From contig JBHLKK010000002.1 in NCBI GenBank assembly GCA_048886745.1, forward strand, positions 9,378-73,377: a stretch of 64,000 nt of DNA, read 5' to 3'. How positions within the stretch are numbered: position 1 is the first letter of the stretch; every line of letters starts with the position of its first letter. A program made the position numbers and the translations under genes. The notes below the pieces were generated by a model. The model saw nothing but the letters and a program-made list of their open reading frames with translations, was not told the DNA's origin and did no database searches. This document shows, piece by piece, positions 1-64,000 of the stretch. This stretch comes from Candidatus Hodarchaeota archaeon (GTDB lineage: Archaea; Asgardarchaeota; Odinarchaeia; Odinarchaeales; JBHLKK01).

Positions 1-206
1 GAGGAGAATTCTTGGCCAATGGCCTGTTGCACCCTGATACCCAACTCTGCGGAGCAATTTGCGGTTAGTAAACAAAAACAGAGCTCAGAGAACCAACATT
101 CACTATCCTGATCATGCAGGCTAATGAATTCCTCTATCCGTTCTCTAATTACTCTTCCTGTTTTTGAACTCTTCAGTCTTTTAATTTCATCAACCAATCT
201 TTCCAT
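1..206 (-). CDS. Partial CDS (N-terminal part; continues past the window start): Ogg2-type 8-oxoguanine DNA glycosylase/lyase (HhH-GPD)
   Basis: The reverse strand read from the ATG at 206 gives MERLVDEIKRLKSSKTGRVIRERIEEFISLHDQDSECWFSELCFCLLTANCSAELGIRVQQAIGQEFS... The WFxELCFC(I/L)LTAN...AE.GIR.Q motif is the N-terminal signature of archaeal Ogg2 / AGOG-like glycosylases as I recall it. It is absent from the ORF track because the ORF has no stop inside the window. Confidence 0.5.
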   Translation of the reverse strand, partial: MERLVDEIKRLKSSKTGRVIRERIEEFISLHDQDSECWFSELCFCLLTANCSAELGIRVQQAIGQEFS

Positions 207-448
207 AGATGTATCAAAATATATCGTCTTTTAATTCTATCGACGGGAAAGTACAATGTGAAAGCCGGGGGAAGGTCACTTATTCAAATAGTGAAGGTTT
301 ACGTAAAGGTCCTGCCCGAGGAATAAAGCAAATGCTTATGATTTTCTGAGTTCCTCTAGGAACTTCTTTCTTCTGGTGGTAGATCTCTTATTTCTTCAAT
401 GAGGACCAGCTTTTCTTCTTGTCATGAATAAAAAGAATGGTAAGAATG

Positions 449-970
449 TTACCACGGGACTTCTATGATTCCTGCCCAAGGAATAATTCCTTCTGCCATC
501 ACTAGGAATATCCCTGCCCAAATAAGGCACATTACACCCGACCAGACAAGAAGCGGTTTTTCCCATTTCTCTGGAACTCCTCTTATGTCCCCCGGTGTAT
601 ATTCCTTAAAAACCCCTGCAACTCGTCTGAATATTGAGGCATTTGATGGATATATGTCTAGAAGCAAGTGTGACGAATAGCCTAGAAAGAAAACAGCAAG
701 AAATCGATACGTAGCTGGTTCAGGAACTATCAGAATATAGAATATGAAGAACAGGGTAGGGATCAAGGCACTATGTGTTATGGGACTCCTATGATATTTT
801 GCACCGAATCCTAGATCCAGATCTGGGAAAATCGAGCCAAATATGCAGACGAATAGCGCTGGCCAGAATAGTACTTGAAACAGCTGTAGAAAACGTTCTA
901 TCAGCAGGTAGTATACTGAGAAACCGATTACCGCCCAAATATGGTGTTCAACGGATTGAACCAATTTCAT
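449..970 (-). CDS. Membrane-bound metal-dependent hydrolase, DUF457/YdjM-like
   Basis: Polytopic hydrophobic 173-aa protein carrying FPDLDLGFGAKYHRSPITHS, which matches the PD.D...HR..THS motif of the YdjM/DUF457 family. Confidence 0.45.
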   Translation of the reverse strand: MKLVQSVEHHIWAVIGFSVYYLLIERFLQLFQVLFWPALFVCIFGSIFPDLDLGFGAKYHRSPITHSALIPTLFFIFYILIVPEPATYRFLAVFFLGYSSHLLLDIYPSNASIFRRVAGVFKEYTPGDIRGVPEKWEKPLLVWSGVMCLIWAGIFLVMAEGIIPWAGIIEVPW

Positions 971-1118
971 TCAACCTGGTTTTCTCTTTGCAAATAAGAC
1001 ATTTTACTCATAGAATATTGGTACAAGAATAAAAAATCTTCCTATGAGTTGGATCAAGTTCTCCCCCATAATCTAAAAGCTTTGCTCTTTTGATATATGA
1101 AATTGTCTGTTTGACAAC

Positions 1119-1706
1119 TTGCTAATATCACCATTAATCTTAAATACTAGGAAAAAACTTTTCGCATCGGGGCCAAGTTGGGTGATGACAAGAAAGGAAG
1201 TTGGAACCATGGTTGAGCATGATGAAGAAGATGTTTTGCTTTTTCGTCAAGAATTGTGCACCGGCTGCCTTTACTGCTATTTGGCTTGCTCCTATGAGCA
1301 TTTTGGGGTTTTAAGCCTATCACTGTCTCATATTAAAATAATACCTGACGAGTCAAAACCTGGCTATTTCATTGGAATACATTGTGCACATTGTCATGAT
1401 CCAATATGTGAGGCCTCCTGTCCTCAAGACGCAATCACAAAAGATGAGAAAACTGGGTGGGTCAGCATCAACAAAATGAGATGTATTGGCTGTAAAACAT
1501 GCAATATAATGTGTCCCATTTCCATTCCTTGGCGTCACCCTGTTCAAAAGCTCTCACACAAATGTGATTTCTGTGATGGGGATCCCAAATGCGTTAAGTT
1601 CTGTCCAACTTCAGCCATTATCGTGACAACAAGACGCGAGGCCGAAGAATACGTTGAGAAGAAACTGGGAATCAAAGTACATGATTCTCGGAAAATCAAG
1701 AAATAA
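1119..1706 (+). CDS. Poly-ferredoxin-like protein with four 4Fe-4S CxxCxxCxxxCP motifs (HycB/HydN-type electron-transfer subunit)
   Basis: CTGCLYCYLACS, CAHCHDPICEASCP, CIGCKTCNIMCP and CDFCDGDPKCVKFCP. The true start may be internal (MTRKEV at 1182 or MVEHDE at 1206). Confidence 0.75.
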   Translation: MLISPLILNTRKKLFASGPSWVMTRKEVGTMVEHDEEDVLLFRQELCTGCLYCYLACSYEHFGVLSLSLSHIKIIPDESKPGYFIGIHCAHCHDPICEASCPQDAITKDEKTGWVSINKMRCIGCKTCNIMCPISIPWRHPVQKLSHKCDFCDGDPKCVKFCPTSAIIVTTRREAEEYVEKKLGIKVHDSRKIKK

Positions 1707-1723
1707 GGCGGGAAATAACCAAA

Positions 1724-2014
1724 ATGAGCAAGAAAACGGATAAGAAAAAGGTCGTTCCGCTCTATCCTCTTAGAAAAGATAAAGAGTTCATACCCAGTAC
1801 CTATCGCGCTGGATTTGAGAACATTCTGGGGTTAGCAATGAATAGAGAACTTCCTGAGTATTTCCTGGAAGAACGTGATATGCTGGGTCTTGAGGAAATC
1901 CTTGCAGCTTGGAAAAATGAGAAGGCACAAAAAGATATTCAGAAACTAGCAAAAGAGCTTGGTCTGGATAAAAAGGTAGGATTTGATTGGGAAAAGAAGA
2001 AAATCAAGTACTAA
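1724..2014 (+). CDS. Hypothetical small lysine-rich protein
   Basis: 96-aa ORF with no conflicting ORF, lying between the ferredoxin gene and the CCG-domain gene. No recognisable motif. Confidence 0.35.
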   Translation: MSKKTDKKKVVPLYPLRKDKEFIPSTYRAGFENILGLAMNRELPEYFLEERDMLGLEEILAAWKNEKAQKDIQKLAKELGLDKKVGFDWEKKKIKY

Positions 2015-2028
2015 GAGTGATCTCATTA

Positions 2029-2885
2029 TGACAAAAAGACTTGCATTTTTTCTTGGATGCGCTCTGCCCTCAGCACATCTATTTGCCGAAGCATCAACTA
2101 GATTAAGCATGGAAAATCTAGGTGTGGAAATAGTTGACCTTGAGGGCGCTACGTGCTGTCCTGATCCAGAAATCTCTCGGACTCTAGGTCCTGAACTATG
2201 GATTCGAATGGCTGCCAGAAATCTGGCTCTGGCTGAAGCTGCTGAAGCAGATATGTTTACTGTCTGCAATGGTTGTTGGGAAACTCTTAGCGATGCTAAG
2301 GAAATGCTTGCAGAAGATCAGAAGTTGAGAGAAGAGATTGGCCAGGATTTAGAAAAGCTTGGATTGCGTTATACAGGAAAATATAGCCTATATCATGCAA
2401 TAGAAGTATTCCATGATGTTGTTGGAATCGAGAAGATAAAATCCAGCATAAAGCGGACATTCAACGGTACAAAAATGGCACTTCAGCCCGGATGCCGTAT
2501 ATACAAAAGGTCAGAAAAAGAACTCCCTAAAAAGATGCAAGAATTGGTGGAAATTCTGGGTTGTGAAGTAGTAGAACTCCAATTTGATAGACTGTGCTGT
2601 GGGGTTCCTCTGATGTATACTGATGCTGAATACTCTCTGATTGAACGAACCAAGGTAAAACTTGATGAAATCAGATCGAAATCCTTACAGGGCATTGTTA
2701 CGTTCTGCCCTGCTTGCTACGACCGAATCGAGAAAGGTCAACTGGAATTGAATATGCGTGAAGAGAACTATAATATTCCTGTCTTCAGCTATTCTGAACT
2801 CTTGGCTTTCGCATTAGGTCATGAACCTGATGATTTCGGAGCTTATTTGCATAAACTAGACTATAGCAGGGTATTTTCGATGTGA
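2029..2885 (+). CDS. CCG-domain (cysteine-rich) protein of the HdrB/GlcF/SdhE family
   Basis: Two cysteine-rich repeats: (CCPDPE...CNGCW) and (CRIYK...LCCGVP...CPACYD). This fits the CXnCCGXmCXXC pattern of heterodisulfide-reductase subunit B-like domains. Start chosen at the ATG at 2029 (MTKRLAFFLGC, a typical HdrB N-terminus). The stop overlaps the GTG start of the next gene. Confidence 0.6.
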
Positions 2886-4330
2886 TAAATGTGGCTCTAG
2901 AAGGTCTTATCCCGTTATTCCTTATCCTATTGGGCGCAGCCCTAGTTATACCTGTGAAAACCATTTCCGACAAAGGCATGAAAGGCATGCTCTTAATGCT
3001 TTTCGCGGTAGCACTAGGTTTTAACACATGGTTATTATGGAATATTGTATTTGGGGCAGTCGATAGCTATTCGGTAAATGTATTTGTAGCGGATGGTGCC
3101 TCACTCTTTGTAACTGAGGTTATATTACTGATAGGCCTGATGTCCCTGATATATTCTATCAAATATATGGCCAAGACTCCACTCAAAACAGGAGTGTATT
3201 ATGGTATATTCGCTCTCTTTATTGCATCGATGATAGGAACAACTCTGGCTACCGAAGCAGTTGCTCTTTATGCGTTCCTGGAAACTATCACGGTGACTTC
3301 TGCTGTCTTGATTTTATATGGGCGGGGAGCCGCTTTGAGATCGACAATGATCTATCTTGTAATTGCTATTTTTGGTGCCATCCTTGTATTGGTGGGAATA
3401 TTCTTTATGTATACTTTCACTGGTACAACGCTGATTACGGGTGCAAGCGACTTGCCTTTTCTCACAGACTTTCAAAGGCTTTTGATATCTTCCTTCTTCT
3501 TCGTAGGTTTTGGAATAAAAGCTGGGGTGGTTCCTTTCGGATTACTGTGGCTTCCACCTGCACACAGTGATGCACCCACTCCAATAAGCGCAATCCTGTC
3601 CGGTATTATGATTAAAGTTGGAGCATTTGCCATGGTGAGGACAATCTATATATTCTATCCAGGGTTGGATATACTTATTCTTACGGTATCCAGCATAGGC
3701 ATAGCAAGTGTTTTGATTGGCGGTATTCTGGCCTTCTTCCAAAATGACATAAAGAGATTATTGGCGTTCAGTAGCATTTCCCAAATAGGATACATCATTC
3801 TCAGTTTTGGTCTGGGTACACTTGTAGGCATAGAAGGAGGTTTATTCCATCTGCTGAACCACGCCATCTTCAAGAGTCTCCTCTTTCTTACAGCAGGTAA
3901 TGTGATTTTACGCGTGAATACAAGGAACATACGAGAGATGGGAGGCCTATGGAATCGCATGCCAATAACATTATTTGTTTTTCTCATAGGTATGTTTTCA
4001 ATAATCGGTTGGATTCCGGGCTTCAGTGGGTATCAGAGCAAAACGATAATTCACCACGCTACCATAGCAGCGGGTTTTCCGATTTTTGGAATACTTGCGG
4101 ACATAGGAACTATAATAACGATCCTCTACTTGGGGCGAGCGATAATAGAGATATTCATAAAAAGGCCCAAGAATCCATCTCCCATAAAAAATGTCAAGGA
4201 GGCTCCTGTAACCATGCTAATTCCTACAATTATCCTCGCCTTGCTCTGTATTGTAATAGGTGTATTTCCAGGACTTGTATCCAGCATCCTGGAAATAGCT
4301 TCTAATGTTCTCGGGGGGTTGATTAGCTAA
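2882..4330 (+). CDS. NuoL/M/N-MrpD-type antiporter-like membrane subunit of a group 4 hydrogenase
   Basis: 482 aa, about 14 predicted TM helices. The conserved core (GFGIKAGVVPFGLLWLPPAHSDAPTPISAILSGIMIKVGAFAMVR) is typical of proton-pumping complex I / Mrp antiporter subunits. GTG start overlaps the upstream stop. Confidence 0.8.
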   Translation: MINVALEGLIPLFLILLGAALVIPVKTISDKGMKGMLLMLFAVALGFNTWLLWNIVFGAVDSYSVNVFVADGASLFVTEVILLIGLMSLIYSIKYMAKTPLKTGVYYGIFALFIASMIGTTLATEAVALYAFLETITVTSAVLILYGRGAALRSTMIYLVIAIFGAILVLVGIFFMYTFTGTTLITGASDLPFLTDFQRLLISSFFFVGFGIKAGVVPFGLLWLPPAHSDAPTPISAILSGIMIKVGAFAMVRTIYIFYPGLDILILTVSSIGIASVLIGGILAFFQNDIKRLLAFSSISQIGYIILSFGLGTLVGIEGGLFHLLNHAIFKSLLFLTAGNVILRVNTRNIREMGGLWNRMPITLFVFLIGMFSIIGWIPGFSGYQSKTIIHHATIAAGFPIFGILADIGTIITILYLGRAIIEIFIKRPKNPSPIKNVKEAPVTMLIPTIILALLCIVIGVFPGLVSSILEIASNVLGGLIS

Positions 4331-4669
4331 ATGAGTAATGAAGAGAAAGAACCCAACTTCAAAGGTAAGAAACTTAGCAAGATTTGGCAAAAGGATGTTC
4401 TTCCTCTGGCAGTGGCCATGATATTGCTTTCTTTAGGCGGTTTAGGATTTGTCTTTGCCAGAAACCTGATAGAGTTCTTTCTATTAGCGGAGCTTGTAGC
4501 TGTATCCGCTTTCTATATACTCTTCAGTGTATTGATTCCATCGCTATTCCCAAAACAAGTAAAGGTTGGAGATATATTTACCGGCGGTGTTTCCAAACCT
4601 CCATATATCCGTGATGATGAAATTCTCAGACCTGTCGTACCATTCCTGGAAGAAGAGGAAGAAGAATAG
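4331..4669 (+). CDS. Small membrane subunit, NuoK/MrpC/MbhG-like, with an acidic tail
   Basis: ARNLIEFFLLAELVAVSAFYILFSV resembles the NuoK core (RRNLI.ML..ELM.NA.N). The C-terminus ends in EEEEEE. Confidence 0.45.
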   Translation: MSNEEKEPNFKGKKLSKIWQKDVLPLAVAMILLSLGGLGFVFARNLIEFFLLAELVAVSAFYILFSVLIPSLFPKQVKVGDIFTGGVSKPPYIRDDEILRPVVPFLEEEEEE

Positions 4670-4677
4670 GGTGAATA

Positions 4678-6420
4678 ATGATGTCTTCAAAGAGAAAGGT
4701 AACTAAGAAGCGAAATATCGTGGCCAGAATCCTTAATTACCTAAAAAAAACACTTGGAGAAGATTATCTGGAAGAATATACAACTGGTCGAAACCGAGTA
4801 TTTGTAAGAACTACTGCTAATCATATCACAGATACAGCCAATTATATGTTAGAAAATGATGCCAGACTTGCCCATATAACAACGTCTGATTTGGGTACTT
4901 ATGGATTCGATGTTCTATACCATTATGCATTAGATCATATTGAGAAGAACCTACACATAGTTGTAAAGGTTAGGACTGAGAGGGAAAAACCTGAACTCCC
5001 ATCAGTAACCCCAATAACTTGGCAAGCATCCTTTGCGGAAAGAGAAAGCATGGATTTAATGGGGATGAAATTTCTAAATCACCCTGATCCAAGACGTCTC
5101 TTCCTGCCCTATGAATGGCCAGAGCCGGTAGAAGGGGGGAAGTTTGACAAGAGTCAAGTAGTTGGGAGAACCGATCTCTCGAAAGAAGAAATCCGTGAAA
5201 AGACTGGTAAATGGGTTCCACTATCCATTACTCCAAAGGATGCCAAGCTTACGCTAATACCAATCGGCCCTTATCATCCAATGCTTATTGAAAGTGAATA
5301 TTTCAGGCTCAAAGTAAATGGGGAAGAAGTGGTTGATGCTGACCTAAAGCTAGGCTTCAACCATAGGGGCGTAATGAAGTTAGCTGAGGAAAGAACATTT
5401 TGGAGAGATATATACTTAGTGGAGAGAACCTGTGGAATCTGCAACGCAACTCACTCGACAGCATATTGCAATGCTGTAGAGGAAATAATGGGTGTGGATC
5501 TCCCTGATAGAGCTAGGTACATCCGAACCTTAATACTGGAGCTCGAACGCCTTCATAGTCATCTCCTGTGGCTAGGAGTTGCAGGGGACCTTATAGGCTT
5601 CAAGACACTATTCATGTGGGCCTGGCGAGACCGTGAACATGTACTTGATGTTTTTGAAATCATTACAGGCGGTCGTGTATATCATTGCATGAATATCCTT
5701 GGTGGTGTTAAACACGATCTGAAAGAATCTTGGTATCCGAAGATTGAGAAAGCCATCAAAATTGCAAGAGATGCTACCCTGAAGTACGTCGAAATGGCCT
5801 ATGACCATCCCATTTTGAAAGCCAGAACCGAGGATCTCGGCGTGATGTCTACCGCTACTGTTAAAGAAGTGGGAGCGGTGGGTCCAACTGCAAGGGGAAG
5901 CAATTGGAAAATCGATGCCCGGTGGTCGGACCATCATGCAGCCTATGCTCCAGAATATACATCCTGGGAACCAATCGTTGAATCAGGTGGTGATGTATGG
6001 GCAAGGGTAGTAGTAAGACTGAAGGAACTTCTAGTTTCCGCAGAGCTCTGCGACCAAAGTCTGGACGCACTAAAGCGAACAGGTGGACCAATAAAATCGG
6101 AATTAGATGAGATTCCTGAGGGTGAAGGCATTGGTAAAACAGAAGCACCTAGAGGAGAATTATACTATTATGTGGCTTCAAACGGCACTCCAGTACCGCA
6201 GACGGTGAGAATCAGAACACCCAGCTATCGAAATAATGCATGTCTTTCGTTCATGGTTAAGGGATACACATTGGCTGATGCCCCGATTATCATTGGAAGC
6301 ATAGATCCTTGCTTCTCATGTACCGATAGAATGGTGGTCATAGAAGATGAGCGAACAGGAGAGATCAAGAGAGACCTACTAGGAAATCTTGCACAGAGGC
6401 TCAATAAGAAAAGGATGTGA
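4678..6420 (+). CDS. Group 4 [NiFe]-hydrogenase large subunit, fused NuoC-NuoD-like (HycE/EchE/MbhL type)
   Basis: N-terminal NuoC-like domain of about 150 aa, then RTCGICNATHSTAYC (RxCGxCxxxH N-terminal Ni ligand motif) and C-terminal DPCFSCTDR (DPCxxCxxR). All four Ni-binding cysteines are present. Confidence 0.85.
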   Translation: MMSSKRKVTKKRNIVARILNYLKKTLGEDYLEEYTTGRNRVFVRTTANHITDTANYMLENDARLAHITTSDLGTYGFDVLYHYALDHIEKNLHIVVKVRTEREKPELPSVTPITWQASFAERESMDLMGMKFLNHPDPRRLFLPYEWPEPVEGGKFDKSQVVGRTDLSKEEIREKTGKWVPLSITPKDAKLTLIPIGPYHPMLIESEYFRLKVNGEEVVDADLKLGFNHRGVMKLAEERTFWRDIYLVERTCGICNATHSTAYCNAVEEIMGVDLPDRARYIRTLILELERLHSHLLWLGVAGDLIGFKTLFMWAWRDREHVLDVFEIITGGRVYHCMNILGGVKHDLKESWYPKIEKAIKIARDATLKYVEMAYDHPILKARTEDLGVMSTATVKEVGAVGPTARGSNWKIDARWSDHHAAYAPEYTSWEPIVESGGDVWARVVVRLKELLVSAELCDQSLDALKRTGGPIKSELDEIPEGEGIGKTEAPRGELYYYVASNGTPVPQTVRIRTPSYRNNACLSFMVKGYTLADAPIIIGSIDPCFSCTDRMVVIEDERTGEIKRDLLGNLAQRLNKKRM

Positions 6421-7532
6421 AGATTGTGGTCTTAAAGATTCTATTAACCATTGCTGCGTGCATAATAATCCCCATAATTGCATTCCTCGGTGGAGTGCTA
6501 TGCTGGTTTGTCATTAGGAAGCTCACTGCAAGGATGCAGGCCAGACTGGGGCCTTTATTATCTGTCCCAAAACCACTAAGACCTGTGGTTGGTTCAACTC
6601 GTCTGCTACAACCTTTCTGGGATATTCTGAAGCTCTTCTATAAAGAGACTGTAGTACCTGCGACCGCCAGAAAGAGGCTATTTGTAACAATGCCTTATAT
6701 CGCCTTAATTTGCATTATTTTGGCGACCTGGTTTATTCCAATAGCTGGAGTTTCTCCCTTTGATCAATTCTCGTTCAGTCTATTGGTTGTTATGTATCTA
6801 GTCCTGGTGATTCCCTTAGCATTCGTTGTTGGGGGTGTCGCTAGTTCTTCTCCATGGGGTGTACTGGGAAGCTCAAGGGAGGTTAAGCTAGTTTTGGCTT
6901 ATGAAATCCCCTTTGTACTCGGTGTGTTTTCAGTAGCCCTGATGGCTGGTTTTCCAGCTGCTAGCGGTGGCATTTTACCTAGCCTTCCCGGCACACTCTC
7001 CCTCGCTGAATTGGTGGTATTCCAAACCACACATCAACTGAACTTCTTTGGAGTCGCATTGCCAGCATGGTTTATCATACTCAATCCATTCTCTGCAATT
7101 GCCGTCTTCCTTAGCTTGATTGGGAAAATCGGATTAAAACCTATGGATATTTCAGATGCTGACGTAGAAATAGTAGCCGGAGCTTACACCGAATATAGTG
7201 GGAGGTTGCTAGGGATTCACGAAATGGTCCGCACATTCCTCCTATTCTTGTCAACAACACTGTTTGTAGATCTCTTCCTTGGAGGGGGTGTGGTTCGTAT
7301 ATCATTCTTTGGAATACCCGCTTTGGTATGGTCGATAATCATCTATGCAATAATGACGACAGTAGTTCTTCTCTTCCTATCAATTGCAAATACAGCAAAT
7401 CCTAGGTATAGAATTGACCAAGCTTTCAAATGGTATCTGAAACTTCCTCTAGCACTGGCAATCATCGGGTTGGCTTGGACCTATTTCTTGGCTAGTCCCC
7501 TGATAAATATCCCAGGTATAAGCATAACTTAG
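6417..7532 (+). CDS. NuoH-like (HycD/EchB/MbhM) membrane subunit
   Basis: GPLLSVPKPLRPVVGSTRLLQPFWDILKLFYKE matches the GLLQP.AD.IKL..KE motif of subunit 1 (ND1/NuoH). Polytopic. Confidence 0.8.
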   Translation: MKIVVLKILLTIAACIIIPIIAFLGGVLCWFVIRKLTARMQARLGPLLSVPKPLRPVVGSTRLLQPFWDILKLFYKETVVPATARKRLFVTMPYIALICIILATWFIPIAGVSPFDQFSFSLLVVMYLVLVIPLAFVVGGVASSSPWGVLGSSREVKLVLAYEIPFVLGVFSVALMAGFPAASGGILPSLPGTLSLAELVVFQTTHQLNFFGVALPAWFIILNPFSAIAVFLSLIGKIGLKPMDISDADVEIVAGAYTEYSGRLLGIHEMVRTFLLFLSTTLFVDLFLGGGVVRISFFGIPALVWSIIIYAIMTTVVLLFLSIANTANPRYRIDQAFKWYLKLPLALAIIGLAWTYFLASPLINIPGISIT

Positions 7533-7544
7533 GAGAAATGAAAG

Positions 7545-8156
7545 ATGGTTAAAGGAAAACTCAAGCTTCTCAAAGAGGCAATCAAGAGCCTATTCAACCC
7601 AGTAACTATAGGGTATCCTGCTGGAGATCCTAATCTAGATTATACGGAACCTCACTTTGGGAAGGATGCTAAATATAGCATCGTAGCCGAAGAGCTTCGT
7701 GGAAAACATAAGTGGGATCCCGAGAAGTGCACCGGATGCGGAGCTTGTAGCTCTTGCTGTAGCAGCTCCTGTCTTCTTTATGAAGACAGAGAAGACGGAA
7801 AACGTCATCTCTGGGTCCACCTAGGTAAATGTATTTTCTGCAGTCGATGTGAATATATCTGTCCGGATGAGGCTCTTGATCTTACACCCGAATTCGAATT
7901 AAACTATGTAGGAGATAGAGAAAGCGAAGAATCATTTGTTAGACACGATGTAGAGCTTGAGGTATGTGGTAGTTGCGGACATTATGTTGGACCAAAACTA
8001 CAGGTTGAGAAGTACTCGCAAAGAGTTCTGGAAGAAATCCATTCTGCTGTAAAGGATGCTGTTAAGGAAGATCTAGACAAAACTTCTAAGCTTTGCATTG
8101 ATTGTAGAAGAAAGCTCGCCTATGAACTAAATCTTCATACGCGAAAGTACTATTGA
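7545..8156 (+). CDS. NuoI-like 2x[4Fe-4S] ferredoxin subunit (HycF/EchF type)
   Basis: CTGCGACSSCCSSSC and CIFCSRCEYICP cluster motifs. Position between the H-like and B-like subunits. Confidence 0.7.
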   Translation: MVKGKLKLLKEAIKSLFNPVTIGYPAGDPNLDYTEPHFGKDAKYSIVAEELRGKHKWDPEKCTGCGACSSCCSSSCLLYEDREDGKRHLWVHLGKCIFCSRCEYICPDEALDLTPEFELNYVGDRESEESFVRHDVELEVCGSCGHYVGPKLQVEKYSQRVLEEIHSAVKDAVKEDLDKTSKLCIDCRRKLAYELNLHTRKYY

Positions 8157-8611
8157 AGGGAAAAAAAATGGGCTTGAAACAAAAAGCAAGAATCTACTCT
8201 CCGTGGGTATTCCATGCCCACTGCGGCGGATGTAACGGTTGTGATATAGAGATTGCCGCTCTTTTTAATCCAAGATTTGACGTAGAGAGGTTTGGTATTC
8301 AGCTTAAGAACAATCCCCGTCACGCAGATATACTCGTTGTAGACGGCATACTTCCAAAGCAAACGGCATACTTTCTTAAGCGAGTATATAATCAGACACC
8401 TAATCCCAAGGCAGTGGTCGCGATAGGTGCTTGCGCGATTACCGGTGGAGTTTTTGCTGGTGATGAAGAAACCGAACCAAACTATTCTCAAGGAGGACCT
8501 GCAGATGAAATACTCCCTGTTGATGTTTACGTTCCCGGATGTCCGCCAAAACCCGAGGCAATAATAGAAGGTATTGTACGGGCGATAGTAGCCCTGAGCA
8601 AGAAGAAATAA
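8153..8611 (+). CDS. NuoB-like hydrogenase small subunit (HycG/EchC/MbhJ)
   Basis: CGGCNGCDIEI, GACAITGG and PGCPPKPE supply the four cysteines of the proximal [4Fe-4S] cluster of NuoB/20 kDa subunits. Confidence 0.85.
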   Translation: MKGKKMGLKQKARIYSPWVFHAHCGGCNGCDIEIAALFNPRFDVERFGIQLKNNPRHADILVVDGILPKQTAYFLKRVYNQTPNPKAVVAIGACAITGGVFAGDEETEPNYSQGGPADEILPVDVYVPGCPPKPEAIIEGIVRAIVALSKKK

Positions 8612-8736
8612 CCTTTCAATGATAGATACCGCCGCTCCCCAACACCTATCAAAAACCCGAATTCGTTAATCTTTTATCCCTTCATGTTAAGATTAAAGCA
8701 AAGTTTAAACAGTCGATTCAATAGGTGGCGTGAAAT

Positions 8737-9351
8737 ATGCGTCTAAATTTGGGGGAAGGCGAATATTTAATCAGACTTGCAAGAAAGAGCATAGAAACGT
8801 ATTTAGAAAGCGGAGAACGCCCGAAGGCTCCTAAAGAGGCCCCGAAGATACTTTTTGAAAAACGTGGCGTATTTGTCACTCTCCAAAGAATAGTTGAAGA
8901 TGAGAAGCGACTCAGAGGCTGTATAGGTTTTATCATTCCTCAATATTCACTACTAGATGCCACAATTCGCTCTGCCATAAGTGCTGCTGTGGATGATCCG
9001 AGATTTCCGCCTGTAGAATCCAGTGAATTGAAAAAACTCTCAATTGAAGTAAGTGTTCTGACACCTGCCCAACTTGTAAGAGTAGATACGCCCAGAGAAT
9101 ATGCATCGAAAATAAGGGTTGGTCGTGACGGTCTAATAGCGAAATTAGGATGGAAGACTGGAGTATTATTGCCCCAGGTACCCGTAGAATATGGCTGGGA
9201 TGAGGAGAAATTTATAAAACAAACATGTATTAAGGCTTTTTTGCCGCAAGACGCCTGGAATGAGGATGGATTTGAATTATATTCCTTTCAATCCCAGATC
9301 TTTGAGGAAAAATCTCCTGATGGCGAAGTAGAAGAACGCAGCATAAGTTAA
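8737..9351 (+). CDS. AMMECR1 domain protein
   Basis: GVFVTLQR...LRGCIGF is the AMMECR1 hallmark. 204 aa. Confidence 0.8.
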   Translation: MRLNLGEGEYLIRLARKSIETYLESGERPKAPKEAPKILFEKRGVFVTLQRIVEDEKRLRGCIGFIIPQYSLLDATIRSAISAAVDDPRFPPVESSELKKLSIEVSVLTPAQLVRVDTPREYASKIRVGRDGLIAKLGWKTGVLLPQVPVEYGWDEEKFIKQTCIKAFLPQDAWNEDGFELYSFQSQIFEEKSPDGEVEERSIS

Positions 9352-9410
9352 ATAAACTCCCCTGAAAAAACGGTTGAAAAATCTTAAATATTAGTGGTAG
9401 ATATTACTGT

Positions 9411-9776
9411 TTGCTTCGAGTCTCGTACATGTTAAAGAGGCGAGCAAAAATGAGTTTAATACTTGCTGTTCCTATTGCATTCATAGTTTGTCTGATAGTA
9501 GTAGGAATAATCTATATTTTTGGAGCAAGAATTGCTCCTCCAAGCAGGAAAGAGGGTGAAGCTGTTCTAACCTACGCGTGCGGGGAAGACATGGATCAAG
9601 AGAAAATCCAATTTAGAATTAATTGGTTATACTATGCAGTTTATTTCGTTATCTTTGACATCATTGCTTTTACCCTTTCTCTATCCATTCAACTTGGGGT
9701 TCTTGAATCGGCATTATTAGCAGTTGCCTATTCCTTTGTTTCGCTTGTAGCGATACTCGTGCTCCTGAGACGATAG
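9411..9776 (+). CDS. NuoA-like small membrane subunit (3 TM)
   Basis: LTYACGEDMD...FRINWLYYAVYFVIFDIIAFTLS matches the NuoA signature (Y-E/A-CG ... F-x3-YY-x4-F-[IV]-IFD-[IV]). Three hydrophobic segments. The real start is probably the internal Met at about 9450 (MSLILAV). Confidence 0.55.
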   Translation: MLRVSYMLKRRAKMSLILAVPIAFIVCLIVVGIIYIFGARIAPPSRKEGEAVLTYACGEDMDQEKIQFRINWLYYAVYFVIFDIIAFTLSLSIQLGVLESALLAVAYSFVSLVAILVLLRR

Positions 9777-9789
9777 AGGTGAAAAAAGA

Positions 9790-10242
9790 ATGGGATTGTT
9801 AAAAAGACTGGTCGATTGGTCTAGACGTAAATCACCTTGGCTACTCCACATGAACACAGGAAGCTGCAATTGTTGCGATATAGAAATCCTTGCTGCTCTG
9901 ATGCCTCGATTCGACATAGAACGATTTGGAGCCCTTCTTAAAGCCAGTCCGAGACATGCTGATGTATTGGTGTGCACAGGACCTGTTACTTTACAGCAGG
10001 CAAAGCGTTTGAAAAGAATCTATGAGCAAACACCGGCCCCGAAGTTTGTCATGGTAGTGGGCACATGTGGAAGTACGGGAGGAGTATTCAGAGGTTGCTA
10101 TCATGCTCATCAGGGAATCGATAATATCATTCCAGTTGATGTTTATGTTCCAGGCTGTCCTGCGAGACCTGAATCCATATTATTCGGGGCAGTAAGATTA
10201 CTTCAGAAATTAGAAGCGATTCAAAAGGGTGAAAGCGCATGA
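9790..10242 (+). CDS. NuoB-like hydrogenase small subunit, second paralog
   Basis: CNCCDIEI, GTCGSTGGVFRGCY and PGCPARPE. RBS GAGGTGA upstream. Confidence 0.85.
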   Translation: MGLLKRLVDWSRRKSPWLLHMNTGSCNCCDIEILAALMPRFDIERFGALLKASPRHADVLVCTGPVTLQQAKRLKRIYEQTPAPKFVMVVGTCGSTGGVFRGCYHAHQGIDNIIPVDVYVPGCPARPESILFGAVRLLQKLEAIQKGESA

Positions 10243-11972
10243 CTGTAGAAACTGAAATTAGTGAGGAAGTATTGTTTAAGCAATTCCCTGAAGAAGGTGA
10301 GATAGTACAATCGCTGCGTGAAGCGCTTGGTGATAAGTTTATTGACAGCAAGATTGTTAGAAAACGCAGAGTATATATTACAGTCGCAGAGGGAGCTCAT
10401 CGCGAGGCAGCTAGCAAGCTTAAGGCAATGGGTATATGGTATACTCCTACCATTGTTGGGTTGGATCAAAAAGAGAGATTCGAGATTCTCTTCCAGTTCT
10501 TCGATAAGAAGAGAAACCTACACATCACAATCAGAGCCCCGGTCGCGAAAGACGAACCAGAGCTGGAAACAATAACGGATCTCTTTCCAGGAACCGCACT
10601 CTATGAACGAGAAATACACGACATGTTTGGCATTGTTTTTAAAAACCATCCTAATTTGACAAAGTTCTTATTGGCTGATATTTGGCCTCCAGACGAATAT
10701 CCTCTGAGGAAAGACTGGCAGCCTACAGGCAAAAAGGTCAAGTCTCGAAGAAAGACATCCTTGGTTGCAGAAGGAGAATACCTAATTCAAGTTGGCCCTC
10801 AGATTCCGACATTGAAAGAACCTATGAACTTCGAGGTTATTGCAGACGGAGAAATTGTAGTTAATATAATTCCTCATCTAGAGTACAATCATCGTGGCAT
10901 AGAAAAAGCCATGGAGCAAAGAACCTTCACGCAAGGGATCTACCTAAGTGAACGGGTTTGCGGAATTTGCAGCCAGCCTCATGCATTCACCTACTGCAGT
11001 GCAGTTGAAAGACTATTGGACATTGACGTTCCAAGGCGGGGACAATACCTCAGGACAATGGTTTATGAAATGAATAGAATTCACAGCCACCTTTTGTGGA
11101 TTGGCGTTGCAGGTCACCTGATCGGTTGGGATACTCTATTTATGTATACATGGCGAGACCGTGAGGTTATTCTAGATCTTACAGAACTTGTAACCGGGGG
11201 ACGGTTAACAGGTGCAATAAACACCATTGGTGGAGCTAGAAGGGACATAAATAGTGATCAAATACATAAACTTCGTAAAGGACTAGATGTACTGGAAGAG
11301 CGAACCAAAGCATACAAGAAGATCGCGCTTAAAGAAGACACTCTGATAAAGAGGTGTCTGGGCGTAGGCATTATGAAACCAGAACTAGCCAGGGATTATG
11401 CTGCGGTTGGACCGACCATTAGAGGATCTGGAATAAGTGCTGATCTACGCTGGGATGATCCAGAACATGGATGCTATGATGAGATTACAGATGTTTTTGA
11501 TCCTATAACATCCGATTTATGCGATGTCGCTGGAAGATTGATTGTTCGTGCAGATGAGACACTCGAATCAGTTAACATGATTCGTTGGATCCTTGACCAT
11601 TTGCCAAGCGGACCGGTGCGAAAGAGAGTACCTAGGAGGATTCCGAGGGCTGAATCTGTGGGAAGGACTGAAGCTCCTCGCGGAGAAGTATATTATTATA
11701 TGATGTCTAATAACACAGACAAGCCAGAACGGGTAAAAATCAAGACGCCAACGCTTGCAAATATTCCTGCGTTCATCGAATCCACAAAGGGACTATACAT
11801 CGCAGACTTCGTGATCAACTTTGGCAGTATTGATCCCTGCATTGCGTGTACGTGTAGGACAACAATTACCGATATAAGCCACCCAAACAAGCCAAAACAT
11901 AGCGTTATGTCACATGAAGAATTAAGGCAGTATGGGATTAAATGGTACAAAGAAAGGAAATGGAGGAAGTAA
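10239..11972 (+). CDS. Group 4 [NiFe]-hydrogenase large subunit, fused NuoC-NuoD-like, second paralog
   Basis: RVCGICSQPHAFTYC near the N-terminal part of the D domain and DPCIACTCR at the C-terminus. Both Ni-ligand CxxC pairs are retained. 4-bp overlap with the upstream gene. Confidence 0.85.
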   Translation: MTVETEISEEVLFKQFPEEGEIVQSLREALGDKFIDSKIVRKRRVYITVAEGAHREAASKLKAMGIWYTPTIVGLDQKERFEILFQFFDKKRNLHITIRAPVAKDEPELETITDLFPGTALYEREIHDMFGIVFKNHPNLTKFLLADIWPPDEYPLRKDWQPTGKKVKSRRKTSLVAEGEYLIQVGPQIPTLKEPMNFEVIADGEIVVNIIPHLEYNHRGIEKAMEQRTFTQGIYLSERVCGICSQPHAFTYCSAVERLLDIDVPRRGQYLRTMVYEMNRIHSHLLWIGVAGHLIGWDTLFMYTWRDREVILDLTELVTGGRLTGAINTIGGARRDINSDQIHKLRKGLDVLEERTKAYKKIALKEDTLIKRCLGVGIMKPELARDYAAVGPTIRGSGISADLRWDDPEHGCYDEITDVFDPITSDLCDVAGRLIVRADETLESVNMIRWILDHLPSGPVRKRVPRRIPRAESVGRTEAPRGEVYYYMMSNNTDKPERVKIKTPTLANIPAFIESTKGLYIADFVINFGSIDPCIACTCRTTITDISHPNKPKHSVMSHEELRQYGIKWYKERKWRK

Positions 11973-11975
11973 GAT

Positions 11976-13022
11976 ATGGTGTTGGAAGCAATTCTCGATA
12001 TACTTCAAATCATACTTTTCCCAGGAATATTCTTCTGTCTGACTTTAGCACTTTTCTATTCATGGATAGACAGAAAATACCATGCCGATCTTCAGAACAG
12101 AATGGGACCGACTTATACAGGGTGGCGAGGGATCCTTCAGCCTTTTGCAGATTTCATAAAACTCTTAGCCAAAGAAGATATCACCCCGGCAGCAGCCGAT
12201 AGGAGGAGTTTCGCCGCTGTACCAATCATAATGCTGGCAGTTCCTCTGACTGCTCTTCTGCTTATACCGATCAGCAGCGTGTCTGGAATAATCACTTTTC
12301 CTGGTGATATCGTGTTTCTGATGTTCTTATCCACAATAATTGCGATTCTTATCTTTCTTGCTGGATGGTTTTCAACAAATGTATTCAGCGACATTGGAGC
12401 CACAAGAGCTGTCCTGCAACTCATTGGATATGAGATACCTTTTATGATTGCAGTGTTCTCTCCGGCTATTCTGGCCGGTTCACTTACGCTTGCACAGGTT
12501 GTTCAGTATCAAGCCGCCAACGGTATGATGCTTTTCCAATTCCCAGCCTTATTTCGAAGCATTCCGATGTGGATTGCCTTTGGCATTTACATGATAGCTT
12601 TGATGGCTGAACTTGAAAAGATCCCGTTAGACATTCCGGAAGCTGAAACTGAAATCGTTGCTGGATGGCAAACTGAATACTCAGGTAAGAAGTTTGCATT
12701 TCTGGTTCTATCAAATGATCTTCACATGCTTTTCGGTGCAGGCTTAGCTGTAACGCTATTCCTGGGTGGACCCTTTGGAATCGAGAAGTTGCCAGGACTA
12801 GCCTGGCTGGATGCCTTTATTTCGACAACACCGGTGGTTAGAGAAATCTGGTATACAACTTGGTTTATATTAAAGACTGCAATAATTGTGCTGATAATTT
12901 CAAACATCAGAACTCTGTTTGCACGATATAGAGTTGATCAGATGGTTCGTGGCTCGTGGAAATATCTGGCACCGATTGCCTTGGTTCAAGTGATGTTAAT
13001 TCAACTAGTAAGTCTGATCTAA
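11976..13022 (+). CDS. NuoH-like membrane subunit, second paralog
   Basis: RMGPTYTGWRGILQPFADFIKLLAKED is the NuoH motif. Polytopic. Confidence 0.8.
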   Translation: MVLEAILDILQIILFPGIFFCLTLALFYSWIDRKYHADLQNRMGPTYTGWRGILQPFADFIKLLAKEDITPAAADRRSFAAVPIIMLAVPLTALLLIPISSVSGIITFPGDIVFLMFLSTIIAILIFLAGWFSTNVFSDIGATRAVLQLIGYEIPFMIAVFSPAILAGSLTLAQVVQYQAANGMMLFQFPALFRSIPMWIAFGIYMIALMAELEKIPLDIPEAETEIVAGWQTEYSGKKFAFLVLSNDLHMLFGAGLAVTLFLGGPFGIEKLPGLAWLDAFISTTPVVREIWYTTWFILKTAIIVLIISNIRTLFARYRVDQMVRGSWKYLAPIALVQVMLIQLVSLI

Positions 13023-13026
13023 GAAG

Positions 13027-13419
13027 GTGATGTTAATGCCTTTCCCTGGAGCTATGCAAGGTGAACTGTTAAAACATCTTACTAAGAAGAGGGCAACTGT
13101 GCTCTATCCATTTGAGAAGTTGGAGTTAGCCGAAGCGTATAGGGGTCGATGGTCTCATAATATGGCCAAATGTACTGGTTGCGGTCTCTGTGCGAAGGAC
13201 TGCCCGAGTGAGGCCATACAGCTAGTCCAAACCGATATAACTCCTGGTGGCAGGTATCCTGTTTGCTATTTGAGTCGATGTATGTTCTGTGCTCAATGTG
13301 AAGATACTTGTCCGACAGGCGCTATCCAACTCACAAGTGAATATGAGCTTGCTGATTATCAGAAAAGGATTATCGATAGTGCCGAACCTGAAGGATTTAG
13401 ATACGAAAAAGGTAAATAA
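13027..13419 (+). CDS. NuoI-like 2x[4Fe-4S] ferredoxin subunit, second paralog
   Basis: CTGCGLCAKDCP and CMFCAQCEDTCP. Confidence 0.75.
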   Translation: MMLMPFPGAMQGELLKHLTKKRATVLYPFEKLELAEAYRGRWSHNMAKCTGCGLCAKDCPSEAIQLVQTDITPGGRYPVCYLSRCMFCAQCEDTCPTGAIQLTSEYELADYQKRIIDSAEPEGFRYEKGK

Positions 13420-13560
13420 ATTAATCACTTCTTTATTTATTTTAACATTTTACTTGCGTTTATCCATATCTTTTCAGTATTCTTTCTGTTAAGTAAATAA
13501 AACAAGATTACTGATTCCTACCTATTCTTTTTTGTTTTCAGAAAGATTTAAAAGAAACAA

Positions 13561-13606
13561 GCATAAATACTAAGTGCAAATGGTTTAGTATATTAAATCG
13601 GAGGAT
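13561..13606 (+). promoter_or_regulatory. Candidate archaeal promoter (A/T-rich TATA-like cataaatact, then tttagtatattaaa) plus a GGAGGA RBS for the histone gene
   Basis: A 190-bp AT-rich intergenic stretch precedes it. GGAGGA lies at about 13600-13605, 7 nt before the ATG at 13613. The TATA assignment is tentative. Confidence 0.3.
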
Positions 13607-13612
13607 AAAAAA

Positions 13613-13834
13613 ATGGCTACAAAGTTAACGAATGCTCGTGTCGAGAGAATAATGAGGGAGACAGGGAAGAAGGAAGGGATTCCTCGTGTGTCTGCGGATG
13701 CAGTTGTTTCGATGAACGATGCTGCGACAAAGTTCATCCGTAGCGTCTGTGCAACTGCAGCCGGTTTAGCAAAGAAGGACCGACGGAAAACCGTCCTGCC
13801 ACGAGACATTGATCAAGCTGTAAAACAAGCATAA
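13613..13834 (+). CDS. Archaeal histone-fold protein
   Basis: 73 aa. RVERIMRE...ISVDAVV..NDAATKFIRSVCATAAGLAKKDRRKTVLPRDIDQAVK has the three-helix histone-fold layout (HMf/CBF-NFY type) with the conserved RKT..DI loop. An oligo-T tract follows the stop. Confidence 0.7.
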   Translation: MATKLTNARVERIMRETGKKEGIPRVSADAVVSMNDAATKFIRSVCATAAGLAKKDRRKTVLPRDIDQAVKQA

Positions 13835-14073
13835 AACTCCCTTCTACTCCTTTTTTAGGATATCATCTTTTTGGATCTCACGTAGCTGGCCACAGGCCGG
13901 CATGGAAAATAGCTATTGCGATTTTCACGAAAAATAACATATTTTTCGTCTTTTTTGAAGATTTCTTTTTATGAAAATCACAATCATGTTTAAACTTATG
14001 TGCGGAATCCTTAAATGTTATTTTACCCAATAATCTATCAGGAGCGCAAAAGAATGCCGCGGGAGACTGTGAA

Positions 14074-14634
14074 ATGCTACTGAACAATGCGTTGTTTAAG
14101 GTAATAGTCACTGGAGAGGGTGGTGTTGGAAAGACCTGCCTTGTTCAACGCTATACTAGGGGCACTTTTTATCACACAAGAACAACCATTGGAGTAGGAT
14201 TTGCCACAGCTGACGTTCATCTCAATGGAAGGGATATAAAACTCCAGATTTGGGACTTTGGTGGCGAAGAACGTTTTAGAAGACTTCTTCCCTCTTTCTG
14301 CAAAGGAGCAAGCGGCGCATTAGTCCTATTTGACTTGACTAGATTTCCCACTTTTCTTCATCTCAACGAATGGTTGGATCTCATAAGAGATAACACCAGC
14401 AATATCCCGCTGGTTCTGGCGGGATCAAAGGCCGATCTTGCCAATATGAGAGTTGTTGACAGGGAACAGATCGCAGAACTAACGAGGAAATACAATATCG
14501 AGCACTATTACGAAGTCTCCGCGAAAGATGGAATGAACATAGAGGTGGTTTTTACTCAAATTGCTGAACTAATAGTTAACTCAATTGAAACTACCAGCAT
14601 GAATGATGAACACGGCATAATGAGAATACAATAG
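14074..14634 (+). CDS. Rab/Ras-like small GTPase (divergent)
   Basis: G1 GEGGVGKT, switch-II WDFGGEERF, G4 AGSKAD, G5 EVSAKDG. Size and motif spacing are Rab-like. Confidence 0.8.
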   Translation: MLLNNALFKVIVTGEGGVGKTCLVQRYTRGTFYHTRTTIGVGFATADVHLNGRDIKLQIWDFGGEERFRRLLPSFCKGASGALVLFDLTRFPTFLHLNEWLDLIRDNTSNIPLVLAGSKADLANMRVVDREQIAELTRKYNIEHYYEVSAKDGMNIEVVFTQIAELIVNSIETTSMNDEHGIMRIQ

Positions 14635-14647
14635 GAGGTTTAATCTG

Positions 14648-15631
14648 TTGAGTGTTACTGATCAAAACTTCTTGGAGACCAAGCAGCCCGTTACATGCGA
14701 AATGTGTGGTGAGAAGTTTAACATAAAAATTGAGAGAGAATATCTTAATGATGTCAAGCGTTTTCCGTTCTCTTACACATTTGTACACGGAGCACCACCA
14801 CATGCGGTTGTTGTATATCTTGATAAGGATCTGAACGTTAGGGGAACAGAAACATCTGATCTAACAAGTATAAAGAGCGGTGAACTGCACACTCCTGCTG
14901 TAGATGTTACGCCTGATACTCGTCCTGTCCTTTCAGCAAGGGATATCGGAAAGCTGGAAATGGACGGAGATACAGTTTTTATACTTAGGGAGATCGACGG
15001 TGTGGCAACTGTTAAGGAAATCGCTGAGAAAACTAAAATGGATTTAGAAAAGGTCTGTCAAAAAGTCCAATATTTGGTTGACTGCGGTGTTCTAATGCCG
15101 CTACTGCCTGTTGATCTCTGTGACGTGGACTATCATCGTATTTATGAACTCGTACCCCCCTATAATCCAAACAATGTAACAATGACCGCGGGTGCCCAAA
15201 GAAGTTCTGCAACCTGCACAATTCTCAGCAATCTTGATAAGGACTACACTGTTCTGGAGATTGCTCGAGGCCTCGAAAAAGCCGGCTTTGATAAATCTCC
15301 TAGAGAAGTCCTTGATACTTTGGAATACTTCAGGGCCAGGGATGTAGTTCGAGTAAAAGGCTTGACTAAGACTGATATACCTGAAGAGTGGAATGATCCA
15401 AAATTCAATCAAGTACCAAGATTCGCAGATGGCATAGAAGAAGAAAGCATACTTAAGAAGGTACCAATTCCTGATAAAACACACTACTTCATTATCAAGA
15501 ACATTGGAAAAAGGAGTATACTAGATACCACATTAGGTTTAATTGGGCTAGGCATAGAGACAAATCCCAGAAAAGTACTAGAGATTATAAGGAAGTATCA
15601 AAAACAAGGCTTGGTATATGCTACATTTTAG
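14648..15631 (+). CDS. Hypothetical protein: N-terminal zinc-ribbon/'HGxPPH' module followed by about three winged-helix-like repeats
   Basis: CEMCGEKF...FVHGAPPHAVVVYLDKDLNVRG N-terminal module. Then repeated segments (e.g. REIDGVATVKEIAEKTKMDLEKVCQKVQYLVDCGVL and LEIARGLEKAGFDKSPREVLDTLEYFRARDVVRV) with an H-T-H-wing character. Immediately downstream of the Rab-like GTPase. Confidence 0.5.
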   Translation: MSVTDQNFLETKQPVTCEMCGEKFNIKIEREYLNDVKRFPFSYTFVHGAPPHAVVVYLDKDLNVRGTETSDLTSIKSGELHTPAVDVTPDTRPVLSARDIGKLEMDGDTVFILREIDGVATVKEIAEKTKMDLEKVCQKVQYLVDCGVLMPLLPVDLCDVDYHRIYELVPPYNPNNVTMTAGAQRSSATCTILSNLDKDYTVLEIARGLEKAGFDKSPREVLDTLEYFRARDVVRVKGLTKTDIPEEWNDPKFNQVPRFADGIEEESILKKVPIPDKTHYFIIKNIGKRSILDTTLGLIGLGIETNPRKVLEIIRKYQKQGLVYATF

Positions 15632-15749
15632 GCATACACCTTCTCTCTCCTTTTTCGGCTTTCTTTGTTCAATAATGCTTAATAGCAAATGGTACCATAA
15701 TCTAATCTGTCAATATTAATCATTACGCCATATAGAGGAGGTAGAAATA

Positions 15750-16022
15750 GTGACAAAGCCTGAAACCATAAGATCCAGGTGTAAGTTATGTGATAGCATC
15801 ATTGATATTCCTGTGCCTGAAGATTTCGATGCTAGTGAAGGCGGCGTCGCTCCGATAGTCTATGTACACGGCAATCCTCCTCACACAATAATCGTATATG
15901 TGGATGTCAATCTATCGGTCAGAAGCAATTTCGTTGTTAGAACCACTGATCCCAAAAAAGCATTAAGCGAGCTGCGAAAGAATACACTCAAAAGAATGAT
16001 GAAACGTGTTAAATCGCTCTGA
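15750..16022 (+). CDS. Small protein: stand-alone copy of the zinc-ribbon/'HGxPPH' module
   Basis: CKLCDSIIDIPV...YVHGNPPHTIIVYVDVNLSVRS aligns with the N-terminus of the 14648 product (C-x2-C, about 20 aa, HGxPPH-x3-VYxDxxLxVR). Confidence 0.45.
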   Translation: MTKPETIRSRCKLCDSIIDIPVPEDFDASEGGVAPIVYVHGNPPHTIIVYVDVNLSVRSNFVVRTTDPKKALSELRKNTLKRMMKRVKSL

Positions 16023-16076
16023 ATCTGCTGCTATCTATGTTAAGATGCTAGAAGAAGTGGAAAGGAAAAACTAGCG

Positions 16077-17042
16077 CTACTTCTCGCCACATCGCTCTAT
16101 CATTAGTTCCCAGTTCTTATCAATATGCCCTTGAATCTGATCGATAATATCGTTGCGTCTTTCCGGTCTGAATAGATGTCTGAACCTACCTTGAATCTTA
16201 AGAAACTCTTCAACGGGTTTCTTTTTTTCTGGCTTTCTGACTATGATCTTGCTTGGTGTAGATAGCCTGTAAACGATCTTTCCGTTTTCCAAAACTGCCT
16301 CCCAAAGCGGGAAGAAACAAGTTTCAACTGCTATTCTTGAAATCTTTATTGATATGGCTGGATCATGCCTCCACCCTCTCTGACATGAAGCAAAGAAGTG
16401 TAGGAATGCTGGACCTTGTGCATCATACGCCCTCTGGGCCTTTTGCATCAAGTCTCTCCAATAGGCTGGTGATGCAGTTGCTACATAAGGTATTTCATGT
16501 TCCACTGCAATCCTTGCAATGGGTTTTTTCCATTCAACCTTTCCAGGGATGACTTTCCCTGCAGGGCTTGTTGTCGTCCAAGCGTATCGAGACGTACCGC
16601 CGCTTCTCTGGATACCAGTATTCATGTATGCTTCATTATCAAGCAATACATACACAAAATCATGTCCTCGTTCTAGAGCTCCAGAAAGGGCTTGAATTCC
16701 GATATCTATTGTGCCGCCATCTCCAGCCAGTGCAATAACATTGATATGTCTTTTCAATTTACCACGTCTTCTAAAGCTTTTGAGAGCAGCCTCAATACCA
16801 CTCGCTGTAGCAGCTGCATTTTCAAATGCATTATGAATCCATGGTATTTTCCAAGAAGTATATGGATAGATGCTGGTTGAGACTTCGAGACAGCCTGTAG
16901 CGCTGACAGCTATAATAGGATCCTTGCTTGCTTTCAATAGAAGTCTTGTTGCGGTTCCTTCTCCACATCCAGGACACAATCTGTGACCTCCAGAAAGCAA
17001 TTCCTCTGGAGATTTTGCCAGTTCCTTGGCATTCAACGACAT
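16077..17042 (-). CDS. porB: Pyruvate/2-oxoacid:ferredoxin oxidoreductase beta subunit
   Basis: LCPGCGEG N-terminus. TPP-binding GDGGTIDIGIQALSGALERGHDFVYVLLDNEAYMNTGIQ. Confidence 0.85.
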   Translation of the reverse strand: MSLNAKELAKSPEELLSGGHRLCPGCGEGTATRLLLKASKDPIIAVSATGCLEVSTSIYPYTSWKIPWIHNAFENAAATASGIEAALKSFRRRGKLKRHINVIALAGDGGTIDIGIQALSGALERGHDFVYVLLDNEAYMNTGIQRSGGTSRYAWTTTSPAGKVIPGKVEWKKPIARIAVEHEIPYVATASPAYWRDLMQKAQRAYDAQGPAFLHFFASCQRGWRHDPAISIKISRIAVETCFFPLWEAVLENGKIVYRLSTPSKIIVRKPEKKKPVEEFLKIQGRFRHLFRPERRNDIIDQIQGHIDKNWELMIERCGEK

Positions 17043-17046
17043 CTTA

Positions 17047-18270
17047 CTATCTCACCCCCAGATATTGAATTCTTTCTTTAACCTTGCCAGTCTTGGCAAT
17101 TCTCAGTCCATCCTTAAACGCTTTTCTGATGAGTTCTTGGGGCACGTCACGACCACCCAGGCCATAAATATAATTTACTACAATTGGCTTTTCTTCTTTT
17201 TCGTAAAAGATCGCTCTCAACTCGTTAAATACCGGACCTCCGTATCCTCCTGGAACCGAGCTTCTATCCAGAACTGCGACAACCTTGATGCCCTCCAGTG
17301 CTTCTGACAATTTCTCGTATGGGAATGGTCTAAATACTCTAAGCTTCAGTGATCCGACTTTTGCTCCTTCATCTTGCATACTCTTTGCCACGTATCTAGT
17401 CGTACCTGCTGTCGAACCCAGACTCAAGATCGCCACATCGGCATCTTCCAGTCCTTGCTGTTCGATCATACCATAGGTTCGCCCTGAGATCTCGCCATAC
17501 TCCTTATCGATATCTTCGATGGCTTTCTCAACGTTGTTCATTGCCAAGATTTGCTGCATCTTAATTTCGAAATAATAGTCTGTCAATGCGAGATCGCCAA
17601 AACTCAGCGGATTGTCTGGATCTAGTACATATGGAACTTCCTTGCCCCCAGCATTTACCTTGGGAGTTACTTTCTCTCCTATGAAGTCTCTGACTGCTTC
17701 ATCTGGAAGCACGCTCACGTTTTCCAATGTGTGGCTTAGTACAAAACCGTCCAGCGTATCCATAATCGGTAATTGGACCTTAGGATGTTCAGCTATCCTC
17801 CATGCTTGGATTGTGGTATCATAGGCTTCTTGGCTGTTCTCACAGTAAATTTGTATCCAACCGCTATCTCGAGCCCCCATACTATCTGAATGGTCACAAT
17901 GAATATTGATGGGTGCTGAAAGCGCACGATTGACAACCGTCATAACTATTGGCAGACGTAATCCTGCAGCTATGTAGAGAATCTCCCACATTAATGCCAA
18001 ACCCTGACTAGCAGTTGCGGTGTATGCTCTTCCTCCTACAGCGGCCGCTCCCACGCATGCAGATAAAGCCGAATGTTCAGATTCAACAGCTACGAACTCA
18101 GTATTAACTTCTCCATCGGCAACATATTCTGAGAATCTCTCAACAATTATCGTCTGGGGTGTTATTGGATAAGCTGCCACGACATCTGGGTCGCATTGTT
18201 TTGCAGCAAAGGCTGCAGCCTCGTCGCCATTTAGAGCTAAAATCTTTTTCTTCACGGCCATATCGATCAC
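17047..18270 (-). CDS. porA: Pyruvate/2-oxoacid:ferredoxin oxidoreductase alpha subunit
   Basis: ILALNGDEAAAFAAKQCDPDVVAAYPITPQT N-terminus is typical of POR alpha. 407 aa. Confidence 0.85.
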   Translation of the reverse strand: MIDMAVKKKILALNGDEAAAFAAKQCDPDVVAAYPITPQTIIVERFSEYVADGEVNTEFVAVESEHSALSACVGAAAVGGRAYTATASQGLALMWEILYIAAGLRLPIVMTVVNRALSAPINIHCDHSDSMGARDSGWIQIYCENSQEAYDTTIQAWRIAEHPKVQLPIMDTLDGFVLSHTLENVSVLPDEAVRDFIGEKVTPKVNAGGKEVPYVLDPDNPLSFGDLALTDYYFEIKMQQILAMNNVEKAIEDIDKEYGEISGRTYGMIEQQGLEDADVAILSLGSTAGTTRYVAKSMQDEGAKVGSLKLRVFRPFPYEKLSEALEGIKVVAVLDRSSVPGGYGGPVFNELRAIFYEKEEKPIVVNYIYGLGGRDVPQELIRKAFKDGLRIAKTGKVKERIQYLGVR

Positions 18271-18554
18271 TCCTTAATCATGGTTATTGCTTCAACAGGA
18301 CATTCCTCTGCACAAACACCGCACCCTTTGCAGAAATCATAATCAAAAGAGATCTTTTCTCCATCCCACTTCACCGCTATATCTGGACAGTAAAGCCAAC
18401 ATAACATACAAGTCGTACATTTTTCATGATCTATTATTGGTTTGAATGTACGCCAATCACCTGTGTGATACTCTTCACTAGATTTCCAGGCAACTCCACC
18501 AATGGGTATTTCTTTCCAGCTCTTCTTCTCAGTCACTTGCTTTTGCCTCCTCAT
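18267..18554 (-). CDS. porD: POR delta subunit (2x[4Fe-4S] ferredoxin)
   Basis: CTTCMLCWLYCPD and CKGCGVCAEECP. 4-bp overlap with porA. Confidence 0.8.
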   Translation of the reverse strand: MRRQKQVTEKKSWKEIPIGGVAWKSSEEYHTGDWRTFKPIIDHEKCTTCMLCWLYCPDIAVKWDGEKISFDYDFCKGCGVCAEECPVEAITMIKE

Positions 18555-19104
18555 ATGCTCTCTTAATCAGTTCAACATTCATTTCGCCAACCTTTCCTCT
18601 AAATCTCTCTTTGGTTGCTTTCAGCACACTCTCCAGCTTTGTATACCCTGTTGCCTTTACTAGGGTACCAACCATGGCTGTACTGGTTATCTCCCGTCCA
18701 AGAATCTCTATAGAGAGATCAGTGGCCGGTATTGTCCAGACTCTTTGTGATTTGGCCATTTTGATTTTCTTCTTTAAGTCCGATGGAGAATCTCGCGAAT
18801 TTATCACTATTATGCCATTTTGAATCAATCCGTCAGAAACATCTACAGCATCAAGTAACGTGGGATCTAAGACTACAACGCTTTCCGGCTCATAAATGCC
18901 ACAATGCAAATCTATTGGACTATCCGAAATACGAACATATGCCTCCACGGGAGCACCGCTTCGCTCAGGTCCAAATGCTGGGAAGGACTGAGTATATCGC
19001 CTTTCATGGATCACTGCCTTTGCCAATATCTGTGTCGCGGTCCAAGCACCTTGACCACCTCTGCCATGAAATCTTATCTCTATAATCTTGTCCGCAGACA
19101 CCAC
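18529..19104 (-). CDS. porG: POR gamma subunit
   Basis: IRFHGRGGQGAWTATQILAKA is the signature of the gamma subunit. Operon order gamma-delta-alpha-beta. Confidence 0.8.
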   Translation of the reverse strand: MVSADKIIEIRFHGRGGQGAWTATQILAKAVIHERRYTQSFPAFGPERSGAPVEAYVRISDSPIDLHCGIYEPESVVVLDPTLLDAVDVSDGLIQNGIIVINSRDSPSDLKKKIKMAKSQRVWTIPATDLSIEILGREITSTAMVGTLVKATGYTKLESVLKATKERFRGKVGEMNVELIKRAYEEAKASD

Positions 19105-19215
19105 ATCGCCTCCAGATCATTAGATTAACCATACAACGTGAAATTAGAAGATAGATATAATAGTTATGCCCAAAAAAGGCATGAAAATTGCCAATTAGTT
19201 GTACCATCGGGGGTC

Positions 19216-20088
19216 TCACGGGCCATCTTTTGACAGATGGCTCTTAATAAGCTCCAAACTCAGGCTAAGTGCCTTGACTGAATGCGTTAAGCTTCCCATT
19301 GAGATTACATCAACACCGGTTGCTGCATACTCGTCGACGTTTTCGAATGTGATTCCTCCCGATGCTTCGATAATAACCTTTTCCCTTAATCCTTGATCTC
19401 TTAGCTCAATTATAGTTTGTCTAATCTGATTTGGCTTCATATTATCCAACATAATTATATCTGCCTTCGCTTTAGCTGCCCTCAAGCAGTCTTTGGTATT
19501 CTCGACCTCAATTTCCACCTTCTTGGAGAAGCTAGCCTTGGTTCGAGCGATTGTTATTGCAGTTTCGACATCTCCAACGAGAGTAAGATGATTATCTTTA
19601 ATTAATATGCAATCATCAAGCCTGAATCTATGAGTGTCTCCACCTCCAATCTCTGCGGCCCTTTTATCAAAGTATCTGAGAAGAGGAGCTGTCTTTCTGG
19701 TAACAGCAATCCGAATCCCCGGGTTAATCTTTTTTGCTTTTTCGATGGTTTCGTGAATTGCAGTGGCTATTCCACTCATTCGCATCAGGAAATTGAGTGC
19801 AGTTCGCTCACACGTGAGTATGGCTTTTGCGGATCCTTCGATAATCATAACGGTAGCTCCTTTTTTTTCGACCCTATCGCCATCATTCATTTTGAGTGTA
19901 ACTTCTAATCCCATTTGCTCAAAAAGGGTTTTTGCCTCTCTAATTCCGGCCAGGACGCCGAGCTCTTCGGCTACTATTCTGGCTTTGCCCTGCTCATCTC
20001 CAATTAGTATTTCTGTTGTTATGTCACCAAAACCTACATCTTCATTTAGAGCATGAATAACTCGCTCCTCAAAATCAAAACCCTTCAA
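19216..20088 (-). CDS. nadC: Nicotinate-nucleotide pyrophosphorylase (quinolinate phosphoribosyltransferase)
   Basis: 290 aa with KDNHL...DIIMLDNM...IEASGGI motifs of type II PRTases. Confidence 0.8.
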   Translation of the reverse strand: MKGFDFEERVIHALNEDVGFGDITTEILIGDEQGKARIVAEELGVLAGIREAKTLFEQMGLEVTLKMNDGDRVEKKGATVMIIEGSAKAILTCERTALNFLMRMSGIATAIHETIEKAKKINPGIRIAVTRKTAPLLRYFDKRAAEIGGGDTHRFRLDDCILIKDNHLTLVGDVETAITIARTKASFSKKVEIEVENTKDCLRAAKAKADIIMLDNMKPNQIRQTIIELRDQGLREKVIIEASGGITFENVDEYAATGVDVISMGSLTHSVKALSLSLELIKSHLSKDGP

Positions 20089-21021
20089 TCATGACAACTC
20101 CATCATACGTTCTATGGCCATTCTTGCCCTAGCTGCAATCTTATCGGGGACTTTCACTACGGGGGATTTATTTCTCAATGCAAGAAAAGCCTTCTCCAAG
20201 GTGATATGTTTCATTTGCTTACACACGGCTTCTTCGTTGGCGCAGATAAATGTTTTTCCAGGGATTTCCCGTCTCATTCTTTCAATCAATCCAATCTCAG
20301 TAGCAACTATGAATTCCTTAAAACCTGATTCTTGGGCATGTTTATACATTTGGCCAGTACTACCAACGAAATCTGCTGCTTTTTGAATTTCTGGATCACA
20401 TTCAGGGTGAACCATAAACTCTGCCTGTGGATATTGTTCCTTCTTCATAATGGATTCTCCGCCAAACATTGTATGAACGTAGCAATACCCATCTCTGGGA
20501 ATCGGTATTATTTCTTTATCTGAGATTTTACTTTGAACATACCATGCCAAATTCTTGTCGGGTCCAAAAAGAATCTTATCAGAATCAAGCTTTCTCACAA
20601 CATCTACCGCGTTAGCTGACGTACACATGATATCTGCTTCAGCCTTCGCTTCAGCTAGTGTATTAACATAAAGAACTACAATGGCATCAGGGTGCTGTTT
20701 CTTTGCTTCAACTACTTTGTCCGCGGTAAGCATAGCGGCCATTGGACATCTCGCCTCTATTGCCGGTAGAACCACTCTTTTGTTGGGGTTAAGAATTGAA
20801 GCAGTCTCGGCCATGAAATCAACTCCACAAAAGACGATGTAGTTTGCATCTTCAACTTCGGTGGCCTTGATTGAAAGCTGGAGGGAGTCTCCTATGAAAT
20901 CCGCTATCTCCTGTATCTCAGTTACTTGGTAGTTGTGGATGAGCATTACAGCGTTTTCTCTTTTCTTTAGTTCTAATGTCTTCCTCTGTAACTTACTTAA
21001 CGGAGACATAGTGATCCCCAA
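20089..21021 (-). CDS. nadA: Quinolinate synthase
   Basis: MLIHNYQ and HPECD motifs, 310 aa. Directly abuts nadC. Confidence 0.85.
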   Translation of the reverse strand: MGITMSPLSKLQRKTLELKKRENAVMLIHNYQVTEIQEIADFIGDSLQLSIKATEVEDANYIVFCGVDFMAETASILNPNKRVVLPAIEARCPMAAMLTADKVVEAKKQHPDAIVVLYVNTLAEAKAEADIMCTSANAVDVVRKLDSDKILFGPDKNLAWYVQSKISDKEIIPIPRDGYCYVHTMFGGESIMKKEQYPQAEFMVHPECDPEIQKAADFVGSTGQMYKHAQESGFKEFIVATEIGLIERMRREIPGKTFICANEEAVCKQMKHITLEKAFLALRNKSPVVKVPDKIAARARMAIERMMELS

Positions 21022-21024
21022 TAA

Positions 21025-21870
21025 TTAAGTTCCAATTTGTACGTGTTCACCAATTTTCCTTAATGTTCTTATAACTGAGAGTGCTGCAAGATAGCTTGTT
21101 TTGGGATTGTATAAGGAAGGCACATTCTCTACATGGATATATATGGTGCCAAAATCGCCCTTTGCAGCAATCTCGTGCACATTCTTATGTACCGTTGGAT
21201 CCGCGACTATTCTAACTCTCGTTCTTTCGGCACCAATCCCTGCTAAACTCAAAACCGCAGCAACATTAATATTCTGTGGAAACATTCTTGCTCCCTCTTC
21301 TGCATCCCCCTCATAAACCACGGTTGGCTTGTTGATTGACTCTAAATCAATTTCATGTTGAACGATGTAGGGTGCTCCCTTTAGCGTATTGGGAGGCTTA
21401 CGTGATGTCAGTGTCACTTCGGTAAGATTAGCAGTCGAAGCAGATTTTACTCCGTCCAAACCAGCTATTGCTCCAGATGGAAGATAGACCATCTTATCAT
21501 TTCTCTCTGCGGTTTCTTCAATTTCTTTCAGCAACTGTTTATCTACAAGGGCTCCTATGCTTAGTATTAGCAGGTCTTTGCCTGAGTTTAGAATTTTGAT
21601 TGCATATTCTTTGACAACTTCCTGAGAAGCTGCTTCTATAATCAGGTTAATTTGATCGTTTACAATAAGTTCATCTGGCGTTTTAGCGACCTCGGGTTTT
21701 TTGACCATTCTCTGAATACACTTCTCCGCGTTCTCCTTTATTACGTCATATACCATGACTAATTCTGTGTCTCCTGCTTTGCCATCTTTGATTGCATCAG
21801 AGATAATATATCCAATTGCTCCGCACCCAATCAAACCTACTTTGAGTTTTGCCATCTGTTTCGCCAGCAC
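21025..21870 (-). CDS. nadX: L-aspartate dehydrogenase
   Basis: N-terminal Rossmann motif VGLIGCGAIG. 281 aa. First gene of a nadX-nadA-nadC operon. Confidence 0.75.
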   Translation of the reverse strand: MLAKQMAKLKVGLIGCGAIGYIISDAIKDGKAGDTELVMVYDVIKENAEKCIQRMVKKPEVAKTPDELIVNDQINLIIEAASQEVVKEYAIKILNSGKDLLILSIGALVDKQLLKEIEETAERNDKMVYLPSGAIAGLDGVKSASTANLTEVTLTSRKPPNTLKGAPYIVQHEIDLESINKPTVVYEGDAEEGARMFPQNINVAAVLSLAGIGAERTRVRIVADPTVHKNVHEIAAKGDFGTIYIHVENVPSLYNPKTSYLAALSVIRTLRKIGEHVQIGT

Positions 21871-22353
21871 ACTATTTTCTAGAATTGAAAAATAAGGATT
21901 ATGATTTATAAATCAACCGATAGTATAATTAGTTCGATCTTGTGAGATTCTGGCCTATATGATTTCCTATCTGAAGATAGGTCAGCTCAAAACTAATCCC
22001 TGCCACAGTTCCAAAAAGAGTCCTAGTTTCAAGACTTTTTCTAACCCAGAGATGTTCAGAATCAAGTACAGACTTGCGTTGGCTTTTTCGGTAGGAGTGC
22101 TCTTTCAATCTGCCATCAATAAGTCTCTCTACAGATTGAGAATCAATAACGGCATGAACTCCCTTCAATTTGCTGTCATTCAACCAATAATGCTTAAATG
22201 CAGCCCCTAAATCGACTCTTTATTTCCTTACCTCTGGAACAGAACTTATTGATTTGGGCCCAGACTTCAAATATGCGGCGAGACTAAAGAAAAGATAGTG
22301 CCCTCAAACATCAATTTCTAATCTTCCATCTCGAGCAGCACCTTCGTTTGCCA

Positions 22354-23199
22354 TTATTCTAGAATTATCCTCTCCAAGAGTTCCAGAAGATTGTTTCGTT
22401 GCGATTTCTCTATCGCCACCAGTCCATAGGTCTTAATACCAAGTATCTTTTCAATTTCTTCGGGAGGAAGCGCATTTCCACGATCCTGTTTGTTCGCAAC
22501 TCCTATGATTTTTGCATATGGGGCTTTGCTCTTGACCAGTGGAAGGATTTTCTCTCTTGTCAGCTTTATATTATCCAGTGTAGAGTCACAGATTATGGCA
22601 ATGACTTCTGTTCCCTTAACAAGTATGTCCCACGCAGACATGAATTGCTCCTGACCTGCGAAGTCGAATATCATGACATAATATACTCCTACTGTAACTG
22701 TAAGTGGTTCTCTATCAGCGAAGATCGTAGGGACATATTTCATTGGAATTTCTTCTTTTCTCAAGAGACGAAGTATAGTTGTCTTCCCAACACCTCCAAA
22801 TCCGACCAAAGACAATTTTACAGGAAGCTTGCTTATAATATCTATCACAACGCTGTCAAATCCATCCCCTAGCTTGGAGCTATTCTCAGTCTGATTCTCC
22901 GGACCAAACTTCTTAATGAATGAGGTCGTTATTTCCAACAGAATATCCTGAACTTCTCGTTCTGAATTTGTTCTATCGCTTAATATAGCGAATATATTCC
23001 CGTTTGACTTGAGATAGGAGAACCTGAAACGGACAATGTTCGTGTGCTCAATATTACCCATCTCCATCCTTTCGGAGGCACCCAAAATTGTAGGCAGTAT
23101 TGCATCCACTGAAATCTCCTTCGATTTCGTGTATGCTTTGTGGAAAACCTTACCTCCTGTTTTGTTGAGTATTAGTACCTCTCGTATCAACTGCGCCAC
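22354..23199 (-). CDS. Fusion protein: N-terminal longin/roadblock-like domain plus C-terminal Arf-family small GTPase
   Basis: The first 110 aa or so are a small alpha/beta regulatory-type domain (IREVLILNKTGGKVFHKAY...NGNIFAILSDRT...ILLEITTSFIKKF). Then G1 GFGGVGKTTI, G3 FDFAGQEQF and G4 VANKQD (the NKQD variant typical of Arf/Sar/SRbeta). Confidence 0.7.
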   Translation of the reverse strand: MAQLIREVLILNKTGGKVFHKAYTKSKEISVDAILPTILGASERMEMGNIEHTNIVRFRFSYLKSNGNIFAILSDRTNSEREVQDILLEITTSFIKKFGPENQTENSSKLGDGFDSVVIDIISKLPVKLSLVGFGGVGKTTILRLLRKEEIPMKYVPTIFADREPLTVTVGVYYVMIFDFAGQEQFMSAWDILVKGTEVIAIICDSTLDNIKLTREKILPLVKSKAPYAKIIGVANKQDRGNALPPEEIEKILGIKTYGLVAIEKSQRNNLLELLERIILE

Positions 23200-23476
23200 C
23201 CGGGATTCTGCTCAATCTAAAATATCGTATCTAAACATTTAATGCTTTCGCAATACTGATACGCATCTTTGTGATAATCGCAAAGCACCAAGAGCAAAAT
23301 CAGAAGAAATCTATGGAAGGACCTATCATCCGAGTCAATATGATAATTTTATTATATTCAAAATCTCTAATATTATATACGAAAAGAAAAGAATATACAC
23401 CCCCTGATTAATAAAGAAAAGACAAGAAAAGCGATATTATGTTATCGTAAAGGGGTATATTAAGGGGGAAGATGAG

Positions 23477-25315
23477 TTGCCCAAGACCGCGAAATATATG
23501 TTTAAGATAATTACTGTCGGGGATGGGATGGTTGGCAAAACCAGTCTTATTCTACGATTCACTGAAAATACCTTCAAGGAAACCTATAAGAAAACAATCG
23601 GGGCCGATTTCGCCATCAAGAATGTTGATATTGACGGGACCATAGCCAAGCTCCAAATCTGGGATTTAGGCGGTCAGGATACTTTTAAGGATCTTCGCAA
23701 GATATTCTATCCTGGAGCCCGTGGAGCTATATATGTTTTCGATGTCTCTAACAGACCATCCTTCGAGAACATCAGACACTGGTTTAAAGATATAGATGCA
23801 GTAGTTGGGGATGTTCCCAGACTATTGGTTGGTAATAAGATAGATCTAGAGAGAGAAATAAGCTATAAAGAAGGGAAACAACTGGCCGATGAGTTAGGTA
23901 TGGATTATCTTGAGACCAGCGCTAAAACTGGAGAAAAGGTAGTGGATATATTTAAGATCATGGCAAGAGTGACAGTTGGCGAGAAAGCTGAAGGAATTCC
24001 TTCTGAGGTTCCCGCTCAAATACCTGCAAAAGTCCCTGGAATCTCTGTAGATACTTCATTTGCTATAGGTCCAGAAGCTGAACTGGAATCTGATATTCCC
24101 GCAACACCTGCTGATCTGCTACCCGCTGAACCAGCAATACTCCCTGAGGTTGTTATGGATGTCTATGAATGGATTGAATCACACAGAAACGATTTCATAG
24201 ATTTACTAAAACGGCTCGTAAGCGCTGATACAACCAATCCTCCTGGACATGAATTCAGAGCAGCTAGAATAATACTGGAAGAATTACTGAAAGACAATAT
24301 CAGATTCAGGGTTTATGAAAGCGAGAAGGATAGAACGAATGTTGTTAGTTGGTCTGGTAAAGCTGAGAACCCCTCTGTTATGCTGGTTTGTCATCATGAT
24401 GTCGCACCGCAAGTTGAGGGATGGAAACATCCGCCACTTGATGCTCTTGAAAAAGAAAATAGGATATACGGGTTAGGAGCCTGTTGTAGTAAAGGTCCCC
24501 TAGTTTCTGCCATAATGGCTCTTAGAGCGATCCACGTTCTTAATGTAGAACTAAACGGACAAGCAATGGTTGTCGCAGCATCCGATGGACTTGGAGATGG
24601 GACAATTGGATTAAGGCATCTGATAGAGGAGGTAGGACTCGCTCCAAATCATGCAATTGTAGCTAGTCCTACAAACTGTACAACAATAAAGACCGTAGAA
24701 CTGGAGACACTGGCCTTCAGACTTACGAGCAGAGGACGAGTGTTTGAACCTTCATTTAAGGACATCAATGCTGCCGAAAAACTCGTTAAGGTGCTAGCGG
24801 GATTCAATGATTCAGACCAAAGCGAATATCCAATGCTAGCCAAATGTTCAATTAACATAAGGGAGATCAGAGGAATGCCTGGTGTTGGTGGAATTCCTGA
24901 ATGGGCAGAGGCAACTATAGATATTCGTCATCTATTCAAAGAGAACAATGAAAAGATACTCGATGAGGTTCGGAAACTCATTGATAATGTCAGGATATTG
25001 GATTCCGATGTTGATGTGACCATCGAGGAATTGCCCGAACCTCTAAAGATTGCTTCTTCAGTCGATGCTCCTGTGGTCATGGCGGTTCGAGACGGCCTAT
25101 ACAATACTATCAACAAAGAACCCTCTTTTACTGAAACCAAAGAGAATATCTTGGCGAAGATACTGGTTCAGAGCAAAATACCCGTGTGCATATTTGGTCC
25201 TGGGAATGAAGAGAAATGCAACAGTCCAAACGAGTATATTGAGATTGATGATATGATTGAGGGTGCTAAGGTTTTTGCTGCGTCCCTAATTACTTTGCTA
25301 GGTATTAAAGACTGA
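23477..25315 (+). CDS. Fusion protein: Rab-like small GTPase, Pro-rich linker, then a divergent M20 (ArgE/DapE-like) peptidase domain
   Basis: N-terminal 170 aa: GDGMVGKTS (G1), WDLGGQDTF (G3), GNKIDL (G4), ETSAKTG (G5). Linker PSEVPAQIPAKVPG...PATPADLLPAEPAILPEV. C-terminal domain with M20 landmarks (VCHHDVAPQVEGWKHPP, IYGLGACCSKG, GPGNEEKCNSPNEYIEIDD). TTG start at 23477 preceded by AAGGGGG; an alternative ATG lies at 23498. Confidence 0.75.
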   Translation: MPKTAKYMFKIITVGDGMVGKTSLILRFTENTFKETYKKTIGADFAIKNVDIDGTIAKLQIWDLGGQDTFKDLRKIFYPGARGAIYVFDVSNRPSFENIRHWFKDIDAVVGDVPRLLVGNKIDLEREISYKEGKQLADELGMDYLETSAKTGEKVVDIFKIMARVTVGEKAEGIPSEVPAQIPAKVPGISVDTSFAIGPEAELESDIPATPADLLPAEPAILPEVVMDVYEWIESHRNDFIDLLKRLVSADTTNPPGHEFRAARIILEELLKDNIRFRVYESEKDRTNVVSWSGKAENPSVMLVCHHDVAPQVEGWKHPPLDALEKENRIYGLGACCSKGPLVSAIMALRAIHVLNVELNGQAMVVAASDGLGDGTIGLRHLIEEVGLAPNHAIVASPTNCTTIKTVELETLAFRLTSRGRVFEPSFKDINAAEKLVKVLAGFNDSDQSEYPMLAKCSINIREIRGMPGVGGIPEWAEATIDIRHLFKENNEKILDEVRKLIDNVRILDSDVDVTIEELPEPLKIASSVDAPVVMAVRDGLYNTINKEPSFTETKENILAKILVQSKIPVCIFGPGNEEKCNSPNEYIEIDDMIEGAKVFAASLITLLGIKD

Positions 25316-25337
25316 TGGATAATCTTAAAACTCAGAA

Positions 25338-26897
25338 GTGTTTACATACTTAGCCCTGGTAATTGCTGGGGGGAGTAACTTGGATATTATTACTGTTGAA
25401 GAGATGAGGATTGCAGACAGGAATTCCGGCTATCTAGGCGTTTCACCTCATATCTTGATGGAAAACGCAGGAAGAGGAGTCGCGGATGTCATCAACAACT
25501 CTCATAAGGTTGAAGGCAAGAAAATCGTTGTATTCTGTGGGCTAGGAAATAATGGTGGAGATGGATTTGTAGCTGCCAGGCACCTGGCTGGCTTGGGAGC
25601 CACCGTATGCCTTATCCTAATGGGTCACCCTGATCGGATTCACACACCTGAGGCCCTAAGGAATTGGATAATTCTGGACAGGATGCGGTTAACCGTTAAT
25701 AAGGTGATTTTCGCAGATTTCTCGGAAAGCTCCAAGGTTAAGGATCTAGTATCTGATGCAGACATAGTTGTAGATGCTATTCTTGGAACAGGATTCTCTG
25801 GAAAGCTTAAGGATCCTATTACTACAGCCGTTAACATAATCAATAGTTCCACTGGATTAAAGGTTGCTGTTGACGCACCAACAGGAGTTGATGCATCTAC
25901 CGGAAAGATATCTGATGGAGCGGTTGAAGCAGATCTGACAATAACATTCCACAAAGCTAAACCCGGATTACTTAAAGCGCATAAACATGTAGGTCAACTT
26001 ATAGTGACTGGAATTGGTATTCCGCCAGAAGCAGAGATTATTGCAGGACCTGGAGATGTGGAAGTAATCCAGAAAAGCCGTGGCCCATATGCCAAGAAAG
26101 GGGAATTTGGAAAAATACTGGTTATTGGGGGAGGCAGTTATTATCATGGGGCTCCCATATTTGTCGCTTTCGCAGCCCTTAGAGCTGGAGCAGACCTCGC
26201 AATCATCGCTACTCCAAGCAGTGTAGTGGACGCGGTAAGAAGTTTTTCTCCGAATCTGATTGTCCGTAGCCTACCTGGGGATGTTCTTACGGAGGATGCG
26301 ATCCCATCGTTGAAAGGACTTATTGACTGGGCATCCTGCGTTGCCATCGGCCCTGGTTTGGGCGTTGAAGCAGAAACAACGGACGCTGTACTTCAAATCC
26401 TTGATCTTATCAAAGAGTCCAATAAATCGACGCTGGTTGATGCCGATGCAATAAAGGCAATGGCAGAAAAGAAGACGATCTTGAATGGAGTTCCTGCTGT
26501 ATTAACACCCCACGCTGGCGAATATGCCAAACTTACTGGCGAAATCTTACCTCCCCCTGAGGAGCTTGAGAAAAGAATTGACAGAATAATGAAAACAGCA
26601 AGAGAACTTGGTGTAGTTTTGCTTCTTAAAGGTCATGAAGATATTATTTCTGATGGAAAACGCTACAAAATCAACACTACTGGCAATCCTGGTATGACTG
26701 TGGGGGGTACAGGTGACGTTCTCAGTGGTGTCGCCTCAACGTTTCTTTCGCAAGGTTCCAATCCATTTAGAGCAGCGATTTCAGCTGCCTTCATAAATGG
26801 CCGAGCCGGTGATTTAGCTGTGGATAAATTGGGCCATCATATTGTTGCTACGGATGTCATAGAGATGATTCCAAAGGCCATAAGGGAATGCTTGTGA
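25338..26897 (+). CDS. nnr: Bifunctional NAD(P)H-hydrate repair enzyme (YjeF-N epimerase plus ADP-dependent dehydratase)
   Basis: VFCGLGNNGGDGFVAARHL (YjeF_N) and C-terminal GTGDVLSG carbohydrate-kinase-like motif. Confidence 0.8.
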   Translation: MFTYLALVIAGGSNLDIITVEEMRIADRNSGYLGVSPHILMENAGRGVADVINNSHKVEGKKIVVFCGLGNNGGDGFVAARHLAGLGATVCLILMGHPDRIHTPEALRNWIILDRMRLTVNKVIFADFSESSKVKDLVSDADIVVDAILGTGFSGKLKDPITTAVNIINSSTGLKVAVDAPTGVDASTGKISDGAVEADLTITFHKAKPGLLKAHKHVGQLIVTGIGIPPEAEIIAGPGDVEVIQKSRGPYAKKGEFGKILVIGGGSYYHGAPIFVAFAALRAGADLAIIATPSSVVDAVRSFSPNLIVRSLPGDVLTEDAIPSLKGLIDWASCVAIGPGLGVEAETTDAVLQILDLIKESNKSTLVDADAIKAMAEKKTILNGVPAVLTPHAGEYAKLTGEILPPPEELEKRIDRIMKTARELGVVLLLKGHEDIISDGKRYKINTTGNPGMTVGGTGDVLSGVASTFLSQGSNPFRAAISAAFINGRAGDLAVDKLGHHIVATDVIEMIPKAIRECL

Positions 26898-26970
26898 GTT
26901 ATTATTGTGCGGGCGGTTGCTCACATTATTCGAAGGCTTTTGTATCAGAGTTGTTGCGGTTTATTAACAG

Positions 26971-27924
26971 TTGAAGGAAAAGTTAAATTATAGGAAAATA
27001 ATAATAAAGACTGAGACCAAAACGCATGAAAAAGATGTGTTAGTCATGATACTTTACGGTGTATCGGATACTGGTGATCTGAACGAATTGAAAGGGGACA
27101 AACCAATTAAGGATTATTTGGTTAGCGACAAGGTTCTTATTTTAATAGATGACGACTTGAAGAAAATTTGGATATGGAAAGGTAAAAGCGCCCCTGTCCG
27201 ACAGAAATTTATTAGTGCGCGAGTGGCAAATCAAATAAGGCAAGAAAGAGGATTGACCTACAAAACTCTAAGCATTGATGAAGGTGATGAATCGCAAGAG
27301 TTTCTTGATTCATCAGGAGCCAAACCAAAGAAAGCCCCCCATCCTCCCCTTCCAGCTGAGCCCAAGCCTCCCGCTCCTGTTCCGGCTCCTGAGTCTGTTC
27401 CAACACCGGCTGCTTCAGCTCCCAAGCCCTTGGCCAAACAGCCTGAAGCACCAAAAACTCCAATGACGTCAAAAGCCACTTCACCTGTGCCCTCCCCCGC
27501 CACAGCAATCGTTACACCTCTTGAAGCGGAGGTGATATCAAAACTTGAAAGAGTTGAAATCCCTCGTGGATATGAAAGAGAGTTGGTTATCGTTGGCAAT
27601 GAGGTGTATGCAATCACAGAATACAGAACGATTTTTCTGGGGGAGAAGAAGGTTGAAACAAAGCTGGAAAAAGCTGCCAAGCTGCCAGAGGGGATATTTT
27701 TCGCAGAAGGTTACACACCCAGGGTAATAGTGGACAAAGGTCGCGTTCTGGCTGTTGAATTCTTGAAAACGGGTAAGGGGGTTGAAGTTCCTACCACGGA
27801 TGCTGCTGCCCGTTCATTGCGAGATGAAATGAAACTACATCTGAGCGACCTAGTCGATTTCTTCAAAATAGATATCCCTAAGAAAGAGAAGAAGCAGAAG
27901 AAGGAAAAGAAGGGAAAGAAATAG
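26971..27924 (+). CDS. Gelsolin-domain protein: N-terminal gelsolin/villin-type domain, polyproline linker, C-terminal domain with a Lys-rich tail
   Basis: VSDKVLILIDDDLKKIWIWKGKSAPVRQKFISARVANQIRQERGLTYKTLSIDEGDESQEFLD aligns motif-for-motif with gelsolin/villin G1 (..DCFILD....I..W.G..S...E...A......IRD.ER.G.A...V..EG.E...ML.). Then PHPPLPAEPKPPAPVPAPESVPTP. It ends KKEKKQKKEKKGKK. Confidence 0.6.
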   Translation: MKEKLNYRKIIIKTETKTHEKDVLVMILYGVSDTGDLNELKGDKPIKDYLVSDKVLILIDDDLKKIWIWKGKSAPVRQKFISARVANQIRQERGLTYKTLSIDEGDESQEFLDSSGAKPKKAPHPPLPAEPKPPAPVPAPESVPTPAASAPKPLAKQPEAPKTPMTSKATSPVPSPATAIVTPLEAEVISKLERVEIPRGYERELVIVGNEVYAITEYRTIFLGEKKVETKLEKAAKLPEGIFFAEGYTPRVIVDKGRVLAVEFLKTGKGVEVPTTDAAARSLRDEMKLHLSDLVDFFKIDIPKKEKKQKKEKKGKK

Positions 27925-27973
27925 CGGAACACTAAGATAGATTGTAATTGACACATTATTTGATTCGGGGGAT

Positions 27974-37886: not shown

Positions 37887-38510
37887 ATGCTCTTGATAAG
37901 TCTTTATCAACTAAAGATTAATTTATTACTTCCCCCTATCGATTCAAAGGAGAAGATAGTGTTGCCAGAAGAAGATGTTGAAATTCTTGCAGAACTAAAA
38001 GCTTTCATAGAGAAAGAGATTGAAAGGAAGCAGGAAGAGGCAAATACACTTAGGCGATTTCTCAAGGCTGTTGATGCATTTCTCGTAAAAAGCAGTTTCA
38101 AGACTGCAGATAAGTTCACCGGCAAGAGGGAAGAACTTAAAGTTGAAATGATGGGGGAGACTCTCTCCATAAAATCAGGCAATATCGAGTTAGCTACGAT
38201 GTATATTGACAATAAAGAAATTCGAATAATCCCTGTGCCGGAACATCGATTCGATCCAGGAATACCTCCTTTTGATTCATTCTTTGTAAATAGGATAATG
38301 AACAATATGAAAGACGAAGATCAGGCCAAAGTAGAAGCTGGCGAATTAACCCAAGAAGATGCTTTCGCATTTGAGGTCAAGATTGAAGACGGGATCTTAG
38401 AGGAGATAATCATCAGAAACGCAGGAAGTCAAGAAAGAAATAGAGAAATACAGAGGACAATAAGATGGACTTTGGAAAAGATGTGGGAAAAGAAAGAGTC
38501 CAAATCATAG
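37887..38510 (+). CDS. Hypothetical protein (N-terminal coiled-coil-like region)
   Basis: 207-aa ORF diverging from the zinc-ribbon/winged-helix pair. No recognisable motif. The N-terminal 20 aa may not be translated (possible start at about 37953). Confidence 0.35.
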   Translation: MLLISLYQLKINLLLPPIDSKEKIVLPEEDVEILAELKAFIEKEIERKQEEANTLRRFLKAVDAFLVKSSFKTADKFTGKREELKVEMMGETLSIKSGNIELATMYIDNKEIRIIPVPEHRFDPGIPPFDSFFVNRIMNNMKDEDQAKVEAGELTQEDAFAFEVKIEDGILEEIIIRNAGSQERNREIQRTIRWTLEKMWEKKESKS

Positions 38511-38514
38511 TAGC

Positions 38515-38934
38515 GTGAATCCAAAGGAGGTATTAATGATTCAGGATCTAATCAGGGAGTTTGTTAACAAGAAGAATGTTTATGCTGTCATAGGAGTGAG
38601 TAGAAATCCAGAAAAATATGGTCATAGAGTTTACAAGGATTTGCGGAGTGCAGGTTACAAAGTCTATCCAATTAATCCAAAAATAGATGAGGTCTTGGGA
38701 GATAAGGTCTATCCCGATCTGGGAAGTCTACCTGAAAAACCCGATGTCGTAGATGTAGTGGTCCCTCCCAAGATAACTGAAGAAGTTGTTAAAACATGCA
38801 AACAGCTTGGAATTACAAAAATCTGGCTGCAGCCAGGTTCAGAATCTAATTTGGCAATTAAATTCTGCCAGGAAAACGGCATAGATGTTGTGTACGGAGT
38901 ATGCGTAATGAAAGAAAGATTAGTACATCATTAA
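38515..38934 (+). CDS. CoA-binding domain protein (YccU/YneT-like)
   Basis: NVYAVIGVSRNPEKYGHRVYKDLRSAGYKVYPINPK...VVDVVVPPK...KIWLQPG is the CoA_binding_2 pattern. Confidence 0.7.
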   Translation: MNPKEVLMIQDLIREFVNKKNVYAVIGVSRNPEKYGHRVYKDLRSAGYKVYPINPKIDEVLGDKVYPDLGSLPEKPDVVDVVVPPKITEEVVKTCKQLGITKIWLQPGSESNLAIKFCQENGIDVVYGVCVMKERLVHH

Positions 38935-38983
38935 ATCTTGCTGTCTTCCCCTCATTAATCAATAACCATAGGTTGAGAGTATC

Positions 38984-39418
38984 TTGTCCAAGAGTTCAGC
39001 ATTTGAATTAAAGGCCATCGGTATTGTAGAAAGCTCTGGACCCACATCTGAAATAAGCGTCTTTCCGGAGTATTGCTCAGGTCTACAGAGTCTTGTAGAA
39101 TTTTCGCATGCCATCATATTATACTGGTTTCATCTCAGAGATAGCAGAGAGGAAAGAAGTGTATTGAGTGTAATTCCTAAAAAACATCCTGGGGCACCCC
39201 CGGTCGGAGTGTTTGCATCCAGAAGTCCTAGTAGGCCAAACCCAATTGGTTTGTGTGTTGCCAAGATAATAGGAGTAGTTAATTGTACTCTTACTGTGAA
39301 AGGTCTAGATGCGTTTGAAGGATCTCCGATAGTCGACATAAAACCCTACCTTTCGGGGAATGATGCTGTCCTTGGGACCAGGGCTCCCGAATGGGCATTG
39401 CATAAATCCCCAACTTAG
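38984..39418 (+). CDS. TsaA/TrmO (YaeB)-family SAM-dependent tRNA methyltransferase
   Basis: IGIVESS...FSHAIILYWFH....GVFASRSPSRPNPIGLCVAKI...GLDAFEGSPIVDIKPY matches the UPF0066/TrmO signature. Confidence 0.75.
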   Translation: MSKSSAFELKAIGIVESSGPTSEISVFPEYCSGLQSLVEFSHAIILYWFHLRDSREERSVLSVIPKKHPGAPPVGVFASRSPSRPNPIGLCVAKIIGVVNCTLTVKGLDAFEGSPIVDIKPYLSGNDAVLGTRAPEWALHKSPT

Positions 39419-39556
39419 AGTCGAAAGCATTTTAGAAAGCGACAGAAATACTCGTTCTCTTCACTGCAAGAATAGGGTACGGTCTTACCTCTACTCTTGA
39501 TAAGTTTCTAAGACTTAGCAGCTTCTTTAAGCCTTCAGCTTCAATCCTGTATTTAT

Positions 39557-39844
39557 CTATTGATGCGTCTGTGCCTCTTCAACAACTCTATGACCTGCAA
39601 CTACCTGATCGATACTGTGAATAGAACCCCCAAGTTCTTCCAACTCCTGCTTGATCAAATCAAATTTTAAGTCAGGACCTACAATGGTTATTTTGATGCT
39701 CTCTGTTTCGGCGTCGACTTCGATCAAAGAGATATTCACTCCACTTACTCCATCTAGTCTCGCTATTCTGTCTGCCAGTGTGTGTAGTTGAGGATTATGT
39801 GGCTTGAGAACGTCTAGCACAAGACGTTTGATGCCATAACTCAT
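39557..39844 (-). CDS. Small conserved archaeal protein (possibly DUF211-like)
   Basis: 95 aa, RLVLDVLKPHNP...GVSGVNISLIEVDAETESIKITIVG. The family assignment is from memory only. Confidence 0.35.
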   Translation of the reverse strand: MSYGIKRLVLDVLKPHNPQLHTLADRIARLDGVSGVNISLIEVDAETESIKITIVGPDLKFDLIKQELEELGGSIHSIDQVVAGHRVVEEAQTHQ

Positions 39845-39907
39845 TTATGTGGCGACACCTCAAAACTTTAAGGCTATACTCGATAATCTTTTGGAATTAT
39901 TTAAGTT

Positions 39908-40600
39908 TTATTGTTCTGGCTGATAACACATGTTATCTAGAAAATCTGTCAACTCTGATACCACTCCGATGGTGTGATCGGCTCCCCCTTTCTTTAATTC
40001 TTCTGCTGTCTTCATGGAAGTCTCAACGCCGATAGTTAATACTCCAATACTGTTGGCCGCTTGAAAATCTACTGGATGATCGCCAACAACTATTGTTTTT
40101 TCTGGTGCTATTCCCAGAAGTTCGATCACCTTGCCCAAATGCTCGATACTGGGTTTTGGTTTAATAACATCATCTCGGGTCACGACAACATCAAAGAATC
40201 TTCTAATATTGGTTTTTTCAAGGACGTAGTTGGCAATCAGGTCCCTATTTAGCGTGAAAATTCCAAGCTTAAATCCTCTCCTCTTGAGCTCCTCCAGGGT
40301 TTCTATGACTCCGGGAATCAGCGAGGTCATCTCGGCACCATCAAGCTCATATTTTTCGATTGCACGATCTACTGCCTGTCTTATTTCCTTTAACTCCGTC
40401 TCTTTTGCCCCTTTTTTCTTGAGATAATCAAATACTTTGCCTACGGTGGTGAAGATCGGTTCAGTTGTTGATAAAAGCTCGGGGTCTATGTTATGTTCTC
40501 GAAGTCGGTCTAAGGCCTTTTTTCGTGCGCTCATATAATCAATCTTAAACCACACTAGAGTTCCATCGAGATCGAAAATGATAGCTTTGAATTTGCGCAT
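39908..40600 (-). CDS. HAD-superfamily hydrolase (phosphatase/phosphomutase subfamily IA)
   Basis: N-terminal FKAIIFDLDGTLV (motif I, DxDG) and downstream GDHPVD (motif IV). Confidence 0.8.
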   Translation of the reverse strand: MRKFKAIIFDLDGTLVWFKIDYMSARKKALDRLREHNIDPELLSTTEPIFTTVGKVFDYLKKKGAKETELKEIRQAVDRAIEKYELDGAEMTSLIPGVIETLEELKRRGFKLGIFTLNRDLIANYVLEKTNIRRFFDVVVTRDDVIKPKPSIEHLGKVIELLGIAPEKTIVVGDHPVDFQAANSIGVLTIGVETSMKTAEELKKGGADHTIGVVSELTDFLDNMCYQPEQ

Positions 40601-40633
40601 CTCGGTACTCCTCGGTACATATTATTGAGATGA

Positions 40634-41752
40634 TTACTCGACTTCCATAGTAAGAGGCTTGGAAACAAAATCAAAGAATTTCTGCGGGATAAAACTCTCG
40701 AATCTTACCTTCGCTCTTATCCCGTCAAACCTCAGGTATTTGGTTCCTTCTGTCAAAGTGAATACATATTTGAATTCTCTTTCATCCTCGGGCTTAAGAT
40801 CCTTGACTTCCCAGAATTTTCGTCTTCTATCCTCAGAACCTTCCCAGACCATATCTGATATTATTGCTTGAGTGACTTCTTGGTCTGATTTATTTGAAAT
40901 AATGACCTTAACAACATTCTCTCCATCTCGGTTGATGGGCAATTGCACTTCACGCTCTACACCGACATTGGGACAAACAAAGATCGGCCCTACTCGGACC
41001 TTGGTTCTGCCTATGCCAAGATATATTTCGTCGAATTTGTAGTTCATATCTGCCATCAAATGCATCTCACCAATCTCTTTTGCCTTGATTATCAATTCAC
41101 CATTCCTAGGTGCATTCACAAACGGAGAGTGAAAATCAAAGTCGACCCCTCGAGTATGCGGCTCAATCTCACAAGGTGTATCGGCATACCAGTCAAACCG
41201 TATCTCGCAACCTTCAGGCCTAGGATTCCTAACGGAGTAAGGAATTTCTGTTCGCTCTCCTTGCCTGATGGCTACTGTGTAGAAAACAAACCTTGGAAAT
41301 ACATTTGCAGTCAAGGATGATATTTCCCGCTTTGGATGAACCAGGCTTTCGCCGCACTTAACGCAAAAAAGCTTAATTGCTTCAAACAAACGTTCCTGAT
41401 GTAGCTCCTTTCTGGCTATTGCTTTCAGTTCTTCCTCCGAAGACCCTTCTATTCTAAGACTAGTGGTTCTTGAATCCCATCTGCAGTATGGACAGCGGAG
41501 GAGGTATTTCTTTCCAGCTTCTACCTCTAAGTCACTGCTGCAGATAGGACATTCAAAGCAATTTGGGCATTCTGTAAAGTACTCTCTAGCGGTCTTAACA
41601 TCCGTTGTCCAGCCGCATCGATAACATTTGTAGCTCACAGGTACTCTATGTGCACATTTCTCGCATACAACTTCCTGACAAGGCAAACAAAAAAAGCTGC
41701 GGTATCCAGATTTGAATTCTCCGCATCGGGAGCAAATGTACTCTACCGGCAA
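40634..41752 (-). CDS. Multi-zinc-ribbon protein with a dynactin subunit 4 (p62)-like N-terminal cysteine pattern
   Basis: N-terminal 100 aa: CSRCGEF...CLPCQEVVCEKCA...CYRCGW...ECPNCFECPICSSDLEVEAGKKYLLRCPYCRWDSRT. From memory, the CxNCF(D/E)CPxC ... Y(Y/L)LxCx(F/Y)CRW(T/D)SR spacing matches the dynactin p62 zinc-binding N-terminus. C-terminal 250 aa is beta-rich. Confidence 0.4.
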   Translation of the reverse strand: MPVEYICSRCGEFKSGYRSFFCLPCQEVVCEKCAHRVPVSYKCYRCGWTTDVKTAREYFTECPNCFECPICSSDLEVEAGKKYLLRCPYCRWDSRTTSLRIEGSSEEELKAIARKELHQERLFEAIKLFCVKCGESLVHPKREISSLTANVFPRFVFYTVAIRQGERTEIPYSVRNPRPEGCEIRFDWYADTPCEIEPHTRGVDFDFHSPFVNAPRNGELIIKAKEIGEMHLMADMNYKFDEIYLGIGRTKVRVGPIFVCPNVGVEREVQLPINRDGENVVKVIISNKSDQEVTQAIISDMVWEGSEDRRRKFWEVKDLKPEDEREFKYVFTLTEGTKYLRFDGIRAKVRFESFIPQKFFDFVSKPLTMEVE

Positions 41753-41762
41753 TTATCATCAC

Positions 41763-42311
41763 CTATTTGGTCTTTTCAAAAGTCTCTACAAATCGAATAT
41801 ATGCTTCTATGAATTCTTCATGTCTTTCCTGTTCGCCCAGACCTAGCTTTCTTATCAAGTTGGCTGGATTTCCCGCCATAACGGATTCTGGTGGGACTAC
41901 GGCCTTATTCGGAACTACCGAACCAGGCAGAATTACATCACCCTGGTTAAGCTGGGACTCACGCTCTATTACTGCATTATTGCCCACAAAGCAATAATCT
42001 GCAATATATGATCCCTGAACAACCGCTCCTTTTCCAATAAAAACATAGTTACCGATTATTATGCTTCCGTGGTTTAGTGTACCATCAATAAAAACCTCTG
42101 GGGGATAAATAATGGCATTATCTTGTATAACCACATAGTTTCCCATAGTGACTCTACCTAGATCCCCCCTAATGATAACCCCTTGACCTATGTACGTATG
42201 CTCACCTATTCTTACATCACCTACAATTCTTGCAAGATCATCGATATATGCACTCTTATGAACCTCAGGTTCCACACCCTTATGTTTCAAAATAGGACAC
42301 ACGATCTCCAC
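41763..42311 (-). CDS. Gamma-class carbonic anhydrase / hexapeptide-repeat (left-handed beta-helix) protein
   Basis: Repeated [LIV]-G-x4 hexapeptides and the metal-ligand His pattern of the CamH/PaaY/YrdA family. 182 aa. Confidence 0.8.
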   Translation of the reverse strand: MEIVCPILKHKGVEPEVHKSAYIDDLARIVGDVRIGEHTYIGQGVIIRGDLGRVTMGNYVVIQDNAIIYPPEVFIDGTLNHGSIIIGNYVFIGKGAVVQGSYIADYCFVGNNAVIERESQLNQGDVILPGSVVPNKAVVPPESVMAGNPANLIRKLGLGEQERHEEFIEAYIRFVETFEKTK

Positions 42312-42506
42312 GCTCTTGAAAAATCATTCATTGCAAAGATGTAAATAAAGCTATTTGTTTTCAGAACCAGCAAATCCTCCGGTAGATGATCAAATGAAGA
42401 TAGGTAATAAGCTTCAAATAGCTAACCTTCTATGAGATTGTTCTCTGACATTCACTCAGAGAAAAATCGCTTCATTGAGCTCCCAAAGGCAATCACAAAT
42501 TCTGAG

Positions 42507-43703
42507 CTATTCTACATGAACTCTGAATAAGTCGATATCGCTCCAGTATTTCATTTCTTCAAAGGTCTTCAAGAACTCTCTAACCGCTCTCTCAACATCC
42601 AGAGATTGTGTAATATATCTTCCTACTATCAGGATGTCCGCACCACTCTTCAAAGCCAAGCTTGCTGTTTCAGGAACCACGCCGCCAGCAACAGCTACCA
42701 ATACTTTCTTCTTCTTGTAGAGCCCCCTAATCTCTTTGATGAAATCCCACCGGGGTTTTTCAGAAGCTTCTACATCTATGGCACGATGCAGAATTACGAC
42801 GTCTGGTTTCTCCTTAAGACCCGTAAGCTTCTCAACAGGATCTTCAACGTTCATCATGTCTACTACTGCATAAATGCCGAGTCTTTGTGCCTCATAGATG
42901 AATTTGTCAAGTGTTTCCTTTGCTGCTAGACCTGAAGCTACTACTGCATCTGAGGTTGCCTCGTAAGCCATATCAACTTCAACTTTTCCTACGTCAAGAG
43001 TCTTAAGGTCACAAGTTATGAATACGTCTTTCGCGACCTCTCTCATTTTTCTAACAACATCAACTCCATATCTTTTAACCAAAGGCGTACCTGCCTCAAG
43101 CAGGATCCTATCACTATGAGGAACCTGTTTCATAATTTCCAATGTCTTCGTGAATGAGGGAATATCTAACGCTATTTGCAGGTAAGGAGGTCTCCACAGC
43201 CTTGGAACTCTGAATCCCATAATGGGATGTGTGGCTCTATCCTTATCATATAATATCTTGTCTATGGACGGATAGCCTATCATTGCACGCTTCAAGGCAA
43301 GCTTTGTTGCACCGTAATTATAATGATATATCTTGCGGAAATCTTGAGCATTTGGATGGATAAATACGCTACATATTACTACCCACTCGTCAATCTTGTC
43401 TTTCGGTATGATCTCCTCCTCGACAGCATCTGCTATCGCCTTTGCAACTGCTGATTGTGCTGGTCCAAATATCTTTGATGCTTGTTCCAGATTTTTCACA
43501 GTAACCTTTGGTATTACTAAAGTCATGGGTTTTGAGGGAAGATTCGGTCTGATTACTGCCAGTAGAGGAGTGTGTCCCACTGAAAGCTGAGCTAAGCTGT
43601 TAGCAAAAGCTTGCCCAACAGGGCCTTCCTTATCTCCAATTATCAAATCTACATGAGCAACTTCGTCTCCCTTACCAATCAATGCTTCACCAATCAAATA
43701 CAT
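42507..43703 (-). CDS. fae-hps: Bifunctional formaldehyde-activating enzyme / 3-hexulose-6-phosphate synthase (Fae-Hps)
   Basis: N-terminal Fae domain ([33 protein letters not shown]). C-terminal OMPDC-family HPS domain (LQIALDIP...ILLEAGTPL...ADILIVGR). Confidence 0.85.
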
Positions 43704-43929
43704 TTAAGCTCTCACTCCCAACAAACAGCTTATTCTTCTCCACATATACATCTTGTTTCTATAATAATTTAAGTATTTACTAATACGACCTGATCATTTT
43801 CAAAGAATAATGATTGTTATCATTCATTTTCTGCGGCCCCGGATTGACTATTGGTCAACCTCTAGAAGTTTAAGACTTATAAGCTAGATGACAGTTATAC
43901 GTTTCAATTCATGATTTGGAGGAGAATCC

Positions 43930-44889
43930 ATGTTAAGCGTTAATAGCGAGGCCTTAAAGATTGCAAAGAACATGATCAAGAATGCAGAGCAACTCAATAT
44001 TGATGTTCAAGAATTGGACAACGGTGCAAAGGTGATAGATGCAGGAGTCCAAGCCTCAGGTGGACTCGAGGCAGGTGTTTTGACTGGAAAAATCTGTCTG
44101 GGAGGTCTAGGAGAAATTTCTCTATTCTCTTATTGGCTCGATGATATTTTGCTTCCTGCTGTAAATGTGTACAGCGACCAACCCATTGTTGCTTGCTTGG
44201 GTTCCCAATTTGCTGGCTGGAGAATCAAAGTCGGAGATTATTTTGTGATGGGTTCTGGTCCTGCTAGAGCTTTAGCTCAGGTTGAGGAAAAACTGTTCAA
44301 AGAGATCGGTTATTCAGATGAAGCAGATTCAGCAGTAATAGTTCTAGAAACTAGAAAACTTCCTGAAGAAGAGGTTATGCAGTTCATAGCTGATAAATGT
44401 GGTGTTGACGTCTCCAAAACTTATGCTATCGTGACTCCAACGGCAAGCATTTCTGGCTCAGTTCAGATCGCTGCGAGAGTAGTTGAAACAGGCATACACA
44501 AGATCACGAAGGTAGGATTGGACCCCGATCGTATTTTGCACGGATTTGGAAGCTGTCCAATAGTGCCTGTTGAGAAAAAAGACTCAAAAGCTATGGGGAC
44601 AACTAATGATGCAATACTTCTCGCCGGTTCAGTGATTCTTGGTGTCCGAAGCAAAGAAGAAGATGAACTGAAGAATATAGTAGATCAAACTCCTTCATCT
44701 GCATCAAAAGACTATGGCAGACCATTCTCTGAAATCTTTAAATCAGTAGGTGGAGACTTTTATAAGATAGATCCTGGAATCTTTGCTCCGGCTTTGATTG
44801 TAGTCAATGATGTGCGAACGGGGATAACCTACAAGGCCGGACGTATCAACAGCGAAATGTTGAAGAAAAGCCTGGGTTTTAAAGAATAA
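43930..44889 (+). CDS. mch: Methenyltetrahydromethanopterin cyclohydrolase
   Basis: MLSVNSEALKIAKNMIKNAEQLNIDVQELDNGAKVIDAGVQASGGLEAGVL... matches the Mch N-terminus (VN..A...V..MI..AE.LN..V.EL.NG..VID.GV.A.GG.EAG). About 320 aa, typical Mch length. Confidence 0.85.
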   Translation: MLSVNSEALKIAKNMIKNAEQLNIDVQELDNGAKVIDAGVQASGGLEAGVLTGKICLGGLGEISLFSYWLDDILLPAVNVYSDQPIVACLGSQFAGWRIKVGDYFVMGSGPARALAQVEEKLFKEIGYSDEADSAVIVLETRKLPEEEVMQFIADKCGVDVSKTYAIVTPTASISGSVQIAARVVETGIHKITKVGLDPDRILHGFGSCPIVPVEKKDSKAMGTTNDAILLAGSVILGVRSKEEDELKNIVDQTPSSASKDYGRPFSEIFKSVGGDFYKIDPGIFAPALIVVNDVRTGITYKAGRINSEMLKKSLGFKE

Positions 44890-44956
44890 ACTTAAATACT
44901 TTTACCAAACTAGAAATCTAATCCAGGGAGTAGGAAACTTATCGGGGAGACCGCCG

Positions 44957-45535
44957 TTGGATAGATATATTGATGCATTAAAAAAGCTCAGGGAGATACT
45001 AGCCACATTCACCCAGAAACTCTTCAATGTCTTCCCGTTCATAGTGGATGGAGAGAGCCTTAAGGAGCGAATGGCTAGCGCCGATAAAACATCCAAACGC
45101 ATTGAAGAAGCCTTAAACGCTCTAAAAACGTGGCTCAGTGAGATACTACTTCTTCTGACTGCAGCCAGATCCTTACTGTGGCATCTAGAAACATCTGCCG
45201 AGGAGTCTGAAAGCGTAAAAGAAGTCAAAGACAGAATAAGGATATTCCTAATCCCCGAATTTGAACGCTATGTCGACAGCTTGATGCGCGAAACAGAAAT
45301 AATCGATAGCCGTATCGTGCCTCTAATAGACGTTTTTGAGCGGCTTGAAGCAACATCAGGAAGTGTACATGAAAGAGCTAAGTACTTCAAGAGAATCACC
45401 CAATTTGATGAAAAAAGTGGAGAAAGCGACATAACCAGGCTATTTAGGTTTATTCTGACGGACAACATGAAAGCATTTGAGAAGCTTGAAAAGGAAGTAA
45501 AGAATCGCCTAAATGCATCCTCCAAGAGCGAATAG
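44957..45535 (+). CDS. Hypothetical alpha-helical protein
   Basis: 192-aa ORF with good coding character. No motif recognised. Confidence 0.35.
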   Translation: MDRYIDALKKLREILATFTQKLFNVFPFIVDGESLKERMASADKTSKRIEEALNALKTWLSEILLLLTAARSLLWHLETSAEESESVKEVKDRIRIFLIPEFERYVDSLMRETEIIDSRIVPLIDVFERLEATSGSVHERAKYFKRITQFDEKSGESDITRLFRFILTDNMKAFEKLEKEVKNRLNASSKSE

Positions 45536-45661
45536 TTCGCTTATAATAGCTTGAATAGCAACAATCATATAGATCAAGTCGCTTTGTCTTTTGACTAAGA
45601 TGTCGACTCAAACAGAATTTGAAGATGTTTGTACAATCTCAAATTCAAGGAGGTAATGATA

Positions 45662-46159
45662 ATGGAAGTTATTGACTCCATAAAGGAGAGAAGAAGTATC
45701 AGAAGATTCAAGCAGAAAAATATAGAAGAAGAGAAGATCTCAATCTTACTAGATGCCATGAGATGGGCTCCATCTGCCGGAAACAGGCAACCTTGGGAGT
45801 TCATAATCGTAAGGAACAAAGAGTCACTCTCGAAGATTGCCACTGAAGCTCCCTACGGGGCTTTTATAGCTGATGCTCCCCTGGCAATAGCAATTGTAAC
45901 GGATCCGAAAACCTCCAGATGGCATGTTGTTGATGGTAGCTTGGCCTCTCAGAACTTCCAATTGGCAGCCTGGGCTTTGGGTCTGGGAACCTGTTGGATA
46001 GGTAGCATGAATCGGGAATCTGTTAAAAAGATTCTGGGTATACCTGAGGAGAAGTATCTGTTAACTATTTTTCCTTTAGGATATCCTGATGAGAAACCTG
46101 TCAAAAATAGAAAATCTCTTGATTTACTAATTCACAATGAGAAATACTCATCTGATTAA
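45662..46159 (+). CDS. Nitroreductase-family flavoprotein, second paralog
   Basis: MEVIDSIKERRSIRRFKQKNIEEEKISILLDAMRWAPSAGNRQPWEFIIV. GGAGG lies 8 nt before the ATG at 45662. The listed ORF start at 45629 is probably upstream read-through. Confidence 0.75.
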   Translation: MEVIDSIKERRSIRRFKQKNIEEEKISILLDAMRWAPSAGNRQPWEFIIVRNKESLSKIATEAPYGAFIADAPLAIAIVTDPKTSRWHVVDGSLASQNFQLAAWALGLGTCWIGSMNRESVKKILGIPEEKYLLTIFPLGYPDEKPVKNRKSLDLLIHNEKYSSD

Positions 46160-46340
46160 AGCGGACGAAGAAACATATCCCACAACTGACTTCTGCCTAC
46201 TAATAAATCCCCCACTATAATAGTTATTGCTGTAGCTTGATCTGAAGCATTGCCACTGGACTTCTGGCAAAATTGGACTATCACCTAATTGTACAGAAAA
46301 GATCATTCATAGGGCTGCTTTTGGAGACAGTCTAATGTGC

Positions 46341-46736
46341 CTAGTCAAAAACTTTCTTCATTAAGTCTAGGAGAAGACCCTTGGCCATTTTCATTGATTC
46401 CTGACCCCGCTGGGTAATACGATAATACTTTCTGTCCTGTCTTTTTGTTTCATTTTTCTCTAGACTTACTTCGACCAAACCATCCCGTTTCATTTTGTAT
46501 AGAATGACATAGCCTGTGACTATTGCTGGAGAGAATCCAAACCTCTTTCTTATTTCGTTTTTGATTTCATAGCCATATCTTGGACGCTCTTGAAGAAGAC
46601 GCAGAATGTATAACCACAGATTTTCTTTAGTCAGCATCTTCCTAAGTCTCTTAAATGCTTTGGTTTCACTCTCTTCAGAAGTTGAAGACTCTGAACTCAC
46701 CTTCGCTAACCTCTTCAGATAATATGGTTGAATCAT
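46341..46736 (-). CDS. PadR-family winged-helix transcriptional regulator
   Basis: LYILRLLQERPRYGYEIKNEIRKRFGFSPAIVTGYVILYKMKRDGLVEV is the PadR signature (HGYEI...SPGTLYP.L..LE..GLV). Confidence 0.75.
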   Translation of the reverse strand: MIQPYYLKRLAKVSSESSTSEESETKAFKRLRKMLTKENLWLYILRLLQERPRYGYEIKNEIRKRFGFSPAIVTGYVILYKMKRDGLVEVSLEKNETKRQDRKYYRITQRGQESMKMAKGLLLDLMKKVFD

Positions 46737-46807
46737 GCTTTTGCTTTGGTGGATATGTTCTCCTTCTATAATAGTTTAACTCAAACTAATAATAGATTTC
46801 GCTAATT

Positions 46808-47404
46808 TCACAGCTTCCAGTCCAGCTCTTCATGTACAAGCGTAATACATTGACTTGCCAGATAAGTCAAAGGACCGACGCTAATTTGAATAGCCCCCAA
46901 TCCTCGAAGTACATTTTCATCAGCTTTACCTAAGCCCATGTGGTCCCCCATTACGAAAACCAAATGATTGTCCCTGGGGAAGTCAAAATCACGAATATCT
47001 TGCCCTTTTTGATGCAAATAGAATAGAGCTCCCTCACCTTTCAATTCATCCGTGATTCTATTGAAGTTTTTGGGACATATGCTAATGCCTGGCCATTCAT
47101 CCAATACCTTTTCAACTTCTGAGGGTTTTCCCAACAATTGACTCATAATCTTGGCTACTTCGAATTCATCATCAGGAAGACGTTGCAGTCTTCTGCCTTC
47201 GACCGCTATAAGTCTGGGTGGTAATGGTTCCCCCTCTAGCAGACCATAGAAATCTGTATTTTGCTTTTCTCTCTTTTTTCCGAATGCAGAAATCAGACAC
47301 CGACACACTACATCCAGTCTACCGCTGGTTCCAGGTATATCTTTTATTGAAAAATCAGGAATTGTGTGCGCGGTTCCAGATTTTACGACAAATATCCGCT
47401 TCAA
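46808..47404 (-). CDS. trmY: tRNA (pseudouridine54-N1)-methyltransferase TrmY-like SPOUT protein
   Basis: FVVKSGTAHT...FSIKDIPGTSGRLDVVCRCLISAF...LLEGEPLPPRLI matches the DUF358/TrmY pattern (LPG.GR.D..CR....AF). Confidence 0.65.
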   Translation of the reverse strand: MKRIFVVKSGTAHTIPDFSIKDIPGTSGRLDVVCRCLISAFGKKREKQNTDFYGLLEGEPLPPRLIAVEGRRLQRLPDDEFEVAKIMSQLLGKPSEVEKVLDEWPGISICPKNFNRITDELKGEGALFYLHQKGQDIRDFDFPRDNHLVFVMGDHMGLGKADENVLRGLGAIQISVGPLTYLASQCITLVHEELDWKL

Positions 47405-47502
47405 TCCAAAGCACCATCATTTAATGACAAATGAACACTCAATATTGCCCTCCTCTACTAGCCGTGATGATTTCTTAGTAAGCTCATTAATTGCATCCAT
47501 CG

Positions 47503-47772
47503 TCATTTTCTGGTGTCTCTTGATCGAATTTTAACCACACCTCTATGAACAGCACAGCTTACGCATGCAAACTTTGTTACTCGTTCTCTAGGAATGAATG
47601 TTCCCTTTTGTCTCAGTTCCCGAGCAATTGTCGGTTCAACGAAACTAACATATTTTGTTACTCGTTTAATCTTATCTCTCGGTACTCGCTTTCCACAAAA
47701 TGAACACTGAACCATACTTTTTTTCCCAGATGAACCTTTGGCTCTTCCTCGACTTTTCCTTTTCTTAGGCAA
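47503..47772 (-). CDS. rps26e: Ribosomal protein eS26
   Basis: (L)PKKRKSRGRAKGSSGKKSMVQCSFCGKRVPRDKIKRVTKYV...FACVSCAVHRGVVKIRSRDTRK is the eS26 pattern (KKRRN.GR.K.GRGHV..IRC.NC.RCVPKDKAIK...YCVSCAIH..VVR.RSRE.RK). Probable TTG start at 47772; the tracked ORF extends to 47826. Confidence 0.7.
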   Translation of the reverse strand: MPKKRKSRGRAKGSSGKKSMVQCSFCGKRVPRDKIKRVTKYVSFVEPTIARELRQKGTFIPRERVTKFACVSCAVHRGVVKIRSRDTRK

Positions 47773-47847
47773 ATATTGCACCCCAATGAACAGATAATAA
47801 TTCACGTTATAAGTTTTTGGAATCAATAATGATCGATATGGACTCGC

Positions 47848-48756
47848 CTATTGATGGAGAAGGTTTTCGTTCCTTCTTTTGACCTCCTCAAGTCTCATTG
47901 GAAACTCTGGACCTGTGTATTCAACCATTATGGACGCCGCTGCTGATGCGAAGTAGCCAGATCGAAAAACATCACCAGTCCTCAAGTATTCAAAGACGAA
48001 TGATCCTGCATAAGTGTCGCCCGCTCCTGTCGGATCTCGAGCAAGAGTCTTATATGCGGGAATTCTGATGATGTTCTTTCCATCATATATGACTGAACCT
48101 CTCTCTGCAAGCGTAACTATACCAACATCTGCTCCCCAGTCTACAAGCTTTTTGGCAGATTCCTGCGGTTTTTCTATTCCAGTCATAACCAAGGATTCAT
48201 GTTCGTTTGGCTTTACAAAGTGTACAAGATCCACGATCTTTTTTATCTCATCGCGGCTGCAAGCACGTTTAACTCTGCCTCCATCTCCTATTATCCTGGT
48301 TATCCCTTGAGGATCCAGGAATAAGATAGCGTCGCTCTCTTTACGTAGAAATGAAATCAAATCGTAATCAACTTCTTGGAGTATCGGTCCTATAATAATC
48401 GCTTTGGCATCTAGGCATTCTCTCGGAAAGCTCTGAATAGTAATCTTGTCAGCTATTCCGAGCACATCCAGTGTCCTGTCACCTTTTTCATCATAAACGA
48501 GCTTGAAGCCTCCTGTCTCCTCTGATATCATCAATTTAGGTATTTCTACACCAAATCTCTCTACGTCCTCAGTAAATACTGCCTTGAAGTCTTTTCCAAT
48601 GTAGCCGACTAGCGCCGCTCTCCTAATGCCGAGCTTTTTGGCAGCTAAACACGCATTAGTACTGCACCCTGACAGAACACGTTTCTTGGTTGACAGATAG
48701 GGAGTTATTATTATGTCATATACCGGATTTCCCACGGCAACAATATCATAAGTCAT
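47848..48756 (-). CDS. PfkB-family carbohydrate/nucleoside kinase
   Basis: MTYDIVAVGNPVYDII N-terminus and C-terminal DPTGAGDTYAGSF (ribokinase anion-hole motif). AAGGAG RBS before the ATG at 48756. The upstream 31 codons of the tracked ORF overlap the next gene and are probably untranslated. Confidence 0.75.
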   Translation of the reverse strand: MTYDIVAVGNPVYDIIITPYLSTKKRVLSGCSTNACLAAKKLGIRRAALVGYIGKDFKAVFTEDVERFGVEIPKLMISEETGGFKLVYDEKGDRTLDVLGIADKITIQSFPRECLDAKAIIIGPILQEVDYDLISFLRKESDAILFLDPQGITRIIGDGGRVKRACSRDEIKKIVDLVHFVKPNEHESLVMTGIEKPQESAKKLVDWGADVGIVTLAERGSVIYDGKNIIRIPAYKTLARDPTGAGDTYAGSFVFEYLRTGDVFRSGYFASAAASIMVEYTGPEFPMRLEEVKRRNENLLHQ

Positions 48757-49381
48757 CTGCTTCTCCTTCTTTTTGCTTAATTCCCTCTGTCTTTCTCCAA
48801 GTATAATGAAGGCGCTGTAACACTGTAATTTGAGAAAGGACCCCAACAAGAATAATACAGACTTCCAAGATGTTTTGGCCTAGAAAAAGAATAGTTGGCC
48901 ACAGATAAACGAATATGATACCAACTATAATTAGAATCAGTTTTTCCTGACGCTCTGCGATTCCCACGGTACACTTCTCCAATCGTCCTACTGACTCGGC
49001 TTTAGCTCTGACAAAGCTAGCCATTACCATGCTAAAGAAAGCAAAAAATCCCCAAACCCACCATACGAAGCCGCCAAAAACCAATCCGAGGATAATTAGG
49101 AACTCAGTATACCTGTCAAGCAGATGATCCAGAACAGCTCCAAATCTTGTGGTAGCACCGGTCGCTCTTGCAATTGCACCGTCAAGCATGTCAATGAAAC
49201 CAGTCAGCAGAATCAGGATGAGCCCCCAGATTAATGCTCCGAGAGCGAGTAATATACAACAAAAAACACTAACGACAAGGCTGATTACTGTTACTATATT
49301 GGGTGTTAGGCCAATCCTAGATAGCCGCCTTCCTACTGGCAACATTAATTTTTCATACCTTTCTCTAAGTTTGCCTAACAC
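48746..49381 (-). CDS. CDP-alcohol phosphatidyltransferase (archaeal phospholipid head-group synthase type)
   Basis: DGAIARATGATTRFGAVLDHLLDRYTE is the D-G-x2-A-R-x8-G-x3-D-x3-D motif. Polytopic. Confidence 0.8.
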   Translation of the reverse strand: MLGKLRERYEKLMLPVGRRLSRIGLTPNIVTVISLVVSVFCCILLALGALIWGLILILLTGFIDMLDGAIARATGATTRFGAVLDHLLDRYTEFLIILGLVFGGFVWWVWGFFAFFSMVMASFVRAKAESVGRLEKCTVGIAERQEKLILIIVGIIFVYLWPTILFLGQNILEVCIILVGVLSQITVLQRLHYTWRKTEGIKQKEGEADDL

Positions 49382-49517
49382 TGCCCATCACGCTCGACGC
49401 ATCTTTTCTGGAACTCTTAGTTTTAAACCTTTTGCTCTTATTAAAAGGTTTATAAACGATTTTGACCTCCAATCTTAAGAGGTTCAATCCATACCCTAGA
49501 CGGGGGATTACTACTAG

Positions 49518-51167
49518 ATGATACACTCTCACTGGTTGGAAGAAATACTTCAAAAACTATATGATAGAGAAGCTGACCCGGTGGTCCTAAACACCGGCAA
49601 ATCAACTAGTGGAGAATTCCATATGGGAATTTTCCGTGAGCTTCTGATCTGTGATAGCCTTGGCCGTCTGCTTACAAGTGGAAATACCAATTGGGATTTC
49701 TATTTAATTATGGATGATTTTGATGCTGCAAAACGTTTTCCAGACTATATCCCCAAAGAGTTTGAAAAATACATAGGTACCCCATTTTCGGACATCCCAT
49801 GTCCTGATAATGATTGTGAGAGTTATGCGCGTCACTATGCAATGAACCTGATCAAAACATTCGATGATTTTGGAATAGACCCAAAGATCGTCTGGAGTTC
49901 AAAGCTTTATGAATCGCCAGAGATGAAAGATGCTATACGTATCGCCCTCAAGAACGTGGAATTGATAAGAAAGATTCTAAAGAAATACATCGCCCCAACG
50001 TTAAGAGAAGAGGAAGTTGAGGATTACTTAATAGAGATGGAGGAGAGATGGCCCGCCACCATAATCTGCGAGAAGTGTGGGAAGCTACAGGCAAAAGCAG
50101 AAGGTAGGATTCAACCGAACAGAATTACCTCCTTCGATCCAGTAGCTGACAGAGTGACTTATGTATGCCCGGCTTGTGGTTATGAGGGAGATACAACTAT
50201 TGCCAAAGCGAGAATCAAATTGACATGGAGAATAGATTGGCCAGCAAAATGGTTCATTTATTGTGTGACGTGTGAGCCGGCTGGAAAAGATCATACTGTA
50301 AAAGGCGGTGCTTATGACACAGGGCTGGAGATTTGTCAAAAGATCTACGGATATGAAGGACCAGTGAAGGTAGTGTATGAATGGGTCAGATTCGGTGAGG
50401 CAGACATGAAAACTTCTAGAGGTATAACCTTCACCCCACGTGAATTCCTCCGTATATGCTTTCCCGAAGTATTCAGATACCTAATTCTCCGAACTCACCC
50501 CTCAAAGCACATAAGTTTCAGACCGGAGCTTTTGGTTCAACTAGTAGACGAGTATGATCGGTTTGAGAGGATCTATTATGATCTGGAAGAGGCAGATGAA
50601 GAAGAAAAGAACGAGGCGAAGTTCCTTTATCCCCTGTGTCAGATTAAAGAGGTTTCCTCAGAGATTCCGAAACGCCTTCCATACCGTTTTGCAATCATAT
50701 TCTCACAACTGAAGAATCTTCTTACAAAGGAGAAGGTATTGGAAAAAGCAATTGACGTGGTCAAAAAAAGCTATCAAATAGACAAAGTTACGGATGATAC
50801 AATTAAGACCATTCAAATGACCCTCCAGCGTGCCGAAAACTGGACGAAGTCATATGGTCCTCCTGAGTTCGTATTGGATATTCCAAAAGAAGTTACAAAC
50901 GAAATAAAAGAAAAGTTGAGCGATAAGCAAAGAGAAGGCTTAAGACTGCTTGCAGAATTCCTTGAATCTGAAGATTTGGATGAGGAAACCCTTCAAAACA
51001 GAGTATTCACTTTAGGAAAAAAAGAGCTAGGAATAGGGGCAAAGAAAATGTTTCAAGCCATATACTTAGCAATTATAGGGAAGAAATTCGGTCCAAGGAT
51101 GGCCCCCTTTCTACTTTCGTTGGAACGAACTTGGGTAATAGAAAGGCTTCTGGATGCAGCAAAATAG
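49518..51167 (+). CDS. lysK: Lysyl-tRNA synthetase, class I
   Basis: SGEFHMGIFRELL (HIGH-type motif of class I LysRS, H-[IVM]-G-N/I-FRE). MKTSRG (KMSKS variant). Internal zinc-binding CEKCGK...CPACGY. 549 aa. Confidence 0.8.
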   Translation: MIHSHWLEEILQKLYDREADPVVLNTGKSTSGEFHMGIFRELLICDSLGRLLTSGNTNWDFYLIMDDFDAAKRFPDYIPKEFEKYIGTPFSDIPCPDNDCESYARHYAMNLIKTFDDFGIDPKIVWSSKLYESPEMKDAIRIALKNVELIRKILKKYIAPTLREEEVEDYLIEMEERWPATIICEKCGKLQAKAEGRIQPNRITSFDPVADRVTYVCPACGYEGDTTIAKARIKLTWRIDWPAKWFIYCVTCEPAGKDHTVKGGAYDTGLEICQKIYGYEGPVKVVYEWVRFGEADMKTSRGITFTPREFLRICFPEVFRYLILRTHPSKHISFRPELLVQLVDEYDRFERIYYDLEEADEEEKNEAKFLYPLCQIKEVSSEIPKRLPYRFAIIFSQLKNLLTKEKVLEKAIDVVKKSYQIDKVTDDTIKTIQMTLQRAENWTKSYGPPEFVLDIPKEVTNEIKEKLSDKQREGLRLLAEFLESEDLDEETLQNRVFTLGKKELGIGAKKMFQAIYLAIIGKKFGPRMAPFLLSLERTWVIERLLDAAK

Positions 51168-51227
51168 AATACAAAATCTAAGTCTTTTAAAGAAGATGTG
51201 AGTGTAATTATGGAGGAGGAGATTTGA

Positions 51228-51461
51228 ATGAGTTCTGAAGTTGTTGCATGTCTTCTATTGGTTGTGAAAATGGGAAAGGAACACGAGGTAGCCGAAAAAA
51301 TAAAGCGAATTGAGGACGTAGTAGAAGTGCTGATTGTATACGGACAGTGGGACGTTCTCATAAGAATTGAAACAGAAGCTCTCGGAAAGCTTGACTACAT
51401 AGTTACTGAGATTCGAAGAATAGATGGTGTAGAGCAAACAACAACATTGATTGCTTCCTAG
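51228..51461 (+). CDS. Stand-alone RAM (Lrp/AsnC C-terminal ligand-binding) domain protein
   Basis: 77-aa beta-alpha-beta-beta-alpha-beta pattern (VVACLLLVVKMGKEHEVAEKIKRIEDVVEVLIVYGQWDVLIRIE) typical of the AsnC_trans_reg domain. Confidence 0.55.
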   Translation: MSSEVVACLLLVVKMGKEHEVAEKIKRIEDVVEVLIVYGQWDVLIRIETEALGKLDYIVTEIRRIDGVEQTTTLIAS

Positions 51462-51498
51462 AAGTCTTTAGTCGGCAGAATCGGTAAGAGGGACCAAA

Positions 51499-52050
51499 AT
51501 GTCAGAAGGAATCCTCAAAACACAATACAGAAAAACCATTTTGGAAGCGCATCGTGGGGATATTACTGAAGTCGCAGTAGAAGCAATAGTGAACCCGGCT
51601 AATAGCTTTCTAATTATGGGTGGAGGAGTTGCTGGAGCCATAAAGCGGAAAGGGGGCTCGAACATTGAGACTGAAGCTCAAAGATCCGCTCCTATGCCTA
51701 TTGGTCAATCGATTGCTACATCAGCGGGCAAATTGAATGCAAAGTATGTTATACATGCTCCAACCATGGAAACCCCAGCCCAAAGAACTTCCTTGAAGGC
51801 CGTGTCAAAGGCATTAAAAGGGGCTCTGAAATGTGCCGATGAGAAGCATGTAGAAAGCATAGCAATTCCAGGGCTTGGAACGGGTGTCGGTGGCGTAGAT
51901 GAGAACAACGCTGCCCGAATAATGATTCGTGAAACACTAAGACATATAGACGGTGGCACAGGGATTCAAAGAATCGTTTTTATTGGCTACAGCGTTGAAC
52001 TAGCCAACGCCTTTGCGAAGGAACTGGAAGATATTGAACCCATTGGCTAG
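51499..52050 (+). CDS. Macro-domain protein (ADP-ribose / O-acetyl-ADP-ribose binding or hydrolase)
   Basis: GDITEVAVEAIVNPANSFLIMGGGVAGAI and later HAPTM...AIPGLGTGVGG are macro-domain motifs. Confidence 0.8.
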   Translation: MSEGILKTQYRKTILEAHRGDITEVAVEAIVNPANSFLIMGGGVAGAIKRKGGSNIETEAQRSAPMPIGQSIATSAGKLNAKYVIHAPTMETPAQRTSLKAVSKALKGALKCADEKHVESIAIPGLGTGVGGVDENNAARIMIRETLRHIDGGTGIQRIVFIGYSVELANAFAKELEDIEPIG

Positions 52051-52114
52051 ACTGGAAAGGGAAATCCCAAAACCTTTTATATGCAATTTTTTTAAGATAC
52101 AGTGGGGAGCTGTG

Positions 52115-52741
52115 ATGGGTAAAATAAGTATGGAGAGTTTTAGACCGGATCCCAGACTGAGAACCCTCTGGTACTTCGACCTCCTTATCGGCATTATCGT
52201 ATACCTCTTGATTATAGCACTTCCAGCGATAGGCGTGGTACACCTTATCAATCTGACAGGCCCACCTACTTTTGATCTGACAACCGTTTATTACTGGATA
52301 TTTGGCATCTTGTTTCTCTGGGCTGTTCCAGCAGCTGTATGGATTCCATTCTACTACAGATCGATAGAGTATCAAATACTTCCTGAGGAAATTGTAGCCA
52401 AAAGGGGAGTAATTTGGAAGAATGAACAGCGCATACCGTATTTCAAAGTAACAAATGTAAATGTGAGACGTGGACCATTGGAAAGAATATTTGGGCTAGG
52501 GAGGGTAGGTATCCAGACAGCTGGTTTTGGTGCGACAAGTCTGGCTGAAGAGAGAATCGCAGGACTCAGAGACCCTGAAGAGGTCAGAGAGGTAGTAATG
52601 GAAAGGATCAGAAGGTTTGGAAAGGAGCCAGTGGCAATAACGGAAGCTCCAACGCCAAGAGCAGCTATAAGATCTGTGGCTGAAGAAGAACTCCTGAAAC
52701 AAATACTAGAAGAACTGAAGAAGATCAGAGAGAAACTATAA
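52115..52741 (+). CDS. Membrane protein with a bacterial-type PH (bPH_2/YdbS-like) domain
   Basis: Two TM helices followed by YQILPEEIVAKRGVIWKNEQRIPYFKVTNVNVRRGPLERIFGLGRVGIQTAG (DUF304/bPH_2 pattern). GGGAG RBS before the ATG at 52115. Confidence 0.65.
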   Translation: MGKISMESFRPDPRLRTLWYFDLLIGIIVYLLIIALPAIGVVHLINLTGPPTFDLTTVYYWIFGILFLWAVPAAVWIPFYYRSIEYQILPEEIVAKRGVIWKNEQRIPYFKVTNVNVRRGPLERIFGLGRVGIQTAGFGATSLAEERIAGLRDPEEVREVVMERIRRFGKEPVAITEAPTPRAAIRSVAEEELLKQILEELKKIREKL

Positions 52742-52779
52742 TATCCATTCTTTTTTATTATCTTTTTTTCTTGATTTGG

Positions 52780-52818
52780 TATTTTCACATTTCAATAGTA
52801 TATTTTCACATTTCAATA
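52780..52818. repeat. Perfect 18-bp tandem direct repeat TATTTTCACATTTCAATA x2 with a 3-bp spacer (21-bp period), 50 bp upstream of hutU
   Basis: Seen directly in ...ggTATTTTCACATTTCAATAgtaTATTTTCACATTTCAATAatatttt. The 21-bp periodicity equals two helical turns. Confidence 0.8.
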
Positions 52819-52868
52819 ATATTTTATAGGGCTGAGTCTAGTAAAATGAATAGAACAGCATTTTTGAA

Positions 52869-54581
52869 ATGACTGTTTGGGGGAGACATTATTTGGGTAA
52901 CGAATCTAAACAGATCCTAGGAATACGTGGTCCCCGAGTTGTTAGGGCAAATACGGGCAACAAACTGATATGTAAAGGGTGGCAACAGGAGGCGGTTTTA
53001 AGACTTCTGAAAAATAACCTCGACCCCGAAGTGGCAAAGGATCCAGATAATCTGATCGTTTATGGCGGAGCAGGAAAAGCAGCAAGGAATTGGGAATGTT
53101 TTGATAAGATTATCGCATCGCTCAAAGAATTGGAACATGATGAAACCTTGCTAATTCAGTCTGGAAAACCTGTTGGTATAATAAGAACTCACCGAGCTGC
53201 TCCTCGTGTTTTGATCTCAAATGCTATGGTAGTGCCCAAGTGGGCAACACTGGACGAGTTCAGAAGACTTGAAAATCTGGATCTGACAATGTATGGGCAA
53301 ATGACTGCAGGAAGCTGGATATATATCGGAACCCAAGGGATATTACAAGGAACCTACGAAACTTTTGCTGCAGTAGCCAAAAAGCACTTTGGCGGGAGTC
53401 TAAGAGGTAGATTGGTGCTCACAGCCGGCACAGGTGAGATGGGAGGAGCCCAACCACTTGCGATAACGATGAATGAAGGAGTAGCGCTAGTCGTCGAAGT
53501 CGACAAAGACCAAATTGAAAAAACGATAAGAAAAGAGTGCTGCGACATGATTGTTGAAAACCTCGATGAAGCTATCTCTATAGCGAATGAAGCTATTGAC
53601 AAAAAAGAGGCAAAATCAATAGCTCTCCTCGGCAATGCTGCAGAGACTCATCCAAAACTGCTTGATATGGGAGTAAAGCCCGATATAGTAACCGACCAAA
53701 CTGCAGCTCACGATCCGCTTAATGGGTATATTCCAATGGGGATCAATCTAAAAGAAGCAGCAGAATTCAGAGAAGAAGATCCTGAAAAATACATCAAGAA
53801 GGCCAAGAAATCTATGGCAATTCAGGTAAAAGCCATGCTAGGATTTCAACGTAGAGGAGCAATAGCGTTCGACTATGGTAACAACATCCGTCAACAAGCT
53901 TTTGATGAAGGAATAAAGAACGCGTTCAATATACCAGGATTTGTCCAGGAATATATCCGTCCGCTGTTCTGCGAAGGGAGAGGTCCATTTAGATGGGTGG
54001 CGTTATCAGGGGATCCTGAAGACATCTATAAGCTTGACCATGTTGTCAAAAGGGAATTTGCCTACAATGACCAACTGGTTAGATGGATAAGACTTGCAGG
54101 AGAAAGGGTGAAGTTTCAGGGTTTGCCAGCAAGAGTTTGCTGGTTGGGCCTAGGTGAAAGAGCGAAATTTGGAAAGATAATCAATGATATGGTCCGAAAA
54201 AAAGAACTCAAAGCCCCGATTGCTATCGGCAGGGATCACCTTGATTCAGGTTCTGTTGCTTCGCCAAATCGTGAAACCGAGGGAATGATTGACGGTAGCG
54301 ATGCCATAGCGGACTGGCCAATCTTAAATGCGTTACTTAATGCCGTTTCCGGTGCAACATGGGTATCGGTTCATCATGGTGGCGGTGTTGGGATTGGCTA
54401 TTCAATACATGCTGGAATGGTTATTGTGGCAGACGGAACAGCTGAAGCGGAAGAGAAGCTTGAAAGGGTATTGACGGCGGACCCGTGGAGCGGAGTCATA
54501 AGACATGCAGATGCCGGATACAAGGAGGCCATAAAAACGGCGAAAGAATTCGAACTGAGAATACCAATGGAAAAAGAATAA
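52869..54581 (+). CDS. hutU: Urocanate hydratase
   Basis: 570 aa. N-terminal [48 protein letters not shown] matches the urocanase N-terminus. Internal [13 protein letters not shown]. Confidence 0.9.
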
Positions 54582-54649
54582 GACCAGCAGGAATCAGTTT
54601 TCCCTCCTAATCTGCCCAAATAAACCCTCAGAGTCTTCACTAGGGAGGA

Positions 54650-56197
54650 ATGGGCCGAATGAATGAAGTGATTATCTCTCTTCAAGGTTTAAGCTTGAAT
54701 GATGTCATAGACGTCGCTCGTAATCTAGCCAAGGTAGATTTGTCAGACAAAGTTTTGGAAAGAGTAGAAAGATCTCGAAAAACAATCGAGAGAGCGATTT
54801 CTGAGGAAAAGATCATCTATGGAGTCAATACAGGTTTTGGTGCATTAAGTGATAGAATCATTCCAAGAAAAGACGTGGAAAGATTGCAGATAAACCTCAT
54901 TAGAAGCCATTCTGCTGGGGTGGGAAAACCACTTGCTAATGAAATTGTGCGAGCAACAATGCTTCTCAGGATTAATGCATTGACAAGAGGGTATTCTGGC
55001 GTTTCACTTGATGTTGTTCAGATACTTGTTGAGATGCTAAACAAGCAGATTCATCCTTTAGTCCCCGAGAAAGGCTCTGTGGGGGCTAGTGGTGATCTCG
55101 CCCCCCTAGCTCATATCGCGCTTACCATGATTGGTGAAGGACAGGTCGAGGTCGGGGACAAGATCCTACCCTCTGGAGAGGCCTTGAAATCTGCTAATCT
55201 GAATCCCGTTAGATTAGGTCCAAAGGAAGGATTAGCACTTATTAATGGATCGCAATTGATTACCGCCATTGGGGCATTGACTGTTTTCGATGCTGAGAAC
55301 ATACTGAAGGCCTCTCAGATATCGACTGCCTTGTCATTGGAGGCACTCAATGGGCGGATAGATCCCTTTGATAAAAGAATTCACAGTGCAAGACCTTTCA
55401 AAGGACAGATTGCAGTAGCAGAGAATATTTCGAGACTTGTCGAAAACAGTCGAATTATCTCAGATGCAACCAGCAAAAGAATTCAAGATGCCTATTCCCT
55501 AAGGTGCTCTCCTCAAATCATCGGAACTTCAAAGGATACCATCGACTACGTTAGAAGGACAATCGAAGTTGAAATCAATTCTGCAACAGATAACCCGTTG
55601 GTCTTTCCTGAGAATGGAGATATAGTATCTGGTGGTAATTTCCATGGTCAACCAATAGCAATGGCTTTGGATTTTCTATCGATTGCAATGTGTAATATTG
55701 GTAATATTTGTGAACGTAGGGTCGCCAGGTTAATTGATGACAAATTGAGCGGAGGATTGCCTCCGTTTCTGGTGAAACAAATGGGCGAAGAAGGGCTAAG
55801 TAGTGGGTTTATGACAGCCCAATCCACAGCTGCATCCTTGGCTGCTGAAAACAGATGCCTATCCAACCCCTCAAGTGTAAACTCTATTTCAACAAACGCC
55901 AATCAAGAGGATCTTGTAAGTATGGGTATGACGGCGGCTGGAAAAGCCAAAGACATCCTGAGAAATACTGAGTACATAATCGCAATTGAGCTTCTGTGTG
56001 CAGCACAGGGACTCGAGTTCAGAGGTGTAGATAAAGCTGGTGTAGGCACATTAGCAGCATATAATTTAATTAGAAAAGTAGCACAAAGCTTAGAAGAAGA
56101 TGCTGAACTATCTCCCCTTATTGAAAACGTAGCGAGACTTGTTCAAGGGGGTGAACTGGTAGCTTCTGTTGAGAAAAGAATTGGCCGACTAGTTTAA
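54650..56197 (+). CDS. hutH: Histidine ammonia-lyase
   Basis: GSVGASGDLAPLAHIA contains the ASG triad that forms the MIO cofactor. 515 aa. Confidence 0.9.
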   Translation: MGRMNEVIISLQGLSLNDVIDVARNLAKVDLSDKVLERVERSRKTIERAISEEKIIYGVNTGFGALSDRIIPRKDVERLQINLIRSHSAGVGKPLANEIVRATMLLRINALTRGYSGVSLDVVQILVEMLNKQIHPLVPEKGSVGASGDLAPLAHIALTMIGEGQVEVGDKILPSGEALKSANLNPVRLGPKEGLALINGSQLITAIGALTVFDAENILKASQISTALSLEALNGRIDPFDKRIHSARPFKGQIAVAENISRLVENSRIISDATSKRIQDAYSLRCSPQIIGTSKDTIDYVRRTIEVEINSATDNPLVFPENGDIVSGGNFHGQPIAMALDFLSIAMCNIGNICERRVARLIDDKLSGGLPPFLVKQMGEEGLSSGFMTAQSTAASLAAENRCLSNPSSVNSISTNANQEDLVSMGMTAAGKAKDILRNTEYIIAIELLCAAQGLEFRGVDKAGVGTLAAYNLIRKVAQSLEEDAELSPLIENVARLVQGGELVASVEKRIGRLV

Positions 56198-56389
56198 CCA
56201 TCTTCATCCCAAACTATGATTCTATTTCTCTCGACCGCAACATCAATCAAATTTGCTTAAGAATAATATGTAGGTACCAATGATCTGATATGCTGTAATA
56301 AGCTAGAGCTTCAGGAAATCCTTACATTTGCTTATCCAGATAAAGAAGAGCAAGACCAAGTTTGAAACAAGGAATAGCGTGATAAGAGT

Positions 56390-57301
56390 TCACTTAGTCT
56401 TTGATCTGAATAAATCGTGAAGAAAAATCTTTCCTTTCCCCAGGGTCCCCCCATAGTTTGTTGCAGTTATCATTAATACACCGGGGATCTCTGTGGCATT
56501 TTCTATTCCAATCCTTAATGCATTATGTAAATCTTCTTGCCTTAATCCACTTACTATTACTTCATAAATGCATTTTACATTCTCAGAGATTCTACTCCCT
56601 TTCTGATGTCTTAGAACTGGACAGTATGCATCGTTGGTTGTGGCTATTGCCTCTTTATATCTTTTCCCTCCGACTTTGCTCCCGGAGGCCGCGAATTTTC
56701 CCACAACGTAAGGGATAGTTGCTATGCCTTCAAGTGCCCTTTCCGCGGATTCTAATGCAGCTTTGTCTGAATTCGCCAAGATTAAAAACATTCCACCAGT
56801 TATACCTTTAATAATTCCAAATCTTTTTTCCACGTAAAACCAACCATCCATCTTGGGTATTTTGAAGACTTCTCTTCCAAATGCTTCAGTCTCCTGTTCA
56901 AATCCATCTCCAAACTTTTGCACCATGGTACCCTTGATATCTATGAATTCCTCGGCCAGTTCCCTGGGTAAGGCATCGAAAACACTGGTCTTGGGATATG
57001 GTACAACACCTTTCCTAATTCTAACTATGAGCCAGTGTTTTAGTTGCTTGTATCTTCTGTCGATCACTTGGATTATAAAACCTGGTCTTCCGTCGGGAGC
57101 TTTATTGGGTTTCACTTCTGATTCCATTGAAGCTTCTGAAGGGGGGATAGTAGCTGACCTACCCAATCCTTTGGCTTCCAGAGCAGCTTCAAGGGCCCAT
57201 TTTCTATTTATAGAAGTTATGAGTATCCTTGCAATGTATGCATCAAAGGTTTCACAAAACGTATCCTCGATAATGACTTCATTAATCCTGAATTCTACCA
57301 T
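56390..57301 (-). CDS. ftr: Formylmethanofuran:tetrahydromethanopterin N-formyltransferase family protein (Ftr/FhcD-like)
   Basis: VIIEDTFCETFDAYIARILITSINRKWALEAALEAKGLGRS...APDGRPG...FGDGFEQETEAFGREVFKIP...AASGSKVGG...YCPVL...IYEVIVSGL...TNYGGTLGKGKIFLHDLF. These match Ftr landmarks (EIEDTFAE.FD...AR.LITA...KWA..AA.EA.G...PDGRPG..FGDGY...FGR...ASGSKVG..YCPTL..YEIVING..NYGGKLG..KI.LHDLF). Confidence 0.8.
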   Translation of the reverse strand: MVEFRINEVIIEDTFCETFDAYIARILITSINRKWALEAALEAKGLGRSATIPPSEASMESEVKPNKAPDGRPGFIIQVIDRRYKQLKHWLIVRIRKGVVPYPKTSVFDALPRELAEEFIDIKGTMVQKFGDGFEQETEAFGREVFKIPKMDGWFYVEKRFGIIKGITGGMFLILANSDKAALESAERALEGIATIPYVVGKFAASGSKVGGKRYKEAIATTNDAYCPVLRHQKGSRISENVKCIYEVIVSGLRQEDLHNALRIGIENATEIPGVLMITATNYGGTLGKGKIFLHDLFRSKTK

Positions 57302-57531
57302 TGAATATCTCCAATCCTTTAAAATTCTATGAATTCTTATTCTGGTAATTTATCAGAATAATTATGCCTGAACAATTCGAGCTAAAAAGCTTTCACATAT
57401 TTGAAGAATGAGATGAAATATCGGATTTTCGAACACAAGACCGTTAACTATATAGGAATGAAAATAGGTTCTCGTACATGAAGCAGAAAAGAATTGACAA
57501 GAAGAGGATTCTGATAAGGGGAGAGATAATT

Positions 57532-58857
57532 ATGCCGGAAGTTGCCGAGCTTATTCAAAAGGAAAACGTAAAAGAAGTACTGCTACAGTTTACAGATATA
57601 TTTGGTACATTGCGATCTCTTTGGGTCTCTTCCAAACTCTTCCCAAAGATAGCAGATGATGGCATACATGTAGATGGATCATCGTTGGGGGGCGTGGTAG
57701 ATGTTGGCAAAAGCGATTTGAAGTTGTTGCCAGCTTTAGATACATTTCTAGTTTTACCTTCAAATCTTTTTCCCCAGAAAGTTGCAAGGGTTGTATGTGA
57801 TATTTACGAGCCAGAATCAAGCAAACCTTTTGAATTCGATACACGATTCATCCTCAGAAAAACATTAGATGTTGCTAAGGAGGACTTGGGTCCATCTGTT
57901 GGATTTTACACTGCGAGTGAAGTAGAATTCTTCCTGTTTGAAAGGGAGGAAGATGGAACGATCAGACTAATTGATGAGGGGAGATATTTAGATACTCCCC
58001 CTGCAGATCGAGCCGCCAATTTACGACTTGAGATTGCTGAAACTCTTAGAAATATGGATATCTCTATTGAGAAACATCATCATGAAGTTCCTCACGGAAA
58101 GAGTGAGTTCAATCTAGCTTACTCAGAAGCATTAAGGATGGCTGATACTGTCTACCTAGTTAAGTTTCTCGTGAAACTTATGGCAGCCAGAAGAGGACTA
58201 GTTGCCTCTTTTATGCCAAAACCATTTCATCACGAATATGGCGCTGGTCTGCACACTCATCTCAGCCTTATCGATGATGAAAGGAATCAAAACATTTTCT
58301 CTGATCCAGATGGACGTTATGGGCTGAGTGAAATTGCCTTGAACTTCGTGGCCGGTATCTTAACTCATGCAAAGGCGCTGGCAGGAATAACCAACCCCTC
58401 AGTTAATTCTTATAAGAGGCTCGTACCTGGCTGGGAAGCTCCAGTCTATATTTCCTGGGCTCGATATAACCGATCGGTCCTCGTAAGGATTCCTCCAGGA
58501 AAGGGGAAAGAAACCCGGCTGGAGTATAGACCTACGGATGGGTCCTGCAATTTCTATATTGCGTATGCTGCTCTTCTTTCCGCCGGATTAGATGGTATTC
58601 GAAAGAAAATCAGACCTGTGGCACCGGTGGAAGAGAACATCTACAAGATGAGTGAGTCAGAACGACTCAAAAGAGGCATTGGGGTGCTCCCAGCGAATCT
58701 AGGAGAAGGCCTAAGAGAACTCTCTAAAGACTCATATCTTCAGGGGAGCTTGGGAAATGCATTTCACAAGAAGTTTTTGGAGCTCAAAATGAAAGAATGG
58801 AGAGATTATAGCGTTACGGTCCACGAATGGGAGAGGAAAAAGTATCTGGATGTCTAG
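57532..58857 (+). CDS. Glutamine synthetase-family protein (GlnA-like, divergent ATP/ammonium-site motif)
   Basis: N-terminal beta-grasp (VKEVLLQFTDIFGTLRS). Catalytic domain with NPSVNSYKRLVPGWEAPVYISWARYNRSVLVRIPP (classic GS motif). FMPKPFHHEYGAGLHTHLSL sits where GS-I has FMPKP.FGDNGSGMHCH.SL. GGGGAG RBS before the ATG at 57532. Confidence 0.75.
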   Translation: MPEVAELIQKENVKEVLLQFTDIFGTLRSLWVSSKLFPKIADDGIHVDGSSLGGVVDVGKSDLKLLPALDTFLVLPSNLFPQKVARVVCDIYEPESSKPFEFDTRFILRKTLDVAKEDLGPSVGFYTASEVEFFLFEREEDGTIRLIDEGRYLDTPPADRAANLRLEIAETLRNMDISIEKHHHEVPHGKSEFNLAYSEALRMADTVYLVKFLVKLMAARRGLVASFMPKPFHHEYGAGLHTHLSLIDDERNQNIFSDPDGRYGLSEIALNFVAGILTHAKALAGITNPSVNSYKRLVPGWEAPVYISWARYNRSVLVRIPPGKGKETRLEYRPTDGSCNFYIAYAALLSAGLDGIRKKIRPVAPVEENIYKMSESERLKRGIGVLPANLGEGLRELSKDSYLQGSLGNAFHKKFLELKMKEWRDYSVTVHEWERKKYLDV

Positions 58858-58918
58858 TTTTGGGCTAGTTAATAGATCATATTCTCTCAAGGATGTTACC
58901 CAAATCGGAGGAAAAATC

Positions 58919-60211
58919 ATGGGAATGAAAGCCGATTTCACGATAGTTAACGCCAATGAGCTTGTAACTCTGAAAGGCTCAAGTGACAGACCCAAAGTCA
59001 AAGATGCTATGAATGACCTAGGTATTGTTCAAGGGGGGGCTATTGCGGTAAAGGAAGGACGCATAGTGGCTGTCGGATCTACAAACAAAGTACTAGGAGA
59101 TCTTGAAAAAGGCTTTGAAATCGTAGATGCCTCAGGCAAACTTGTTACACCAGGGCTTGTTGACCCACATGTCCACTTGGTATTCGCCGGTACTAGAGAG
59201 CAAGAACTCGAAGCTATGGCTGTGAAAGGTGTACCCTATTTGGAAATTAAGGCTCAGGGAGGAGGAATGCCAACATCACTTAAAAAAACTGCAGAGACAA
59301 GCTTTCAGGATCAACTCAAGATAACTACCAGAATACTCGATAAGATGCTCATTCATGGTACAACAACAATCGAGGCGAAAAGCGGCTATGAGATGACTTT
59401 TCAGGGTGAGATAAGGCAGTTAGAGGTCATTCATACCCTCAATAAAGCTCATCCAATCGATCTTATTCCAACCTTCTGTGCCCAAGGCATTCCTCCTGAA
59501 TACGAGAACAGAGTAGATGAACTTACGGATGAGATCGTGGAAAAATGGATTCCAGAAATAGCCAAAAGAAACCTTGCAGAATACGCGGATGTATTTTGTG
59601 AAAAAGGTTATTTTAACCTTGAACAAACAAAAAGAATCTTAGAAGCAGGAAGAAAACATGGCATGAAACTGAGAAATCACTGTGATTGGCTTGTTCACAG
59701 CGGTGGTGCCAGACTGGCTGCAGAGATAGGAGGAGTGGTTTCGGCAGACCATCTCATCTATACTCCGATGGAAGATGTCGATGCATTAAGAGAACAAGGC
59801 ACAATAATAGTATTTTTACCAACTTCTCCATTCTGCTATGTAGGAACATATGCCAAAGCTCGGGACATCATTGATAGGGGAGCAGCAGTTGCTTTAGCAA
59901 CCGATGTGAGTGCAGCAAACCTCTGTGAATCTATGCAGATGATGATGACGCTCGCGGTTCTTCGGATGAAGATGACGACTGCTGAAGCTCTCACCGCTGC
60001 TACCATTAACGCGGCGCACTCAATAGATCGGGGACACGATATTGGGTCACTAGAGGTAGGGAAGAGAGCGGATATTGTGATTTTTGACGCTCCAAATCAC
60101 ATGTTCTTCGCATACAATTATGGAATCAATCTCGCAGAAAAGGTGTTCAAGAATGGAAAGCTGGTCGCAGAAAGAGGAAGACGGATTAACGCTCTTCCTG
60201 GCCAAAGTTGA
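58919..60211 (+). CDS. hutI: Imidazolonepropionase
   Basis: GLVDPHVHLVFAGTRE and LIHGTTTIEAKSGYEM match the HutI signature (HGTTT.E.KSGYGL). GGAGG RBS before the ATG at 58919; the tracked ORF start at 58850 is upstream read-through. Confidence 0.85.
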   Translation: MGMKADFTIVNANELVTLKGSSDRPKVKDAMNDLGIVQGGAIAVKEGRIVAVGSTNKVLGDLEKGFEIVDASGKLVTPGLVDPHVHLVFAGTREQELEAMAVKGVPYLEIKAQGGGMPTSLKKTAETSFQDQLKITTRILDKMLIHGTTTIEAKSGYEMTFQGEIRQLEVIHTLNKAHPIDLIPTFCAQGIPPEYENRVDELTDEIVEKWIPEIAKRNLAEYADVFCEKGYFNLEQTKRILEAGRKHGMKLRNHCDWLVHSGGARLAAEIGGVVSADHLIYTPMEDVDALREQGTIIVFLPTSPFCYVGTYAKARDIIDRGAAVALATDVSAANLCESMQMMMTLAVLRMKMTTAEALTAATINAAHSIDRGHDIGSLEVGKRADIVIFDAPNHMFFAYNYGINLAEKVFKNGKLVAERGRRINALPGQS

Positions 60212-60345
60212 ATACTCATGCTGCTAGCTTTTTTTGTCTTCTTGGCTCTTCTTGCGGCAGCCACAGTAATCCCTATAACACTTGAAATCTCTCTTCTTTT
60301 GAGACGCAAATCCATAAAAACCCAAGGATAACCTTGTAGAGGCTC

Positions 60346-61057
60346 CTACAAAGGAGTCAATACTAATCGATAGCCAGCAAAGTATTCCATTCTAATCTGT
60401 TCCTTGGATATGCCAATCTCTTCAAACAACCTCTCCATTGCCTTAATCATTGCGGGCGGACCTTCGGTGTAAAAAAATCTTTCCAAATAGTCTGGAATCT
60501 CTTTCTTTACCATTTCAGATGTAATATACCCAGTTAGGCCACCCCAGTCCTTGCCAGGTTTGCTGAGAGCAAATACCACCCTAAGGTTCTTATTCTGTTT
60601 CTGCATTTCGATGAGTTCTCCTCTGAAAGTGGTGTCTTTTTCAGTCACATTACCATAAAGAATCGTGATCTTCGTATCTAGCTTCATATCGGTAGCGTAT
60701 TTACACATGCTCATGAAGGGTGTTATTCCGATACCGCCTGAAAGCATTGTTATCTTATCAAATTCACCCTCGAAAGTAAAACTGCCGTAAGGCGCATCGA
60801 TTTTGCTCCAGTCTCCAATTTCCAAGAGATCCAATGCGTTGGAGAATTCGCTTCCTGTGAGTTTCTTAGTAAATTCTATGAAGTCACTTTCGGTCGGACT
60901 GCTTGAAATACTGAAATGCTTCCTCATTTCCTCATTTAATGGTGACAAACATGAATTGCCCAGCTTTGTAGCCGAAGATTTCAGGTCTAGCAAACCTGAA
61001 GCTTTTGACATTATGTGTTCGGGATATGATATCTATTACTTCTGTTTCAAACTTCAT
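60346..61057 (-). pseudogene. FNR-like FAD/NAD(P)-binding oxidoreductase interrupted by a +1 frameshift (pseudogene or sequencing error)
   Basis: Frame A from the ATG at 61057 (GGAGG RBS) reads MKFETEVIDIISRTHNVKSFRFARPEIFGYKAGQFMFVTIK*, a typical FAD-binding N-terminus ending in TGA at about 60932. The tracked ORF 60346-61011 is in the next frame and continues ...EEMRKHFSISSSPTE...MLSGGIGITPF (RxYS and GGxGxxP motifs). Deleting one A from the AAA run (plus-strand TTT at 60935-60937) joins the frames as GQFMFVTINEEMRKHFSISSSP. Confidence 0.55.
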
Positions 61058-61121
61058 TACCTCTGCCTCCAATAATACATGTGGGGAAGGGAATCATGAA
61101 GAAATCGAGCAATCGGTAAGA

Positions 61122-62330
61122 TCAAATCTCCAGTTCTTTATGGAATGTTGACATATTCGTTATCCTATTCTTTCTGACAATCACAACATCTTCTATTCTT
61201 ACTCCAAATTCGTCGGGGAAGTATAGTCCAGGTTCAACCGTTGTAATGGCTCCCTCCGCTAAGATGTCTCTTGAAGTCAGACCCAGATAAGGCGGTTCGC
61301 CTATCGTTAACCCAACTCCATGACCCAATCCGTGAATGAACCCTTCGGTCATTGGAATCTTTTTCTCGGTATAATAGACGGGCGTCTTATATCCCTTTGC
61401 TTCAAAGAATTCACAAACCTTTAACATTGCCTCATTTGAAGGAATTCCCGATTTTATGATGTCTAAAGCCAGTTGCTGAGACTCGAGAACATCCATATGA
61501 ATTCTCTTCGCCTTTTCTGAGGCTTTTCCGATAACGAAGGTCCTTGTTGTATCGAAGCAATACCCCCCAACTTCCTGAGGGAAAATATCGAACACAATCG
61601 GAGTGTTTGTTTTTAGGACTGTGTCTTCTCCACCAGTATTGTGTGGATCTGCCCCTTCATGTCCCACTGCGAAAATCGTATCCTCCGAAGCTATTAGATT
61701 CTCTTCTGCTAGCTTCACACGTATGAACGCTTTAACATCTCCCACCGTGAGATCGTTTCCTTCTTCAGTCTTCAGTCTATTGTCTTTATCCACTTGGCGT
61801 TCCGAAAGCATACTTAGGGTAGCACCCATAACTTTCTCGGTTCTTCTTCCTACACTTCTTATTTTCTCGATTTCAATATCATCCTTTGTCATTCTTACTC
61901 TATCGATCAGTTCTTCATCGATTGAAATTGAGAATCCGCTTTTTTCCAGCCATTTCGCCCAGCTCAGGGCGACGCCTGCCTCAACTTTGCCGGCGATAGC
62001 AATATTTCCCTTTATATCGAGTTCCTTCAGAGCTCGAACCCCAACCTCCATTCTTGCCTTGCTTCTACCTAATTTTTCTGCAAGTTCTAAATAACCGAAC
62101 TCAGAGTAAGATCTGATATCCTTAACATAGCCCTGTTTTGCGGTTCCAACATCTATATCGGCAACAATGAGGGTCGGCTCTCTTCTAACGTTCTTAATGT
62201 ATATTCCTCCTCTAGCGGCTACTGCTCCAATAACATACGCCAGAGAAGGATTTTCATAAGTTGAATCCCCAATAACAACAATTGCGTCTATTCCTGCCTT
62301 GGATAATTCCCCATCAAAATCTTGAATCAT
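61122..62330 (-). CDS. M24-family Xaa-Pro aminopeptidase / prolidase
   Basis: Pita-bread fold motifs, C-terminal HGLGHGVGLTIGEPPYL and upstream metal ligands. Start at the ATG at 62330 with AGGAGG RBS; the tracked ORF start at 62378 overlaps the upstream gene. Confidence 0.8.
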   Translation of the reverse strand: MIQDFDGELSKAGIDAIVVIGDSTYENPSLAYVIGAVAARGGIYIKNVRREPTLIVADIDVGTAKQGYVKDIRSYSEFGYLELAEKLGRSKARMEVGVRALKELDIKGNIAIAGKVEAGVALSWAKWLEKSGFSISIDEELIDRVRMTKDDIEIEKIRSVGRRTEKVMGATLSMLSERQVDKDNRLKTEEGNDLTVGDVKAFIRVKLAEENLIASEDTIFAVGHEGADPHNTGGEDTVLKTNTPIVFDIFPQEVGGYCFDTTRTFVIGKASEKAKRIHMDVLESQQLALDIIKSGIPSNEAMLKVCEFFEAKGYKTPVYYTEKKIPMTEGFIHGLGHGVGLTIGEPPYLGLTSRDILAEGAITTVEPGLYFPDEFGVRIEDVVIVRKNRITNMSTFHKELEI

Positions 62331-62343
62331 TTTAACCCTCCTC

Positions 62344-63135
62344 CTACTTGCCTTTGAATTTTGGTTGTCTCTTTTCAAGAAAAGCCTTTATTCCCTCAAC
62401 GTGATCTTCCGAGGAAAATGCTGAGGCAAAAATCTCTCTCTCATACGCCAGCCCAGTGTCTAAATCCACCTCGAGGGCCCTATTAACTGCATCTTTCGTT
62501 AGACTTAGTGCGACCGGGCTTTTGCTCATCAACTTTCTACATAGTTCCTCTGCAGCCTCGTCCAGTTTCTCAGACGGGACAACCTTGTATATCAGGCCGA
62601 ACCTTTCTGCCTCCTTAGCATTGACATGATCGCCTAGCAAACACCATTCTTTGGCTTTATTTCTTCCCATCATTCTGGGGAGCCTTTGTGAACCCCCCCA
62701 TCCAGGCACGATAGCCAAATTGATCTCAGGCTGACCAAATCTTGCATTTTCCGAAGCAATAATGAAGTCACACGCCAATGCAATCTCGCATCCTCCACCA
62801 AGAGCAAAACCATTCACCAGTGCTATGACCGGCTTGCCAAGTGATTCAATGAGTTGGGTGATTTTTTGCCCAGATTTCGCGAACTCTCTGGCCATCAAAG
62901 GGCTTAGTCTGGGAAACGTCTTTATATCTGCTCCTGCAATGAAAGCCTTTTCTCCCGAACCTCTAATCATGAGGACCCTTATTTCATCATCCTTGTCAAC
63001 TTCTTCTATTGCATTTATGATTTCTTGCATGGTTTCAGGACTTAGTGCATTGTAAACTTCAGGTCTATTAATGGTTAGTCTGGCAACTCCGTTCTTTTTT
63101 TCAAGGATTATATGGTTGTATGATTTTGATGACAA
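62344..63135 (-). CDS. Enoyl-CoA hydratase/isomerase (crotonase family)
   Basis: [17 protein letters not shown]...[18 protein letters not shown] is the crotonase oxyanion-hole signature. 263 aa. Confidence 0.85.
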
Positions 63136-63321
63136 AACATGTCAAACCTCCTTTTCTTCCAGGTTACATAGCCTTCTTCTCTAATATTAATTATTCTTTG
63201 GGGCGGTCATACTCTTGTCCAGTGAGACTAACCTAACTAATAAATACAACAAATGAATAAGATGAATTGCTGCAATGAAAATGTGGAGTTGATTGATTGA
63301 TCTTTCTTCTTCTAAGTTACC

Positions 63322-64000
63322 ATGGGAGGAGGTTTTCCTCAATTGCCTAGCTTGGGAGATCAAGTGAAAGAAATCAGAGCTTCCGCTATTCGTCGAACGG
63401 CTGCATGGCTGGCTTTGGCAAAGAACAAGAAATCCATCATAAGTTTCGGAGGGGGGGCACCTAGTCTTCCGCCTCCAAATGAGCTTGCTATGAAACTTAA
63501 GGAAGCTCTAAATGAGCCATGGATGGCTGTTTCCTATGGGGCGACTCGTGGTATGATGGAACTGCGCCAAGCCATACTCAAAGATCTCCATAAATATGGA
63601 AATGTGAAGCTGGAAAGCCCTGACAATATTATAGTCACAAACGGGGGGACTTTAGGTATCTTCGCATGCTTCAAGGCTCTTCTTAATCCTGACGAGGAAG
63701 TGATAATAACCGATCCAACTTATCTTGGATATCCCGAAGTCGTGAAATTAATGAATGCTAGAACAGTGACTCTACCGGTATATGTCTCAGACGGGTTCCA
63801 ACCTGATATCGAAGCTCTGAAAGAGATAATCAACAAACGTACAAAAATCTTCCTCCTTCTTTCACCAGACAATCCAACCGGAAGAGTAATCAAAAGGGAG
63901 ATTGCCAAGGCAATTGTTGATCTTGCAGTTGACCATGATTTTTGGATAGTCTGCGATGATGTTTACAAGCACATAGTCTTTGAAGGAAATCATGTCTGGG
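63322..64000 (+). CDS. Partial CDS (N-terminal 226 codons; continues past the window end): PLP-dependent aminotransferase class I/II
   Basis: Open frame from the ATG at 63322 to the window edge: ...SFGGGAPSLPPP...NIIVTNGGTLGIFACFKALLNPDEEVIITDPTYLGY...LSPDNPTGRV... (NPTG and TNGG are aspartate-aminotransferase-fold motifs). It is absent from the ORF track because no stop lies within the window. Confidence 0.65.
   Translation, partial: MGGGFPQLPSLGDQVKEIRASAIRRTAAWLALAKNKKSIISFGGGAPSLPPPNELAMKLKEALNEPWMAVSYGATRGMMELRQAILKDLHKYGNVKLESPDNIIVTNGGTLGIFACFKALLNPDEEVIITDPTYLGYPEVVKLMNARTVTLPVYVSDGFQPDIEALKEIINKRTKIFLLLSPDNPTGRVIKREIAKAIVDLAVDHDFWIVCDDVYKHIVFEGNHVW

What the first reader, a model, noticed from the sequence alone, without database searches (positions are those of the whole stretch)
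40634..41752. Multi-zinc-ribbon protein whose N-terminus resembles the dynactin p62 (DCTN4) zinc-binding region
The first 100 aa or so contain at least five CxxC pairs arranged CSRCGEF-(11)-CLPCQEVVCEKC-(11)-CYRCGW-(13)-ECPNCFECPICSSDL-(13)-LRCPYCRWDSRT. From memory, the central part (C-x-N-C-F-[DE]-C-P-x-C ... Y-[YL]-L-x-C-x-[FY]-C-R-W-[TD]-S-R) reproduces the spacing and several non-cysteine residues of the dynactin subunit 4 family N-terminal domain. A further CVKCGESL follows at about residue 140. If confirmed, this would be a prokaryotic homolog of a dynactin pointed-end complex component. It lies 12 kb from a roadblock (dynein LC7-family) gene.
Basis: inference. Interest (0 to 1): 0.65.

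Follow-up and report, generated by a model that had tools for sequence, protein, structure and literature searches.

The report
Archaeal dynactin p62–p25 gene pair
An Asgard archaeon carries a true but stripped-down relative of dynactin subunit p62, directly after a gene for a p25-like partner, so part of the eukaryotic dynein-cargo machinery seems to predate eukaryotes.

Summary
The ORF is real: 40634-41752, minus strand, 372 aa, dN/dS about 0.09.

Evidence for p62 homology:
- Pfam alone is weak (Dynactin_p62, 16.9 bits, below the 25.3 cut-off).
- A profile of the archaeal family, searched against 1.84 billion proteins, recovers almost only eukaryotic DCTN4, from E=5.6e-11.
- Profile-profile comparison gives 99.75% probability (E=3e-27).
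- A pLDDT-94 model has DCTN4 as its four best PDB matches (TM 0.54-0.58, against about 0.25 for the next hits).

All 16 zinc-site cysteines are conserved. The roughly 110-residue eukaryotic helix-loop that binds dynein adaptors is absent.

The gene 10 nt upstream (41763-42311) encodes a left-handed beta-helix protein. It passes Pfam's DCTN5 (p25) cut-off and lacks the gamma-carbonic-anhydrase zinc histidines. This pair is adjacent in six distinct Hodarchaeota and Odinarchaeia loci.

Most likely the two proteins form a p62-p25-type complex that binds the end of an actin-family filament. That step is inferred, not shown.

Prior art is one line in a supplementary table of Eme et al. 2023 ("putative dynactin p62 family", Odin only). 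I found no report of the p25-like partner or the operon.

The parts
40634..41752 (-). Gene for a 372-aa dynactin p62/DCTN4-like protein (TTG start, TAA stop).
   Evidence: dN/dS about 0.09 against L007.
41453..41752 (-). Residues 1-100: cysteine-rich zinc 'saddle' region with seven CxxC pairs plus W92 and S94.
   Evidence: Invariant in 8 archaeal sequences. Conserved in 84-100% of 56 eukaryotic DCTN4. Aligns to DCTN4 residues 26-124.
41405..41437 (-). Residues 106-116: a short helix at the position where eukaryotic p62 carries its long helix and disordered adaptor-binding loop. The roughly 110-residue insert is absent here.
   Evidence: Secondary structure of the model. Gap in the hhalign alignment. 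Spacing of 40-45 aa against 138-191 aa. Lau et al. 2021, PMC8047447.
41354..41365 (-). [quoted passage not shown]
   Evidence: hhalign aligns it with the eukaryotic RCxxC. Invariant in the archaeal family. Role in p62.
40973..41398 (-). Residues 119-260: first beta-rich (sandwich) region.
   Evidence: Model. hhalign covers up to residue 207. The Foldseek alignment spans 362 columns.
40637..40969 (-). Residues 262-372: C-terminal Ig-like beta-sandwich.
   Evidence: Confident even in the archaeal-only model. Weak BatD/DUF11/CARDB/TRAP_beta-type hits. Covered by the Foldseek match to DCTN4.
41753..41762 (-). 10-nt spacer (GTGATGATAA). Together with the preceding stop codon it reads TAGGTGATGA, which resembles a Shine-Dalgarno site. 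This suggests co-transcription and translational coupling with the upstream gene.
   Evidence: Sequence. Same-strand gaps of 10-45 nt in the other loci. The function is inferred.
41763..42311 (-). Gene for a 182-aa left-handed beta-helix protein. It is DCTN5/p25-like, a gamma-carbonic-anhydrase relative without the zinc-binding histidines. An alternative start is the GTG at 42302.
   Evidence: Pfam DCTN5 66.5 bits against a cut-off of 40. Controls. Histidine triad lost. HMM cross-scores. Adjacency in all loci.
42340..42350 (-). CTTTATTTACA, an archaeal TATA-box-like element 28 nt upstream of the GTG start of the beta-helix gene. A possible promoter of the operon.
   Evidence: Sequence only. 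Inference, not tested.
39908..40600 (-). HAD-IA family hydrolase gene, 33 nt downstream on the same strand. It follows the pair in most locus types but not in the most divergent one (L005/L006). Its membership in the module is uncertain.
39557..39844 (-). DUF211 (COG1888) gene on the same strand. It is also present after the HAD gene in L002 and L003/L004. Its membership is uncertain.

Best explanation
The ORF encodes an Asgard-archaeal homologue of dynactin subunit 4 (p62). It has the same architecture as p62: an N-terminal multi-zinc 'saddle', a second CxxC that closes a zinc site with the N-terminus, and beta-sandwich domains. It lacks the roughly 110-residue long helix and disordered loop that eukaryotic p62 uses to contact beta-actin and dynein cargo adaptors. 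It is probably co-transcribed and translationally coupled with the upstream gene. That gene encodes a catalytically dead gamma-carbonic-anhydrase-type beta-helix protein, the closest prokaryotic relative found here of dynactin p25 (DCTN5). In dynactin, p62 wraps the terminal Arp11 subunit and holds p25 through a 2,746 A2 interface. By analogy, the two archaeal proteins most likely form a stable complex that sits on the pointed end of an actin-family filament (lokiactin or an archaeal Arp) and caps or anchors it. On this reading, eukaryotes later added the helix-loop insert, p27 and the link to dynein. Shown: the homology of both proteins, the loss of the enzyme site, and the conserved gene pairing. 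Inferred: complex formation (I put it at about 0.7) and actin-end binding (about 0.4).
For: Homology of the p62-like protein to DCTN4:
- Profile against PDB: DCTN4 is first at E=4.1e-5; other zinc fingers score above E=0.3.
- Exhaustive hmmsearch of 1.84e9 proteins: 147 hits. After the archaeal family they are eukaryotic, from E=5.6e-11.
- 114 of the 128 hits scanned are Pfam Dynactin_p62. Source names include 'dynactin p62 family'.
- A reciprocal HMM built from 8 eukaryotic DCTN4 scores the window protein at 68.5 bits.
- hhalign: 99.75%, E=3e-27, residues 2-207.
- AF2 model with pLDDT 94.4. Foldseek top four are DCTN4 chains, E=7e-15 to 7e-11, TM 0.54-0.58; the next hits have TM about 0.25.
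- Cysteine conservation.

Partner gene:
- Pfam DCTN5 66.5 bits (cut-off 40) against 34 and 28 bits for two genuine gamma-CAs.
- A DCTN5 HMM scores the Asgard partner proteins at 63-83 bits and 38 gamma-CAs at 16-55 bits.
- The zinc histidine triad is present in 37-38 of 38 gamma-CAs. It is absent in all 21 DCTN5 sequences and in all 7 Asgard partner proteins.

Linkage:
- The beta-helix gene directly precedes the p62-like gene on the same strand in the window, L001, L002, L003/L004, L005/L006 and L007.
- In L005/L006 every other neighbour differs.

The p62-p25 and p62-Arp11 contacts are taken from Lau et al. 2021, PMC8047447.
Against: - No member of the archaeal family reaches Pfam's p62 gathering score (best E=1.1e-5).
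- The confident model used an alignment that includes eukaryotic DCTN4. The archaeal-only model was poor (pLDDT 49.5). The fold match is therefore not fully independent of the sequence match.
- The beta-helix protein is closer in score to gamma-CAs (150 bits) than to DCTN5 (77 bits). A DCTN5 plus Asgard clade gets only 51-54% NJ bootstrap.
- There is no actin or Arp gene in the 64-kb window or in the fetched flanks.
- There is no p27-like second beta-helix gene in the loci.
- A HAD hydrolase follows the pair in most loci. This could point to a metabolic role.
- The distribution is patchy (Odinarchaeia and Hodarchaeota only).
- Nothing here tests physical interaction.
Confidence: 0.6

Rival explanations
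1. The pair is a true p62/p25 homologue pair, but its archaeal function has nothing to do with actin-family filaments. For example, it could be a zinc-stabilised scaffold or regulator working with the co-transcribed HAD phosphatase and DUF211 in a metabolic or housekeeping process. On this reading, eukaryotes recruited the module to dynactin later.
For: HAD hydrolase follows the p62-like gene at gaps of 1-33 nt in the window, L001, L002 and L003/L004, and DUF211 follows in three of these. The neighbourhood is housekeeping and C1 metabolism: Fae-Hps, MCH, LysRS, PmbA/TldD. No actin or Arp gene is nearby.
Against: The HAD and DUF211 genes are absent from the most divergent locus (L005/L006), where only the pair persists. 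The beta-helix protein has lost its catalytic zinc ligands. The HAD matches no specific enzyme model. The window and the Odin locus L001 share a roughly 18-kb block of gene content. The HAD adjacency may therefore reflect general conservation of gene order.
Confidence: 0.25
2. The archaeal genes were acquired from a eukaryote by horizontal transfer and then spread between Odinarchaeia and Hodarchaeota. On this reading they say nothing about the origin of dynactin.
For: The distribution is patchy: only Odinarchaeia, Hodarchaeota and one unclassified Asgard among 1.84e9 representative proteins. The window protein is closer to the Odin versions (41-43% identity) than to a second Hodarchaeota type (32%).
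Against: All archaeal members lack the insert that all 35 eukaryotic sequences have (40-45 aa against 138-191 aa). The archaeal beta-helix protein is much closer to prokaryotic gamma-CAs than DCTN5 is. That fits an ancestral intermediate, not a eukaryotic import. The two genes form a compact prokaryotic operon, whereas DCTN4 and DCTN5 are separate genes in eukaryotes. The best eukaryotic hits come from unrelated lineages with similar scores, for example Ancoracysta, a chytrid and an amoebozoan. The region shows no compositional anomaly.
Confidence: 0.07
3. It is a generic multi-zinc-ribbon protein, and its resemblance to p62 comes from shared cysteine spacing (convergence or composition).
For: The single-sequence Pfam hit is below threshold (16.9 against 25.3 bits). 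Weak RING, zinc-ribbon and LIM hits also appear.
Against: The profile search hits almost only DCTN4 and not other zinc-finger families. Non-cysteine positions and the beta-sandwich also align (hhalign over 205 columns). The full-length fold matches DCTN4. The p25-like neighbour is independent corroboration.
Confidence: 0.02

Closest known systems
Dynactin subunit 4 (p62, DCTN4; Pfam PF05502; PDB 6ZNL chain Y, 9B7J chain K)
   Same: The cysteine pattern of the zinc 'saddle' is the same: 14 N-terminal cysteines, a CxxCxWxS motif, and a later CxxC. The beta-sandwich follows in the same order. The overall fold matches (TM 0.54-0.58). The gene is paired with a p25-type beta-helix protein.
   Different: The archaeal protein is 372 aa, against roughly 380-500 aa for most full-length eukaryotic hits (460-467 aa for the PDB chains). 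It lacks the roughly 110-residue long helix and disordered loop (adaptor site 1 and the beta-actin contact). It scores below Pfam's gathering threshold. It is encoded in an operon in an organism not known to have dynein or the other dynactin subunits.
Dynactin subunit 5 (p25, DCTN5; Pfam PF21711), compared with the upstream gene 41763-42311
   Same: Both are 182 aa, with a left-handed beta-helix and a C-terminal helix. The match is above the Pfam cut-off (66.5 against 40 bits) and identity to human DCTN5 is 28%. All three gamma-CA zinc histidines are lost. Short motifs are shared: IIRGDL, a PP after the first ligand position, and VVPP.
   Different: The archaeal protein remains closer to gamma-carbonic anhydrases than DCTN5 is. 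Sister-group status with DCTN5 is unresolved (51-54% bootstrap). No p27 (DCTN6) counterpart was seen.
Gamma-class carbonic anhydrase-like proteins (e.g. PDB 6SC4, 9QEZ, 1V3W)
   Same: These are the best PDB sequence matches of the upstream beta-helix protein (E=3e-26). They share the same fold and the same loop insertion after the first ligand position.
   Different: The three zinc-binding histidines are replaced (Y69, K94, Q99 in the window protein). The score is far below NCBIfam's gamma-CA cut-off (87.5 against 250 bits). It is therefore not expected to be an enzyme.
'Putative dynactin p62 family' cluster S1SH2070019254 (arCOG07221) in Eme et al. 2023, Nature, supplementary table MOESM7
   Same: This is very probably the same archaeal family. 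The Odinarchaeum yellowstonii LCB_4 protein WEU39897.1 is a member here.
   Different: It is listed only for Odinarchaeia (2 proteins; Hod column 0). It has no analysis in the main text and no mention of the p25-like partner, the operon or the missing insert.

Membership tests
Dynactin p62 / DCTN4 (PF05502) | Scores at or above Pfam's gathering threshold (25.3 bits). | tested here: not met
   16.9 bits, E=0.0029. Five of 8 archaeal members hit the model, with a best E of 1.1e-5.
Dynactin p62 / DCTN4 (PF05502) | Statistically significant sequence homology to bona fide DCTN4 at the profile level. | tested here: met
   E=5.6e-11 in 1.84e9 proteins. 114 of 128 scanned hits are PF05502. hhalign 99.75%, E=3e-27. 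PDB profile search E=4.1e-5. Reciprocal HMM 68.5 bits.
Dynactin p62 / DCTN4 (PF05502) | [quoted passage not shown] 2021). | tested here: met
   16 invariant cysteines. 14 are shared with 84-100% of eukaryotic DCTN4. C130/C133 align with the eukaryotic RCxxC. Metal binding itself was not tested.
Dynactin p62 / DCTN4 (PF05502) | Overall fold: saddle plus beta-sandwich. | tested here: met
   Foldseek top four hits are DCTN4 chains, TM 0.54-0.58 over 362-411 columns. Caveat: the alignment used for the model included DCTN4 sequences.
Dynactin p62 / DCTN4 (PF05502) | Long helix plus disordered loop that contacts beta-actin and dynein cargo adaptors (site 1). | tested here: not met
   The spacing between the flanking CxxC motifs is 40-45 aa in archaea against 138-191 aa in 35 eukaryotes. 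This shows as a gap in hhalign.
Dynactin p62 / DCTN4 (PF05502) | Forms the pointed-end complex with p25/p27 on Arp11 of the Arp1 filament. | not testable with these tools
   Only genomic linkage to a p25-like gene is shown. No Arp or actin gene is in the window.
Dynactin p25 / DCTN5 (PF21711), for the upstream gene | Scores above Pfam's gathering threshold, where genuine gamma-CAs do not. | tested here: met
   66.5 bits (window), 51 and 46 bits (Odin), against a cut-off of 40. 6SC4 scores 34 and 9QEZ scores 28.4.
Dynactin p25 / DCTN5 (PF21711), for the upstream gene | Non-enzymatic beta-helix: the gamma-CA zinc histidine triad is lost. | tested here: met
   Asgard proteins mostly have Y/K/Q and DCTN5 mostly has R/E/N at the three positions. 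37-38 of 38 gamma-CAs have H/H/H.
Dynactin p25 / DCTN5 (PF21711), for the upstream gene | Specific sister relationship to DCTN5 rather than to other gamma-CA clades. | tested here: inconclusive
   The DCTN5 HMM favours the Asgard partners by about 25-30 bits over gamma-CAs, and the reverse comparison agrees. NJ bootstrap for the joint clade is only 51-54%. DCTN6 and non-metazoan DCTN5 were not sampled.
Gamma-class carbonic anhydrase (active enzyme), for the upstream gene | Three zinc-ligand histidines, and a score reaching the family model cut-off. | tested here: not met
   The histidines are replaced. NCBIfam gamma-CA scores 87.5 bits against a cut-off of 250.
Generic RING / zinc-ribbon / LIM families | A better match than to p62. 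| tested here: not met
   zf-RING_5 E=0.03, and LIM or zinc-ribbon PDB hits at E above 0.3, against DCTN4 at 4e-5.

The most novel reading that the evidence does not exclude
[quoted passage not shown] It caps or anchors archaeal actin-family filaments. If so, this part of dynactin predates dynein. Eukaryotes would then have built the motor-cargo link onto an existing actin-end-binding module.
Probability: 0.35. Interest if true: 0.85.

Novelty: new variant of a known kind. Interest (0 to 1): 0.72.

Why it matters
Apart from actin itself and the broadly distributed roadblock/LC7 domain, I know of no described prokaryotic relatives of dynein-dynactin components (my own knowledge, not tested here). 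This locus gives two dynactin pointed-end subunits, p62 and p25, as a conserved operon in Asgard archaea. One of the lineages, Hodarchaeota, has been placed closest to eukaryotes.

The locus offers a concrete order of events. A dead gamma-carbonic anhydrase and a zinc-saddle protein pair up first. The adaptor-binding helix-loop, p27 and the connection to dynein come later.

It also provides two small soluble proteins that can be expressed together. They can be tested directly for complex formation and for end-binding on Asgard actin filaments.

Tried and rejected
- AF2 with only six archaeal sequences gave an unusable model (pLDDT 49.5). It was replaced by a 70-sequence alignment.
- With A1, the genome collection gave a single locus (L007). 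The metagenome collection gave none. The search patterns were narrow, so these results say little about distribution.
- A first NJ run timed out. A second was invalid because of NaN distances. Only one search is used.
- MAFFT alignment A7 misplaces the eukaryotic RCxxC relative to C130/C133. The hhalign alignment is used for that motif.
- The 'roadblock 12 kb away' link was considered and dropped. It is a weak Robl_LC7 match. The Asgard roadblock paper seen here (PMC10933270) treats roadblock together with small GTPases, and that these proteins are GTPase partners rather than dynein parts is my own knowledge.
- A weak hit of residues 208-303 to a TCR alpha chain was treated as generic Ig-fold similarity.
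- Antisense ORFs at 40659-40871 and 40943-41320 were not analysed further. The homologues, the Pfam and profile hits, and the codon-substitution pattern all support the minus-strand frame.
- Supplements of the 2026 structure-based ESP paper (PMC12962969) are not held. Liu et al. 2021 could not be found in the library. Prior mention there cannot be excluded.

Full report
**Observation.** The ORF at 40634-41752 on the minus strand (TTG start, 372 aa) is present as described.
- It has seven CxxC pairs in the first 100 residues, at 7/10, 22/25, 30/33, 43/46, 62/65, 68/71 and 87/90.
- These are followed by W92 and S94.
- The identical protein is in NCBI as a hypothetical protein of a 'Candidatus Hodarchaeota archaeon' MAG. 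That phylum belongs to the Asgard kingdom Promethearchaeati.
- Against an orthologue of about 80% identity (L007), pN is 0.11 and pS is 0.62, so dN/dS is about 0.09. It is a real gene under purifying selection.
- The base composition of the region is unremarkable.

**Is it p62? Sequence evidence.**
- Alone, the protein gives only a sub-threshold Pfam hit to Dynactin_p62, although it is the top hit: E=0.0029, 16.9 bits, cut-off 25.3. Against PDB DCTN4 it scores E=0.13.
- Close homologues are few. They come from Hodarchaeota and Odinarchaeia.
- A profile of six of them puts DCTN4 first in PDB at E=4.1e-5. Every other zinc-finger protein is above E=0.3.
- The same profile, run exhaustively against 1.84 billion representative proteins, gives 147 hits at E<=1e-3. 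The first seven are the archaeal family. The rest start at E=5.6e-11.
- Of the 128 hits scanned with Pfam, 114 are Dynactin_p62, with a best E of 6e-136.
- Source names include EukProt protists and a chytrid 'dynactin p62 family-domain-containing protein'.
- A small HMM of eight of these eukaryotic proteins scores the window protein at 68.5 bits. It fails to match only seven of the 163 sequences held. One of the seven is an archaeal C-terminal fragment. The other six matched other parts of the profile.
- Profile-profile comparison of 8 archaeal against 35 eukaryotic sequences gives 99.75% probability, E=3e-27, over 205 columns. The alignment covers residues 2-207. The homology therefore extends through the second CxxC into the first beta-sandwich.

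**Is it p62? Structure.**
- With a 70-sequence alignment, AlphaFold2 gives pLDDT 94.4 and pTM 0.78.
- Foldseek against PDB returns four DCTN4 chains as the best matches: 9b7j_K, 7z8f_Y, 8pr4_Y and 6znl_Y. E runs from 6.9e-15 to 6.9e-11 and TM from 0.54 to 0.58 over 362-411 columns.
- The next hits are transglutaminase-type Ig domains at TM about 0.25.
- Caveat: the alignment contained DCTN4 sequences, and the archaeal-only model was poor.

**Anatomy compared with eukaryotic p62.** Lau et al. 2021 (PMC8047447) describe four elements of p62:
- a beta-sandwich formed by the N- and C-terminal sheets;
- a central cysteine-rich saddle, with two zinc ribbons plus a site built from both halves of the protein;
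- a long helix;
- a disordered loop that contacts beta-actin and binds all three cargo adaptors studied.

In the archaeal family all 16 cysteines are invariant. Fourteen align with cysteines conserved in 84-100% of eukaryotic DCTN4. C130/C133 align with the eukaryotic RCxxC.

The stretch between the CxxCxW motif and that CxxC is 40-45 residues in archaea. In 35 eukaryotes it is 138-191 residues, median 154. The long helix and adaptor loop are thus reduced to one short helix at residues 106-116. That is what one would expect in an organism not known to have dynein.

**The neighbour.** Ten nucleotides upstream, on the same strand, is a 182-aa left-handed beta-helix protein (41763-42311). The junction reads TAG-GTGATGATAA-TTG, which contains a Shine-Dalgarno-like GGTGATGA.
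- It passes Pfam's DCTN5 (p25) cut-off: 66.5 against 40 bits. Two genuine gamma-carbonic anhydrases score 34 and 28 bits.
- In PDB it is nearest to gamma-CA-like proteins (6SC4, 3e-26). DCTN5 follows at about 3e-15.
- I recalled the human DCTN5 sequence from memory and verified it as identical to the PDB chain. I then built a metazoan DCTN5 HMM.
- That HMM scores the seven Asgard partner proteins at 63-83 bits and 38 gamma-CAs at 16-55 bits.
- In the reverse direction, the Asgard HMM scores four representative DCTN5 sequences at 83-94 bits, and the gamma-CA HMM scores them at 56-67 bits.
- The three zinc-ligand histidines are present in 37-38 of 38 gamma-CAs. They are absent from all 21 DCTN5 sequences (mostly R/E/N) and from the Asgard proteins (Y/K/Q in the window).
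- No enzyme model in NCBIfam is reached.
- Distance trees recover a DCTN5 plus Asgard clade in only 51-54% of bootstraps. Specific orthology therefore remains open.

**Linkage.**
- The beta-helix gene immediately precedes the p62-like gene on the same strand, with gaps of 10-45 nt. This holds in the window, L001, L002, L003/L004, L005/L006 and L007.
- These loci span p62-like identities down to 32%.
- In L005/L006 every other neighbour is different, so the pair is the conserved unit.
- A HAD-IA hydrolase follows the pair in the window, L001, L002 and L003/L004. DUF211 follows the HAD gene in the window, L002 and L003/L004.
- The window and L001 also share wider gene content (PmbA/TldD, DUF1922, LysRS, CDP-alcohol phosphatidyltransferase). 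The HAD adjacency may therefore reflect general conservation of gene order. I leave its role open.

**Mechanism.**
- In dynactin, p25 is held mainly by p62 (2,746 A2 interface). The p62 saddle wraps Arp11 at the pointed end.
- The simplest reading is that the archaeal proteins form the same kind of complex and bind the end of an actin-family filament.
- The homology, the dead active site and the operon are shown. Complex formation and end binding are inferred.
- No actin or Arp gene lies in the window.

**Prior knowledge.**
- Full-text searches linking dynactin, DCTN4 or p62 with Asgard, Odinarchaeota, archaea or prokaryotes found no paper describing this.
- The 2026 structure-based ESP paper does not mention dynein or Arps in its text.
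- A supplementary table of Eme et al. 2023 does list a two-protein cluster 'putative dynactin p62 family' (arCOG07221) under cytoskeleton. It is present only in the Odin column, with Hod at 0. It is not discussed in the main text.
- The existence of an archaeal p62-like family has therefore been noticed. Four things appear to be undescribed in the literature I could search: its presence in Hodarchaeota, its full-length fold match, the missing adaptor insert, and the conserved operon with a p25-like protein.

**Verdict.** This is a minimal archaeal version of the dynactin p62-p25 module. I rate it a new variant of a known kind, with interest 0.72.

Noticed in passing
window 26971-27924 (+) and 27974-28372 (+): A 317-aa ORF with a weak Gelsolin-repeat hit (E=0.017, 15.4 bits, below the cut-off of 21). 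It is immediately followed by a 132-aa ORF with a weak Roadblock/LC7 hit (20.4 bits, below the cut-off of 23). They may be Asgard eukaryotic-signature proteins. This is the 'roadblock' gene mentioned in the finding.
   Followed up: partly
window 14074-14634 (+), 22354-23199 (-), 23477-25315 (+): Three Ras/Arf/Roc-type small GTPase genes, as is typical of Asgard archaea. The third is a 612-aa ORF that combines a Ras domain with a Peptidase_M20 domain. It could be a fusion or two merged ORFs; I did not check.
   Followed up: no
window 39557-40600 (-); L001, L002, L003/L004: A HAD-IA hydrolase follows the p62-like gene on the same strand in the window and three Odinarchaeia locus types, and DUF211 follows it in the window, L002 and L003/L004. 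Neither is present in the divergent Hodarchaeota locus L005/L006. Whether they belong to the module is unexplained.
   Followed up: partly
window 33835-51167 compared with L001: Long-range shared gene content between this 'Hodarchaeota' window and an Odinarchaeia-like contig: PmbA/TldD pair, DUF1922, beta-helix/p62-like/HAD, CDP-alcohol phosphatidyltransferase and LysRS. Protein identity is only about 41-48%. The window's p62-like protein is also closer to the Odin versions (41-43%) than to another Hodarchaeota type (32%). This raises questions about vertical descent against block transfer, or about MAG classification.
   Followed up: no
window 2882-8611 (+) and 9411-13419 (+): Two tandem complex-I / membrane-bound-hydrogenase-like gene sets. 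Each has fused 30-kDa and 49-kDa subunits with a NiFe-hydrogenase signature, plus NADHdh, a 20-kDa subunit and a ferredoxin.
   Followed up: no
P0161 / P0011 (no window coordinates): A very divergent family member (368 aa, 23% identity). It keeps the N-terminal cysteine pattern, but its C-terminal region is charged and aligns poorly with the beta-sandwich of the other members. It is known only from contigs of 0.8-1.5 kb with no taxon name.
   Followed up: no
L005 6991-7509 (+) and L006 6843-7382 (+): In the divergent Hodarchaeota locus an Arf/Ras-family small GTPase lies about 3 kb downstream of the beta-helix/p62-like pair. No link was tested.
   Followed up: no

What the first reader, a model, noticed from the sequence alone, without database searches (positions are those of the whole stretch)
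52780..60211. Histidine-utilisation cluster lacking hutG/ftcD but containing an Ftr-family formyltransferase and a divergent GS-family enzyme
hutU (52869), hutH (54650) and hutI (58919) are unmistakable, so the cluster should produce N-formimino-L-glutamate. No formiminoglutamase (arginase-fold HutG), HutF/HutG deiminase pair or FtcD-type glutamate formiminotransferase is present in the cluster. Two unexpected genes are embedded instead: a full-length Ftr homolog on the opposite strand (56390-57301), and a glutamine-synthetase-family protein (57532-58857) whose hutI-adjacent stop overlaps the tracked hutI ORF. In the GS-family protein the conserved nucleotide/ammonium-site stretch is altered: FMPKPFHHEYGAGLHTHLSL versus FMPKP.FGDNGSGMHCH.SL. 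One hypothesis follows. The formimino or formyl C1 unit of formiminoglutamate may be handed to tetrahydromethanopterin rather than tetrahydrofolate or water, feeding the H4MPT C1 pool. That pool is served by Mch at 43930 and Fae-Hps at 42507 in the same window. The GS-like enzyme might re-assimilate the NH3 released by HutH or act on a pathway intermediate. Alternatively Ftr is simply a Wood-Ljungdahl gene that happens to sit here.
Basis: partly seen in the sequence, partly recalled or inferred. Interest (0 to 1): 0.65.

Follow-up and report, generated by a model that had tools for sequence, protein, structure and literature searches.

The report
Archaeal histidine pathway feeding tetrahydromethanopterin
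This Asgard archaeon carries a histidine-breakdown gene cluster, conserved across Asgard and Bathyarchaeota, in which the usual last enzymes are replaced by specialised copies of a methanogen-type formyltransferase and a glutamine-synthetase-like ligase, pointing to an undescribed route that passes histidine's one-carbon unit to tetrahydromethanopterin.

Summary
hutU, hutH, an Ftr homologue (minus strand), a GS-family gene and hutI lie at the stated coordinates. No HutG, HutF or FtcD homologue is found among the ORFs of 150 aa or more in the 64-kb window.

The two odd genes are not bystanders.
- In 42 non-redundant archaeal loci (Hod-, Heimdall-, Hermod-, Atabeyarchaeia, Bathyarchaeia), the GS-like gene is followed by hutI in 33 of 33 evaluable cases (20-65 nt gap).
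- The Ftr-like gene lies next to the GS-like gene in 34 loci.
- The Ftr-like protein belongs to a separate clade, here called Ftr-II (NJ bootstrap 93/100). It scores below NCBIfam's Ftr cut-offs.
- Canonical Asgard Ftr passes those cut-offs and sits next to Mtd. Complete Atabeyarchaeia genomes have three ftr copies; hut-less Freyarchaeia has one.
- Bacterial Ftr-II members lie in H4MPT clusters (MtdB-Mch-Fae). In three genomes they sit beside an N-formylglutamate deformylase gene.
- The GS-like family has a unique active-site signature (Asn264 to Tyr, GQxE to GKxE).

Best reading: Ftr-II passes the formimino or formyl unit of (formimino/formyl)glutamate to H4MPT. The GS-like ligase handles the amidine nitrogen; its exact reaction is unresolved. 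I found no description of this in the literature searched. It is a new variant of a known pathway and needs enzymology.

The parts
52869..54581 (+). hutU, urocanate hydratase
   Evidence: TIGR01228 equivalog, 923 bits (cut-off 375); three urocanase Pfam domains.
54650..56197 (+). hutH, histidine ammonia-lyase
   Evidence: TIGR01225, 654 bits (cut-off 539); Lyase_aromatic, 655 bits.
56390..57301 (-). Ftr-II: a hut-linked paralogue of formylmethanofuran:H4MPT formyltransferase. Proposed (formimino/formyl)glutamate:H4MPT C1 transferase.
   Evidence: FTR plus FTR_C over the full length. 43% identical to M. kandleri Ftr by structural alignment, with the catalytic Glu245 equivalent (E247) kept. Below the NCBIfam Ftr cut-offs: 287.6 against 297 and 279.4 against 292.6. 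Separate clade with 93/100 bootstrap. Adjacent to the GS-like gene in 34 archaeal loci.
57302..57531 (.). Divergent intergenic region between Ftr-II and the GS-like/hutI operon (230 nt)
   Evidence: The divergent arrangement is conserved in 32 of 34 loci, with spacers of 37-388 nt. The sequence was read. No regulatory motif was tested.
57532..58857 (+). GS-like ATP-dependent ligase (GS type I-alpha paralogue), co-transcribed with hutI
   Evidence: Gln-synt_N/C. TIGR00653, 454 against 429. Metal, ATP and ammonium-site residues are kept, but Asn264(St) is Tyr, Ser266 is Ala, GQxE is GKxE and EAS-HHE is EKH-HHE. This signature is unique among 80 metagenomic relatives. Followed by hutI in 33 of 33 evaluable loci.
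58919..60211 (+). hutI, imidazolonepropionase
   Evidence: TIGR01224, 394 bits (cut-off 298). Always directly downstream of the GS-like gene.
43930..44889 (+). Mch, methenyl-H4MPT cyclohydrolase. It is a likely downstream user of the C1 unit and is not part of the cluster.
   Evidence: PF02289, 419 bits. The functional link is inferred only.
42507..43703 (-). Fae-Hps fusion (an H4MPT-dependent formaldehyde enzyme). It marks the organism as an H4MPT user.
   Evidence: Fae, 240 bits, plus OMPdecase/HUMPS, 112 bits.

Best explanation
The five genes form a conserved archaeal variant of the histidine-utilisation (Hut) pathway.

HutH, HutU and HutI convert histidine to N-formimino-L-glutamate. This step rests on equivalog-level homology.

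The cluster has no HutG, HutF/HutG or FtcD. Instead it carries a dedicated paralogue of formylmethanofuran:H4MPT formyltransferase, called Ftr-II here. Ftr-II keeps the Ftr fold and the catalytic glutamate. I infer that it uses an N-formimidoyl or N-formyl group on glutamate, in place of formyl-methanofuran, as the C1 donor to N5 of tetrahydromethanopterin. The products would be glutamate and a C1-H4MPT species, which then enters the H4MPT pool via Mch, Mtd and related enzymes.

The GS-like protein is always translated just ahead of HutI. It is an ATP-dependent carboxylate-amine ligase with a remodelled substrate pocket. My most likely guess is that it deals with the amidine nitrogen. Functionally it would replace HutF: it would take the imino nitrogen of formiminoglutamate, or the NH3 released from it, onto a glutamate gamma-carboxyl, giving glutamine and leaving N-formylglutamate as the substrate for Ftr-II.

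What is shown: gene identities, conserved linkage, paralogy, and the active-site differences. What is inferred: the substrates of Ftr-II and of the GS-like enzyme, and the order of the steps.
For: (1) Linkage. In every lineage inspected, Ftr-like is adjacent to GS-like>hutI: Hodarchaeota-like, Heimdall, Hermod, both Atabeyarchaeia complete genomes, and many Bathyarchaeia. One Bathyarchaeota contig has all five genes co-directional: Ftr-like>GS-like>hutI>hutU>hutH. Counts: GS-like>hutI in 33 of 33 evaluable loci with a median gap of 28 nt; Ftr-like beside GS-like in 34 of 42 loci. Only two evaluable exceptions exist (three loci; L039 and L067 are one chromosome).

(2) Paralogy.
- The hut-linked proteins collapse into one 50%-identity cluster. 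The next relatives are 52% and 44% identical; characterised-type Ftr are 36-41%.
- A distinct canonical Asgard Ftr family exists at 38% identity, with Hodarchaeota members. It lies next to Mtd, with Mch 8 kb away.
- One canonical Hodarchaeota Ftr occurs in the same sequencing run as the window's own Ftr-like contig.
- Published KO tables give ftr copies of 3, 3 and 1, and hutHUI copies of 1, 1 and 0, for Atabeya-1, Atabeya-2 and Freyarchaeia.
- NJ bootstrap is 93/100 for the Ftr-II split.

(3) Curated thresholds. Window Ftr-like scores 287.6/279.4, below the cut-offs of 297/292.6. Canonical Asgard Ftr scores 401.5/376.5.

(4) Link to H4MPT and glutamate.
- Bacterial Ftr-II members (51-61% identical) share all the clade-specific residues.
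- They sit in Ftr>beta-RFAP-synthase-like>MtdB>Mch>CitG-like>Fae clusters.
- In three Thiotrichales-like genomes, an N-formylglutamate deformylase lies just upstream with no other hut gene nearby (TIGR02017, 353 against 279).
- The window itself carries Mch and Fae-Hps.

(5) GS-like protein. The catalytic machinery is retained, but a unique signature replaces near-universal GS residues. A more distant hutU-linked Bathyarchaeia subclade (GS-like 43% identical) shows the same Gln-to-Lys and Ala-to-Lys changes and has also lost the Asn. Replacement of Asn264 accompanies a change of amine substrate in characterised GS-like enzymes (PMC8998196).

(6) No HutG, HutF or FtcD in the window or in the Pfam-annotated flanks of related archaeal loci.
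Against: - There are no biochemical data at all. Every substrate assignment rests on genomic context.
- The GS-like protein scores above the GlnA equivalog cut-off (454 against 429). It keeps Asp50, Ser53, Tyr179 and Glu327. It is the only K01915 hit in the complete Atabeya-2 genome. It may therefore simply be a glutamine synthetase.
- The N-formylglutamate deformylase neighbour occurs in only 3 of about 16 bacterial loci.
- An ATP-consuming step in a fermentative catabolic route is energetically odd.
- Absence of hutG/hutF/ftcD elsewhere in these genomes could not be verified. The KO-table check used a truncated file.
- If formimino rather than formyl is transferred, a formimino-H4MPT cyclodeaminase is needed, and none was identified.
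- Whether Bathyarchaeota carrying Ftr-II also have a canonical Ftr was not established.
- The tree is distance-based only.
Confidence: 0.42

Rival explanations
1. Ftr-II takes the formimino group directly from formiminoglutamate to H4MPT, acting as an H4MPT analogue of FtcD's transferase domain. The GS-like protein is a true glutamine synthetase. It is co-expressed to convert the glutamate and ammonia released by the pathway into glutamine, which amounts to nitrogen assimilation from histidine.
For: All the linkage and paralogy evidence for Ftr-II applies equally here. The GS-like protein passes the GlnA equivalog cut-off and keeps the metal, ATP, ammonium-site and flap residues. It is the sole K01915 gene in Atabeya-2. 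The reaction products, glutamate and NH3, are exactly the substrates of GS.
Against: The unique and strictly conserved changes (GQxE to GKxE, Asn264 to Tyr, an extra Lys) are unexplained under this reading. All 71 non-hut relatives keep the canonical residues. A housekeeping GS would not be expected directly upstream of hutI in 33 of 33 loci across two phyla. Atabeya-1 has two further GS genes. Bacterial Ftr-II members share all the clade-specific residues but sit where a formyl group, not a formimino group, is handled. No cyclodeaminase has been identified.
Confidence: 0.28
2. The Ftr homologue is the ordinary Wood-Ljungdahl/H4MPT formyl-methanofuran:H4MPT formyltransferase and the GS is housekeeping GlnA. 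Their position inside the hut cluster is a historical accident with no functional meaning.
For: Full-length Ftr fold with the catalytic Glu conserved. NCBI and JGI annotate all members as Ftr. The organisms use H4MPT.
Against: Adjacency is conserved with rearranged gene order across Asgard lineages and Bathyarchaeota. A separate canonical Ftr family sits next to Mtd in Hodarchaeota. There are three ftr copies in hut-positive complete genomes against one in a hut-negative genome. Scores fall below the curated cut-offs. The clade is distinct with 93/100 bootstrap.
Confidence: 0.07
3. The Ftr-II/GS-like pair acts on something other than formiminoglutamate, or uses a different carrier. Examples: the GS-like enzyme amidates imidazolone propionate or formiminoglutamate so that the pathway ends in glutamine derivatives; the C1 acceptor is tetrahydrofolate; or the pair runs biosynthetically.
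For: The remodelled alpha-end of the GS-like pocket could fit an N-substituted glutamate. The tightest linkage is GS-like with hutI rather than with Ftr-II; in one Bathyarchaeota chromosome they are 570 kb apart. Lokiarchaeon MK-D1 pairs hutUHI with formate-THF ligase, which shows that folate-based solutions exist in Asgards.
Against: Bacterial Ftr-II members are embedded in H4MPT, not folate, clusters. The conserved core of Ftr, including Glu245, is retained. No gene for further processing of glutamine derivatives is conserved in the loci.
Confidence: 0.1

Closest known systems
Histidine degradation via glutamate formimidoyltransferase (FtcD-type, EC 2.1.2.5) and formimidoyl-THF cyclodeaminase
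   Same: Same upstream enzymes (HutH, HutU, HutI). Same logic: the C1 unit of formiminoglutamate is kept on a pterin carrier rather than hydrolysed. From my own knowledge, FtcD's transferase can also move a formyl group between glutamate and folate.
Two-step HutF (formiminoglutamate deiminase) / HutG (N-formylglutamate deformylase) branch of bacterial Hut
   Same: The proposed intermediate, N-formylglutamate, is the same. A bona fide N-formylglutamate deformylase gene neighbours bacterial Ftr-II in three genomes.
   Different: The archaeal clusters contain neither HutF nor HutG. In the proposal, the formyl group is transferred to H4MPT instead of being released as formate, and the deimination step is ATP-linked through a GS-fold enzyme.
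Formylmethanofuran:H4MPT formyltransferase (Ftr, EC 2.3.1.101; PDB 1FTR, 1M5H, 1M5S) and FhcD of the methylotroph Fhc complex (6S6Y)
   Same: Same two-lobe fold over the full length, with TM 0.78-0.80 and 41-43% identity. The catalytic Glu245 is conserved, along with about 50 other core positions. H4MPT is the probable co-substrate.
   Different: Separate clade. Below the curated family cut-offs. Clade-specific replacements include new basic residues: Gln95 to Lys, Gly203 to Lys/Arg, and an invariant Arg82. The genomic partners are hut genes rather than fwd/mtd/mch, or fhcABC in bacteria.
GS-like gamma-glutamyl-amine synthetases (GlnA2/GlnA3 of Streptomyces, PuuA, glutamate-methylamine ligase 9QUR)
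   Same: A GS fold with an intact ATP/metal site but altered substrate-pocket residues, recruited into a catabolic operon. Substitution of Asn264 has a precedent in GlnA2.
   Different: The hut-linked family is much closer to GS I-alpha (377 bits to 7TDP, against 255 to 9QUR). It keeps Asp50, Ser53, Tyr179 and Glu327. Its own signature, GKxE and YG(A/C)GLH, was not seen in any other relative sampled.

Membership tests
Ftr sensu stricto (formylmethanofuran:H4MPT N-formyltransferase) | Full-length FTR (distal) plus FTR_C (proximal) lobes | tested here: met
   PF01913, 128 bits, and PF02741, 144 bits. Aligns with residues 2-296 of 1FTR. The AF2 model matches 1FTR with TM 0.78.
Ftr sensu stricto (formylmethanofuran:H4MPT N-formyltransferase) | Catalytic Glu245 (M. 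kandleri numbering) | tested here: met
   E247 in CIYEVIV aligns with Glu245 and is conserved in both clades. The role of Glu245 is recalled from the 2006 Ftr-coenzyme structure paper and was not re-read here.
Ftr sensu stricto (formylmethanofuran:H4MPT N-formyltransferase) | Score above the curated family cut-offs (NF002554, TIGR03119) | tested here: not met
   287.6 against 297 and 279.4 against 292.6. Canonical Asgard Ftr P0435 scores 401.5 and 376.5.
Ftr sensu stricto (formylmethanofuran:H4MPT N-formyltransferase) | Groups with biochemically characterised Ftr in a phylogeny | tested here: not met
   NJ tree: the hut-linked, Bathyarchaeia sub-clade and bacterial H4MPT-cluster proteins form a branch apart from the M. 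kandleri and M. barkeri sequences and from canonical Asgard Ftr. Bootstrap 93/100.
Ftr sensu stricto (formylmethanofuran:H4MPT N-formyltransferase) | Uses formyl-methanofuran as formyl donor | not testable with these tools
   Needs an enzyme assay.
FtcD-type glutamate formimidoyltransferase | FTCD_N / FTCD domains | tested here: not met
   No such Pfam hit in any cluster protein or in any window ORF of 150 aa or more.
FtcD-type glutamate formimidoyltransferase | Encoded with hutH/U/I and acting on the HutI product | tested here: inconclusive
   Linkage to hutI is very strong. Action on formiminoglutamate is inferred, not shown.
Glutamine synthetase type I (GlnA, EC 6.3.1.2) | Gln-synt_N plus Gln-synt_C, and a score above the TIGR00653 cut-off | tested here: met
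   Pfam 64.7 and 365.6 bits. TIGR00653, 454 against 429.15.
Glutamine synthetase type I (GlnA, EC 6.3.1.2) | Metal ligands, phosphate/ATP arginines, Glu327 flap, Asp50/Ser53/Tyr179 | tested here: met
   DGSS, ExE, HHEV, E of GKxE, His of GLH, NSYKRL, PGWEAP, NRS and ExR are all present in alignment with B. subtilis GS.
Glutamine synthetase type I (GlnA, EC 6.3.1.2) | Canonical substrate-pocket residues Asn264, Ser266 and the GQxE glutamine | tested here: not met
   YGAGLH and GK(Y/S)E in all hut-linked members. All other relatives sampled have (N/P/A)GSGMH and GQxE.
Glutamine synthetase type I (GlnA, EC 6.3.1.2) | Catalyses Glu + NH3 + ATP to Gln | not testable with these tools
   Needs an assay or complementation.
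Hut pathway core (HutH, HutU, HutI) | Equivalog-level matches for all three enzymes in one locus | tested here: met
   TIGR01225, TIGR01228 and TIGR01224 are all above their cut-offs.
HutG / HutF terminal steps | Arginase-fold formiminoglutamase, FGase-fold N-formylglutamate deformylase, or HutF deiminase present | tested here: not met
   Absent from the window. tblastn with an FGase query found no hit in any archaeal locus. The rest of the genome was not available.

The most novel reading that the evidence does not exclude
Ftr-II is a previously unrecognised enzyme family: an N-formyl(formimidoyl)-L-glutamate:H4MPT C1 transferase that uses free glutamate as a minimal stand-in for methanofuran.

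In Asgard archaea and Bathyarchaeota it would run 'inward', feeding histidine's C1 unit into the H4MPT/Wood-Ljungdahl pool. In some sulfur-oxidising Gammaproteobacteria it would run 'outward': formyl-H4MPT to N-formylglutamate, then to formate via HutG. That would replace the Fhc complex.

The partner GS-fold enzyme would catalyse a new reaction, ATP-dependent capture of an amidine nitrogen as glutamine, replacing HutF.
Probability: 0.3. Interest if true: 0.85.

Novelty: new variant of a known kind. Interest (0 to 1): 0.72.

Why it matters
Histidine catabolism has been proposed as an ancestral trait of Asgard archaea (Imachi 2020). The fate of formiminoglutamate in these organisms has nevertheless been left vague.

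If this reading is right, several things follow:
- A dedicated H4MPT-linked ending of the pathway would connect amino-acid fermentation directly to the archaeal C1/Wood-Ljungdahl pool in two of the most abundant sediment archaeal groups.
- Genes now annotated as 'Ftr' and counted towards the Wood-Ljungdahl pathway in metabolic reconstructions would include a different enzyme. Pathway-completeness calls in Heimdall-group and Bathyarchaeota genomes would need revisiting.
- Two new enzyme activities would be defined on well-known folds.
- It would suggest a methanofuran-independent formyl shuttle in bacteria.

All of this can be tested directly with recombinant proteins.

Tried and rejected
- The exact look-up of the window's GS-like protein found no record. 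The look-up of the Ftr-like protein found only a 2.7-kb Logan contig. The window's own assembly could therefore not be searched for a second Ftr or for hutG.
- The closest non-hut relative (P0121, 52% identical, labelled '[Eubacterium]' in one source) turned out to sit in an archaeal context without hut genes. The idea of a Firmicute (H4MPT-free) homologue was dropped.
- The metagenome scan with the GS-like alignment returned mostly 35-46% relatives with no hut linkage. They were useful only as a negative control for the signature.
- Upstream genes of the other bacterial Ftr-II loci are unrelated to C1 or hut metabolism, so the HutG adjacency is confined to one subgroup.
- Literature searches for any link between formiminoglutamate or formylglutamate and H4MPT, or between hut genes and Ftr/GS in archaea, found nothing relevant.
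- A role for the nearby M24 peptidase (creatinase/prolidase-like) or for the enolase-superfamily gene of the Bathyarchaeia sub-clade was considered. It was not pursued, because neither gene is conserved across the loci.
- Mapping clade-specific Ftr-II residues onto the methanofuran or H4MPT sites was not possible without ligand-bound coordinates.

Full report
**What is in the window**

The window comes from a Candidatus Hodarchaeota (Asgard) MAG. The Ftr-like and GS-like proteins are 100% identical to NCBI proteins of that name.

- hutU, 52869-54581 (+): TIGR01228, 923 bits against a cut-off of 375.
- hutH, 54650-56197 (+): TIGR01225, 654 against 539.
- Ftr homologue, 56390-57301 (-): full-length FTR plus FTR_C.
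- GS-family protein, 57532-58857 (+).
- hutI, 58919-60211 (+): TIGR01224, 394 against 298.

The quoted GS peptide FMPKPFHHEYGAGLHTHLSL is present.

I scanned 50 ORFs against Pfam, covering essentially all non-overlapping ORFs of 150 aa or more in the 64 kb. None is an arginase-fold or FGase-fold HutG, a HutF-like deiminase or an FTCD domain protein. Mch (43930-44889) and Fae-Hps (42507-43703) are real, so the organism uses H4MPT.

One minor correction. The GS stop overlaps only the maximal hutI ORF (start 58850). Homologue lengths favour the start at 58919.

**The two odd genes are conserved parts of the cluster**

Homologues of the Ftr-like protein at 68% identity or more occur in Hod-, Heimdall- and Promethearchaeota-labelled MAGs and in Bathyarchaeota. 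The GS-like protein has an equally tight family at 65% or more. It spans Hod-, Heimdall-, Odin-, Njord-, Hermod- and Atabeyarchaeia and Bathyarchaeota.

Every context I fetched shows Ftr-like next to GS-like>hutI:
- close relatives with the window's gene order;
- a Bathyarchaeota contig with all five genes co-directional, Ftr-like>GS-like>hutI>hutU>hutH;
- other Bathyarchaeia, a Heimdall MAG, and a 488-kb JGI contig;
- the complete Atabeyarchaeum genome.

A scan of GTDB species genomes and a metagenome scan added further loci. I mapped these by tblastn. Among 42 non-redundant archaeal loci:
- GS-like is followed by hutI in 33 of 33 evaluable cases. The gap is 20-65 nt, with a median of 28.
- Ftr-like lies beside GS-like in 34 loci. 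It is divergent in 32 and co-directional in 2, with spacers of 37-388 nt.
- There are only two evaluable exceptions. One is a Bathyarchaeota chromosome where Ftr-like and the GS-like/hutI pair are 570 kb apart. The other is a contig with hutU in the upstream position.

A more divergent Bathyarchaeia sub-clade (Ftr-like 54-56% identical) is again hut-linked. Its order is hutU<>Ftr-like>enolase-superfamily gene>GS-like (43% identical)>M24 peptidase. Linkage that survives rearrangement across two phyla argues strongly for a shared function.

**The Ftr-like protein is a distinct paralogue, not the Wood-Ljungdahl Ftr**

- *Clustering.* In an exhaustive search of 50%-identity representatives, the whole hut-linked family collapses into one cluster (516 bits). 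The next representatives are 52% and 44% identical. Characterised-type Ftr are 36-41% identical.
- *A second Asgard family.* Asgard archaea, including Hodarchaeota, have a second Ftr family only 38% identical to the window protein. That family scores 401.5/376.5 on NCBIfam's Ftr models (cut-offs 297/292.6). The window protein scores 287.6/279.4, below both.
- *Context of the canonical copy.* A canonical Hodarchaeota Ftr sits divergently next to F420-dependent Mtd, with Mch 8 kb away. It is also found in run SRR30758827, the same run that contains the window's Ftr-like contig.
- *Copy numbers.* The published KO tables for three complete Asgard genomes give ftr = 3, 3, 1 and hutH/U/I = 1, 1, 0 for Atabeya-1, Atabeya-2 and Freyarchaeia. 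In Atabeya-1, genes 216-219 are hutH, hutI, GS and ftr.
- *Tree.* An NJ tree separates an 'Ftr-II' branch from the branch holding the M. kandleri and M. barkeri sequences and canonical Asgard Ftr. Ftr-II comprises the hut-linked clade, the Bathyarchaeia sub-clade, P0121/P0122 and a bacterial clade. Bootstrap support is 93/100 for the Ftr-II split, 93/100 for the hut clade, and 100/100 for the canonical Asgard clade. This is a distance tree only.
- *Fold and residues.* The fold and catalytic core are retained. There is a full-length alignment to 1FTR with the Glu245 equivalent conserved. An AF2 model (pLDDT 71) matches 1FTR, 1M5S and 1M5H at TM 0.78-0.80. Clade-specific replacements are shared by all Ftr-II members. 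They include new basic residues: Gln95 to Lys, Gly203 to Lys/Arg, and an invariant Arg82.

**Clues to what Ftr-II does**

The GTDB scan unexpectedly found Ftr-II members (51-61% identical) in Gammaproteobacteria (Thiothrix, Thiolinea, Ectothiorhodospiraceae, Granulosicoccaceae), a planctomycete and an acidobacterium.

- These bacterial loci have no hut or GS-like neighbours.
- They sit at the head of a conserved H4MPT cluster: Ftr-II>beta-RFAP-synthase-like>MtdB>Mch>CitG-like>Fae. This ties the clade to H4MPT.
- In the three bacterial genomes closest to the archaeal clade, a gene lies immediately upstream that passes the equivalog cut-off for N-formylglutamate deformylase (TIGR02017, 353 against 279). 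No other hut gene lies within 10 kb.
- Upstream genes in the other bacterial loci are unrelated, so this is a hint rather than a rule.

It does suggest that N-formylglutamate is a substrate or product of Ftr-II. The bacterial route would then be formyl-H4MPT + Glu to N-formyl-Glu, and then to formate + Glu. The archaeal hut clusters would run the reverse transfer. Because bacterial and archaeal members share all clade-specific residues, they probably share substrate specificity.

**The GS-like protein**

It is a short GS I-alpha type, with 377 bits to 7TDP and about 370 bits to B. subtilis GS.

Aligned with B. subtilis GS, it keeps the following motifs:
- DGSS (Asp50/Ser53)
- ExE
- Tyr179
- HHEV
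- the second n1-metal Glu
- His269
- NSYKRL
- the PGWEAP flap
- NRS
- ExR

Four near-universal features are changed throughout the family:
- Asn264 (S. typhimurium numbering) becomes Tyr.
- Ser266 becomes Ala or Cys.
- GQxE becomes GK(Y/S)E.
- EAS-HHE becomes EKH-HHE.

The feedback Arg62 of I-alpha enzymes is Asp.

The 43%-identical GS-like protein of the hutU-linked sub-clade shows the same two Lys changes and has also lost the Asn. A canonical archaeal GS keeps Asn and Gln.

Among 80 metagenomic relatives, only the 9 hut-linked ones carry GKxE. Where the third motif was parsed, those same hut-linked ones carry YG(A/C)GLH. Every parsed non-hut sequence has GQxE and (N/P/A)GSGMH.

In characterised GS-like enzymes, loss of Asn264 goes with use of an amine other than ammonia (PMC8998196). 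My own recollection is that Asn264 also contacts the alpha-amino group of glutamate. The change could therefore affect either substrate site.

Against neofunctionalisation, the protein passes the GlnA equivalog cut-off, and it is the only K01915 gene in Atabeya-2.

**Most likely mechanism**

*Shown:*
- HutH, HutU and HutI are present.
- No known enzyme that consumes formiminoglutamate is present.
- Two specialised paralogues are tightly linked to the cluster.

*Inferred:*
- Ftr-II transfers the C1 unit from an N-C1-substituted glutamate to N5 of H4MPT. This releases glutamate and feeds Mch, Mtd and related enzymes.
- By elimination, the GS-like ligase handles the amidine nitrogen. If Ftr-II needs N-formylglutamate, as the bacterial context suggests, the GS-like enzyme is the only conserved candidate for converting formiminoglutamate to N-formylglutamate. 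One possibility is that it captures the imino nitrogen on a gamma-glutamyl phosphate to give glutamine, combining the roles of HutF and GS.
- The main rival is that Ftr-II takes the formimino group directly and the GS-like protein is an ordinary GS that mops up glutamate and ammonia.

I put about 0.65-0.7 on 'Ftr-II moves the C1 unit of the HutI product to H4MPT'. I put much less on any specific reaction for the GS-like enzyme.

**Comparison with what is known, and novelty**

The logic resembles the FtcD (folate) branch of histidine degradation. The proposed intermediate resembles the HutF/HutG branch. The proteins belong to neither. Ftr-II fails two membership tests for Ftr sensu stricto (curated cut-off and phylogeny) and passes two (fold and catalytic residue).

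Lokiarchaeon MK-D1 pairs hutU-hutH-hutI with formate-THF ligase instead. Asgard archaea therefore appear to have at least two solutions.

Full-text searches found no paper linking formimino- or formylglutamate to H4MPT, or linking hut genes to Ftr/GS in archaea. Metabolic reconstructions count these genes as Wood-Ljungdahl Ftr and as GS.

I rate this a new variant of a known kind. It has two probable new enzyme activities. Interest is 0.72.

**Limits**

- There is no biochemistry.
- Whole genomes could not be scanned for hutG, hutF or ftcD.
- The tree is distance-based.
- The structure model is of moderate confidence.
- The bacterial HutG adjacency is confined to three genomes.

Noticed in passing
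L042 8969-15337; L043, L044, L046-L053, L056, L057, L060-L062: Gammaproteobacterial and planctomycete MAGs carry an archaeal-type Ftr-II at the head of a conserved H4MPT cluster (Ftr-II>beta-RFAP-synthase-like>MtdB>Mch>CitG-like>Fae). No fhcABC lies in the cluster itself; the remaining flanks (up to 10 kb each side) were only spot-checked by Pfam. In three Thiothrix/Thiolinea-like genomes an orphan N-formylglutamate deformylase (HutG type) lies just upstream. This may be a methanofuran-independent way to release formate from formyl-H4MPT.
   Followed up: partly
Atabeyarchaeia-1 genes 139-141 (supplement of PMC11291895; not in the window): A third kind of Ftr paralogue (K00672) sits next to purD and purF in a complete Asgard genome. 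This hints at yet another specialised use of the Ftr fold, possibly in purine synthesis.
   Followed up: no
L058 1797-8317; L059 1174-7708; L054; L055: A Bathyarchaeia sub-clade has hutU<>Ftr-like (54-56% identical)>enolase-superfamily MR/MLE protein>GS-like (43% identical, same Lys signature)>M24 creatinase/prolidase-like peptidase. The best sub-threshold matches of the MR/MLE protein include L-Ala-D/L-Glu epimerase and N-acetyl-D-Glu racemase.
   Followed up: partly
L040 11035-12279; L064 11033-12277: Two Bathyarchaeia loci carry a second HutI paralogue (46% identical) between Ftr-like and hutU, in addition to the GS-linked hutI.
   Followed up: no
window 23477-25315 (+): A 612-aa protein fuses an N-terminal Ras/Roc-type small GTPase to a Peptidase_M20 plus M20_dimer domain. 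This is an unusual architecture.
   Followed up: no
window 14074-14634 (+), 22354-23199 (-): Further eukaryote-like small GTPases (Ras family; Arf/Roc with a 125-aa N-terminal extension), typical of Asgard genomes.
   Followed up: no
window 1119-8611 and 10239-13022 (+): Two tandem Nuo/Mbh-like membrane-complex modules. Each has a fused 30-kDa plus 49-kDa (NiFe-hydrogenase-like) subunit and a NuoH-like subunit. The first module also has Fer4, CCG-domain, antiporter-like and 20-kDa subunits.
   Followed up: no
window 51228-51461 (+): A stand-alone 77-aa protein whose positional counterpart in the close relative L002 carries an AsnC-type ligand-binding (RAM) domain. It lies between lysyl-tRNA synthetase and a macro-domain gene, 1.4 kb upstream of hutU. 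It is a possible small-molecule sensor, and no link to hut was tested.
   Followed up: no
window 61122-62378 (-) and 60346-61011 (-): An M24 peptidase (prolidase/creatinase-like) and an FNR-like flavin reductase fragment lie just downstream of hutI. The M24 neighbour recurs in close relatives (L002) and in the Bathyarchaeia sub-clade, but not in most other loci.
   Followed up: partly
L016 10001-10918: The nearest non-hut relative of Ftr-II (P0121, 52% identical) sits in an archaeal locus with Alba, CCA-adding enzyme and CofC/CofD, and without hut genes. One cluster member is labelled '[Eubacterium]' in NCBI, which is probably a mis-binned contig.
   Followed up: partly
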